DNA of 56,056 nt, counting the filler, from Jimgerdemannia flammicorona (lineage: Eukaryota), in assembly GCA_003990765.1 (NCBI GenBank). It is 3 parts of 3 records of this genome, joined end to end, with 100 filler letters (N's around TTAATTAATTAA, not from the genome) between each part and the next. Parts side by side here need not be neighbours in the genome. Positions count along the whole stretch, not along the records: positions 1 to 18,620 come from RBNJ01002158.1; 2 more parts are not named here. The stretch is one strand, 5' to 3'. Below, piece after piece: positions 1-56,056 of the stretch (within the stretch, counting starts at the first letter, position 1; the number at the start of each line of letters is the position of its first letter). The notes under the pieces were generated by a model. That model worked only from the letters and a program-made list of their open reading frames with translations. It had not been told where the DNA came from and ran no database searches. The translations under genes were made by a program, and so were the position numbers.

Positions 1-2
1 AT

Positions 3-1318
3 TATGGCAACCTGCCATACAACCCATCATATCACCACAGCATAAATACAGGAAGTGCAACACCCATCTGGCAGAAACCCTATAGAATACCCCATCACTT
101 GAAAACATTCGAAAAGGAGCACATCCAAGAACTCTTAGACAATGGAGTCATCCGACCCTCTACCAGCCCCTGGGCTAGCCCTATACTTATTGTACCAAAG
201 AAAGGAGGATGGAGACTCTGTGTGGACTACAGAAAGCTCAACTCAGTCACTGAAAAGGATGCTTATCCTTTGCCCAGAATCGATGACCTTTTGGACCAGC
301 TACAAGATACCAGATACTTCAGCAGTATGGACCTCTTTGCAGGATTCCATGAGATCCCCATGGACCCCAAGGACATTCAAAAGACAGCCTTCCTTACTCT
401 AGGAAAACTGTTTGAATATCTCCGAATGCCCTTTGGACTTTGCAATGCACCCCCCACCTTCCAGAGGATGATGAATTCGGTCTATGCCCCCTTGATCCAC
501 CACTGTCTGATTATATACATGGATGATTCCAACATTTATTCAGCAAATTTCGAAGAACACCTGCACCACCTAGAGGAATTCTTCAAGCTCACCTGCAAGA
601 ATCACTTGAGACTGAATGCAAAGAAATGCTACTTTGGAAAAAGAAACTCGAATTTCTTGGATTTGTGGTCTCAAAAGAAGGAACTCATGCAGACCCAAAG
701 AAAACCGAGAAGATCAACAATTGGCCAGTACCGAAGACTCCAAAGGAAACACTATCATTCCTGATACTAGTATCCTACTACAGAAGGTTCATCAAGGATT
801 TTGCCCAAATCACTGCCTCAATCCGAATCCTTCTCAAAAAAGGAATGACATTCAAGTGGACAGAATCACAGGAAAAAGCCTTCAGAGAACTCAAGAACCG
901 CATGACTACAGCACCAGTCCTTGTACGCCCCAATCTGCAGAAGCCATTCATCTTGTATACAGATGCTTCCAAAGATAGCCTCGGAGCAGTTCTAGCCCAA
1001 GAAGGACCTGACCAACAGCACCATGTGATAGCTTATGCAAGCAGGGCTACCAATCAGCAGCAGACGAACTATGGTAGCACCAAACTGGAATGCCTTGCAG
1101 TCATATGGGTGGTCACCCTGTTCAAGCATTACCTCATCGGAAAAAGGTTCACCCTGATTACAGACCATGCAGCCCTCAAATGGCTATTCAACCGCAAGGA
1201 ACCTGCTGGAATTCTAGCCTGCTGGATCCTTATCCTTCAGGATTACAAAATCACCATCATTCACAAAGCAGGGAAAGCCCACAACAATGTTGATGTACTT
1301 TCCCGCCAGCCCCAATAA
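3..1318 (+). pseudogene. pol: Reverse transcriptase-RNase H (pol) with a single frameshift near 640
   Basis: RT motifs: SPWASPILIVPKK, RLCVDYRKLN, YPLPRIDDLL, MPFGLCNAP, YMDD. RNase H motifs in the next frame: YTDAS, LGAVLAQ, TDHAAL, HKAGKAHNNVDVLSR. The frame changes in the A-run GGAAAAAGAAAC (one base missing: decay or sequencing error). Confidence 0.93.
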
Positions 1319-2382
1319 ATCAGAGGAAGGGTGTCCCGAGGAACCACACCCTAAAGGAAGCTCCTCAGACCATCAAAGCACAGGAAGATCTTATCCAAAA
1401 AGAACATCAGAAAGCCCACCAAGGACAGATAAGCATAGAAGACAGAATTCAAAAACAATATCAACATTGGCCCCACCTCAGAACTCAAGTTCGGGACATC
1501 ATTCAGAAATATGACACCTGCCAGAAATACCAAGGAAAGAAGAACTATCAAGCCCCTCTGCAACCGATTCCCCCGCCCACTCACATCTTTCAAAGATGGG
1601 GAGTAGATGTAATTAGACCTCTACCAGTTACACCAAGAAGAAACAAATATATCCTTGTATTTGTAGAACATCTGACCAAGTGGCCCGAGGCTTTCCCAAT
1701 GGAAATTGCAGATGCCTTAACCATTGTAGGCCTCCTCCATGGGCTCACACTCAGATATGGACCCCCAGAAGAACTCATCTCTGACCGAGGCACAGAATTC
1801 ATCAACAATGTAATCACAAGTTATGCCCGAATTCACAAGATCCACCTCAAAAGGACCACATCATACCACCCCCAGACCAATGGCATGACAGAAAGAATGA
1901 ACCAGACCATCAAGAAAGGACTTGCCCGAGTCAACCCTACTAATTGGGACCTCTGCTTACCTGAGATCCTATGGGAAATTCGAAATATCCCTGCTACATC
2001 CATCAAACAAAAGCCATTCAAAATGATGTTTGCCAAGGAAACCAGAACTGCTGACCATGAGAACCTCGGAGACCTCCTCAAGAAGGCAGAACAGTTACGA
2101 AATCAAGCCCAAGGACAGATTATCAAAGCTCAGGAAAGACAAAAGAAGTACTATAACCAAAAACAGAAAGATCAGGAGATCAAGATTGGAGATCAAGTCC
2201 TAGTCTGGAGAAGCATGATTGAGACAAACTTTGCCGCCAAACTGGAACCGAAATGGGAAGGACCTTACCTTGTACACAACATCAGAGGAACCAGCATCTA
2301 TTTAAGAAGCATGGATGGACGAACCCTAAGAACACCAATATACATCAATCGCCTCAAAATATATTTCCCCTCCACACTATGA
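1315..2382 (+). CDS. int: Integrase in its own reading frame (355 codons); putative start is ATA, probably a mutated ATG
   Basis: Frame 1 is open from 1294 to 2382. It contains an HHCC-like region (EHQKAH...W...YDTC, first Cys changed to Tyr), the DDE core (WGVDVI, ISDRGTEF, YHPQTNGMTERMN) and a GPY/F motif (KWEGPYLV). No chromodomain. Confidence 0.9.
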   Translation: MNQRKGVPRNHTLKEAPQTIKAQEDLIQKEHQKAHQGQISIEDRIQKQYQHWPHLRTQVRDIIQKYDTCQKYQGKKNYQAPLQPIPPPTHIFQRWGVDVIRPLPVTPRRNKYILVFVEHLTKWPEAFPMEIADALTIVGLLHGLTLRYGPPEELISDRGTEFINNVITSYARIHKIHLKRTTSYHPQTNGMTERMNQTIKKGLARVNPTNWDLCLPEILWEIRNIPATSIKQKPFKMMFAKETRTADHENLGDLLKKAEQLRNQAQGQIIKAQERQKKYYNQKQKDQEIKIGDQVLVWRSMIETNFAAKLEPKWEGPYLVHNIRGTSIYLRSMDGRTLRTPIYINRLKIYFPSTL

Positions 2383-2894
2383 GCCAAAGGATTGATCAGC
2401 GCCTCCAGACATTGGTCCTCAGCTCCTTCCAAGCCCTACCTGTTCCTCTACCCCAATTCGGCCAAGCCAATGGAAGCCCCCTTCAAAGGATCCAAGCTCA
2501 TCAAGAAAACCTCACCTTGGCCAGATGCCTACTACAAGTCCACCAACTGCAGGCCTATTATGCAATCAGTGAACAATTGCAGAACCTCCCAGCCCCAGAA
2601 CAGACCTACATCCGAAACACTACAGGTCTGACCAGAAGAGACACTACTGCCGCAGACAGACTATACACCATTTATAAACGAAATGTCACTGCCCTGACAC
2701 AGGTACAATTCTCCCTGAATGATATTCAAGGAATGAACCCTGTTACTTATCTGAGCATCATCAACTCTGTCGAAATCCTATTCCCTGAAGAAGAAGAAGA
2801 GCCCTTAGAATGGAGTAACTCCAGCACAGACAATGAAGATGATGGAACAGATATAGATGCAGAAGCAGCCTATGCTTATTGGGATGATGACTGA
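2379..2894 (+). CDS. Accessory ORF3 of family A (171 aa, unknown function, acidic C-terminal tail)
   Basis: ATG at 2379 overlaps the integrase TGA (ATGA). The ORF is intact and ends just before the PPT. The tail reads EEEEEPLEWSNSSTDNEDDGTDIDAEAAYAYWDDD. Confidence 0.75.
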   Translation: MSQRIDQRLQTLVLSSFQALPVPLPQFGQANGSPLQRIQAHQENLTLARCLLQVHQLQAYYAISEQLQNLPAPEQTYIRNTTGLTRRDTTAADRLYTIYKRNVTALTQVQFSLNDIQGMNPVTYLSIINSVEILFPEEEEEPLEWSNSSTDNEDDGTDIDAEAAYAYWDDD

Positions 2895-2921
2895 AGAATA
2901 GTCTGAGACAGACTACCCTTC

Positions 2922-2933
2922 AGTGGGGGCTGA
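2922..2933 (+). other. Polypurine tract of family A
   Basis: AGTGGGGGCTGA lies immediately before the LTR start TGTGACA. Confidence 0.65.
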
Positions 2934-4325
2934 TGTGACAAGCCAAGACATACCACCTGAATCATATCTTAACCAGATGATACGAACAAGATGACATGAA
3001 CACTCAGCTTAGTAACCAGCAACTCTTGTTGCAGAAAACTGTATAAATAGCCAGACATACCAGAAAGGGTCTGTTTACCTGTACAGACTCTGTACACCGT
3101 ACAGACTCTGTACACTGTACAGGTCCTGTACACCGTACAGACTCTGTACACCTGCCATAAGTAGCAATCTATAGTTAGCCACATAGTAACCAGATAGCAA
3201 CCAACTTGTATAAATTACCCCAGAGGCGAGAGTGAATAAAACCTCAGTCCGAAATACAAACACCAAAGAAGTCTCTAAAGATTGAGCATTGGTCCCCTTT
3301 CCATTCCAGTCCACTTTCCGATACAAAGAAGAGTCTGATACATTTTTGGTTCGCTTGCCAGATAAGCCTGAAGAATTCGAGTTTGCCACCTAAGTTCAAG
3401 GAAGAACTTTGCCGCCTTTGAAGAGAAATCCTTGGTTTGCTTGCCAGATAAGCCTGAAGATTTCTGCCTTTTCCGCCACCTAAAGGAAAGCCGCCTTGCT
3501 CAAGCCAGTTTCTGACACAACTTCGCAGTGATTTGTCGCACAAACGAAGCCAGTCTTTGAAGTAACTTTGCCAAGAGACCCTTTCCCAAAAGAACGCCGC
3601 CAGTTTTATCTGCCATATTTCCAGTTAGAGCCGCCGATTCAGGAAGAATCTGCACCATTGTATTTCCAGAAGAGCCATCTGAGTTATTTTCCAGAAGCCC
3701 ACTGATTCAGGAGAATCCGCGCCATCCGTCGTTTTCGAGTTGTCTGTATTCCCAGAAAACCCATGCCATCTGAGTAGTATTCCCAGTTAAAGCCATCGAT
3801 TTAGGAAGAACCCGTGACAGCCGAGTTATTTGTCATTCCCAGTGAGCTTGCTATAGAAGAACCCGCCACCAGCATTATTCCCAGAAAGGAGAACCCGTGC
3901 CTTACATTCCCAGTGAGCCAAATCGAGTCGACCACCAGAAATCGCATACTTTTGGGGATCGTCGCGCTACACAAAGAAATCGCCTGCTACCCAAGAAGGA
4001 GAACCGCTAAATTACCAGACCATCACGCACAGAGATTGTCATGCAGAAATCAGAGATCATTACTCAAGAAGGAAACTGCTCACGCTACACAAATTGTACC
4101 ATTCCCAGTTGACCCAAGAAGGAAGTCCATTCACACACAAATCACCGCTACACCCAGAGAACTGTCCAAAAAAGGAAACTGCTTGCATAGTATCCAGATC
4201 TTGGCTATTATACCGCTAAACACCAAGAACATTTTGTTGCTTTTTGACAAAGTAACTGGGGGCTCAAGCTAAACTACATCAACCCCCAACCTTGTAATTT
4301 GCCTCCATTGAGCCGGCATGTTACA
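2934..4325 (+). repeat. 3' LTR of family A (~1.39 kb)
   Basis: Termini are TGTGACA...TGTTACA, with a TATA-like GTATAAATA at ~3041. It aligns with 37441-38673 and both copies end at the same base. Confidence 0.9.
3080..3151. repeat. 4 x 18-bp palindromic tandem repeat (TGTACAGA-C-TCTGTACA-C) inside the LTR
   Basis: Units read directly at 3080, 3098, 3116 and 3134. Confidence 0.95.
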
Positions 4326-4879
4326 ATATATAGAACTAGTTAGTACTCTCAAATGAATCAAATTAATTTAAATCAAAGTGAATTGGAGTTAATTTGAATT
4401 AAATCAAATTGAAGATTTTTGTATTTAAATTAAATTTAAATTAAATTGAATTTAAATCAAATTGAGGTCTGATTTGATTTGATTCAAATCAAATTGAGGG
4501 TCCAATTTGAATTAGTTAAATCAAATTGAATATCAATTTGAGATTCTCAGTAACTTACTAATTATATTAGTTCTTTATTTAAAAGATATATTATATATAA
4601 ATACATAACTAAAATTCACATATAACTAAAATTCACACCTAACTGAAATTTACACATAACTGATATATATTTTCGAAATTCTCACTCTTAGTCCTGGTCT
4701 CAGATACACCTGGCTATAGCAGTAGCTGTCCAGTGAGTATTATTATATAATCTCTTATTCAGCAGAAGATCAGGAATCAATAGATTGAGTTGTTGACAGA
4801 TTTTGATAAGAGTATAATATGGTTTTCTATATCTTCTGCAATTATTCCAGCTTATATGAGATTGATCTTTAGTTTTTAG

Positions 4880-5446
4880 AGATATGACAGTAGTAGCTTA
4901 GGCTTAAGTAGTGGCTTGAACTTAGATGGTGGCTTGGGCTTAGGTGGTAGCTTGGGCTAAAGTGGTGGCTTAGGCTTAGGCAGTGGCTTAGACTTGGGTA
5001 GTGGCTTGGGCTTAGGTAGCAGCTTGGGCTTGGGTGGCAGCTTGGGTAGTAGCTTGAGTAGTAGCTTGAGTGATAGTAGTAGCTTGGGCTTAGGTGGTAG
5101 CAGCTTGGGCTAGAGTAGCAACTTGGACTTGGGCAGTAGCTTGGGCTTGAGTAGTGACTTAGACAATAGTGGCAGCAGTTTCAGGAGTCTCAGAAGTGAA
5201 GACTTCAGAGACCTCAGGAGTGAAAGCTTCAGGGACAGCCTAAAGGATGGCTTCAGGAGTTATCCTTAAGATGAATTGCTTAATTACTTCTTTAATCTTC
5301 TTCTTCTTCTTTTTATATTCATCATCAGTCTTAGATTCCTCATTATCCAACCAGATGACAATCTTGTTAATAGTATAGTTTATATTCTCAAAGGCTCCAG
5401 AAAGATGATCAATATAGAATTGAAGTTTTTTATAAGATGAGATCAT
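4880..5446 (-). pseudogene. Degenerate non-transposase ORF: Hsp70-lid-like helical segment followed by a Q/A/T-rich repeat
   Basis: It translates as INKIVIWLDNEESKTDDEYKKKKKKIKEVIKQFI, then continues in frame through stop codons as QAQATAQVQ...QATTQA, encoded by repeated CAAGCC units. Confidence 0.4.
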
Positions 5447-6035
5447 TTTTTGTTTTTTGTTTTATTTTTTATTATTAAAGCCAGCTTATTTATATATATT
5501 TTACCTATGCAATATTTAAAGCTCTTGGTTTACACTTATTACTTGTGAGATTGCAGGCTTGTACTTATTGTAATATTCAAAGCTCTTGGCTTACACTTGT
5601 TGCAATATTCAAAGCTCTCAGCTTATGCTTATTGCTTACAGGCTTGCAGGCTTGCAGGCTGGTGAGCTTGCAAGTATAAGCATTTTAGATATAGTAACTA
5701 AGTATATATGTATAATATATATCCTTAAGCTTTGAATATATTCAAAATTCTATATATTATGTCATTCATACTACTTATCATCCATCTCTAGTACTTCTAG
5801 ATAGACATAATGATATCTTGCTTATCTCATTAAAGCTAAAAATGATAGAAATTGTATTCAAATATAATAATCAGATATATATTAAGAAATTATATTCAGA
5901 TATAGTATATCTATAAGTTCTGGATCATACTTATATAATATGATACCTGAGTGCTATATTTATTTAGTATTTCAAAATTTAACTATATTTTGAAAATTGG
6001 GATTGACTATTGTTATTAGAATACTAGACTGATTA

Positions 6036-8600
6036 CTATACCTTTAAATATATATATTTATAAATTGTTTCAGAGTCTAAAGTACCTCTTTTAACCACTA
6101 TAAGATTTTTACTACTTGAAAAAACTCTCTCAATTAGAGTACTTATTACTGAGATAGCTAAGTAGTTATATGACATTTTTGCTAGATTTAAAAAATCTCT
6201 GCTATAGCCCTAATATTCTCAATTAATTAAATCAATTAGAGAAACTCAAATAATATTTTGAATTGACCTTATTTGAATATAAATTCCCAACTCACTTGTC
6301 ACCAAGATAATATATCAACTCCTACTTGAAATTTAACAGTTTTACTTTTTAAATAAGTATCTACCTCCTGCTTAGGATTTATCATCAGTTTTTGTCTTTT
6401 GTTAAATATATGTTTATATGTATAGTACAGTATTGACATCATCTCCTACTTCATGATCTTCAGAACTTATTCAATTAATTGATCTAGATAGAGGAGTATC
6501 GTTTTTATTATAAATTATATGAAGTTTGTCTTTGACCTCTTCAATCTAAATGTCTTTCCAATTATGTAATAAATAATATTCTAGCTTAAGTCTGGAATTG
6601 AGTACTGATTTTTATTAAAAAATAAAATAAAATAAAATAAAATTTAAAATATATTAGTAGTGGCCAACAAGTGAATTTTGAAATAGATTTATACTATTTC
6701 TGATACCAAGTGAATTTTTAAATAGATTTATATTATCTCTGATATCAAAATATTTACTTATCAGTACCAATATAATAAATTAGTTGAATAATATATCTTC
6801 AACTTGGTAATAGCTATGGTTAGTACCAGGTGAATAATATTTATCTCTTCTGTATATTTTCAAATTTCTTGATTGTTATTCTCCAACATATCCATTAGAA
6901 AGTTGTAAATAGGAACAGCAGAATAAATTATTAGATATTTATACTGAGCTGCAAGATCTATTGCTTGTTTAAAGCACTTTAGTATATCAATAATGTCTTT
7001 TAGTATCTGCCAAGTATAGTCTTCTATAGCATATTTTTGCAAATATTTATTAGCTATAACTATTGAGGTTAATAGCTATTAATAAATTAATTTATTAGAT
7101 TATTTGAAGAAAAAACTGAAAAATAAAAAAATTAAATATAATATAATTAGCTTATCTCTGATAATTCTAAGGCCCATTCAACCATCAAATATATTGAATT
7201 CTATCAAGTTTTTAATGTCCAAAATAAGTTCTTTTAGATTGCAAACTCCAAAAGCTTTATATTATATAGTAAATCTCTCTTGATATTATAGTAATAACTA
7301 GATCTTGATAATAATTAATTGGAGCTTTGAAATTATTTCTCTAGAACCATCTTTACTTATATTATTATCAGCTTTTAAATAGACTAAAAAGTTCTGAACA
7401 GCCAAATTAATGATATGAGCCAGGTAGCATATATATTATATTGACTAATAGTTGAGGCCAGTATGATTGAACTCTGTCTTGATTGTTTGAAAAAATGTGG
7501 TGTTGTTAGATATATTGTCTATTATTATAGCTAATACCTAGAGTGAAAAATCAATAATTTAAATGTAAGATGACTTTTTTTTTTTTTTGAAAACCCAATC
7601 TTTTTGAAAATCTGACCTTTTTTGAAAACTCAACCTTTTTTGAAAACCTGATCTTTTTCAAAAATCCAACCTTTTTCAAAAACCCAACCTTTTTTGAAAA
7701 CCTGACCACTGATCTTTTTTGAAAACCCAACTTTTTTCAAAAACCCAACCACTGACTTTTTTCAAAAACCTGATCTTTTTAAAATATGATCTTTTTAAAA
7801 AGCTTGTTCTCTATATACCTTTGTCTATATACCAAAATCTCAAACACAGTTTACAAAGGCACTAGTAAGATTTTCACCCAAATGAGATTCTGATAACTTG
7901 ACAAAATCAATCAACATATAGTTGAGTTATCAATTTTGACAAATCTAATATATATTAATTACAAGAAATATGTATATATTGAGTAATATCTATGTATTAA
8001 TAGTGAAGGATATTTGACCAGATACATTCTATTTCCAAATAAATAAATTGAAATAAGGTTAATTTAAAGCCATTCAACTTTGAAATATTCAAATTCATAT
8101 TCAACATTAAAATATTAAATTTTACCTATAGTATAATTTTGATGGTATTATATTTTTATTGAAAGGCTCACTTCATATAGTTTCAGTAGAAGGAATAGTA
8201 ATGTCTGGTTTCAGAAGGCAAAAAAGATCTTTTAGCTCTAAATTCTCAACAACTGTAAAAGGCTAGCTATTATAGATAATCCAGCAAATAAGTTTGTCTT
8301 GAAATAACTTTATAGAGAATCTTGACTATTTAGAGAATAATCAAGTAGTAATGAATTAATAATAAGAAAAGAAAAAAAAGCTAACAAATTATATAAAAAC
8401 CATACTTTTGAAATAAATAACTCTATTGCTCCTGTTTGATAACTCTTATGAAATTTGTTAAAATATGTCTACAAATTTGTTATTGAGCCACCAATAGTCT
8501 TATATAATATCTTACAGTAGTTATATTTGATTTGGATATCTCTATTTTCCTTATGCTTCTTTGTGAACTCCTTCTAAATATCAGATTATTCTTGTACTTT
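6036..8600 (-). pseudogene. hAT transposase pseudogene with introns
   Basis: Relic motifs: ISFTINT* (first catalytic region, ~8000), DNISNN (~7510), LAHIINLAVQ (~7410), VLNSRLK (LDPR-type, ~6590), and the dimerisation domain NLAKMSYNYLAISVISTLIERVFS (~6120-6190). Confidence 0.85.
7585..7800. repeat. ~17-bp tandem array (TTTTTGAAAACCCAACC / TTTTTCAAAAACCCAACC) within a transposase intron
   Basis: About a dozen degenerate units lie between transposase exon relics. Confidence 0.8.
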
Positions 8601-8747
8601 TTCTATTTCTTTCTTAGATGAGATTATACTTGTTGAAGCTAGACTTATTAAAGCTATATCTGATACTGAGGCTGTTGTCATAGTATTCTCTATAGAGGAT
8701 GTAAAAGGTATATCTGATATGATTACTTTAGGAGAGAGTGTGTATAT

Positions 8748-10299
8748 TGTAATAGTGATCCCAGAATAATGACATTAGTACAAGAGACAGTCTTTCCTTA
8801 TAAGCCACCAGATTGGAATACAAGAAGATCATACAACATATAAGATGAGAAATTATGACCCACTGTGAGTCATTGTGATCACAGTATAGGCATCTTGAGG
8901 AATATAAAAGAAGGATCAAGGAACTGCAGTAGCAGCAACTCAATAAGACCCATCAATCTCAAAATAGCTCAAAGACTTATCATAAATGAAATGTCTGCTG
9001 CTCACTAAACCTCAATGTCAAGGAACTACCAAGGCACCTCAGTTGAGGAAAGGATATTCCAAGACATCAGAAGAGCCATGAGGACATATACAAGAAGAAC
9101 TCCTAGTATTAATCTGGGCACTGGTGACCCTTATCACTATATCCTCTACTGCTGTAAAATAGAAACAAGGATTACCATTGCTACCAAATACCTCAAAATG
9201 TGGCAGGAGTATGAAATAGGAAACCTCCTCTACTAGGAGTTTCTACAGACTAGCTCTCAAGAGTTACAAGATGCCACTTCCATAAATATATATAAAACAA
9301 GGATAGCTAAGAAGATCTATCAGATCTTTAGGTATATACTATGATTGATCTCCAATTTGGAGTATGTTAGAGTCTCAGACTTCAGAGACCTGTCAGTCTA
9401 CCATATCAATGCACTAAAAGCCAGAGTAGCTACAGAAGTCCAGTCCACTATCACCCTCAATAGTGATGAAGTAGAAGACTTCTGATATCCCATCCTTCAG
9501 GACAACTCAGACCAATTTCTGTAAAGATTGATCTCAGTATTTCAAGGCCCAAGTATCCAGGTTAGACATCTCCAAGACCCCACATTTGTCCCCTATTTCA
9601 TGGAAGAGAACCTCATAGACTAGAGAGCTCCAGACCTTCTTATTCCTACTGCTGCTAAATGTGATGACATCATTGGTAATGATATTATCTCACATGACAT
9701 ATACAAAGTATGTGAAATGTGTGACCTATATAATGATGAAAAGATGGACAAAACATTCATAGACCTCATCTTCTTTGAAGATATTCTGACCTCTAATGAG
9801 AACGAAGTTCCTATGGTCTTGAACATTCTGCTCTAAGTCTCTTGGTAATACTGAATTATACCAGCACTAGTATTCTGATGTGATACTGAATTATTCCAGC
9901 ACTATTTTCCTATACTACTGAAATTATACCAGCATCCTAAACCTGTAAAATCATCAGTACTGATACTGAAACTTAGCAGTTTTCCATGTCCTGGCATTTT
10001 ATTTTAGTTATTGGAATTTATATTTAGCTTTATATCTTAGCAACCATTGAATTACATTTTTTATAAATACTTCTCTTATTTCCTCTGAAATAAAGTCAGT
10101 TCTGGTTCACTTATACACAATCTCTTACAAGCAATCTAAGAGATAACAAGATAGTTTAAAGATAAGAAGTTTGAGGACTATAAGATCTTAGGAAGGTACT
10201 CCAATAAGAACTTGCTTATAACAAACTTGAGTTAGTCTAAGAGATATACCTTGAAGAGAATCTGATGTATTTGAAGGACTCAGTGACTACTACATGACA
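8748..10299 (+). repeat. 5' LTR of family B (~1.55 kb)
   Basis: Starts TGTAATAGTG and ends ...CATGACA. It matches both LTRs of the minus-strand copy. Confidence 0.9.
8991..9836 (+). pseudogene. LTR-encoded ORF of family B (~280 codons)
   Basis: A single frame runs from ATG 8991/9015 to TAA 9836 with no frameshift. The internal stops are single transitions from CAA/CAG/TGG, and those checked read Gln or Trp in another LTR copy. Confidence 0.75.
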
Positions 10300-10315
10300 A
10301 CTTAATGCCCATTGA
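10300..10315 (+). other. Degenerate primer-binding site
   Basis: ACTTAATGCCCATTG here and ACTTAGTGCCCATTG in the other copy directly follow the LTR end. Both fit an eroded TGG(C/T)GCCCA. Confidence 0.6.
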
Positions 10316-10355
10316 CTGGTGATTCAAGACAAATCCCTCACTTTTAAGCTGAAAA

Positions 10356-13300
10356 ATGAACAACCACCACAACAACTACTCTGACTACAAGAGTCACCCC
10401 TACAAGAATTCAAGATAAGATAGAAATATATCCCCCCACATTCTATAGATATACTACTGAAGAGTCAATCCTGACCTTCATTAAAAACTTTGAACAATTC
10501 ACCACCATATGAGCTCTTGGTATAGATGCACAATTGGCTCTTCTACCTATCAGCCTCAGAGGACCTGCCAGAGACAAGTTCAATACAGCTACTATTGCAG
10601 ATAATGGTGCAGCCAAACTTACCAATATGAAGGCCTTCCTCAGAACAACATACTATACTGAAGAGATCAAACAAGCTCTCAAGGATCAACTCAATACTAT
10701 CTGCCAGAGACTCAGCAAAGATCCCAACTCATTCTATATTTGAATCTACTACCAGATTATCTTGGCTGACTATGATGATGCCCTTAAGAAACAAATAGTA
10801 GATTCAACTCCTCAAAGGAGTTTACCCTGAAATTGCTCTAGCAATTCAGTCTACTCTAGCTGCACTGACTCTTGATCAGAAAGTGGTCTTTGCATAGAGA
10901 TATTGGACTGTCAGATACCCTGCCAAATACTCAATAGAGAAAATAACTGGCATCAAGATAGAGTCATCAAAGCTAACTAGTATTATACCTACTACAGTTG
11001 TAAACAGACAACCATCCCCACCTACCCCCAAGATAGCCAAAGCTGACCCAGTGGAGGAACTCACCAAGTAGTTTGCCAAGATAACTGCATACCTTGGTGA
11101 TGTTATTAGAGAAGTCTGAAGTGACAACAGGAGACCAGTATAGAGATTTGCAGCTACTATAGAAGAATACAATATTATATACTTCAGATATGAAGAAGAA
11201 GGCCACTATGCAAAGAGTTGTATGACTGAAATAAGACACAAAGCCCAACCAAGCAATGCTAGCAGAACTAGAGAACAAACCAATGCAGTAGTTATTGAGA
11301 AGATTGGTGATACTGATAATAAAGAATACTATGAGGAGCTCAAATTCTACCCTACTACTGAAAGTACTAGAATCTGGTCCAAGCCTTATAACAAGAAGAG
11401 CAACAGCAAGCCAGTTGGAAGACCAAAGAAGACCCCAGCTATCACTATTCAAAGTAAGATCCAATCAAAGGAGATTAATCAAGACATAGAGTTAGATGAA
11501 GCTATCTACTAAATCATTGAAGACACTACTCCAGTCTTAGGAGAAAGTAAAAGTAAGAAGAAACAGAAGCTATGCAAGACCAAGATCCACTAGTATGATA
11601 TCTACAAGGACTTTAAGGAATAGAAGGTCAATGCTACTTTTGAACAACTAGCCAAAGTCCCTGCTTTCAGACAGCAGTTGAGAGTAGGACTTGTAACTAC
11701 TACCAAGAATCAAGAGTACAAGATTGTAGAAGCTCACAATGCATAAGAAGATGATCGAGAAAACTCAGGTGAAGAATCTGAAGATCAGTACAAGATATCA
11801 GCCTATACCCCATATCAGATTGAAGATTGTATCTTTAATGCTATTATTGATACTAGTGCTAGAGGATGCCTCATGAGCAAGAAGGCAATTGACCACCTAG
11901 GCTGGGACATTGAAGAGTCCACCAAGATGGTCTATGTTACAGCAGATGGTATATGAGCTACCCCCCTTGGCAAAATCTGAGAAGTCCCCATCAAGATAGG
12001 AGGAGCTACCATCTCAGTAGATGTGATCATTATAAGTATTACTAACTATAACATCCTCATTGGCAACCAATGGCTTCACAAGGTCAAGACCATCATTAAC
12101 CTCAATGCCCAGAAGATGCAGATCAACTATAGAGGAAGAAAGGTATAAGTCTCTATTAATGTCTACAAAGGAGTTCTACCAGACATGGAGAAAGGAGATG
12201 AGGAGGATACAGAAGTCTTCATGCACTTAGTGAACAAGAACAAGAACAAGACACCCAAGCTCACAGATGAGCAGTGGTACATACAACAAGATCATTGATA
12301 GCTATGCTCCTCAAGAAAGATGCCCCCATGGTACTAGGATGTACTGCTCTGAACACCTGAATGACTGCTGGTCCTATATCAGTGAAGTCAGGAAAATCTG
12401 CCAAAAGAAGTATGAGCAAGAAGCTGCTGAAGCAAAAAGGAAAGCCAAAGAAGATGACCAGCCCCCAGAGCTTTAAGCTGACAAGGAGAAACAAGAACCA
12501 GATATTACCCTCAAGATCAAGAAGTTCTACCCTGAAGCCAAGATCCCAGAATATAAGACTGAAGGAGCCATAGGAATGAACCTTGCTAGCATTTAAGATG
12601 CTACCCTCAAACCACAGACCACTACCCTACTTGGTACTGGAATTGGAATCAAGTTACCAGAGAACTATGCCAGAATTATCAAGACCAGGAACAGTCTGAC
12701 CAAAAGCAAAATCTCAGTTGAAGGAGGAGTAATTGATCCTGATTATACTGGTAAGATCTTCTCATAGTCAGGAATCACAACTCCACCACTCCATTTGAAG
12801 TCAAGAAGCATGATAGGATTGGCCAGATGTTGATCCACAAAATCAAGAAGTCCAAGATCACTGAAGTCATTGAACTCATCAAGACTAAGAGAGGAGAACA
12901 AGGCTTTGAATCTACTGGAAGAGGAGTCTATGCTGCTATCAAGATCACCAAACTTGAGTACAAGAAAGACAGGGACCAGAATAAGCACACATATACTATT
13001 GGAGAAAACTTTCCCCTGGAAGAACAACTTCTTAAGATCCTGTATCAGAATGAAGAAGTACTGGCTACAGACTTCAGAGATATCTACAATCAAGAACCCA
13101 AGTACTATCATGAAGTTAACACTGATGATACCAAGCTCATCTACCAGAAAGCCAGACCTATACCACCTGCCTACAGAGAATAGCTGCAAGTAGAACTCAA
13201 GAAAATGGAAGAAACTAGAATCATCAAGCAAGCTATCAGTTCCTGGGCTTCACCTATTGTCCTTACTCTGAAGAAAGAAAATAAGTCTGGAGAGTTTGTA

Positions 13301-14440
13301 CCAAGACTCTGCATTGACTATAGGAAGTTCAATACAGTTACCAAGAAGGATAGGCAGCCCTTGCCAAATATTCAAGAAATCCTTACCACCCTTAGAAGTA
13401 AAGCCAAATATTATACTATCTTGGATCTGTTCTCAGACTTCCATCAGATTGGTCTCACTCAAGATACCAGTGAGAAATCAGTCTTCATTACATCTGATGT
13501 CATCTATATCTACCTGTGAATGCCATTTGGAATGTACAATACACCAGCAAGTTTTTAGTGAATGATGAACAGAGTCTTCAGCAACAAGATTGGAAAATGG
13601 CTCTTTGTCTATATTGATAATATGATCATCTTCAGCAATACTGCATGAGAACATATCAACCATATACAGCTAGCCCTCAAGAAGCTCAAGAAGTATGACC
13701 TCTACATCAAGCCCAAGAAATACAAGTTTGTAGCTCAGGAAATCACCTACCTAGGACACCTCATCAACCAGACTAGAATCCATACAGACTCTATGAAGAT
13801 TGAGGCTGTTGCAGCCTACCCAAGATCCAGAACAACCACAGAAGTCCATGCCTTCCTTGGACTGGCCAGCTACTATAGAAGATTCATCAAAGGATACTCC
13901 AACATTACAGCACCTATCTACAAGCTACTGAAGAAGGAACCCAAATTCAAATAGACCAAGAAATGCCAAAAAACCTTCAATAAACTCAAGACCAGATTGA
14001 CCCAAGCACCTATTCTCAGAAGACCAGATTGGAACCTAGAATTCATCCTGCAGACAGATACAAGTACTATAGGACTTGGAGCAGTACTAGCTTAGAAGAA
14101 AGATAGACATGAATATGTCATCTCCTATGTAAGCTGAGGTACCCATAGAGTAGAACAGAACTACAAGTCATGCAAGCTCAAATGCTTAGCAGTAGTTTGG
14201 GCAGTAGACAAGTTCCACTACTACCTAGCTGAGAAATACTTCACTATTCAAACAGATCATTCCACTCTTACCTGGCTATTCCATACTCTGAACTCCAAAG
14301 AAATATATACCAGATGGATCTACAGGCTATAAGAGTATGACTATACCATCAAGCACTACTCAGGAAGAACCAACACCAATGCTGATACACTCTTAAGAAT
14401 ATCTCAAAACACCTCCATCAAGACTATTCAACATGAATAA
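10356..14440 (+). pseudogene. gag-pol: gag-protease-dUTPase-RT-RNaseH of family B, many nonsense changes
   Basis: CCHC knuckle relic (FRYEEEGHYAKSC, ~11180-11220), protease AIIDTSA (~11840), RT SSWASPIVL / RLCIDYRK / YIDN (~13610), and RNase H LQTDTS, TDHSTL, NADTL. Confidence 0.92.
12501..12922 (+). pseudogene. dut: dUTPase domain within gypsy pol
   Basis: All five trimeric dUTPase motifs are present in order: GAIGMNL, TRNSL, GGVIDPDYTG, DRIGQ, RGEQGFESTG. There is one stop and one frameshift (~12760). Confidence 0.93.
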
Positions 14441-15376
14441 GAAGTTATACTATGGATTAATCAGCTATCTTGAGCAGCAGAAGATGCCCAACTACCTCGA
14501 ACCCTGGACAATTACCATCATTAACCAGACTTAGAAACAGTTTGAACTAGACAATACTATCCTCAGAAAAGGAAGAAAGCTAGTAATACCCAAATATAAG
14601 AAATATCAAGTAATAAAGGAAGTACATGAGCAAGGATATCTAGGAGGAACCAATATATATGACAAGGCAAGAAGAACTATATGGTGGCCCAAGATGGAAG
14701 AAGACCTGTACCAATTTGTCAAAGAGTGTAACAAGTACCAAAAACAGAAATAAGATCAGTAAGACCAGGTATCTGGGTTATCAAGAATTGAGCCTATCCC
14801 CTTCCACCACATTGCAATGAATATTATTGGGCCACTACTAGTAATAATATCAGGAAACTACTATATTATAGTTATTGTAGACCTCTTTACTAAATGAATA
14901 GAAGCAGGAGCATTACAAGAAGCCAATGCCCTCTCTATAGCTAACTTCTTGTATCAAGAAATTATCTGCCACTACAAGACACCAAGACAAATCACCACAG
15001 AAGAATTTGTCAATGGATTTTATGAGTTAATATATCAGAAATATAAAATTCAGTACATCAAGACCACCATATACCACCCTCAAGGAAATGGACAGACAGA
15101 AAGAACTAATAAGATCCTCAAGAACATCTTGATGAAAATCTCAGAGATATATGAGAATTGGAATAACTATCTCTCAACTGCTCTCTCTATTCAATGAGAT
15201 ATACAGTCACAGAGCACACACTTTACCCCAAGAGAACTACTCTTTAGAGAAGAAGATTCTAATAGAACCTCAGCCACAAATCTAGACCTAACTTGGAGAC
15301 AAGTTGATACAGAAATCTGGAGACTACACCAAATCAGAAAGAAGGCTGAAGATTATATCATTAAGTCACAAGTGCT
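14433..15376 (+). pseudogene. int: Integrase of family B in a separate frame (truncated)
   Basis: ATG 14433 begins MNKKLYYGLISYLEQ. Downstream motifs include VHEQGYLG, WWPKM, VKECNK, IIGPL and YHPQGNGQTERTN. Confidence 0.88.
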
Positions 15377-15489
15377 ACTCATTAATATCTTTAGTTAATA
15401 TTATATCTACTATTCAAGGCCTTTTATTATGATTTCTTCTTATCTTTACAATATTAACAATATATTGCTTTCTCTTTAATAGTAGTATA

Positions 15490-16410
<921 letters not shown>

Positions 16411-16434
16411 TAGTTGATAGTTGATGGTTGACTA

Positions 16435-17540
16435 TAGTGCTCTGAATAAGCTAATCTGAATCAATTTAAAGTGGCTTAGAGAGTACTCTGAATGAGCTAA
16501 TCTGGATCAGATTCAAATTCCATCTAGATCAACTTAGATGAGATTCAAATCTCATCAGATTGATTCAAATCAATCATTGTTTTCATTTCCAAATTAGACA
16601 ATTAAATATTTATATTAATAATTCAATAAATAATCATTCAATTTTGATAAATCTTGGTATTATTTAAAAGCTCTTAATAAGATTTTTCTAATTATACCAA
16701 GAATATTGAAATTGGATTATATATTGCTGAGTTATCATGGAAAATATCTGACTTACCAATTTTGGAAATTATTCAACTTAATGATTTTGGAAATTTTTTC
16801 AAAAGAATATTTTCCTTAATAGCTTAGTAATATGTAATCCAATTTGAATATTCTTAATAGTCTTATTAAGGGCTTTTAAAATCATTAAAATTGGATAATT
16901 GTTTATTGAGTATTTAATATAAATATTTAATTATCTAATTTGGAAATCAAAATAATGATAATCTAGATGAAATTCAAATCTCATCCAAGTTGATTCAGAT
17001 GGGATTCAATCCAAATTCAATCTAAATCCATCTGAATTAAATTGACTCATTCAGAGCACTACTTATAGATAGTATAATTTGAAGAGAATTTGACATATTA
17101 ATATTATTATTTTGATTTACAAATTAGATAATTAAATGTTTATATCAATAACTTGATGAAAAATCATTTAATTTTGATAATCATAATATTATTCAAAGTC
17201 TTTAAAGAGACTTTCTAATAATATCAAAAATATTGAAATTAGATAATATATCATCAAGTTATTAATATTTCCAAAATTGATAAGTTAGATGTTTTTCTTA
17301 ATAATTCAGCGATATATCATCTGATTTCAATATTCTTGGTAATTAGAAAGATCTTAATAAGGACTTTGAATAATACTATGATTATTAAAATTAAATAATA
17401 TTTCATCAAGTTATTAATATAAATATTTAATTATCTAATTTGAGAATCAAAATAATGATATTAATATATCAAATTCTCTTTAAATTATATTATCTATAAG
17501 CCACATTGAATCAATCTGAATCAGTTCATTCAGAGCACTA
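16435..17540. mobile_element. Non-autonomous foldback hAT element (MITE), outer copy
   Basis: Perfect 13-bp TIR TAGTGCTCTGAAT/ATTCAGAGCACTA, with a perfect 8-bp TSD GTTGACTA at 16427-16434 and 17541-17548. Confidence 0.95.
16481..17061. mobile_element. Related foldback hAT MITE nested inside the outer copy
   Basis: Ends are GAGTACTCTGAATGAG / CTCATTCAGAGCACTA. The degenerate TSD is CTTAGA(GA) / CTTATAGA. The internal arms resemble those of the outer element. Confidence 0.85.
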
Positions 17541-17919
17541 GTTGACTAACTGCTAAATAATTACTATGTGACTACTGTCCTTGAAATTGAGACTAGTAAG
17601 ATTTACAGTTATATATATATATAATATTGAAACTAGGTATCTCACACTATAGATATTCTTAAAGTTAGATTAGAATTTTATTTTTGAAAAAGTATATCAT
17701 TAGGTATTATTTCAAATTTATTAAGTAATAATAGATAATATTGATAATACAGATTTTTTACATTTTTAACTTTAAGTATATGTCTAAGATTAGAAGGTCT
17801 AATTTTAATAATTTAATAACTCCAGCCTCTTTTAGATTATTACAGATAATGAATAAGGTATAATATTATATTTATTATCATAATCTTTATCTGAATAAGT
17901 ACAAACTTTCTGACTTAAT

Positions 17920-18305
17920 TTATTATTCTATCTTACTCTATTATTTGAGATATTTATCTCAAAACATCTATCTGACTATTGTTCTATCTTACTCTATTAT
18001 CTAAGATACTTATCCTAAGATATATATCTCACTCTATTGTCTAAACTATTTATTCTATCTTACTCTATTATCTATAACACTTATTCTAAAATATCTGTCT
18101 AACTATTACCCTATTATCTGAATCATTGTCTTGCCTAAGATATTTATTTCAAGATATCTGTTTGACTGTTATCTTATTCTACTCTATTGTCTAAGCTATC
18201 TGGTCATTACCTCTATTATCTGGACTATTATCTTATCTATAATACTTATTTTAAGATATTTATCTGATTATTGCTCTATTATCTAAGTTATTATCCTATC
18301 TATCT
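17920..18305. repeat. Degenerate tandem array with TACTCTATT(A/G)TCT core
   Basis: The motif TTACTCTATTATCT(G/A)AGATA recurs many times, and the region lacks CpG. Confidence 0.65.
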
Positions 18306-18620
18306 TTCTCCAGTAATATTCAGGTTACACAATCTTTTAGCAACACTTTTGATATAGTTTCTGGAGATAAGCTACTAGTATCATAGCAACCAACAAGTAT
18401 CCTGAGGTGCATACTGGGCAGGGTGGCCCTGGAGCATTTGAATGGCAGTAAGTGGGGAGAGGCCCTGGCTTGGGGAGAAGTATGAGGGGCCTGCTGATGG
18501 GAGGATGTGGTGGAGGAGGGGGTGGAGCTGGAGGTCAAGGGTCTGACAGAGTGAGCTTTGTGGAGAAGGTGAAGGGGGGTCAGTAGGGAGCTGGACTGGA
18601 GAGCTAGCTGAGGGGGGGGA

Positions 18621-18720
18621 NNNNNNNNNNNNNNNNNNNNNNNNNNNNNNNNNNNNNNNNNNNNTTAATTAATTAANNNNNNNNNNNNNNNNNNNNNNNN
18701 NNNNNNNNNNNNNNNNNNNN
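18621..18720. other. Artificial contig-join spacer
   Basis: N-run containing TTAATTAATTAA (18665-18676), which has stops in all six frames. An identical spacer is at 37341-37440. Confidence 0.97.
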
Positions 18721-19713
18721 TTGTACTATTCGACTATAATTACAGTTTATTTTAATAAATAAATAAAAATATGAATTTAGAAGATTTTATTTTAATCTAG
18801 ATGAAAAATAATTCTTGCTTGCAGATGTAATAATTACCAGAGGTAATTTATATAGTCAGAATATAAGTGTTGGATAGTTAAAAAAAATATAATTAGCATC
18901 CTAATTTACCAGACAGAATGAGATAGTAGAAAAATCAAAGTATAAATTATAATTAGTTTTCAACTAATAACAACTAACTACTTCAATCATATCTTATTAA
19001 TTAATTTAACTACCTATTTAGATTAAAAATTGAATTACCTTACAAACGTGTCAAACATCGTTTGGGTTTAAATTAACGTCCTACACTTATTAAATAAATT
19101 CAAACGTGTGTGGTGAAAGTCAATCGGGGGACGAACAAAAGGAACAGAGATAAGCGACTTCTGTGGCTCAAATAGCTCTAACAGAGCCAATTCTACGAGG
19201 TCAACCTTCACCAAAAATCTCTGCAGGTCGTTGCACGAGAACATGGATTCGTCAAAGGAAAACGGAGCGCACCATTACATGAAGCACATTTACCGTTCGA
19301 GACATGAAAACAAAAGGCTGTTTGGTAGTGACCGAAAGGGACTATATTATTTAAGATTAAAGAGGCCTAGCTTTCTAGTCTTAACTTTCTCATCGTGTAA
19401 TCGGGGCCAACTTGAGAGGTCCGTTGTTATCCGCAAAATTTGTATGCCGAAGAATAGCATGAGGGATTATCACTCGTTCCCATAGGCGGTATTGCGCTTG
19501 CATTTCGTTCTCCGTGGCTTTCGCCATGTCGTGTTTGCAACTCCATACTTACACATACTCAAGTACACAATTGGTCTCCCAATCCCCCAGCGAGCAGACT
19601 CACTTTTTGTATTGCCCAGAGTTGGTACATATATATCCCGAAAATACAAAATAGTCGCGGTATATTGGCTCCGGCTAGCACACGAAGTACACAGGGCGCC
19701 GGACAATAAATTC

Positions 19714-21429
19714 CTACTCAAAGCATACATTCGTTGGGCCCCAAAGCCTGATCGGATCACTGCAAACGATGAATATGCAGTTGCGGTTAGCGTTGACGTT
19801 TCTCCTCGACAAAAACAATATCAGAAAACAAAAACGACGTTTAGAAAAGCAAAAACTAACACAGTCCGATCGGCACGCCCTTCTCCAATCTTCTTGATTG
19901 CGGTCATTTCGGCATAACTCAACGTAAAAATCTCAAGATTGGATTCGATGCGAGCCAGCGTGACGGATTTGGGGACCACTTCCGGGGAGGGAGTTGATGT
20001 TGGAGAGGCGCTTAAGACATTGTGCATTGTCAAGGTCTAGTAGAGGCACGGACAGGAAGTGAACACTCACCAGAATATCCTCTTTGCACGCCCCAGCTGA
20101 GCATGACCTGAGCGGGTGTCTTCCCGTGCTTTTTGGCGATCTGGATGATCTGGATGGGGACGATGACGCGAAATATCATAAATGTTGCCTCAAAGAACCT
20201 GGTATCTTCAAGATCATAGCGTGGAAAAAGGGTTACTGGCATACCACCGGCCCGTCCAAGGCGCCTGTCGTTAGCGGCGAGCCGGGTCTGCCGAGGGGAC
20301 AATACGCCGTGAGATGTATTTTATTTTTTTGGCAAAATTCGAAGAGCTCGTGTTGTTGGAGGTAGGGGTGAATCTCGACCTAAAAATTTTCGTTGCAAAA
20401 ATGAATATAAATACAATGACCAGAACCCAATTCTGCTTCAGCTGGGGGTCTGCAAATCATTTGGAGACCAATATGGAGAATGCGTAGATATACACCTGAT
20501 TCACCGCTGGCGGAATCTCGCAATGATCTAGCAACCTCTGAAGCTGCTTCACCGAAAAATTCGAGACACCAATGCTCCGGACCAAACCAGCACGGACCAG
20601 ACCTTCCATTGCCTTCCACGTATCGAGGTAATCCACCTTCGGGTCCACGACCATATGACCGTCGGCGTTGAAGAGCCTGAGCTCGTCGAATTCATATCCA
20701 GTAAAAGGCCACGCGAACGGCCAGTGTATCAAGTACAGGTCCAAGTATTGCATGCCAAGTTCCGTGAGGGAACGTTGATAGGCGGGGGCAACGTGGGCAG
20801 GCTCATGGCTGTGATGGTAGTATATGCGATGGTGAGCTTTAATGGACGGTTAGGAGGGCGTGATTTGTGTGCATATGGGCCCTGTAACTTACAATGTTTG
20901 AAAGAGCTGATTTTGCAAGTAATGGTGTTATAGCAGTGTTTGTAATTAGAAGAAGGTGGATGCGCAAATGCTCTCAAACAAAGGCAAAGGAATGTTACGA
21001 TATACGTACCTTGGACGTGACGAAAATGTCCTCCCTGGGAACTTTGCTTTCACGGAACGCATCACCGAAAGCCTTCTCGGTTTCGTCTGTTTTGCGTGGT
21101 TATATGTGAATAAAGAAATCCCCGATCAATGCCGTCATATAAATCCAAAGTGGGATCAACCACGGATGTTGATACATACAGGCATATGCAGTATCGAAGT
21201 GCTTGTAGCCGACTTTCAAGGCATGTTTGGACGCTTCATACACTTCAGCAGGGGCGCTGGGCCCACCGACTGAATTGTTTAAATGGTGGGAAAGTACGAT
21301 CAGTGGATCGGAGCGTTAGGCACTAACAGAAATACGAAGGATAGAGCAGGGAGAGTAAGTACATAATCCCATGCCAACAAGCGGAATCTCGTAGCCGGAG
21401 TTAAGTTTGGCAGTAGGGATGGTTGACAT
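19714..21429 (-). CDS. Aldo-keto reductase, multi-exon
   Basis: Spliced translation: [99 protein letters not shown], ending [15 protein letters not shown]. The D/Y/K/H tetrad is intact and the introns are GT-AG. Confidence 0.95.
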
Positions 21430-21555
21430 GTTGGCTGCAAAGGAGTGTGGTTGGAAGATAGCGAGATTGTCTATATATCTACAATATCTGATCCAGCACA
21501 CGTGACGTAATCACGAATCGAAGCTATGTTAATTTTTGTTCTATTTTCCTATTTA

Positions 21556-22092
21556 CAGTCAGACCTCTATAAGTGCAAGCCTTAGGGACCAGCTTTATCT
21601 TGCACTTATGGAGGGTTTGCACTAATGAAATGGCCGCCATACATGAATTCTATTGTGCTGGGCATGACAATTAACTGTTCCCGCGATGGCTAAGCCATAA
21701 GCCCCAACTACATGAGTCATAATTATAAGCTGTACAAAAGCTACAAGCCACAACTGCACAAGCTGTAACTAAACCATATAAGTTACACAAGTCATAACTT
21801 AAGTGCATAAGCCACACAGATCAAACAATAATAGCTACATATTAAAATTAATTGTCTAGTATTTCAAAATTGTAATCAGATTTTTAAGTATATATAATTT
21901 TGCAAAATATCAGTTATATACATATCTTATACTTATAGAGAAAATTCTTATTTAGAGAGATCTGAAAAAATTTTATACTTATAGTTATAGAGAATTTATA
22001 TTTAGTACTAGATTTCAAGCTTGAGACTGAGTCTAACCTTATACTTAGAGATAATTTATACTTATAGAATTATACTAATAAAAATCTAACTA
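21556..22092. mobile_element. Tc1/mariner (pogo-like) MITE upstream of the AKR gene
   Basis: The left end reads TA|CAGTCAGACCTCTATAAGTGCAA. The right end TTATACTAATAAAAATCTAACTA|TA is its reverse complement, differing almost only by G->A/C->T. TTRYACTTAT repeats occur internally. Confidence 0.7.
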
Positions 22093-23376
22093 TATTTTCT
22101 TTTATTAATACTTCTTATTTATAGATATCAAATTTAATAGATAAATAATAATCTAAATTAGTTAGTATTAAATTATCTCTTATTTATTTATTTATTTATT
22201 TATTTTCACAAGATTTCTTACTTAACTTAATTGTAGTGTTCTAATATCTGAATCATTTTTCTATCCAATCCAGTTATAGGACAAATCTGATCTATCTGAT
22301 CTATAGCAGACCCAAGAAACAGATCTAGATAGTAACCAAGGCCTTATATATATATATTTTGTTTTACGGACTCACCAAGTTATATATACATCACACTGTG
22401 AGAAATTGTAAAAAAAAAAAAAAAATCAAAAAATCAATAAAATTCTAGAGTAGAATGGCACAAAGGGCAAAAGTATTTCCAGCTATAAATTCTAGAGTAC
22501 GGCACGGAATATCCCCAAACCCAACCATAGACAGCAAAGGGCGAAATATTAACGAAGATCCAACCGCAACTTATCGAAAGACCTACATGTCGTCGTGTGG
22601 CGTCAAAATTGATATTTATTCGATCGCGTGTTTGACATCTCAACATCATCCTGAGCAATGTTACCTATATGTATCCACCGTTTCATCCTTTTTCTTGATT
22701 ACGAAGGATAATTAACCCCGAGATTGATTCTGAGTAATATCAGACCACGAAGCAGTTACACGATCCGTGGGGCTGCGCGTGAGAAGATTTGCGGCTTAAT
22801 GCAATGATTACTTGATCCGAGCGATGGGATCCGCAGATTCATCACGTGATTTGATTTTTTCGCTTTAGTGGGGTAGGGGTGCGGTTTTCCCATGGTCGAC
22901 TTTGCGTGCAAAACATAGTTTATGCTAAGCAGGCATCTGATTTCTAGTGCCTGCCTGACGTAATGCGCCAGATCATTACGACCGGGGTTGACAGATCGGG
23001 TGTCTCTTATATAGACAGGTGAAACCGTGCTAACTTTACACCGGCGACCCGCTCCGGTGAAATGAAGTTGTACCGCCGACGCGCCATATTATGTCATCCA
23101 AGAACAAAAATTAAAATTAACGAGACGCCATCTGACCTTGGTGTTCGGTTATTTGTGACAACTACGCTTGAAGCGTAGCATGATTCATTTACTGGCCTCC
23201 TGCGAGAATATAATAAGAAGGATTCACATACAAATCAAAGTGTATTTCATAGCTCATTTGATGAACTCTGGAAATCCACTCGAGCTTTGCCATGGTTCGA
23301 AACTGGTTGTTCCAAACCCCAAGGCAATAGCAACATCGCATACCGCCATGTATCGACATACGACATGCACCTTTCC

Positions 23377-23425
<49 letters not shown>

Positions 23426-24123
23426 TGTTTATTTGTTTATTAGATGCGTCGATGACGAAATGATTTACATTTCCGAAGATGGGCAGTTGGGTCGATCTAG
23501 TGGAAAACGACTCAATTAAGGATGTCACCTGCCAGCTTAAATGAATTGAGCGCCGAAAACTTATCCTAATGCCAACCCGCAAAAATCTAATATTCACTTC
23601 ACGATGCTGAGTTTTCTATGGCTCTTGATCAATGTTGCTTGGGTCTTTAGAATCATACGTATACTAAAGCCGGAAACGATTTTGTGTAAGATGCCAGTTT
23701 CCAAAGGATCATATCAACTGAAGTCTAATGATTGAGGTAGATTCCTTAATCTAAATTTCGTTTTCACCCTCGGGGCCAGGCCGCTCGAGGGCCTCACTGA
23801 TCGAAGACATTAAGATTAAATTCAGTTCATCCGCCTCCAAAGTCACGGCAACATGTTAATACAAACTCAAAGTAGTATTCATATATCGGTGTGCACCGGC
23901 CTATACATTGCGTCGCTCGATTTGCTCGTCTGCATGTGCGGTCATCCGATCACAACATTTGCGTTGGTCTGTGCACAGCCTTTGCCGGGGATCCATTATG
24001 GGAAAGAAAAAAAAAAAAAAAAATGAAATGAAGTGGCTCGGATACAAAAAATTGCGTTGGAAGTGTGTTATCAAGGCTTGAGTGGGCTTGGTTTAGAGAA
24101 GCAGTTGTAACTCCCGTTCGACA

Positions 24124-25500
24124 ATGACATCCAGTATTGACACCCTTGAAGAAGCTCTTCAAACCCCGCAGGTTGTGAGCAACGAGACCACCTTTTGGGT
24201 AGGGTTGGCAATAACCACGGTGGGATTTGCCGTTCAAGCCGTCAACACATGGCTGGCAAGTACGCACTTTGTAACTGTATCCCCGGTTCAACTCTCTCAA
24301 AACCACCAACTCATCCTCTTCGCGTCCTACCGCCATTAGATATTGGCCCTCCCCGGAAAACGCCGCCTCTTCTTCTACCTCCTCCTCACATCCAGCATCC
24401 TTTGCTCTCTCGTTTTCCCTTTCCGAGCTTGTCAACTTTTCTACGCCTACATAAACGGCATCCCCAACTCCATCTTTGACGTTATCACCGAAGAAAACCT
24501 TCTTGCCCACCCAGAGCTTCGCCAGCTCGACTGGGTCTACAACCGAGTCCTCCACTATTGCATCACCAGCTGCTTCTCTATTTTCACCTTGTTCTATGTC
24601 TGGTGTGTGCAGATCCGGTTCCGGTGCATCCATGTCCTTGTCAAATACTCGAGCATTATCGACAACACCATGCTCGGGACCACGTTCGTCATATGGTTGG
24701 CGGTGCAAGTGACCGTCATTTTCGCCTTGAACAACGGCTTGTACCGCCTTTACTGGAACATCGGGGCCGTGTGGTTACTCCTCGTGCTCACGTTCGACTT
24801 CGCCCTGTCGGCAATCAGCATCTGCTATATTCGGCAGGCTTACCTCGCGGTGCGAGCTCCGTCTACGAATGCAAATCCCCATGAAAACTCTCTTCGAACC
24901 GCCCTCAACGCCACAGTTTATCATGGTCTGATGGTCCTGTTCGCGTGCATGTGGATGGGCTGTTCGACATTGCTTGGGGAAATTGCGGCTCTCGCGGCAG
25001 TGCCAGCCTCGAACGTAAAGACTGTAAGTAGCTTTTAACGTTCAGCCATTTTAAAACATTGTGGACACCATTTTTTTTTTTTTTTTTTTTGTTAAAAAAA
25101 AAAAAAAAAACTTATTCAACGCCATTATTCAATTCCCCTCAAACATGAATAGATCATTACCCTGATTTCCTACATGTCCCTGCCTCTCATCTTCAGTACT
25201 TCGCTCGTCTGGATGCGAACACTCCGATCTCTGTACTACGCTGGGGATCGATTGATAAATCAAGTTCCAGTCATCGATGCCAACGCCAACGCCAACACCA
25301 GTACCAGTACCAACACCAACGCCAACACCAACGCCAACACCAACATCGTCAAACCCGACGCTCAACATGAAGTTTCTCAACAGACAGAAACTAGTGTGAC
25401 AATAGAGGAAACCGATTTTGTGGAGGTCAGTCTCACGCTTGCGCCTCATAGTTGGGCGAGACGCGAGAGCATAATTCCACTAACCTCCGCCGATGCATAA
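24124..25500 (+). CDS. Orphan seven-transmembrane protein (~392 aa, 3 exons: 24124-24270, 24340-25023, 25153-25500)
   Basis: In-frame GT-AG introns and seven hydrophobic segments. The C-tail has an AN/TN hexamer repeat (~25280-25345). Confidence 0.8.
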
Positions 25501-27082
25501 AGGTGCACTTCACTGTCGCGATAACTTTTTGAACAATTACTATTGATAACCCTCATATATCCACATGTATATTATGTTTGCAAATGTCAAAGCGCTGCCA
25601 TGTAAGATTCTTGTAAATATATCCTTGTTCGCCAGCCAACCTGCACGACGACAACTGGATGGTCGGTTTTTCTATTACATTCTGAAATCCCTCTAAATGC
25701 AATACATCGTCTTCGGATGGACGCGAACATTGCTTGTTCGACGACGCGAGGCACATGTGATCAACCTCCATGATCTTTGGCTATGGGCATCCAATATTTA
25801 TTATTATCTTTCCCAGAAATCCAGAAGGATGATGTGGTGCAAACATTGCACTGCAATCACAAATGCACGATGAATGTGATTGCGTTATTTTTGCTTGAGC
25901 ACCGAAAAAGGCGTAAGCGTCTTCCATCAAGCCGTTTTGAGGCCGAGAATAGTATTCCTTCCAAAAAAAAAAAAAGCACTCGGCCTTGACCGAAAAAATA
26001 AAATAAAAAATAAAATTGGAACTGCCAAAAAGTGAAAGGGTATACATCCATTACCATTCATTACAACACGTAAAAAAAACAGCGTTTGATCTTTGGGTGT
26101 GCATTACTATTGAACGTCAAGCTGATGTCCATGATCTAAAGGCCGCCACCGTTCAGGGTCCGAATTAAAAAAATTCATGACTCATTGTGAGAACCAATAG
26201 ATCAGTTATTTGGAACGCGGTTTATACGTCCGTGGTGTCCTTTCGGTCTTCCGGTCCCGATATCTGAACGTTCCGTCTATTAAAGCCCGTGCTCATCAAA
26301 GAAGACTTCTAAACGTGGGGACAGGTTTTAAGATGACAGAGAACGAGTCATCTTATATGCCGATTGGTCCTCGGTCTGGGCCGATGTTACCCAAAAACAG
26401 TACACATATAGTTCATAGCCTTAATGTTTTGGATCCACAAAATATATTTGGACGTTCCTCTCCTCCCCCTTTTTTCCCCTTACTCTTAGCTAATTTCACG
26501 ACCAAGCAGTGGGACTATGTTTCTACTTCTATAGAAGTATATACGTACGCATTGTCGGAGATACATGCGATGGCAGTGCCACGCTATTAACATTTTCATC
26601 AGCAGAAAATTAGAACTTACATATGAGCTGAGTGTCAAAATCGCCACAGTAAACATATTATTCAGCGGCAATGACTAAATAAGGGGGGGGGGGTTTTTTT
26701 CCTGGTCTAACCGCAAAAGTTGTGGTTCTCAACATTCGGGTTTCCAAAATAATAACTGTTCTAGGAAGGGGTTATTGTGCTATTTAGTATAGATCAACCG
26801 TTGTCCCTGCGGAGAACCAAGATTGGGTTACGATAACGTGGGTTGCATGGGATGTCCCATATTTGCATTTTCAAATGACGTGTCTATGTGTTTGTGTCAA
26901 GATCGTCGGGAAATGCTTTTCGCGGAGAGATGTGCACCAACTGTTTTTGGAGGAAGGTTGCTAGCTCCGTGAGACGGAGATCCAAGAATTCAGGAAACCA
27001 ATGTGCAATGACTAATATAAACTCCCTCAGTATAAAATGCACTTGGCCTCAGCTTTCTGCCATTTCCATTCTCCACGTTTCG

Positions 27083-29297
27083 ATGGCCACAACAGCAGAA
27101 AGACGCAGTTCGCTCGATATTTCTGATTTAAGAACCCTCCATATGGAGGGGAGCCAGCAGACCCTGATTGGGTACGAACTATCTCCTATCCCCACTATGT
27201 CGCTAGCTCTGCAAGTAGCACAACTTGAAAACATGGAGAACGATTCTACGCTGCCTGTTGGGACCGAGAATCCTTTGAAAAAGAGTGTTACTCTGGATTT
27301 GGAAGCGGCAACCGATCTTCCAAATGGAAATGACAAGCTTGAGAAAATGACATCCAAAATATCAATAGTAAGCCAGGCCGCTCCGGACGGCGGATACGGG
27401 TGGTTCGTCGTCCTCGCGGCTTTTTTGGTTAACTTCTATGTCTGGGGTGTCTCGTATGGCTGGGGTATCTACCAAGGATTGTATGTAGTATTTATTATTG
27501 TCACTCGTTTGAAACAAAAAAAAAAATTGTCAGCCTGTTCTCACAAATCATCTTTTTCAATGTTATTTTTACCGACCTGAAGATACCTAAACGATGTCTA
27601 CAAGGGACAGACCAGCACCTTGAAGATCGCGTTTATCGGAACATCAGCGAACGCAGTACTTACGTCGTTGGGTCTCTTCCTGACTCCTATTATCAACCGA
27701 ATTGGCTATCGAGGCACAATGGCTATCGGCACTATCTTGGCACCTTTAGGCTTGGTTTTGGCTTCCTTTTCCACCGAGGTATGGCATATTGAATTCACCT
27801 CGATATACACAAATAAATCAAATATACTTAACGCCGATCCGTTTCTCGACATCGTTTCAGCTTTGGCATCTATACATTACACAAGGAATTCTTTTCGGTA
27901 TGTCGTCTGTGACTTTTTGATCTTGAGTCACACCATGTATACCTTGCGTGCAAGTTCACGGTGCTCAATATGGCATGGTTTCGCTAATACTTTATATTAT
28001 GTCGCATAGGAATTGGAGGTGCTTTCGTCTTCTCCCCCTCTATTGCTCTTCCCTCTCAATGGTTTGACAAACACCGAGGACTCGCAACAGGTTCGCGTTT
28101 TAATAACCATTTCAAGTCACTCCACTGCTTTGTATTTTCGTTTTCGCTAACCATGAACAATACACAACTATAGGCATGTCTGTCTGCGGCTCCGGCGTCG
28201 GCGGCCTGGCGCTCACTCCCCTCGTCCAGTTCCTTATTGAGAACGTCGGGTACCGCGCCACTCTGCGTTATATGGCGATTATAGGTGTTGTAATCTTGGG
28301 TATCGCCACGTTCCTGGCTAAGCCAAGGTGGGCGTTGAAGGTTGGCAATGATGGGAAGATGTTTGATAAGTCGCTGCTGTCTAAGCAGCTGTGGATCATG
28401 CTCTTCTTCGGCTTCACAGTAACTTTCGGGTATTTGGTAAGCATCAATATTTTGTCGTCGATGTTAACGCTATGCATTGTACTAACAATCGACCTATCCA
28501 TGATATTTTTAATCGACGTTAGGTTCCATACTTTTTGATGCCTTGTAAGTAGTGTTTGTTACACGAAGCGCTTACTCTACTATATAACAAGAGGATTTAC
28601 ATGCCGAATTACTTCTTTTTAATTCAGCCTATGCTATCTCTATCGGCCTCTCGCCAGCAACTGGCGCAGTTGTAGTAGGTGTCATGAGTGGCTTCAACGC
28701 CGCAGCTAGGATTGGACTCGGCTACACGGCCGATCGATTGTAAGTCAGATCGAAATATCTTCCTACAACGGATTAGAAAGCTGTAGAATTCGAACTAACT
28801 CGCCTTCTATACCTTTCTTCCGATACTTTCCAGTGGCCGTGTCAACACCATGTTTGTCTGCACCTTGCTAGCTGGCCTCGCGTGTCTCCTGCTTTGGACT
28901 TTCGCCAATAATTTGGGTGTCCTCATGGCCTTCGCAGTCGTATACGGTGGTAGCGGTGGTGGTTTCATCTCGCTTTTCCCCGTGGTGACGGCCGACGTTG
29001 TTGGTGTTAAGAACCTCAGCAACGTGCTCGGTGCCGTCTACGCATCGAACGTTTTCGGAAATCTTCTTGGTAAGCATCACTGGATTATATACGATTGCTT
29101 ATCCGTTAACAATGTTGCTCATACAATGTTGCTATTATTTGATAGGTACACCTCTGGCCGGTGCCATTTACGATGCTGCGGGTGGTTCATACATTCCGGC
29201 CATGATATTTTCGGGAGGCATGTCCGTAATTGCCGCGATATCGATGGCCTATTTGAAATACTTGCGGGGAGGCGGAAACTTCTGGAAAATGGTCTGA
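27083..29297 (+). CDS. MFS transporter, monocarboxylate porter (MCT/SLC16-like) family, multi-exon
   Basis: APDGGYGWFVVLAAF signature, SQWFDKHRGLATG, GSGVGGLALTP, GYRATLR, GYTADR, VYGGSGGGFISLFPVV and GTPLAGAIYD. Introns are GT-AG. Confidence 0.93.
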
Positions 29298-29833
29298 AAG
29301 TTGAGAATTTACAACCACCCACAATCCAAACATCCCATTGTACACTATGCATATATTTTACAACACCTTTTACAAGTAGCTACATTGTACGTAATTTTCA
29401 ACATACTATACCATAGAACAATTTATTCTCAAGTGAGAATTCAATATTGCATTTTATTTATTTATTTTTTACGACAAACCGTAAATTAAAAGTGAGGATT
29501 ACCGGTGCTCGAAGCGGGCCATGCAGTAAATCAGGTATCTGGCACACAAATAGAGTGTCTCGTTGAACAATTGTCTATTAAAGCCAACTTATTACATATT
29601 GACTATTCTGTGGGACGAACCAGGATCTACACTGTTAGTGTGTAGCACAGGCTGATGGCTAATTTCTAAAGTATAAAAAAGGGACTTAGTTACAGAAATG
29701 AGTTTGCTAAAGTATAAAAAGTATAAAAAAGGGACTTGGTTACAGAAATGACGTCACATCCCGTGACTGCGGCTCTTAAACTCTGGGCTTCGGGTCTATA
29801 ACCTTCATAACCTTCTCTCTTTTTGAATTCAGC

Positions 29834-32800
29834 ATGGCTACTGTAGAGGAAAAGGACGCCATACTCGCTCAGCTTCTTGGTCTTGGCTTTGACTTTGACC
29901 TGTGCCAGAGTGCCCTCGAAACGTGCTCCACTGTCGAGGCCGCCACAGATTGGTACGCCAACACTCCCCCAGAACGAGCATTTTGACGTCGACCGACGGG
30001 ATTCGTCCATGTAGCCAACGCCACCGTGACTGACTGTATTTAGTCTCTACCCCCCACACGCCTTATTAGGATCTTAACGTCTCAAAACCCCAACAGCCAG
30101 CATGGAAACCCTTATACTTCCGATCGTCCTACCCTTCGCCTCGGTTCTGGATCCTCCTCCGCCACGGTACCGCAGCCGCTTGACGCCACCACCAAATTCA
30201 ACACGTCAGACGCGTCGGTAGAGGTTCGCATTTGGTCGGGTCTTTATATCGTAAACGTTCTTTCCCTATTCATATTGCCTCCCCTTTTCACGTCCTACCA
30301 ATAAGTCCTCGATCGGGACAGCTCCGCTCCCGTTCCACTCGCGTCACGACATCCCGGATGACGACGAGTACACCCGCGACAGCAAGGAGAAGGCCGCTAG
30401 GCTTGCCCAGGAGACCAAACGACAGAAGAATGCGGAAAGAGAGGTGAGTATGCGTTTGTGTGACATCACAGGCTCGGTACCTCATGATGGTTCGCAGACC
30501 TAGGCTCATCATTTCTTGAACCAATGTCCTCACTACCACGTAATCGCGCAGGCACACCGTCGCGCTCTCGTGCAAATCAAGGAGGACCGCGAAAAAATCA
30601 AAATCCGGCGCACACACATACCGGCAGACGAGGATCACGTCATGTCGGACGCCCAGCTGAAGTCATCCTCGTCAGTACCGGCCACGCCTGCTTCGCGGCG
30701 CATGACCACAGAGGCGGAGAGAATTGCGCAGGACCAGAAGAGGCAGAGGGCTATGGACCGGGAGGTGGGTAATGGAGTAGATGTCCCCGCATGTACTTGG
30801 CTGCAGTCTCAGACAATTTTTCAATGCTGACTTCGTCCGCCTACAATCCTTCCCTACCCAAAAAGGCACATCGCCGCGCCCTCCTCGAGATCAAGGCCGA
30901 CCGTGAGGCTCAGCGTAACCGGTCGAACCACACCACGTCGGCCTCCGCTCAGCCACTGGTCACGTCCTCGTCACAAACGCCCCCGGACACCGCGTTAATC
31001 CAGGTCTGTGGGATAGACTTCATAGATCCTGACATTTGCTCTGCATTTCGGCGAAATCTTACGCTGTTGTATGCATCTCATACATACATCAGATTCGATT
31101 CCCAGATGGCTCCTCCGTGCGCCAGGCCTTCCCGGCCGTTACCAAATTGGAGGCGTTGTTTGAGCTAGTCGCGAAGAGGGAGGCGGGGGATGTGGAGCTC
31201 GTATCGGTGAGTCAGGTTGCGGGTTAGAGGGTTGGTGGGACGAAGTGATGCGTTAAAAAAAATTGAGCCAGGAGATATCCATGATGGCCAATTGACGTTT
31301 GTACTGTGCCCATTTTCTTGTAGCCGTTCCCGAGGCGCGTGTTCACTCGTGCGGAGGTGGCCTTGACGTTGCAGGAGGCTGGTGAGTCGGTCGACTAAGC
31401 GGATGATGAGACATGTTTGGTGGGTGGAGTGATGCCGTTTCCGTGCAATGGGATCGGGTATATTAGGTTTGATGTCAACACTATCTTACAAACTCGATTA
31501 TGATATCGCATCCCCCGTCCCATTCTCTTTTTATCCGCGATTAATGAATCCCAGGCCTGACCCCCAATTCCTCTTTGAATGTAACGCGGCTAATTGTCGA
31601 CCAAGTATGTTATTTCTGCTCTTTGTTGTCTCTTTTTGTGCCACTATTGACTATATGTCGATATTCATCTAAACCTCATTGTTTGTTTGATAGCGGCAGG
31701 ATCCTTTGGTCTTCCCCGATCCACCACCATCGACGGTACCACTGGCAATGCTACAGAATGACACCGTCCCTGGGACTTGGCCCGAGGAAGATGTGGCTGG
31801 GCGGTCTGAAGCAACGCAGAATGTGAGTGGAGGGGTGACTCGGTAATTTGGATTGACGAGGAGGGGTGATCGGTTTCCAAAGCGGTAGTGACCTGATCGG
31901 CACTGGTATATCTCTGAACATCTTCACGTCGACCACTCTCCCACAGCGCATGGAAGAAGGGGACCGAACACCAGCACAACAACCACCCCCCGGCCCACCC
32001 TTTGAGGACGCTGGCCCCCAACCACAAATCCAACCACAAGTCCAACTCCCCTCGCACTTCCTCCCCGCGCCCTTTCTCATTCCTCCCATCTTACCCGCCC
32101 ACGACGATGACCACGATATGCTCCTCAACCTCAACAATCCGGACCCGCGCCGTCCCATGTGGGCCGCTGACGCCGGCGTAGGACATCGTCTGGTCGCTGC
32201 CGACTCCGCTGATACCGCCGCGGCCGCGGACGACGCTGAACCAGAGCCGACAAGGCCCACGAGGGAGATGCGCGTGCAGGTACTGGAGGCTGCGGCGAGG
32301 ACGGTGCCGAGGGTGGGAGAGAGGGCTAGGCTGCGGTATCAGGTTAAACCGTTGAAGGAGGTGTGCGCGAGCATTGTCGCTGGTAGGTGGAGGGTGGAAT
32401 GTTTGTAGAGGACGCTCAGGGCTGGGTTTATCTAAGCATGCGTGATGGTGCGTACTGCTGATCTTTTGTCCTTCCTCCGAAAAAACGAAGGTCTCCTCAC
32501 ATCCTCCACCGCCACCGCGAAATTGCACCTCCATTCACTGCATTCCGTCTCGTCGGGTGTTGCGGAGCTCCTGCTCGCGAAGCTGATCGTCATGCAGAGC
32601 CTCGACAGGATCGTGCTGGCGAGGCTGGTGAATCATTGGTGCGTCGTTGCCAGTCCATGGTTTCTCTTCTCGCCTTTTCGTGTTCTTCTAAGCCATCGTT
32701 TTCCGACCCGACGTTTTCCCCTCCGTTTACTCATCGTCCCTCACTGTGGTGCTATCTCAAATTGTTACAGCTACCTCCAAAACGTCAAATTCGACACGTA

Positions 32801-34952
32801 CACCCTCGCCACAGACTCGCTGCTCGATGCCCTTGGCAGATCGCAGTCCGCGCAGGCTGTGACGAGGCTCAGCTTGAGGGGGTGCGACGTCATTACAGAT
32901 AAGGGCGTGGCGGGATTGGAAGGTGAGTTTTGATACGAGCGAGACTGGATTTGGTTGAAATAGAGAGAAAAGGAGATGATACCATGAGGTGCGGGCGATG
33001 TGAGATGGTTGGGATGCAAATTAAGCCGAGAAGAAAAAATACGTGTTTTTGTTTGATTCTTATTACCCATGGGTTTCGAACATCAGGCCTGCGGAATCTC
33101 GAGCATCTGGACTTGAGTAATTGCAAGGTCTCAGATCGGGCAGTTCCGACGCTCGCCAGTGAGTTCATTTCCTCTTCTTCCTTGTTCTGCTCCAATCGGA
33201 CAACTTTCATTATCCGTTCCTTTCTATGCATATGATTGCATTGGCCAAAACATTCCCCCCATCTCGTCTATGTAGAATTCGCCACTCTCCAATCTCTCGC
33301 CCTCGCCAAAACCAAAATCACCACCGCTGGTCTGTGTAAATTTGCCACCGAGTCGGCGTCGCAGAACCACTTGCGGAGCTTGAGCCTCGAAGGGTGCCTA
33401 GGTGTTGGTGGCAAGGATGTTTTCGCTTCTCTCGAAAGTAAGTTCCCGCAACGCAATCCCGTTCCCATGTGCTTTCATTGTCTTATGTTACTAGCTGGTA
33501 ACCGCGCCAATCGTTTCCCCTCTCGACATTGCAGACCTCACGGCCCTCATCCACCTCAACCTATCCTCCACCTCCCTGCAACCGGGACAGAAAACCTCGG
33601 CACTCCGTGGAGCGTTCGCGCAACTGGAGACACTGGATGTGTCGAAGACGCAGCTGATCGATAAGGACCTCGTGCGCGTCGTCTGCGGGTTTCGTGAGAT
33701 GAGGGAGCTGAATTTGACAGGGTGTCCGGAGTTGGGGAGAGAGGGGCTCATATGGGTGGCTAAAGGTAAGTTCGGTCCGGGGTTGGGGAATAGGAAGAAC
33801 GGATATGTTCGTTTGTCATACAATCTTCAATTTCCCTTATTCTTGCTCTTTCTAGAACTTCGCAGTCTGACACACGTGCATTTCCCGAACCGTGAGCATG
33901 AACTTGATGACACGCTCGTGCAATTTGCTCGTATGTATAATTATCATTGCCGGTTTTGCTCTTACCGTTATGAATCTGGCTTTTTGAAACGTCATTCTTA
34001 TTCCACCGTCTTCATACACCTCTCATAGACCTCCCGCTCACCCATCTTGACCTGACGGGCTTCCTCAACGTCACCGACGAGGGCGCACATACCATCGTGC
34101 AAATGAAGACGCTCGAATATTTGGGGCTGGAGGGGACGAAGATCACGGATGTCGGGATGGAAGGGTTCAAAGGTGGGTTGCCGGTGGTTACTGAGCAATT
34201 GAGGGTTAGAAGAGTGTACTTTTGGGTCTCATGCGGTTAACTTTGGACGAACTTGTAGATCTGAACGAGCTCAGAGAGCTCTATCTCGACCGCACCTCTG
34301 TTTCCGACGTCGGTATCCAGCATATCCTCGGTAGGTGAATTTTCTCAATGACCAGAATTAACCGTCAAACCCATACTGACACATTGACCTTCTATGATGC
34401 CGTCTTCCTATCACGTATCAGGCCTAGCCCACCTCCAAACCCTCTCGATCTCGCGTACGGAGATCACAAACACCTCTCTCATACACATCAGCGAAGCCTC
34501 GTTTGCGCGTGGGTTGAGAATTCTGAACATGGCGGGGTGTAAAGGAGTCACGGATCGGGGGGTCAGGGGCTTGAAAGGTGGGGACGGAATTGCATTTTCT
34601 TTTTTTTTTTTTTTTGCCAATTTCGCTGGCTATTGTGATGCGCAGGGTTTGATTTCACGTCGTTGCGTCGTTGTTGATCGCATTTTGCCATGTCGTAGGC
34701 CTCATAAACCTCGTCAACCTGAACCTTGACTTCACCAATGTCAGTCGCAGTTGCTTGCGCCATCTCGAAGGTGATGATTCTCTTTCAACTTTATGTTCCT
34801 CTTCATAACGTCGCAAGTCGGCTGTTTGTTTGAATTTCACAAAGGATTAATATTCTGTTTCATCTCATGTTAATATATCAGAATTGCCGCTTCTACAGCC
34901 TGTGCGCCTGATGGGCATCACACTGGAGTATGATTCGGATGATGAGGAATAG
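29834..34952 (+). CDS. UBA-coiled coil-UBX-(BC/Cul2-box-like)-LRR protein, ~20 exons
   Basis: UBA (AQLLGLGFDFDLCQSALETCSTVEAATDW) and two AHRRAL.QIK.DRE coils. UBX (ALIQIRFPDGSSVRQAF...PFPRRVF...TLQEAGLTPNSSLNV), then VKPLKEVCASIVA. More than 10 LRRs follow (LEHLDLSNCKVSD, LRELYLDRTSVSD, LRILNMAGCKGVTD). The last exon ends EYDSDDEE*. Confidence 0.85.
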
Positions 34953-37340
34953 GTGAGAGTAACGCGAAGGGATGAGTTCGATTTACGGAAAACGGCGAAA
35001 GGTTGTTTAGTGCTATAATGATTTGGTGAGATGGTCTTGGGAAAGACAGCATATACTTTAACGGTTAGTTAGTGAATATACAATTTTGGTCAACGCTCCT
35101 GCTCAGTTAATGTTATATTAGAAATCTCACTCGTTGCTTGAGCCATACCTTGAGGCTTATATGGCGTCCGCGATCACGCTACACGAAGGCGTACACATCT
35201 GAGCCATTGTCGACATTCGACCTCGAATAATGGCTTCTTCCATGTTTGTGTGGTTTTATTGATAGTAGTATTTATTTAAGTGTTATTTGATTCTACAACG
35301 TAATAACAAGAAAAATATGTCTTAGGTTGAGAAGCGCTCCTCAAATGACTATAACCTAACATGAATCACAGCGCCCTATCTTTTAAAGGCAATGCGGTAA
35401 AAGGATATATACATCATGAGATGGTAAGGGCTAAACACAAAGCGCAAATGACGTCATGCCGCGATATCACTACGAGTCGTCGGTAGTGATGGGGCATTGC
35501 GCCTAACCCGGGCTACGCCGTTCTCGATTATCGCCTTGGTAATGACCACCTGGATTTTGCAGATCACGCATTCAATCCTCCATTTCTTGATGAGCTTCAC
35601 GGTTCCGGGCTCGCTTCTGGCGGGGTCGGTCGGATGGTGTGGTTTACAGAGTAAGGCTTTTTGGTATGATTCATTGGAGATTCAGAAGCCTTCGCGGTCC
35701 CATATCGGCCTTTGCGGAATTCCCTCTAGAGAGAGCGAGATCCTTACATAAGGCAATAAAACCCAAATCTTTCACCATGAATAAGAACAGGACGAGTGTT
35801 GTATGTGAAAGTGAGGTGCTGATCAAGTTTGTGCACACATTGATTCGTCAACAGTCTGGTTTTTTTGGAGCCATGTCCAAAACAGTCGGTCTCATGCCAT
35901 CGGCCATTGCGCTCTGACAAAAGTTGTACACACGTCGGAGGCAGGATGTATCGTAGTGTTATGAAAGGGTACATGTTGCGCAAGAAGATAACAGGTGTCT
36001 GCCACTTCAACTTGAGTTTGTTATTTCAATGAGAGTCGAGTATGAAGCCCGCCCACAACTGCAAACTCATCATTGGCGACATATACTGAAATGCATGAAT
36101 GGCATCTTGTCGTTTAGTACACTAAATGATAGGATTATTTGATATACCAATGACACTCTTACAACCATCATCTCCACTCTCCTTTGCCCTATGGACAATC
36201 CTACAAAAACACTGCCATCGTTGCCATCTGTAGTAAAAAGATGAGTAGAATGTCTTTTACAATTTCAAAGAGAATCTACTCATTTCAGAAGATCTTATGC
36301 CTCAGCCTATTACTTATTTGTATATGGCAATAATAGATCCGAGATGCACCCTTTTCTTTCTTTGAGGGCTTCATCCGCGCCATCGTCACTTTCCTGCCCA
36401 CCGCCGCCATCGACTTGCGAGCAGGTGATGGGTTATGGTTATAGCCCGGAATGATGGTGAAAACTGCTTTCTGAGATCACGGCAATCGATACTCGACAAC
36501 ACCGCTATCTATACTGATAAATATATATAAATGCAATGTGGACCCAACACACATTGTCATTAGAATGTGTCGAAATGCTGTCTGCCCCGTCATACAGGGT
36601 TAACAAACCTCCCTCGTTCTGGCCCCACTTGCACGACCGAGTCGATAGCCCCTCCGACGGACTTAGGGTGTGAGGTATATAATTACGTGGGCGCTGATGA
36701 TTTTTGAAATCCAACAATGACGTGTAACGTACCCAAGCCCCTTCTTATATATGCATTTTTTGATGCCGCTGGATGCAGTGAGACCTCTCGGATAATCAAA
36801 GTCCCCATATCAGATTTAATTTATCTTGTCTAGCAAGATGGGCGATCAAGGAATTCAACAGCGATCAATGCATTAAATACTTCATGTGGGACCTCCGCTT
36901 TGGTACGAAAGGTGTCAATAAACCTGCTCAAATACCAAACAATAAACATCCCTGAAATCTACTCCCATCCTGGATGTCGATCTCTGCTTTCGTTACATAC
37001 AAGCTGTCATTGCCCGGTTATCGGTGGTATGGACGTTTTGGGAAATACTATCACCGACAGACATCCCTATCAGCTCGAGCTCGTATAATGTGTGGATCGC
37101 CGATCTTTCGTTTTATTACCAAAGTTGGCACAAGGCCAGCAATGTCTGCGAATTATGGCAATAAAAGACGAAAAGCGGTTAGACAGCGACAAAAAATCTT
37201 ATTCCTGAGACGTGACTTGTGATCTCAGTGACGTCAAGAAAAGTCACAACAACACCAAGAGAGACGCGACGTATCCTTCCATTTTTTCCTTTCTCCTTCC
37301 CCCCCCCTCCCCCCCCCCCCACCCCCCCCCCCCCCCCCCC

Positions 37341-37440
37341 NNNNNNNNNNNNNNNNNNNNNNNNNNNNNNNNNNNNNNNNNNNNTTAATTAATTAANNNN
37401 NNNNNNNNNNNNNNNNNNNNNNNNNNNNNNNNNNNNNNNN
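37341..37440. other. Artificial contig-join spacer
   Basis: N-run with TTAATTAATTAA at 37385-37396. Confidence 0.97.
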
Positions 37441-38673
37441 ATAGTTACTCATGCCCGCCACACTTATAATTAGCCAAGACACCAGATCAGGATTGTTTAC
37501 CTGTGTCCTGCGGACACACTCATGTCCTGCGGACACACTCATGTCCTGCGGACACACTCATGTCCTGCGGACACACTCATGTCCTGCGGACACACTCATG
37601 TCCTGTGGACACACCTGTACCCAGAGGACACACCCAAACATTACCAAAGATAGCAAATGTATAATTAGCCACATAGCAACCAGATAGCAACCAACTTGTA
37701 TAAATTACCCCAGTGGCGAGAGTGAATAAAACCTCAGTCCGAAAGTTGAATACAAACCAAAGCAAAAGTCAATTGTCTGGTACACTTAGGAGAAACGCCT
37801 GCCAAAAGCCACTTGATCCAGGAAGGATTGCAACACTTAGGAGATACGCCTGCCAACAAGCCACTGCCAAGAAGTTGTGAGCTTGGTTCTCTTCTCTTCC
37901 ACTCCGGTCCACTTTCCGATACAAAGCCGATTTGCCGCCCAAGTTCAAGGAAGAACTTCACCGCCGTTTCCCAGTTAGAAGCCCGCTGATTCAGGAGAAT
38001 CCGCGTCACCCGCCGCTTTTGAGTTATCCACCGTATTCCCAGTTGAAGCCAAATCTACGCAATCTGAGTTAATTCCCAGTTAAGCCGCCGTTTCCAAGAA
38101 GCCCGCCAAAATCCGCGTCGTCCACCACCTTCGAGTTATCCGCATTCCCAGAAGAGCCATCCGAGTTCCTCGTTATTCCCAGTGAGCCCGGAAGAATCCG
38201 CGCCAGTACAATTCCCAGTAAAAAGAATCCGCGCTATCTTCCATTCCCAAACCGCCGCTTTTGGAAAACCCGCACCAAATCGAGAAGTCCGCCAAAATCG
38301 TCCCGCCAGAAATCGCATACTTTTGGAAACTCGTCGCGCTACACAAGATCGTCATGCAGAAATCGCATAAGGAGAACCGCTAGATTGCCAGACCGTCACA
38401 CCCAGAGATCGCATACTTTTGGAGATCGTCATGCTACACAAATTGTACCATTCCCAGTTGACCCAAGAAGGAAGCCCATTCACACACAAATCGCCGCTAC
38501 ACCCAGAGAACCGTCCCAATAAGGAAATCGCTCGCACAGTATCCGGATCTTGACTATTATACCGCTAAACACCAAGAACATTTTGTTGCTTTTAACAAAG
38601 TAACTGGGGGCTCAAGCCAAACTACATCAACCCCCAACCTTGTAATTTGCCTCCATTGAGCCGGCACGTTACA
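37441..38673 (+). repeat. Family A-related LTR (5' end lost at contig edge); younger, CpG-retaining
   Basis: Aligns to ~3030-4325 and has the same 3' terminus GAGCCGGCA(C/T)GTTACA. No PBS follows, so it is a 3' or solo LTR. Confidence 0.92.
37504..37614. repeat. 5+ x 19-bp tandem repeat TGTCC-TGC-GGACA-CACTCA inside the LTR
   Basis: Units at 37504, 37523, 37542, 37561, 37580 and a partial unit at 37599. Confidence 0.95.
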
Positions 38674-39094
38674 ATATTAATAAAATTTCTTAGTATATTA
38701 AGCAAGATTTAACTACCTCATTTAAAGTAAGAGTCTTAGTATCAGTCTGACTAGCTGAGAGAAGGTTTGAACCTTGCTAGTAACTCCTCTTTGGGAGTTG
38801 TTAGTACTATATTCTTAGTAGATCTTCTGATAGAATACTCTCTGATTAGAGATTATTACTATTAATGATTTAAGAGTAATAACTTATAGATAGTTAATGT
38901 ATTTATCTTTATAAGCTATAGTGTTTAATTATTCCTTTTAAGTTATTCTATATATTGCTTCCTATCAATATTCATTATTAGTATATCCTGGATAATTATA
39001 ATTCTATTTTTCACTTGGTCTCTCTTTCTCATATTAATTAGTTTAGAAGTTAGAGCTATAGTTTTCTCCTTTATTGAGAGGTAGAAGTATCTAT
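38674..39094 (-). mobile_element. Probable continuation (integrase side) of the old gypsy element split by the family B insertion
   Basis: It lies on the other side of the ATAC target duplication and has the same heavily eroded composition. Protein-level support is weak. Confidence 0.5.
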
Positions 39095-39098
39095 ATAC

Positions 39099-40610
39099 TA
39101 TTATATAGTCACTAAGTCCTTCAAATATATCAGATTCTCTCCAAGGTATATCTCTTAGACTAACTACAAGTTTGTTATAAGCAAGTTCTTATTATAGTAC
39201 CTTTTTAAGATCTTATAGTCCTCAAACTTCTTATCTTTAAACTATCTTGTTACATATCTCTTAGATTGCTTGCATAGAATTAAAAATAAGTGAACTGGAA
39301 CTAACTTTATTTCAAAGGAAATAAGAGGGGTATTTATACAAAATATAATTCAATAGTTGCTAAGTTATAAAGCTAAATATAAATTCCAATAACTAAATAA
39401 AATACTGGAATATAGAAAAATATAGTTGTAAGTATAAGTTCAAGTGTCTGTACAAATAGTTACATAAGTTCAGAATACTAGTAGAATTTCAGTAGTATAG
39501 AAAAAGGATACCAGAAGAATTTCTGAGTTACCAAGAACTTAAAGCAGAATGTTTAGGACTATAGAGACTTCATCTTTATCACTATCATCAAGGCCAGAGG
39601 TCAGAGACAGGATGTTTTCAAAGGAGATGAGGTCTGTGAATATTTCATCCATTTTGTATATTTTACATGCTTCATACATGTCATATAAGATAATATTATT
39701 GCTGATAACATCATCATATTCAGCAGTAGAGACTCTCCAATCTATGAGGTTCTCTTTTACAAAATAAGAGACAAATGTGGAGTCTTGGAGAGATCTAACC
39801 TGGATGCTGGGGCCTTAGAATGCTGAGATTAATTCTTGTAAGAATTGATCAGAATTGTCCTTGGGAATAGGATTCCAGAACTCTCCTACCTCATCACTAT
39901 TGAGAGTGATAGTAGACTGGGCTTCTGTAACTACTATGGCCTCTAGTGCATTAGTATGACAGGCTGACAGTTCCTTGAAGTCTGAGATCCTAGTGTACTC
40001 TAAGTTGGGGATTAATCATAATACATACCTGAAGACCTGATGAATCTTCTTAGCTATTCTTATTTCATATACATCTATAGAGGTGGTATCTTATATTTCT
40101 TGGTGACTGGTCTGAGAGAATTCTTGATAGAGGAGGTTTCTTATTTCATACTCCTGCCACATTCAGAGATATTCAGTAGTAATAGTAATTCTTATTTCTA
40201 TTTTGCAGCAGTAGAGAATATAATGATAAGAGTCACTGGTACCCAGGTTAAGGCTAGGAGTTCTTCTTATATAAGTCCTCATAGCTCTTCTGATATCTTA
40301 GAACATCCTTTCAGTCTTGGTGGTTCCTGGATCTTGAGGTTTGGCAAGTGACAGGTATTTGTTTGTGGTAAGTCTTTAGAACTATTTCTGTGAGCTTTGT
40401 TTAGATTGCTGCTACTGCAGTTTCTTAATCCTTCTTTTATATTTCTCAAGATATCTGTCTTATAGTCATAATGACTCACAGTTAGTCATCCTTACTCATC
40501 TTATAGCCTGGATGAGTTATGCTATATGATCTTCTTATGCTTCAATCTGGTGGCTTGCAAGAAAAGGCTGTCTTCTGTACTGATGTCATCAATCTGAGAT
40601 CACTATTATA
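39099..40610 (-). repeat. 3' LTR of family B (contains an ORF relic at 39539-40358)
   Basis: Direct repeat of 46273-47794, preceded by the PPT. Confidence 0.92.
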
Positions 40611-40966
40611 TCTTCCTCCTGAATAAGAATCTTCTCTTGAATGTCCTTATTCATTGGTCTAGTCTGAAAAATTTTCTGATCCTATAACCTCTGGCAGAGG
40701 GTTGAAAAGTAGTATTTATGGGCTGGCATCTTCTCTATATATTTTGGCATGATAGTGAAGAGTCACTCCCTTCATATAGAGCAAGGGCCTGATTCTGATC
40801 TTGATTAATCAGTTGATAATTTGAACTCCTCTGGTTTCAAAAGTCTCACAAATAAGTAGTTGCTAGTGCTGTATCTCTTAGAGAATAGTCTAGACAGATT
40901 GTCTACTGATTATGGAATATGCTATTATGATTCATGGATTAGAACCTCATGGGTGATTATTATGTT

Positions 40967-42172
40967 TTACTTCTTTTGTATAGATCCATGGTACTTTTTG
41001 AGTCTGTTTCTATGTACCATAGTAGGCAGTATGGTTCTTGAGAGTTTTCTAAGCCAGAAGATAGTTTTCTTGATATCTTGTACATAGAAGAGTTCTTCCC
41101 ATTTGGGCTCCAGTTTTTATGACTATGAGGCTTCTACTATATTTTGATACAGTAGGACCTTTTCTCTGATTTGGATGAGTTCTAGGGTCTTGTGATTCTT
41201 TTCTACATTCTTCCTTATCAGTGCTTGTGACTTAATGATATAATCTTCAGCCTTCTTCCTGATTTGATGTAGTCTTCAGATTTCTGAGTTAACCTATCTT
41301 CAAGTTAGGTCTAGATTTGTAGCTGAGGTTCCATCAGAATCTTCTTCTCTGAAGAGCAGTTCTCTTAGAGTAAAGTGTATACTCTGTAATCATATATCTT
41401 ATAGAACAGAGAGAGTAGTTGGAAGATAGTTATTCTAATTGTTATATGTGTCTGAGATCTTTACCAGGATATTCTTGAGAGTCTTGTTGGTTCTTTCTGT
41501 CTGTCTATTTTCTTGAGGGTGGTATATGGTAGTCTTGATGTGCTGAATCTTATATTTCTGATACATTATCTTATGGAATCTATTGACAAATTCTGTGCCA
41601 TAGTTTGTAGTGATTTGCCTTGGTGTCTTGTAGTGGCAGATGATTTCTTAGTGCAGAAAGTTAGCTATAAAGAGAGTATTGACTTCTTGTAATACTCCTA
41701 CTACTATCTATTTAGTAAAGAGGTCTACAATAACTATAATATAACAGTTTCCTGATAGTATCACTGATAGTAGTCTAATGATATCTATTGCAATGTGATA
41801 GAAGGGGATAGGCTCAATTCTTTATGACCTGGGTATTTGGTCTTGCTGATCTTATTTCTGTTTTTGGTACTTATTACACCCTTTGACAAATTGGTGCAGA
41901 TCTTCTTCTATCTTAGACCACTATATAGTTTTTCTTACTTTGTTATATATATTGGTTCCTTCTAGATATCCTTGTTTATGTACTTCCTTCATTACTTGAT
42001 ACTTCTTATATTTGGATATTATAAGCTTTCCTCCTTTTCTGAGTATAGTGTTGTCTAGTTCAAATTATTTCTAAGTCTGGTTGATAATAGTGATAGTCTA
42101 GAGTTTGAGGTAGTTGAGCATCTTTTGCTGTTCAAGATAGCTGATTAATTTATAGTATAGCTTCTTATTTAT
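40967..42172 (-). pseudogene. int: Integrase of family B (complete, eroded)
   Basis: ITTNYGTEFVN, YHPQENRQTERTN, LEPKWEELFYV (GPY/F relic) and VHRNRLKKY. Confidence 0.88.
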
Positions 42173-45100
42173 ATTAAATAGTCTTGATGGGAGTGTTTTG
42201 GGGTATCCTTGAGAGTATATTAGCATTGACATTAGTTCTTTCTAAGTAGTGCTTGATAGTACAGTCATACTCTTACAGTCTATAGATCTATCTGGCATAT
42301 ATTTCTTTAGGGTTCAGAGTGTAGAATAGTCAGGCAAGAGCAGAATGATCTGTTTGAATAGTGAAGTATTTCTTAGCTAGGTAGTAGTAGAACTTATCTA
42401 CTGCCCAAACTACTGCTAAGTATTCAAACTTGCATAACTCATAGTTCTGTTCTGCTCTATAAGTACCTCAGCTTATATAGGAGATAATATATTCATATTC
42501 ATCTTTCTTCTGAGCTAGGACTGCTTCAAGTCCTATAGCACTTGCATCTGTCTGCAGGATAAACTCTAGATTCCAATCTGGTCTTCTGAAGATGGGTGCT
42601 TAGATCAATCTGGTCTTGAGTTCATTGAAGGTTTCTTAACATTTCTTAGTCTATTCAAATTTAGTCTCCTTCTTCAGTAGCTTGTAGATAGGTGCTATAA
42701 TGTTAGAGTATCCTTTGATAAATCTTCTGTAGTAAGAGGCCAGTTTAAGGAAGACATGGACTTCTGTAGTTGTTCTGGATCTTGGATAGATAGCAACAGT
42801 CTCAATATTTATAGAGTCTATATGAATTCTAGTCTGGTTGATGATATGTCCTAGGTAGGTAATTTTCTGAGCTATAAACTTACACTTCTTAAACTTGATA
42901 TAAAGGCCATACTCCTTGAGCTTCTTGAGAGCTAGTTGTATATGGTTAATATGTTCTCATATAGTATTGCTGAAGATGATCACATAATTAATATAGACAA
43001 AGAGCTATTTTTCAATCTCATTGCTGAAGACTCTATTTATTATTTACTGAAAACTTGCTGAAGCATTACACATTTCAAATGGTATTTGCAGATAGACATA
43101 GGTAGTATCAGGTGTGATAAAGACTGATTTCTCACTAGTATCTTGAGTGAGACCAATCTGATGAAAGCCTGAGAATAGTTCCAAGGTAGTGCAGTATTTG
43201 GCAAGGGCTGTCTATTCTTCTTGGTGATTGTATTAAGCTTTTTATAATTAATACAGAGTCTTGGGGCAAACTCTCCAGACTTACTTTCTTTCTTTGGAGT
43301 GAGGATAATAGGTAAAGCCCAGGGGCTAATAGCTTACTTGATAATTCCAGCTTCTTCTATTTTCTTGAGTTCTACTTACAGCTATTCTCTATAGACAGGT
43401 GGTATAGGTCTGGCTTTCTGATAGATAGGCTTGATATTGCTAGTGTCAACTTCATAGTAGTACTTGGATTCTTGATTATAGATATCTCTGAAGTTTGTGG
43501 CAAGTACTCCTTCATTCTGGTACAGGATCTTGAGAAGTTGTTCTTCTAGGGGAAAGTTTTCTCCAATAGTATATATGTGCTTATTCTAATTCTTGTCTTT
43601 CTTGTGCTCAAGTTTGGTAATCTTGATAGTAGCATAGACTTCTCTTCCAGTAGATCTAAAGTCTTGTTCTCCTCTCTTGATCTTGATGAGTTCAATAGCT
43701 TCAGTGATCTTAGGCTTCTTGACTTCATGGATCAGCATCTGGCCAATTCTGTCATACTTCTTGACTTCAAATGGAGTGGTGGGGTTGTAATTTCTAATTA
43801 TGAGAAAGATTTTACCAGTATAATCAGAGTCAATTACTCCTTCTTCAACTGAGATTTCACTTTTGGCCAAACTACTCTTGGTTTTGATAATTCTGATATA
43901 GTTCTCTAGCAACTTGACTCTAATTTCAATACCAAGTAGAGTAGTAGTCTGTGGTTTGAGGATAGTATCTTGAATACTAGTAAGGTCTATTCCTATGGCT
44001 CCTTCAGTCTTATATTCTGGAATCTTGGCTTCTGGATGAAACTTCTTGACCTTGAGAGTGATATCTAGTTCTTGTTTCTCCTCATCATCACTGTCAGCTT
44101 GAAGCTCTGGAGACTGGTCATCTTTTTTGGCTTTCCTTTTTGCTTCAGCAGCTTCTTGCTTATACTTTTATTGGTAGATTTTTCTGACTTTACTAATACA
44201 GGACCAGCAGTCATTCAGGTGTTCAGAGCAGTACATTCTGGTATCATGAGAGTATCTTTCTTAAGAGGCATAGCTATTGATGATCTTATTATACCACTGC
44301 TCATTTGTGAGCTTAGATGTCTTGCTCTTATTCTTATATATCAAGTGCATGAAGACTTCTGTATCTTCTTCATATTCTTCCTCTATGTCTGGTAGTACTT
44401 CTTTGTAGATATTGATAGAGACTCATACCTTTCTTTCTCTATAGTTAATCTGTATTTTCTGAGCATTGAGATCAATGACAGTCTTAGCCTTGTGAAGTCA
44501 TTGGTTGCCAATAAGGATGTCATAGTTGGGCATTTATAACAATCATGTCTACTGGGATAGTAGCTCCTCTTATCTTGATGAGTACTTCTTGGATCTTGTC
44601 TGGGGGGGGGGTAGCTTATATACTATTTGCTGTAATATAGATTATCTTAGTGGACTCTTCAATATCCTAGCCTAGGTGGTCAATTGTCTTCTTGTTTATA
44701 AGATATTCTCCAGCACTGATATCAATGATGGTATCAAAGATACAATCTTCAATCTAATATAGAGTATAGGCTGATGTCTTATACTGGTCTTCAGATTCTT
44801 TATCTGAGTCTTTGGATTCTTCTTCTATATTGTGAGCTTCTACAATCTTGTACTCTTAGTTCTTGACAGTGGTTGCAAGTTCTACTCCCAACTGCTGTCT
44901 GAAGGCAGAGATTTCAGCTAGTTGTCTAAAAGTAGCATTGACCTTCTGTTCCTTAAGATCCTTGTAGATATCATACTAGTGGATCTTAATCTTGTGTAGC
45001 TTCTGTTCTTTCTTACTTTCACTTTCTCCTGAGACTGGAGTAGTACCTTTAATGATTTGGCAGGTAGCTTCATCTACATAACTCCATATCTTGATCAATC

Positions 45101-46217
45101 TCCTTGAGTTGGTCTTGCTTTGAATAGTGATAGCTAGAGTCTTCTTTGGTCTTCCAACTGGTTTACTGTTGCTCTTCTTATCATAGAGCTTGGACCAGAT
45201 TCTGGTACCTTTAGTAATAGGGTAGAATTTGGGCTCCTTATAGTATTCTTCATCATCAGTGTCACCAATCTCCTTGATGACTACTGCATTGATTTATTCT
45301 CTAATTCTGATAGCATTACTTGGTTAGGCTTTGCATCTTGTTTCAGTCATACAACTCTTTGCATAGTGGTCTTCTTCTCTACATCTGAAGTATGTGATAT
45401 TGTATTCTTCTATAATAACTGTAAATCTCTGTACTGGTCTCCTATTGGTGCTTTGGACTTCTCTAACAATATCACTAAGATGTGCAGTTATCTCAGCAAA
45501 CTACTTGGTGAGTTTCTCCACTGGGTCAGCTTTGGTTGTCTTGGAGATAGGTGGGAATGATTATCTGTTTATAACTGTGACAGATATGATACTGGTTGGC
45601 TTTGAAGGCTCTATCTTGATACCAGTTATTTTCTCCATTGAGTGTTTGGTAGGGTATCTGACAGTCTAATATCTCTATATAAAGACCACTTTCTGGTCAA
45701 GAGTCAGAGTAGCTGGAATAGACTGGATTGCTAGGGCAATTTCAGAGTGAATATTTTTGAGAAAGGTTGAATTAGCTATTTATTCCTTAAGGGCATCATT
45801 ATAGCCAGCCAAGACAATCTGATGGCAGATTTAGATGTAGAATAAGTTGGAATCTTCACTGAGTCTCTGGCAGATAGTATTGAGTTGATCTTTGAGAGCT
45901 TGCTTGATCTCTTCAGTATAGTATATAGTTCTGAGGAAGTTCTTTATATTGGCAAGTTTGGCTGTATCAGTATTAGTAATAGTAGCTATATTGAACTTAT
46001 CTCTGATAGATCCTCTGAGGCTAACTGGTAAAGAGCCAATTGTGCATCTATAGGAAGAGCTCATACAGTGGCAAATTGTTCAAAGTCTTCTATGAAGATC
46101 AGGATTGACTCTTTAGTAGTATATCTATAGAATATAGGAGAATGTATTTCTATCTTATCTTGAATTCTTATAGGGGTAACTCTTATAGTCAGAGTAGTTG
46201 TTATAGTAGTTATTCAT
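42165..46217 (-). pseudogene. gag-pol: gag-protease-dUTPase-RT-RNaseH of family B
   Basis: Colinear with 10356-14440. The knuckle reads YFRCREEDHYAKSC. Confidence 0.92.
43643..44065 (-). pseudogene. dut: dUTPase domain, second copy
   Basis: GAIGIDL, TKSSLA, EGVIDSDYTG, DRIGQ and RGEQDFRSTG. Confidence 0.93.
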
Positions 46218-46272
46218 TTTTCAGCTTAAAGTGAGGGATTTATCTTGAATCACCAGCCAATGGGCACTAAGT

Positions 46273-47794
46273 TGTCATATAGTAGTTGCTGAGTCCTTCA
46301 AATATATCAGATTATCTTCAAGATGTATCTCTTAGACTAACTACAAGTTTGTTATAAGCAAGTTCTTATTGGAGTGCCTTCCCAAGATCTTATAGTCCTC
46401 AAACTTCTTATTTTTAAACTATCTTATTATCTCTTAGATTGCTTATATAGAATTGAGAGTAAGTGAACTAGAATTGACTTTATTTTAAAAGAAATAAGAA
46501 GGGTATTTATACAAAATATAATTCAATAGTTGCTAAGTTATAAAGCTAAATATAAATTCCAATAACTAAATAAAATACTAGAATACAGAAAACTACAGTT
46601 ATAAGTACAAGTTCAAGTATCTGTACAAATAGTTGTATAAGTTCAGGATGCCAGTAGAATTTCAGTGGTATAGGAAAAGAATACCAGAAGAATTTTTGAG
46701 TTATCAAGAACTTAAAGCAGAATGTTCAGAACTATGGAGGCTTCATCTTCATCACTATCATCAAGACCAGAGATTAGAGACAGAATTTCTTCAAATGAGG
46801 TAAGATCTACAAATATTTCATCTATTTTGTATATTTTGCTTGCTTTGTACATATTATGCAGGATGATGTCATTGCCAATAACATCATCACATTCAGTGAT
46901 AGGGGCTTTTCAATCCATGAAGTTCTCTTCTACAAAATAAGAGACAAATGTGGGGTCTTGGGGAGATCTAACCTGGATGCTGAGGCCTTGGAATGCTGAG
47001 ATCAATTCTTATAGGAATTGATCAGAATTGTTCTTGAGGATAGGTTTCCAGAACTCTTCTATTTTATCACTATTGAGAGTAATAGTAGACTGGGCTTCTA
47101 TGACTATTATGGTCTCTAGTATATTGGCATAGTGGACTAATAGTTCCTTGAAGTCTGAGATTCTAGTATACTCCAAGTTGGGAATTGACCACAGTATATG
47201 CCTGAAGACCTGATGAATCTTCTTGACTATCTTTATTTCACATATATCTATAGAGGTGGTATCATGTATTTCTTAGTGACTGGCCTGAGGGAATTCCAAG
47301 TAGAGGAGGTTTCCTATTTCATACTTCTGCTATATTCAGAGGTATTCAGTAGTAATAGTGATCTTTATTTCTATTTCATAGTAATAGAGGATATAATGAT
47401 AAGGATCACTGATATCCAGGTTAAGGCTAGGAGTTCTTCTTGTATGGATTCTTATAGCTCTTCTGATGTCTTAAAACATCCTTTCCTAGACTGAGGGGCC
47501 TTGGTGGTTCCTGGATCTTAAGGTTTGGTAAGCAGCAGATATTTGTTTATAGTAAGTCTTTAGAACTATTTCTGTGAGCTTTATTTAGATTGTTGCTACT
47601 GCAGTTTTTTGATTCTTCTTTTATATTTCTCAAGATATCTATCTTGTGGTCATGATGACTCATAGTTAGTCATTCTTACTTATCTTATAGTCTGGGTGAG
47701 TTATGCTATATGATCTTCTTATACTCTGATCTAGTGGCTTACAAGGAAAGGCTGTCTCCTATGCTGATATCATCATTCTGAGGTCACTATTATA
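46273..47794 (-). repeat. 5' LTR of family B (contains an ORF relic at 46712-47542)
   Basis: Ends ...TGACA and is followed by the PBS. Direct repeat of 39099-40610. Confidence 0.92.
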
Positions 47795-47798
47795 ATAC

Positions 47799-50700
47799 TT
47801 CTATGCAGGAGTCTAGCTGGTAGCTTGTTATCACTTTTAAATCTTTAATATATATTATATAAAATAATGAAGGTCTTGATATTCTTAGTCATATTTAGTT
47901 AGTAGAATTTTTTAAAGATAAGATTATAGGTTTTCTCAAATCCAAAGTAGTCTACTATAAGAGTGTTATAATGTTTCTATATAATCTTGAGGTAGAGAGC
48001 ATTATCCCTAAATACTACTACTTTTTTATAGTTTTGGTAAATAAGTCTATTCTAGTAGGTGAACCTCTTGGCCATTCTCTTTATAGATTCAGATATCTTA
48101 GTTTCAGAGTCTTGATAGTACTAGAGAAAATTCAGTAGTGAATTAACTTATTAGTAGCTATCTTTGATCAGTTGGATAAGATCACTAATTATCTCAACTA
48201 TGAAGATAACTTTATCTTCTATATACTTAAGAAACCATCAGCCACTCAGTTGGTTTTGTCTGAGATATACTTGATTTTATATTAAAGAGAGTAATAATTT
48301 CCATCTATCATACTTATCTATAAGTTAGTATAGGCTGAGTGTAGATATACTTAAGAGCATAGTGATCTATGTAAACAATGAATAGCTGTTTTAGTAAAAA
48401 GTAGCACTATTCCTAAAGAGTAGTAACTATAGCCAGGAGTTCCTTCTTATAAGTAATATAGTATATTTTCACTAACTTAAGTTTCTGGAATAGATAGGCC
48501 ACTGGACAGTTCTCTTAGCTGAGTACTACTCCAATAGCAATGTCAGATATATCTATAGTCAAAGTGAAGAGTCTGGTAGAGTCAGGTACTATCAGTATAG
48601 AGATCTTGGTAAGAGTCTCTTGAGATATTCCATGACTATTATATAGATAGGGGTCTATTCAGTCTTAATATTGATTTCTTTTTATATCAGACTAGTAAGT
48701 AGGGTAGTAATTGTAAAATATCTCTAAATAAACTAGTAGTAGTAATCTGTAATCTCTAGGAAATATTGAAGAAGCTTGAGGATAATAGAAATGAGAATAT
48801 CCTGTAGAGCTGATATATTTAGGGGTTTATATTGATATTATCAGCTAAGATGATATATTCTAGATATTCAATCTGATCTTGGGAGAACTTATACTTATAC
48901 ATCTTAGTATAGAGCTGGTATTCTTATAGTAAGATCAGTATACTTTATAGGTAAGTATAATATAACTTAACTGTTTTGCTATAGATCAGAATATCATCAA
49001 TATATACTAAAATATATATATTGAGAAATAGTCTAAAGATATTATTTATAAGATTCTAAAAGATTGTAAGAGTATTTGATTAGATCAAAAGATATGACTC
49101 AGAATTAGTAATGTTTAAACTATATCCTAAAGACTGTTTTCTTCACATCCTTCTCATCAATGAGAATCTGGTGATATTTATTTTACATATCTAGTAAGAA
49201 GAATATCTTGGTCTTAAAGATTTGATAAAGTAGCTTATTTATTCTTAAAAGAGCATATTAGTTCTTGATAATGATCTTGTTGAGAGTTTAGTATTCAATA
49301 TATATTTACAAAGAGCTATCTTTCTTCTTGATAAAGAGGATTAGTGCTCTAAAGGGTGACCTACTGAGTTTAATATATCTTTGAGCCAGTAGTTTGATCA
49401 ATTTCTCCTTAAGAACTTTGAGCTCAGGCTGGACTAATTGATATATACTCTTATATAAGAGTTCTGTGCCTGAGATAAGATCAATCTTATATTGAATTTG
49501 ATGCTTGGGTGGAAAATCTGTGGGTTTCAGGAAAATATCTCAGAATTTCTTAAAGAGTTTCTGGACTTCTGGTGGAACTGAGCTGGTTGAAGCTTTTACT
49601 ATCTCTTCTATTATACAGATAGCATAGATATTTCCTTTCTTGCAAGATAGCATCTTTATTTAGATAATAGAGATGAGTTTTATCTCTTAGCAGTTAGTTC
49701 TATTTTGCTGAGGCACTAGAGTGATCTTTCTTTCTTTATAATAGATTAATCTCATTTATTTTCCAATTGATGTCTGAGTTGTATGTACTTAGTCAACCAA
49801 GTATTTCCAAAGATAATATCATATTTTAGAAGGTCTGTAATATTGAAATCTAGTTTCTCTTAATATTTGCCAATCTTGAGCAGTAGGTTTTTGCAGACTC
49901 AGATCAATGGCTAAGTCTTACTATTACCAAAGGTCACTTATTTCTTCTCAGCTATTAGTTTGCTTTAAGTTATAATTCTCTTGGCCATCTTAGTACTAAT
50001 GAAGTTTTCTGTAGTACTACTATCTAATAGGACCACTATATCTTATCTATATATTAGCTTGTCTTTTAAACTTAATATAACTGTCCTTCTTCTTAATAGT
50101 ATTAAGTTTATCATTATTGTCTCAATCAGTTTTATTATCCTTAAAGTCTGTCTTATCTCATCTTTTGTAAATAGTATAGTCTGGTTTAGACTCTACTATT
50201 ATCTCTTTAGCTTAGTATCTTATAGTTTAGATCTTGAAACTTTAGAGATATATATATAGTATTTACTAATATTCTATATAGTATATTTGAATAGAATGAG
50301 AGCATTATCCATATAGTACATAACTATCCACAATTCTCTAGAACTAGATTTCAAGGTTGATTTTTTTACTATATTGATTTTTTTACTTACTGGGAGTTTG
50401 GTCAGTAGATTTAAATCCTCTCTTATCTCAGTCAGTCTTGTCTAGTTTAGAGAATTCTTCAATAGTGAGGTCTTCTTTAATCTTTTAAATGATGACTTAA
50501 GCAATCTTTTGATCAATCTTTATATCAAAAGATATATTACTAAAGTTGGATAAGATAACTTAAATTTCTCCTATAAAGCCTTGATCAATAACTTCTCTTC
50601 CTAGACTAATATTGAATTCTTTAGTTAGACTACTTCATTTAGCTAGATAGATATAGGTTTTCTTAAGAGCTTATATACCAATACTGATTCATATAATTGT

Positions 50701-51600
50701 ATTTGAGTCTGATAGAGTAGTGAGATCTTAGCTGTTATAGAGATTAAAGTCTATATCAGTTAGATATACCTTAGTGGAGATAGTAGTCTTATAGAATATA
50801 TAACTTTTGTATCTTAATGATATTCTCTAGGCTTTTTCTATCTGATTCTTCTCCAATTACAGTGATACTATATTTTCTTAGTTCACTAGATAAGCTTTTA
50901 TTCTTCTTTTCTAGATAGTTATAGAATATATATCCTTTCTTTCTATAGATAAAGTATAGGCCCTTGTTGTAAAGCTATCTTCATTTATTATCACTTTATG
51001 TCTTAGTTCTTTTATAGTTCTTTTGGCCAATCTAGGTCTTGATTCTAGATAAAGTAGTTCTTTTGTTCTATTAGTTCTTCTTAGACTCTCAGTTTTATAA
51101 GGTCTAGACAACTAGACCCTATATTGAACTTAGACAAAATACTATAAGTAATGTCCACATCTCTGAGAAAGACTTTATTTCTTAATCTTCTGGATGAGTC
51201 AATCTAATAAAGCTATAAAGAGATAATTGGCCCTAGTATTATTAATAGCTAGATTGTTTTCCTGGTAGGTAAGTCTCATAGTCTTAAGATAGGTATCTAT
51301 TCTAGTAACAAAGATTTTGAGATACTTCTTGCTATTCTTATTAAACTTCATATAGACTAGCTTGTTCTAGATTTCTTAAATATAGGTTATATTTCAGAAC
51401 TTATTTAGCAGAAGGGTCTTAATTTCTAAGACTACATTATAGTTATTCTATCCTAATCTGTTATTGGTTGAGTTCTGTATATCAACTTGAAAATAATCTT
51501 CTCAGATCATTGAATGTTCTTCTAGAATATATCAGAACTTGGCTGCTATTCTTGAGAAAAATATTACAACTATTTATTCTTAGACTGTAGAAGTGGTAAA
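47799..51600 (-). mobile_element. Old, heavily eroded Ty3/gypsy element, family C (chromovirus-type RT); 5' boundary approximate
   Basis: Protease relic LLDSSTTENFIS (~50000-50030). RT relics SPFRALILFIKKKDSSL (~49310-49360) and YIDDILIYSK (YIDD at 48993-49004). RNase H relic IDISDIAIGVVLS (~48520-48560). Confidence 0.85.
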
Positions 51601-53564
51601 TAGTTATAAAAATATACTGTCTATATAATTAATGAGTATTCAGTTATCATTCTACTAGTTGATATAATATTCTATATTAACTATATTGATAAAGCTCTCA
51701 ATATTACTGTTTTTTTTACTAAAGATTGAGATTTACAGAGTCTTGATAGATTTGTTCTATTTAGCTATCTGATCTACTATTTCTACCAGAGCTATTAGTT
51801 ATAAGATCAAAGCTTAGATATAACTATCAATTATTATAGTTATTACTAGAAATACTGTAGAAGTTAATTCTTCTAATGAGGTTTCTACCTGATATGGTTG
51901 AGATACTATATGATTGATTCCCATATAGTAGATTAAATAGGTTAGTGAGAGTAGATAGTACAAATCTTTGAACTAGTAGTTGATCTTATTCAGATATCTA
52001 TAGTTCTTGACTTAACTAGTTACTAAGAATAGCTAGTTGGAATATTTCTAGACCTGCAGTTTCTTATTAGCTATTGTTGTAAATATATTAGAAATATAGA
52101 GTAGAGAAGAAGAGTAGTATTATTTTTATTAATTGCTTGTATATTTATATATTAAGTAATATAACTCAAAGATAATATAGTTATAAAGAATCATATATCT
52201 AAGTCATATTATTAGGATATATAATAATGAGAATTTCAATACTCTTACTCAATAAGATAATATGTAAGAATATAATATAAGTAGAAATATAATAAACTAA
52301 GTATTAACTATAAAATAACTGTAAATATACTAAAAGAATACTATTTATATATATTTAAAATATAAGAAACAGTAGTGAAATTGAAGGATGTAGATAGATT
52401 CTAATAGTAAGAAAACTCTAATATAAAAGAAAAAGAAGAAGAAAAACCAGTAAATAATAATATACATAATATAATACTTAAAGAGAGAGAAATATAGAAG
52501 ATATATTATTTTTTTTTGTTTTCTTTTTATTATAAAATGTCCTGTGATTATCTATTACTAATATATAGTTTTATTACTAGTATATAGTTTACTATAAGAC
52601 TCATTTCTTTAGTATATTACTTAAACTTAGGTCCTAAGAGGACTTTAGTAAGTAAATCTGCTATAATAGAGAATCCAATTTAATAAATAATATCAAATTT
52701 GGATATATTTCTATTAAGTTATTACATTTTGAATTTGGGATAAATATTTCAAATTAAATTAGACTCCAATTCAATTTAATTTGAATTATTCTCAATTTAA
52801 TTTAATTTAAATTAATTTAATTTATTTGGAATTACTACTTCTAGCCTTATTATAAGTATTGATTTTTCTTAAATAATATAGTTTATATACTGACTTCATT
52901 TTTATATTTTAATATAACTAATAGCTTTTCTTTCTTAAGTATTTCTCTATTAATTTTAGATTTTATTAATAATTATTTATATCTATTCTTGTAAAGTTTT
53001 TAATTTATATTATCTTTACTAGATATAGATTTTTTAAAATATCTGTAAGAGTACATCTATATTAATATTGATTTTTCTAGAGTAATAAATAATAATTATA
53101 TTATGAGACTATAGCTTTATAATTTATTTAATATAGATTTCTTTAGATTTACTTATGGTTAGTAGTTAAGTAAGAGATAAATAATCTATCTAGATGATAA
53201 AATATCTTTCTATCAGATAGTAATAAACTTTTCTATAGCTTAGATAACTATAAGATACTCTAATATATAGAATTTATATTTACTTTCTTCTCTGTAAGTT
53301 TCTTAGCTAAGATATATAATTATATATTTTACTTTATTATTGTAATAATTGATTTGAATTAGGAATATAAATCAGGAAAATAGATATTTGATCATAGTAT
53401 CTGAATCTGATTCTCAAATATAGTATAGCCTAACAAATAGTAAATGTTAAAGTTTTAGCAAATGTTAAACTCTTTATAAATGTTAAGATTTTGGCAATTG
53501 TCAAAGATTTAGCAGATGTTGAAAGATTCAATATTTGTAAAAAGTAACTTATAACTAGTGCTCC

Positions 53565-53915
53565 GCAAACCCGACCCGATTAACCCGAAACCCGACCCGT
53601 AAAACAGCCAACCCGGAATTAGACGTCACCCGTCTTTAACCCAACTCGGAATTATATGTCACCTATCTTTAACCCGACTCGGAATTATACGTCACCCATC
53701 TTTAACCCGACCCAGAATTGTACGTCACCCATCTTTAACCCGACCCGGAAAGATACATTACCCATCTTTAACCCGACCTGGAAATGTATGTCACCTGACC
53801 CATTATTTACCCTTAACCCAAACCTGAACCCAACCCCTGAACCCGACCCTGAACCCGACCCCTGAACCTGACCCTGAACCCGACCCCTGAACCCGACCCT
53901 GAACCCGACCCTCTG
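53565..53915. repeat. hAT subterminal repeats: ~5 x 33-bp units, then ~8 x 12-13-bp CTGAACCCGACC units
   Basis: Read directly. The shared core is AACCCGAC. Confidence 0.9.
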
Positions 53916-53959
53916 AACTCTGCTCTGAAAAAATGATTCGGAAAATATTTGGATAATAT

Positions 53960-56002
53960 TCAGAGTAATTGAAAGTGAAAAATATCTGAAGACCACCAAG
54001 AATCCAAATATATGCATGCACAAATTGTATTTACACACAAGCTGTTTCAACGTTCAGTCACTAGCTCACCAGCAATAGAAAAAATACGTTCAGATGGAAC
54101 AGATGTCACTGAAATAGCAAGATAATCGCGAGCCATTCGTGAAAGATTAGGATATACCAACTGATTTCGCTGCCACCAATCCAGTATATCTATACAAGGA
54201 TCAGCTGGATTCTCTGACAAATAACTGAAACAGAGAAATATGAGTAAAAATTAACCAAGCCAATTAAAAAACATAAAAACAACACCCACCATTCAAGCTC
54301 ATCATCCACATCGACGCGCTGTTTCTTCTCATATATTGAGTTGATAAAATCATCAGCATCACGAGATATTGAGGGTATAATGATAGCATTAACAGGCTTA
54401 TACTCCTTTTCCCAGATACGTTCCATCTGATTCTTCCATTCATCAATTAAGGATTTTTTCCATTGCTCACGACAGAAATAATGCATGTTGATACGTGGAT
54501 CTAAGGCCGAAGCTATGCTGTATAATGGTGTCGTCTTGCAGTAATACTTTAGAAGTTTTGTACGTGCATTCTCAGCAGCGGTAAGCATTATCTATAAAAA
54601 ATAAAAATATACACATATTACTTCCCAATTACTTACTAAATTAGTTCCTAAATTCACAAATAAAATTACTTTCAAAATCATATATATACCTGATTAAAAT
54701 GTTCACCAGTTTGATATGTATCGATAACATCTTCGAGGTGATCACATAGCCAATTAAATAGTGGGATAACAGCCGCTATTATAGGATACTTCGAAGCTGA
54801 CATCACAGTTGTCACTTTGGCAAAAGGCTCGAGAAATCGGCAAATCAATTCAAATTGTTGCCATGCATCTTCAGATATATTGCTCATTTGCTTATCCATA
54901 GCACACAATATATCCAAGCCCTATTTGGATGTAATATCAATTTATTTAGTACCAAAATACTTCTGAATTGTATTCCAAAATCTATACAAATAGATTCAAA
55001 ATCTTACCTTACGAATCTCCAGAGCATGCACTAACATTTCATATGTAGAACTCCATCTCATCGTAACATCTAAGAGAGGCTTCAAAATGGGAATTCTGGA
55101 GGATTCACAGACCTTCGTCAGTTGTGCTTGTCATTACGCTAAATTTTTGATCTTCTTTATCAACTCCCATAGCTTTCCAATGGGCTCGCTAAGAGAACCA
55201 AGAGCATCATGAACGACGAGATTCAACACATGCCCGAAACAGCATACATGAGCAAGCAGATGATGGAGATTCTCAAACAGAGTATCGTTGTTACTGGCAT
55301 TGTCACACACAATAGCAATGATTTGATTGTCACTAGGCAATAAATCATCTATTACCAGCTCCAGACTTTTCGTAAGATTGGCACCCGTGTGTTTTATTTC
55401 GCTGATATTCACAAAGTCTAAGATAATGTCATGCATCTTCCAATCACTGTCAATCCAATGGGCTGTTATTCCAAGGAAAGCCTTGATGTTAACGTCCGAT
55501 GTCCAACAATCAAGTGTAAGTGACACCTTCGACTTGAGCCCTGCTAGCCTTGCTTTCACTTGAGTCCACAATAGTTCGAATTTCTTTCGAATAACTCGCG
55601 AAATCGTATCAGCCGATGGAAGGGCCAGATCAGGGCGTAATATATGAAGGAGATACTTGAAGCCAGCATTTTCGATAGTGGAGAATGGCTGATATCCAGT
55701 GACAATGAAGTTGGCAATTAACCGACGGAAATTTTCATCACTTAAAGTCTTGCTAGTGTGTTCCTATTTGTAATAATAAAATTTGATCAATTATTTTTCT
55801 AATAACCTCCTAAGTACTTCCTGAATTCCATTCTATCCATACTCACAATATCATCTTTCTTAGACCAGCGAGGATTCTCAGCATGCTGGAGAGGTAAGAG
55901 CATAGCATTGTGATGCTTCCAGAGATGTCGTTTAAGATTGTTGATATTGCCATCCTTCGATATATAGCTCCAAGTCGTGCAATGGTTGCAACTGATGAGC
56001 TT
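53960..56002 (-). pseudogene. Spliced hAT transposase (BED finger, catalytic core, dimerisation domain) with premature stops
   Basis: Motifs: CNHC...NLKRHLWKHH, LTLDCWTS, DNASNN, CFGHVLNLVV, LDVTMRWSSTY, ASALDPR, WWQRNQLVYPNLSRMARDYLAISVTSVPSERIFS. Introns: 55764-55846, 54921-55007, 54592-54689, 54225-54289. Stops at 55131-55136 and 54047-54049. Confidence 0.93.
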
Positions 56003-56056
56003 ACTTTGTAAATTCTATTTGAATAGAGAGATATGAGACTATATTAGAACCTCAAC

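Follow-up and report, generated by a model that had tools for sequence, protein, structure and literature searches.

A retrotransposon copy in Jimgerdemannia flammicorona raises the question of whether an LTR element can carry its integrase as a cistron of its own and, if it can, how that cistron would be translated. The copy stands at the start of the window, meaning the whole stretch of DNA analyzed (56,056 nt, filler included). A preliminary description of the locus had proposed that reverse transcriptase–RNase H (RT-RH), integrase (INT), and a third ORF (ORF3) are chained by ATGA stop–start overlaps and expressed by coupled reinitiation, with the first overlap decayed to ATAA in this copy. 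The architecture, its ancestry, and the route of translation are three separate matters and receive different degrees of confidence here.

The Window Copy

The features of the copy are as follows.

3..764, + strand: N-terminal part of RT in frame 3 (Pfam RVT_1, E 1e-31), the element being cut by the start of the window
527..1318, + strand: ORF for the C-terminal part of RT plus RNase H in frame 2, ending ...VDVLSRQPQ with stop TAA at 1316-1318
635..642, + strand: copy-specific 1-nt frameshift within RT, from frame 3 to frame 2 (the ORFs 3..764 and 527..1318 overlap)
1315..2382, + strand: integrase ORF of 355 codons plus TGA, in the -1 frame relative to RNase H, with the frame open from 1294
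1315..1318, + strand: junction 1, ATAA by direct reading, where the RNase H stop TAA overlaps the first integrase codon, ATA
2379..2382, + strand: junction 2, a literal ATGA by direct reading, the ORF3 ATG (2379-2381) overlapping the integrase TGA (2380-2382)
2379..2894, + strand: ORF3, encoding an acidic (pI 4.3) helical protein of 171 aa whose C terminus is a YWDDD tail, with stop TGA at 2892-2894
2922..2932, + strand: purine-rich tract AGTGGGGG, then TG, by direct reading

The ORF and junction coordinates of the preliminary description all hold (TAA 1316-1318, ATA 1315, INT TGA 2380-2382, ORF3 ATG 2379). Junction 1 reads ATAA because the integrase lies in the -1 frame and its start, which reads ATA AAT CAG from 1315, overlaps the RNase H TAA. 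Pfam identifies the RNase H domain in 527..1318 (RT_RNaseH, E 9e-37; RT_RNaseH_2, E 8e-36) and, in the frame-1 ORF 1294..2382, the integrase domains rve (E 1e-9) and Integrase_H2C2 (E 1e-6).

The domain order along 3..2382 (RVT_1, RT_RNaseH, Integrase_H2C2, rve) is the RT-RH-IN order by which Ty3/gypsy elements (Metaviridae) are recognized. Upstream, relatives encode gag (zf-CCHC, Ty3 capsid) and protease (PR), and a dUTPase sits between PR and RT in loci L001 and L002. The single PR-RT-RH-IN polyprotein that also characterizes Ty3/gypsy elements was not found, the RH/IN boundary being split in the window, L001, and 20 further loci. The window integrase has no Pfam match to the Chromo domain that marks chromoviruses; a tree neighbor, L031, has the domain.

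At the 3' end, AGTGGGGG and the following TG at 2922-2932 are probably the polypurine tract and the start of the 3' LTR. Divergence of many contigs begins after about 3240-3254, and positions 3162-4300 are similar to 37651-38648 within the window. Positions 1 to ~3250 are best explained as a dead Ty3/gypsy-type LTR retrotransposon copy of which the window contains the 3' part. Self-comparison found no further nucleotide copy of its pol elsewhere within the window, so the "Family A" of the preliminary description amounts there to one 5'-truncated copy.

The copy is dead, its integrase ATG having become ATA, a zinc-finger Cys having become Tyr, and RT carrying a frameshift. In its integrase, I1 replaces the family's M, Y66 its C, and R101 its G, C66 and G101 being invariant. 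Sister copies were compared through metagenome loci and the contigs of four runs (X1, X2, X3, and X5). At the RT frameshift, an extra G behind 635 occurs in X2 (1/1 contig) and X3 (depth 2.7 of 6.05), and X1 contigs have loose ends after 641 (5 records).

Ancestry of the Junctions

The closest metagenome locus, L001 (INT 86% and RH 76% identical to the window copy), reads CCCAATGAACC where the window reads CCCAATAAATC, so that its first junction is ATGA, composed of the RH stop TGA and the INT ATG. Site 1317, A in the window, is G in all 13 covering X1 contigs and in the single X5 contig, giving ATGA. The X3 contigs mostly carry A like the window, with G in 1 contig only (depth 2 of 20.3). At the protein level, the window integrase is 86% identical to P0121, and its sisters have a Met start: sister integrase ORFs begin MNQRKG or MSQRKG, and in the 90% integrase cluster, which has 19 members, 12 of the 15 listed start M[NS][QK]RKGVP, the remaining 3 being fragments that start at an internal Met. 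The proposed descent of ATAA at 1315-1318 from ATGA is borne out by L001, the X1 contigs, and the sister Met starts, and the ATG missing at 1315 is present in the sister copies. The window copy has lost its first AUGA by a G-to-A transition, and in its subfamily both junctions are 4-nt AUGA stop–start overlaps.

Junction 2 is known in sister copies from proteins only, since the contig differences listed include none at 2379-2382, with 801 further differences beyond them. Of 14 sister ORF3 proteins, 12 have Met at the position of the junction (starts MNQ, MTQ, and MID), and the second codon always begins with A. At both junctions of the window subfamily, the overlapping TGA is preserved because the second codon starts with A. 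The INT/ORF3 overlap ATGA also occurs in a distant locus, L012. L001 is itself damaged upstream, with an in-frame stop inside the dUTPase and a frame change near 1310-1382, and the loci examined included no intact full-length element of the window's own subfamily.

A Split pol as a Clade Trait

Decay in both copies invites the explanation that the frame break is damage of dead elements whose active relatives have a normal fused pol. The RT frameshift, the ATA for ATG, and the replacement of the invariant C66 and G101 by Y and R in the window copy would fit this, as would the damage to L001. The break recurs, however, with a conserved integrase Met in 22 DNA-verified loci from many families and in two more copies within the window.

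14433..14440, + strand: RNase H/integrase junction of copy B, from a second family, reading ATGAATAA, with ATG at 14433 (MNKKLYYGL...) and TAA at 14438-14440
42170..42176, - strand: homologous junction of copy C, a decayed member of the copy-B family, with ATA for ATG and with the RNase H frame ended early by a TAA

Among 26 related elements with the integrase start located in DNA, 24 have ATG at the same profile position 1, and the 2 exceptions are ATA, both in the window. Because the Met start recurs at one position in 24/26 elements, the start at junction 1 is beyond chance. Of the best 150 representatives of 50% clusters, 22 are also integrase-only proteins with M[NDE] at profile position 1.

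The distance between the frames varies across the 19 junctions with a located integrase start and the RH end on the same contig. In 9 of them the start lies within -11..+2 nt of the stop: ATGA twice plus the window's decayed ATGA, TAATG, ATGnnTAA twice, ATGn5TAA, TGAnnATG, and one decayed junction. Spacers of 30-89 nt separate the frames in 6/19 and spacers of 163-727 nt in 4/19. The frame relation differs by family (offset 0, 1, or 2), and in L011, L022, and L038 the integrase lies in the RH frame, behind stop codons.

A continuous RH–INT frame was not found close to the window copy. The search for longer proteins gave no fused pol above 34% identity at at least 60% coverage (best 120 of 140 matches), and the search for similar-length proteins gave integrase-only ORFs at 36-86% identity. 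More distant relatives carry a fused pol. In the tree, all 22 split rows fall into one group (SH-aLRT 96), and a tree with the split rows as one clade vs 18 fused rows scores 19 lnL above the free quick tree (p-AU 0.863). A scan of viral contigs gave 7 loci, all at most 29% identical, which were left aside.

Between the window and L001, dN/dS is 0.11 for INT and 0.12 for RT-RH over 218 codons (dS 0.67-0.86, with INT at 0.67), a level of constraint on INT that also speaks against damage, and none of the 12 contig indels considered, from 26, lies near 1300-1320. Damage of dead copies is an extremely improbable explanation. Two further candidates were ruled out: an intron across the junction (coding sequence is conserved on both sides, the Met is conserved, and none of the spacers read starts with GT) and stop-codon reassignment (RH ORFs end in TAA, TAG, and TGA alike).

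The split is a clade trait and not copy-specific damage, given the INT dN/dS, the clade-wide sharing, and an ORF3 conserved with its own Met. These same results support the chain of RT-RH, INT, and ORF3 as three ORFs, and the three-ORF architecture is very probably the functional ancestral state. In this diverse clade, to which the window copy belongs, the long ORF runs (gag-)protease-(dUTPase-)RT-RNase H and stops a few codons past the RNase H 'LSR' motif; the integrase has an ORF to itself, begun by a conserved AUG, and the third ORF encodes a small acidic helical protein.

The Third ORF

ORF3 has 7 homologues at 57-81% identity, and its pN/pS is 0.30 in its own frame, compared with 0.81 and 2.26 in the alternative frames. 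Pfam assigns the window ORF3 to no family, and the protein lacks a transmembrane segment, its maximum 19-residue hydropathy being 0.91. By this hydropathy, the pI of 4.3, the lack of a Pfam match, and the all-helical model of L012, it does not resemble the env-like ORF3 of errantiviruses, which is marked by a signal peptide or transmembrane segment and a fusion-glycoprotein fold.

An AlphaFold2 model of the window ORF3, built from 9 sequences, reached a pLDDT of 42.9 and was discarded. For L012 ORF3, a 16-sequence alignment gave a predicted all-helical bundle with a pLDDT of 89.3. Searches with this model found no Foldseek match at E <=0.001 in PDB or BFVD, and among 48,161 chains compared by VIA-align none reached Z 5, the top score being 4.5. 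Sequence-profile matches to PDB (best E 0.032 and 0.12) were taken as noise. ORF3 thus appears to be a conserved protein with a fold that is predicted confidently yet unmatched.

Comparison of the window-type ORF3 with the ORF3 of relatives gave an hhalign probability of 30% (E 5.6e-4) and reciprocal HMM matches at E 9.5e-4, 0.0058, and 0.044 among 860 ORFs, which is suggestive of homology and no stronger. In the data set, ORF3 homologues are confined to the split clade (13 loci, with 0 fused loci below E 0.1). ORF3p might be a dedicated factor, functionally analogous to the caulimovirus transactivator TAV, that enables reinitiation on the element's polycistronic RNA, and its acquisition might have let the clade detach its integrase; this idea is a long shot.

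Routes to Integrase and ORF3p

Under coupled termination–reinitiation, ribosomes finishing the RT-RNase H ORF on full-length RNA would start again at an AUG overlapping the stop or close to it, producing integrase, and a second reinitiation at the integrase stop would yield ORF3p. Both proteins would be released free and in sub-stoichiometric amounts, and protease cleavage at the RH/IN boundary would not be needed. This mechanism fits best, and we rate it as the route for INT and ORF3 at about an even chance. No RNA run that contains the element appears among the 12 runs listed. The preliminary description stands as to the ATGA ancestry and the three-ORF chain; for coupled reinitiation, we infer it still, from a geometry that fits and from the absence of -1 sites. 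One review lists AUGnxUGA (x = 2, 5, 8, 14), UAAUG, and AUGA as geometries of coupled termination–reinitiation (PMC5972666), and the close junctions of the clade match them. A stop and start that overlap or lie a few nucleotides apart, as this mechanism expects, were found at junction 2, at the sister junction 1, and at the 9 close junctions of 19.

INT and ORF3 could instead be cistrons with their own subgenomic or spliced mRNAs, or an internal promoter, the overlaps reflecting genome compaction only. Retroviral env and foamy-virus pol are translated from their own mRNAs. The conserved AUG fits this explanation as well as it fits reinitiation, and the spacers of 30-727 nt (10/19), some of them AT-rich, could contain a promoter or splice acceptor. 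A free-standing mRNA, however, needs none of the known reinitiation geometries seen at the 9 close junctions, nor the A-initial second codon found everywhere at both junctions of the window subfamily, and the RH coding sequence that directly precedes the AUG is under constraint (dN/dS 0.12).

The spacers bear on the same choice. The 7 RH-to-INT spacers of 30-163 nt contain 1 ATG in 520 nt vs 5.35 expected from shuffles (P 0.019, with length classes picked after the data were seen), a scarcity that is compatible with scanning and argues against separate mRNAs. The 4 spacers of 163-727 nt are not depleted (22 ATGs observed vs 23.2 expected), and neither are the INT-to-ORF3 spacers together (7 ATGs in 540 nt vs 7.99 expected, 6 of the 7 being in L013, where the start is called with uncertainty). 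With spacers of at least 30 nt at 10/19 junctions, four of them 163-727 nt, the clade as a whole cannot be governed by tight coupling. Taking both sides together, separate mRNAs are a somewhat unlikely explanation.

Predicted RNA structure touches all of these routes.

1268..1306, + strand: predicted hairpin whose end lies some 9 nt 5' of junction 1 (z -2.74)

The homologous stretch of L001 is also predicted to fold into a hairpin (z -3.04). Folding of the remaining six RH/INT junctions yielded z from -0.52 to +2.03, and junction 2 was likewise without significant structure, so no clade-wide upstream RNA element was found among the eight RH/INT junctions folded, a result that suits separate mRNAs and counts against coupled reinitiation. 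As a candidate cis element of the window subfamily, the hairpin is a lead only.

IRES-like internal entry at RH/INT and INT/ORF3, independent of upstream termination, would account for a separate AUG behind an ORF as long as 4.7 kb (L002, 1577 codons), and the stable hairpin predicted just 5' of the junction in the window subfamily would suit it. Yet significant structure is absent from 6 of the 8 RH/INT junctions folded and from junction 2, and internal entry leaves the stop–start proximity and the preserved TGA overlap unexplained. It is an improbable route.

Programmed -1 frameshifting, which is used at the gag-pol junctions of many retroelements, would act near the RH stop to give an RT-RH-INT fusion. 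The integrase does lie in the -1 frame in the window and L001, with 7 open codons before the ATG or ATA. The structure predicted there, however, is upstream of the junction and not downstream, an X_XXY_YYZ heptamer occurs in the RH frame at 0/8 overlap-type junctions, and in L006 and L043 the INT frame extends back from the ATG by just 1 open codon. The frame offsets of 0, 1, or 2 by family also oppose it, and the conserved initiator Met would be superfluous. Frameshifting is very improbable as the explanation.

Implications

In the literature searched, no gypsy or other LTR element was found described with a separate integrase ORF or stop–start overlaps. Reviews describe RT, RNase H, and integrase of LTR retrotransposons and retroviruses as cut from a single Pol polyprotein, frameshifting or readthrough being confined to gag-pol, and credit termination–reinitiation to non-LTR elements only (PMC5902531, PMC5972666, PMC10275272). 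If coupled reinitiation is correct, this would be the first polycistronic translation in an LTR retroelement. A separate integrase cistron would offer a new means of setting the dose of integrase independently of RT, and it would explain why gene finders and TE classifiers label such ORFs 'integrase-only' or 'IS30/InsO transposase.' The clade provides a natural set of dozens of diverged stop–start junctions, from overlaps to spacers of ~160 nt, that could serve the study of eukaryotic reinitiation after very long ORFs.

Comparison with Known Systems

A close likeness is the Bombyx non-LTR retrotransposon SART1, in which ORF1 and ORF2 are translationally coupled at UAAUG (Kojima et al. 2005, cited in PMC10275272, PMC5972666, PMC5902531). 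It too is a retrotransposon with a downstream ORF at a stop–start overlap on one RNA, and its geometry is that of L006 (TAATG) and near the ATGA of the window family. LTR retrotransposons, unlike non-LTR ones, are described as using frameshifting (PMC5902531). SART1 differs in being a non-LTR element, in being split between ORF1 and ORF2 rather than within pol, and in requiring a structure downstream of the overlap; the downstream products here, unlike those of SART1, are an integrase and an accessory protein.

Fungal RNA viruses share an AUGA or UAAUG overlap that follows a long upstream ORF and functions in fungal cells. Atlas neighbors of the window integrase come from mixed groups (Arthropoda, Mucoromycota, Rotifera, and others) and those of an MFS fragment mainly from Ascomycota, a pattern that points weakly to a fungal host. 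Victoriviruses use coupled termination–reinitiation at AUGA. The hypovirus CHV1 does so at UAAUG (PMC2699510). These are RNA viruses whose downstream product is an RdRp or a polyprotein, and their upstream elements (a pseudoknot and 18S complementarity) are proven experimentally, whereas the element described here is known from its sequence.

Calicivirus VP1/VP2 and influenza B M1/BM2 rely on TURBS-dependent reinitiation (PMC10275272, PMC5972666). Their stops and starts overlap in the same ways (AUGA, UAAUG, AUGnxUGA), and the downstream protein is expressed at a low level. They need a TURBS of 40-87 nt with 18S rRNA complementarity; the clade has a predicted upstream hairpin in the window subfamily only.

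The Caulimoviridae, with a polycistronic pregenomic RNA and the TAV transactivator (PMC5902531), are Ty3/gypsy-related reverse-transcribing elements in which the polyprotein is split into consecutive ORFs and accessory ORFs have been added. They lack an integrase, and their reinitiation depends on TAV, a dedicated viral protein; no similarity of the split-clade ORF3 to any known protein was detected by Pfam, PDB profiles, Foldseek, or VIA-align.

In canonical Ty3/gypsy elements, including the dUTPase-bearing ones of fungi and bdelloid rotifers, pol is one PR-RT-RH-IN ORF (PMC2864245, PMC5408684). The split clade keeps their domain order of gag, PR, dUTPase (in L001 and L002), RT, RH, and IN, and some canonical families also have an extra ORF behind pol. 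The clade differs from them in that its ORF3 is not env-like and its integrase has a cistron and an AUG to itself.

The element at the window start

The window opens with 2.9 kb of a Ty3/gypsy-type element, copy A; the window edge truncates it, leaving its 3′ part. Open reading frames (ORFs) were taken from stop to stop, and four were found.

ORFs of copy A, with Pfam domains
3..764, + strand, frame 3: reverse transcriptase (RT), RVT_1
527..1318, + strand, frame 2: RNase H, RT_RNaseH
1294..2382, + strand, frame 1: integrase, Integrase_H2C2 and rve
2223..2894, + strand, frame 3: ORF3, no Pfam match

As read from the sequence, the RNase H ORF ends in VDVLSRQPQ followed by a TAA at 1316–1318, and integrase read from 1315 begins ATA AAT CAG (junction 1). 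At the other end, the integrase TGA (2380–2382) is overlapped by the ATG of ORF3 at 2379–2381 (junction 2). The preliminary description had given both junctions exactly.

No further copy of the copy A pol was found in the window by blastn with 1–4300. The sole similarity was LTR-like, between 3162–4300 and 37651–38648, and amounts to ~1 kb of common non-coding sequence that is 72–95% similar. It begins within the presumed 3′ LTR and extends past ~3254, where many metagenome run contigs diverge; its extent may reflect either the true end of the LTR or a nested repeat. Short tandem repeats with units like gtacagactctgtacac occupy 3055–3166, just within the presumed 3′ LTR, and run contigs omit 91–110 nt there, so the repeat number differs among copies.

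Two distant gypsy copies were recovered by tblastn, at ~13.1–15.4 kb (+) and 41.0–43.5 kb (−). Copy B (13097–15371, +) is a second gypsy family from the same split-integrase clade, with the junction ATGAATAA, in which the integrase ATG lies at 14433 (MNKKLYYGL) and the RNase H TAA at 14438–14440. Copy C (40982–44167, −) is a decayed relative of copy B with many stops. At its junction (42170–42176) ATA stands for the integrase ATG, and a TAA closes the RNase H frame early; upstream, at 43586–44167, lies a dUTPase ORF (Pfam E 4e-22). The only host-like gene noticed in the window consists of MFS transporter fragments at 27581–29413 (+), with MFS_1 (Pfam E 3.5e-6) in the ORF at 28799–29413 and mostly Ascomycota among its Atlas neighbours. 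The GC-richest stretch (0.54), at 30000–34000, holds many overlapping ORFs of 130–195 aa on both strands without a Pfam family.

A clade with separate integrase

The integrase split is the character of a clade. Alignment A1 brings together 26 proteins that consist of integrase only; at least 90% of them have Met in column 1, ahead of a conserved N-terminal segment, [NDE]xx[LIxY]Y..L..YL. JGI metagenome contigs scanned with A1 gave 601 matching stretches, 368 of them encoding relatives, from which the 80 best were retained. The A1 HMM placed profile position 1 in 22 loci. Starts were set by mutual alignment for copy A and locus L001, where the N-terminal segment is shorter, and by motif search for copies B and C, which brings the located starts to 26. 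The start is ATG in 24 and ATA in two, window copies A and C. For 19 of the 26, the contig includes the RNase H end. Integrase starts −11 to +2 nt from the RNase H stop in nine of these; the spacer is 30–89 nt in six (L011, L038, L007, L022, L030 and L004) and 163–727 nt in four (L018, L025, L008 and L020). A reassigned stop codon was rejected, as RNase H ORFs terminate with TAA, TAG or TGA.

Forms of the nine close RNase H/integrase junctions
ATGA: L001, L002
ATAA (decayed): window copy A
TAATG: L006
ATGnnTAA: L043, window copy B (14433–14440)
ATGn5TAA: L005
TGAtcATG: L003
Decayed: copy C

RNase H and integrase are fused in one ORF in 23 more distant loci (integrase at most 31% identical) of the 42 with both domains placed, and L032 and L034 are likewise fused. 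Integrase phylogeny was inferred with IQ-TREE on 61 rows, after 22 sources that matched fewer than 250 profile positions, or none, had been set aside. All 22 split rows fall within one starred group (SH-aLRT 96) of 30 rows, together with 7 unlabelled rows and the long-branched fused L034. A tree constrained to separate the 22 split from 18 fused rows, a grouping chosen once the first tree was known, reached a lnL 19 above the free quick-search tree (p-AU 0.863). Among the best 150 matches of an exhaustive profile search (1.84 billion cluster representatives), 22 are integrase-only proteins with residue 1 at profile position 1, and all 22 begin M[NDE]. Many other top matches are long fused or chimeric animal-type pols, so the profile by itself cannot delimit the clade.

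Upstream, the clade tends toward a gag-to-RNase H fusion with integrase alone detached. This follows from the ORF layouts of four relatives. L002 has a single 1577-codon ORF with zf-CCHC, protease, dUTPase, RT and RNase H, and L007 a single 1479-codon ORF with Ty3-capsid gag, zf-CCHC, protease, RT and RNase H. L006 uses two frames, gag and protease–RT–RNase H. In L001 a dUTPase lies 5′ of RT, but the reading frame is interrupted by a stop and changes, so this locus is damaged too. Because of the split, eukaryotic retroelement genes are misannotated as bacterial transposases: in metagenome pipelines the integrase-only ORFs go by "IS30 family transposase" or "transposase InsO family protein".

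Decay of copy A and the frame break

Copy A is dead. Its RT switches frame near 635–642, where sister contigs from metagenome runs X1, X2 and X3 have one extra base. Its integrase has I, Y and R at the family's nearly invariant M1, C66 and G101. In the HHCC zinc finger the first Cys is replaced by Tyr66 (1510–1512), and Arg101 (1615–1617) stands where the family has an invariant Gly; with ATA for ATG, these changes mark the copy as nonfunctional.

The RNase H/integrase frame break is not part of this damage, because sister copies, expected to be fused if it were, are not fused. Mere decay has the slimmest chance of any explanation of the break. L001, the closest DNA relative (integrase 86% and RNase H 76% identical), has CCCAATGAACC at junction 1, where the window has CCCAATAAATC; the L001 junction is ATGA, from the RNase H stop TGA and the integrase ATG. 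Base 1317, A in the window, is covered by contigs of X1, X3 and X5 but not of X2. It is G in 13 of 13 X1 contigs (depth 166 of 166) and in the one X5 contig; in X3, G occurs in one contig only (depth 2 of 20.3), so that run mostly has the window's A. The ancestral ATGA suggested in the preliminary description is confirmed by L001 and the X1 contigs. Differences between X1 and the window are transitions at 282 of 308 places, and near-identical words are present in soil and root metagenome runs. The host is probably a soil fungus. No indel lies near 1300–1320 among the 12 listed of 26 between run contigs and the window.

Proteins give the same start. In a 90%-identity cluster of 19 members around the relative P0121, 12 of the 15 listed begin M[NS][QK]RKGVP at the same position, and the other three are fragments starting at an internal Met. 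Proteins of 199–634 aa include integrase-only ORFs at 86%, 63% and 53% identity, then dozens at 36–43%; among those of 635–2000 aa (120 listed of 140 matches), none exceeds 34% identity at ≥60% coverage. Between the window and L001, dN/dS is 0.12 for RT–RNase H (218 codons, dS 0.86) and 0.11 for integrase (354 codons, dS 0.67), so purifying selection acted on the separately framed integrase as it did on RT while the two lineages diverged.

ORF3

An ORF lies directly 3′ of integrase in most relatives with enough downstream sequence, and the three-ORF chain first described for copy A extends to the whole clade. The window ORF3 has seven homologous proteins (100–183 aa, 57–81% identity). Met stands at the junction position in 12 of 14 ORF3 proteins (MNQ, MTQ, MID; cluster members included), the other two being fragments. 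The second codon is always A-initial (N, T, I; S in the window), which any ATGA overlap needs if the stop is TGA. L001 mirrors the window, with ATGA at junction 1 and CCATAATTG (ATAA) at junction 2, and its close relative P0244 has Met at junction 2. The ATGA overlap of integrase and ORF3 is also found in L012 (1488–1491), from a distant family with integrase ~32% identical to the window's. In its own frame ORF3 has a pN/pS of 0.30 (82 aligned codons; pS saturated at 0.80), against 0.81 and 2.26 for the same DNA in the two alternative frames.

An HMM of seven relatives' ORF3s detected four further nonmember ORF3s (E 7e-31 to 2e-9) and the window ORF3 (E 9.5e-4) among 860 ORFs. The reverse HMM reached L004 (E 0.0058) and L007 (E 0.044), and no fused locus fell below E 0.1 with the ORF3 HMMs. 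The hhalign probability between the window-type and relatives' ORF3s is only 30%, so homology across the clade is likely rather than proven.

The ORF3 protein is acidic (pI 4.3) with no hydrophobic segment, and neither the window ORF3 nor its relatives match a Pfam family. The predicted model of the L012 ORF3 (1488–1916; 16-sequence alignment) is a confident one (pLDDT 89.3, pTM 0.83) and has eight helices. Foldseek searches of PDB and BFVD with this model gave nothing that reached E 0.001, and VIA-align gave no convincing neighbour (best Z 4.5). The clade ORF3 may represent an undescribed fold or family.

Translation of integrase and ORF3

The ORFs are separate, with conserved AUGs, and stop–start distances concentrate at geometries of coupled termination–reinitiation, which the available text of one review lists as AUGA, UAAUG and AUGnxUGA, with x = 2, 5, 8 or 14 (PMC5972666). 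Termination–reinitiation of integrase and ORF3 is a well-motivated reading of this geometry, with about an even chance of being correct. The seven RNase H-to-integrase spacers of 30–163 nt speak for ribosomes arriving at the AUG from the stop: over 520 nt they hold a single ATG, where mononucleotide shuffles give 5.35 (P 0.019, with length classes picked post hoc). The three longest such spacers are not depleted (22 observed, 23.2 expected), nor are the integrase-to-ORF3 spacers taken together (7 observed, 7.99 expected; six of the seven in L013). In the window (z −2.74) and in L001 (z −3.04), a hairpin is predicted to end ~9 nt 5′ of junction 1; no structure was found at the six other RNase H/integrase junctions folded or at junction 2 (z −0.5 to +2.0).

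Integrase might instead be made from a subgenomic or spliced mRNA, which seems less likely, or by internal ribosome entry, which is more doubtful still. An intron across the RNase H/integrase junction was rejected on conserved coding on either side and spacers without an initial GT. Frameshifting would be very improbable: an X_XXY_YYZ heptamer in the RNase H frame occurs at none of eight overlap-type junctions, L006 and L043 have a single open codon 5′ of the AUG, frame offsets vary between families, and in three families integrase shares the RNase H frame behind stop codons.

Comparison with known elements

Searches of full texts, mostly from outside the subscription journals, turned up no account of an LTR retrotransposon whose integrase is a cistron of its own, though one may exist. 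The available text of three papers credits termination–reinitiation among retroelements only to the non-LTR SART1 and LINE-1 (PMC10275272, PMC5972666, PMC5902531), and one of these reviews has LTR retrotransposons using frameshifting instead. Reports on gypsy elements of fungi and rotifers that carry dUTPase or additional ORFs present pol, as far as their available text goes, as one ORF including integrase (PMC2864245, PMC5408684). By domain content and order, copy A is a gypsy-type retrotransposon without the single Pol polyprotein of gypsy elements, and its apparent resemblance to a termination–reinitiation system is one of geometry only.

Follow-up and report, generated by a model that had tools for sequence, protein, structure and literature searches.

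A probable accessory gene, now decayed, within the long terminal repeats of a Ty3/gypsy retrotransposon family in Jimgerdemannia flammicorona

One sense-strand reading frame, ending ...VLNILL followed by a stop codon, is common to the three long terminal repeats (LTRs) of a retrotransposon family (family B) found in a 56,056-nucleotide stretch of Jimgerdemannia flammicorona DNA (assembly GCA_003990765.1; hereafter the window), as the initial annotation of the window had claimed and as self-BLAST, MAFFT alignment and translations bear out. This frame very probably represents a real, conserved gene inside the LTR, and our reading as a whole, which we consider probable, is that of a decayed, LTR-resident accessory gene in the putative U3 region of a Ty3/gypsy family. 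The proposal of a protein-coding ORF inside the LTR is supported by both LTRs of one element and the 5' LTR of another, by intact homologues and by in-frame insertions and deletions (indels). All three copies in the window are pseudogenes, none of them functional now; uninterrupted homologues of 138-342 amino acids (aa) are present in public metagenome protein sets.

Self-BLAST and a three-way MAFFT alignment identified two old copies of one Ty3/gypsy family in the window (Table 1). Element 2, on the minus strand, is complete, and its 5' and 3' LTRs (L3 and L2, respectively) are 85.6% identical; element 1 has a 5' LTR (L1) and lacks its 3' end and 3' LTR, as similarity stops at approx. 15372, where simple repeats follow. 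The upstream flank of L1 is unrelated, and its downstream sequence runs on into an internal region common with element 2. L1 starts with TGTAATAGTG and ends with CTACTACA (i.e., TG..CA); the LTR start is mutated in L2 and L3 (TATAAT.., with termini TA instead of TG). The two elements differ by 15-22%, yet their LTR ends are identical in placement, with the ORF inside. Pfam scans of the pol translations, with stops read as X, placed aspartyl protease (residues 538-641), RVT_1 (1035-1186), RT_RNaseH (1276-1379) and Integrase_H2C2 (1463-1518) along the translated frame of element 1; element 2 matched this order with RVT_1, RT_RNaseH, Integrase_H2C2 and rve. With the domain order gag-PR-dUTPase-RT-RNaseH-INT, direct LTRs and a polypurine tract (AGGAGGAAGA) adjoining the 3' LTR of element 2, family B is a Ty3/gypsy family. 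The flanks of element 2 (..AGTAT / LTR and LTR / ATAGTAT..) hold a possible 5-bp target-site duplication, displaced by 2 nt from exact register. Inspection by eye downstream of the 5' LTR recognized no primer-binding site, and Pfam reported no chromodomain family in the pol translations of these heavily decayed copies. The flanking genes in the window are compact and intron-poor, which, along with the dUTPase architecture and the occurrence in soil and rhizosphere metagenomes, points to a host that is probably fungal.

Table 1. Positions of the family B and family A features in the window
Feature	Positions	Strand	Description
LTR L1, 5' LTR of element 1 (family B)	8748..10294	+	1547 nt; aligns with both element 2 LTRs
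Upstream TATAAA	8903..8908	+	~85 nt upstream of ORF start; kept in all three LTRs (also 40441, 47625)
LTR ORF copy 1 (L1)	8991..9836	+	846 nt, 282 codons including stop; ATG kept; without frameshift
Downstream TATAAA and AATAAA	10062..10094	+	TATAAA 10062, AATAAA 10089; kept in three LTRs; motif positions only
Element 1 internal region	10295..15372	+	gag, PR, dUTPase, RT, RNase H, INT, in decayed form; 85% identical to element 2
LTR L2, 3' LTR of element 2	39102..40610	-	1509 nt
LTR ORF copy 2 (L2)	39539..40358	-	820 nt; start ATA; 5 internal stops
Element 2 internal region	40611..46277	-	gag with zinc-knuckle remnant, PR, dUTPase, RT, RNase H, INT
dUTPase domain PF00692 (element 2)	43586-44167	-	Pfam E 4e-22; between protease and RVT_1
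LTR L3, 5' LTR of element 2	46278..47794	-	1517 nt
LTR ORF copy 3 (L3)	46712..47542	-	831 nt; start ATA; 7 internal stops
Family A (second gypsy family) pol	527-2382		
Family A ORF3 (P0014)	2379-2894		Intact 171-aa ORF between pol and family A LTR
Family A LTR	~2934-4327		TGTGACA...TGTTACA; read by eye

The limits that had been given for the three LTRs are those of the ORF, the LTRs themselves extending further on both sides (Table 1). ORF length is a multiple of three in L1 and L3, in agreement with the claim that this held for two copies; in L2 it is not, as 11 nt have been deleted close to the N-terminus, shifting the frame. Copy 1 contains six internal stops (at 9006, 9234, 9342, 9483, 9522 and 9621), where the initial annotation had listed three (9234, ~9342 and 9483). 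These three were said to read CAA or TGG in other copies, which holds in part: position 9234 (TAG in L1) is CAA in L2, position 9342 (TGA in L1) is TGG in L3, and position 9483 (TGA in L1) is TGG in both, but 9234 is TTG in L3 and 9342 is TGA in L2 as well. The acidic C-terminus described as GLDDSDEDEAS is carried by L2 and L3, as GLDDSD(K/E)DE(V/A)S, while L1 lacks 21 nt at this place. At every one of the 18 internal stops found across the three copies, the closest intact homologues have Q, W or R, so that a single transition separates each stop from a sense codon. Inactivation proceeded almost wholly by C>T and G>A transitions, which turned Q and W codons into stops and ATG into ATA, with one copy additionally disabled by the 11-nt deletion.

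Within the ORF limits, stops are scarcer than chance would give: the ORF frame contains 6, 5 and 7 in L1, L2 and L3, respectively, as compared to 11-30 in any one of the five remaining frames; counts that low were reached in 5, 1 and 2 per 2000 trials, respectively, with mononucleotide shuffles. Over the whole LTR, stops in this frame number 21 in L1 (vs. 35 and 50 in the other sense frames), 23 in L2 (vs. 42 and 49) and 25 in L3 (vs. 43 and 50). Indels between the two lineages measure 18, 18 and 21 nt inside the ORF, i.e., all three are multiples of three, and 14, 4, 1, 1, 34, 11, 1 and 1 nt outside it, where none of the eight is a multiple of three. Only one indel within the ORF is copy-specific; it spans 11 nt in L2 and disrupts the frame, in keeping with decay after insertion. 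Judged by these lengths, the in-frame indel pattern indicates coding constraint.

Codon-position bias and dN/dS had also been put forward as checks. Compared to the sites at which L2 and L3 are identical, L1 shows 37, 22 and 61 differences at codon positions 1, 2 and 3, respectively (P = 6e-5 against a uniform distribution). The LTRs of one element are expected to diverge neutrally once inserted; the two LTRs of element 2, used as a neutral control, differ at 44, 33 and 54 sites, and the bias between lineages, although present, is indistinguishable from this (contingency P = 0.25). Nei-Gojobori dN/dS values were 0.20-0.25 between lineages and 0.32 within the element, and are uninterpretable under the 95% transition bias observed. 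Transitions outnumber transversions by 104:16 and 125:6 and the LTRs are now without any CpG, so that dN/dS as well as codon-position measures are biased. The window by itself does not demonstrate purifying selection, and the case for a gene rests on the indel pattern together with the intact homologues. C>T changes were found before A (50), T (34) and C (25) alike; a CpA-specific RIP signature is therefore not supported.

A word-seeded search of metagenome protein sets yielded matches at E <= 0.01 for 3 of 249 word-sharing candidates (P0005, 247 aa; P0006, 271 aa; P0007, 215 aa), which are 61-67% identical to the window copy with stops read as X. P0006 shares its Met start with the window ORF and is 61% identical over 100% of the query; against copy 1, tblastn matched it over 8991-9833 (61% identity, E 5e-105). 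Two more distant proteins, both without any stop, are 44% (P0010, 214 aa) and 40% (P0011, 342 aa) identical to P0006. The ORF's own Met start is kept in P0006, P0010 and P0011, with a shared start MP(A/P). An exhaustive profile search of 1.84 billion representatives returned 6 proteins at E <= 0.001, P0010 and P0011 among them, and the family is thus narrow (6 clusters among 1.84 billion representatives). The intact homologues sit on contigs of 900-2375 nt. Scanning metagenome contigs with the protein alignment produced 272 pattern matches, of which not one was confirmed, and a degenerate ORF pattern gave 0 matches. In viral contigs, 29 matches to the LTR-gene alignment and 476 matches to a family A alignment were obtained, with 0 confirmed for either, and two DNA patterns gave 0 matches each.

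As LTR retrotransposons are known to capture host sequence, and as the encoded protein is without a retroelement-type domain, the ORF could be a host-gene fragment that was transduced into an ancestral LTR and carried along passively, useless to the element. This origin is very improbable. No longer, fused or host-type relative was present among 2424 candidates of 476-2000 aa (in itself weak evidence), and the exhaustive profile search gave only the 6 short proteins, all of the same kind. Moreover, the ORF's own Met start is retained in three homologues, and the in-frame indels between lineages argue for constraint while the elements were active.

Nine runs shared words with the stretch, all of them soil or rhizosphere metagenomes (word shares <= 0.15), with no RNA run among them, an absence that has no bearing on expression. 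Contigs of four such runs aligned to the LTR at >= 80% likeness (1211, 291, 38 and 6 pieces). Relative to the window, most changes in these contigs are T>C or A>G, which identifies the window copy as the mutated one; C at position 9006 and G at position 9344 give them CAA and TGG in place of two copy 1 stops, and one loose contig end carries ..AAAATGCC.. at the start codon. Loose contig ends also run from the polypurine tract into the LTR at 8754 and from the LTR into the leader at 10283, i.e., with junctions as in the window; positions 9636-9999 are thinly covered by contigs, which is not read as absence. From these soil-contig junctions only, we infer that the intact homologues are likewise placed in LTRs.

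Family A, the second gypsy family in the window, carries a small ORF of another placement. The ATG of this ORF3 overlaps the pol stop (ATGA), and the ORF ends approx. 40 nt ahead of a polypurine stretch and the start of the LTR. The front part of family A ORF3 is helical and its tail acidic (net charge -17 in the last 50 residues); the ORF has 7 database homologues, and intact homologues are present in metagenome protein sets. It thus resembles the LTR gene as a small orphan with a helical front and a strongly acidic tail, 3' of pol, but lies upstream of its LTR and not inside it. Profile-profile comparison with hhalign aligned the two co-linearly over 47 columns (E 0.0034, probability 9.5%); phmmer and BLASTP gave E 0.05-1, and hhalign with one sequence gave 3.5% probability. 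Homology of the two is thus not established. If they were homologous, the LTR gene would have begun as a regular ORF3 downstream of pol and would have entered U3 through an upstream shift of the polypurine tract.

The intact, acidic-tailed family A ORF between pol and LTR, and its weak co-linear profile match to the LTR gene, are also what would be expected if the gene were real but not LTR-resident in active elements, the repeat containing it being an enlarged duplication peculiar to old copies. We regard this as very unlikely, since LTRs with matching ends enclose the ORF in two elements that are 15-22% apart, the ORF is downstream of the polypurine tract, and the junction of polypurine tract and LTR is found in soil contigs as well. 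Least probable is that there is no gene and that the open frame merely reflects composition or conserved cis-regulatory U3 DNA, given that, even though conserved regulatory blocks occur in U3 regions and the codon-position test within the window is no better than its control, uninterrupted homologues of 214-342 aa persist at merely 40-44% identity, stops stand opposite Q and W codons, stop counts in the six frames differ as in coding sequence, and indel lengths fit a coding region. A gene that belongs to the LTR of family B remains our preferred reading.

The encoded protein is, as judged from its sequence, an orphan and soluble, encoded by approx. 275 codons. A profile and structure search of the protein, suggested at the outset, found the 6 related proteins described above and no family or fold match. 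Pfam gave no family at E <= 1 for the intact members or for the window copies (rows for S6PP and HHH_RecD2 were below the cut-off), the best match of a PDB sequence profile search was only a methyltransferase (E 0.41), and the ESM Atlas gave no usable neighbour (best feature score 0.83, TM <= 0.33). AlphaFold with 7 sequences produced an unusable model (pLDDT 33.8); with 12 sequences, pLDDT was 57.2 and pTM 0.54. The latter model contains a helical core at approx. residues 15-160 (block-mean pLDDT 50-90, mostly >= 67) and a disordered tail, and we are moderately confident of a predicted helical core of approx. 150 residues. Searches with the 12-sequence model yielded a best E of 0.73 with Foldseek against PDB, a best Z of 4.3 with VIA-align among 48,161 chains (none >= 5), and a best E of 0.11 against BFVD. 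A few helices of the Sin3 complex (Z 3.1-3.8) were within noise, and no fold is claimed.

Of 6 family members tested, 5 have an acidic C-terminal part (net charge -12 to -19), and P0010 stops short of the tail (net -1). This tail evolves fast, via in-frame indels, and holds short conserved hydrophobic motifs (DLISF, LNFLL). A basic cluster at the N-terminus occurs in close relatives only and is not kept in distant members. No membrane segment was found, the highest 19-residue hydropathy being 0.55-1.05. An env-like ORF3 was rejected, as there is no hydrophobic segment and no env family in Pfam; membership of the MMTV Sag family was rejected as well, with no Pfam family at E <= 1 and no type II anchor at these hydropathy values. 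Without a membrane segment and without an env or Sag family match, the protein is thus neither Env nor Sag-like.

The ORF starts approx. 240 nt from the 5' end of the LTR and stops approx. 225 nt ahead of the downstream TATAAA/AATAAA pair, which itself stands approx. 200 nt ahead of the LTR end (L2: 39338/39311; L3: 46511/46484; spacing 27 nt). This pair is a candidate for the element promoter and poly(A) signal; if it does serve as such, the ORF, being upstream of both motifs, lies in U3. The ORF is accordingly placed in a putative U3, with U3, R and U5 drawn from motifs alone. The upstream TATAAA is a candidate promoter for the ORF within U3. Between it and the ORF start, no ATG occurs in L2 and L3, and one occurs in L1 (at 8986) from a 1-nt difference. 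The ORF could have been expressed by either of two routes. One is a transcript of its own, approx. 1.2 kb long, that would run from the upstream TATA in U3 to the LTR poly(A) signal; the other is element RNA, which has U3 on the 3' side of pol, in a spliced or subgenomic form. We put the chance of the own-promoter route at slightly under even.

The protein would be an element-encoded accessory factor, and may work in trans to raise element expression, either as a regulator or as an adaptor. This role is suggested by position and architecture, and we advance it with considerable reserve as one that is rather doubtful. More speculative still, and in our view unlikely, is a scenario in which family B was a "complex" fungal retrotransposon whose LTR formed a self-contained cassette, with a promoter within the initial 240 nt of U3, a trans-acting regulator with a helical core and an acidic, activation-type tail, and its own poly(A) signal, and which arose when the polypurine tract moved upstream of a post-pol ORF3 like that of family A. 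If this were true, every LTR, including solo LTRs, would be an autonomous expression unit, and such units could boost or, once decayed, interfere with all elements of the family. Accessory genes distinguish "complex" from simple retroviruses; those of LTR retrotransposons are rare, mostly orphan and poorly understood.

As the ORF is within the LTR, a complete element bears the gene twice and a solo LTR once, and the early suggestion that the gene is deposited with each insertion, even one reduced to a solo LTR, follows from this location. A conserved U3 gene would thus be copied twice per insertion and left in every solo LTR, and solo LTRs would have to be seen as possible gene carriers and not as promoters only. 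Annotation pipelines mask LTRs as non-coding and would miss such families, while metagenome gene callers report such ORFs as unexplained "hypothetical proteins".

Among known elements, dUTPase-bearing fungal Gypsy elements, i.e., PosPlaTy3-5 of the basidiomycete Postia placenta and elements of the basidiomycete Phanerochaete and of Tuber, resemble family B in that its pol also has a dUTPase between PR and RT; a figure legend in that paper mentions an "additional ORF with unknown function", and the parts of its text considered here describe no LTR-internal gene (PMC2864245). ORF0 of the plant elements Retrosat2, RIRE3 and RIRE8, as presented in the sections considered, is an extra ORF between the 5' LTR and gag; like the family B ORF, it is conserved without an assigned function, belongs to long-LTR Ty3/gypsy elements and is more divergent than pol, but it is located next to the LTR, whereas the family B ORF is inside (PMC3485330). 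The CERV protein of the Caenorhabditis elegans Ty3/gypsy element Cer1 is described, in the portions considered, as an orphan, lineage-restricted accessory protein encoded 3' of pol (PMC10309623). As another orphan Ty3/gypsy accessory protein, it offers a plausible model for a trans role in expression of element RNA; the LTR gene differs in sitting inside the LTR, and no sequence similarity to CERV is claimed. A review of additional ORFs contains none of the expressions "in the LTR", "within LTR" or "inside the LTR" (PMC7264820). Phrase searches of the openly accessible literature found no description of an LTR-internal gene in an LTR retrotransposon; what they returned was work on MMTV sag and texts that use the phrases in other senses.

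Genes that reside in or overlap U3 are present in retroviruses, i.e., MMTV sag, primate lentivirus nef and foamy virus bel2/bet. The family B ORF is like these in that the frame is in the putative U3, and hence in both LTRs and 3' of pol in genomic RNA. It is unlike them in that it lies wholly within the LTR and has no relation to them in sequence or fold, and in that its host is an env-less Ty3/gypsy element, probably fungal, as compared to a vertebrate retrovirus for sag, nef and bet. The likeness of the candidate gene to retroviral U3 genes is positional and not one of homology, and family B would offer a natural model in which to study the origin of genes that reside in U3, like sag or nef.

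The two LTRs of element 2, the complete family B gypsy element (39102-40610 and 46278-47794), are only 85.6% identical, and the portion of this LTR pair covered by the ORF differs between copies by 125 transitions and 6 transversions. CpG dinucleotides are absent from all three family B LTRs (count of 0), and the CpG observed/expected ratio over the whole window is 0.61. These data point to heavy mutation of the repeats here, of the cytosine-deamination type, and LTR divergence therefore can not be used as a simple clock.

The other gypsy family in the window, family A, is represented by an element that is better preserved than those of family B (see table). The stop codon of its pol is overlapped by the start ATG of ORF3 (i.e., ATGA), and the ORF3 protein, for which seven homologues were found in metagenome protein sets, has a very acidic tail.

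Coordinates of gypsy-derived features
Feature	Position	Strand	Remarks
Family A element	527-4327	+	
Family A ORFs for RNase H and integrase	527-2382	+	frames open
Family A ORF3	2379-2894	+	171 aa, intact
Family A LTR	~2934-4327	+	~1.4 kb; downstream of ORF3, as is a polypurine stretch
Family A LTR, second copy	37571-38695		diverged; adjoins the second N-run join
dUTPase domain, element 1	12500-13183	+	PF00692
dUTPase domain, element 2	43586-44167	-	PF00692, E 4e-22

Several other repeats were observed. The truncated end of element 1, the incomplete family B copy, is directly followed by a tract of divergent tandem repeats (15500-16310) that contains a long A-run, which reads as poly-K in one frame. 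Short AT-rich repeats with internal palindromes, of the type 'aaatcaaattga...', occur at several sites (4325-4700, 16570-17540 and 52480-53020) on both strands in a MITE-like pattern. Two neighbouring open frames at 54190-55763 (minus strand) resemble pieces of a hAT-type transposase; their sole match is a weak one to a hAT-like RNase-H (E 8e-4, below the cut-off). The GC-richer region at 19400-34100 contains ordinary host genes with exons separated by short gaps. Among them are a fragment of an aldo-keto reductase (20457-20849), which matches PDB entries with E 2e-23, and frames resembling a membrane transporter. The N runs (two pairs of 44 N) at 18621-18720 and 37341-37440 represent record joins.

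In both family B elements, the dUTPase domain is located within pol, with the protease on one side and the reverse transcriptase on the other.
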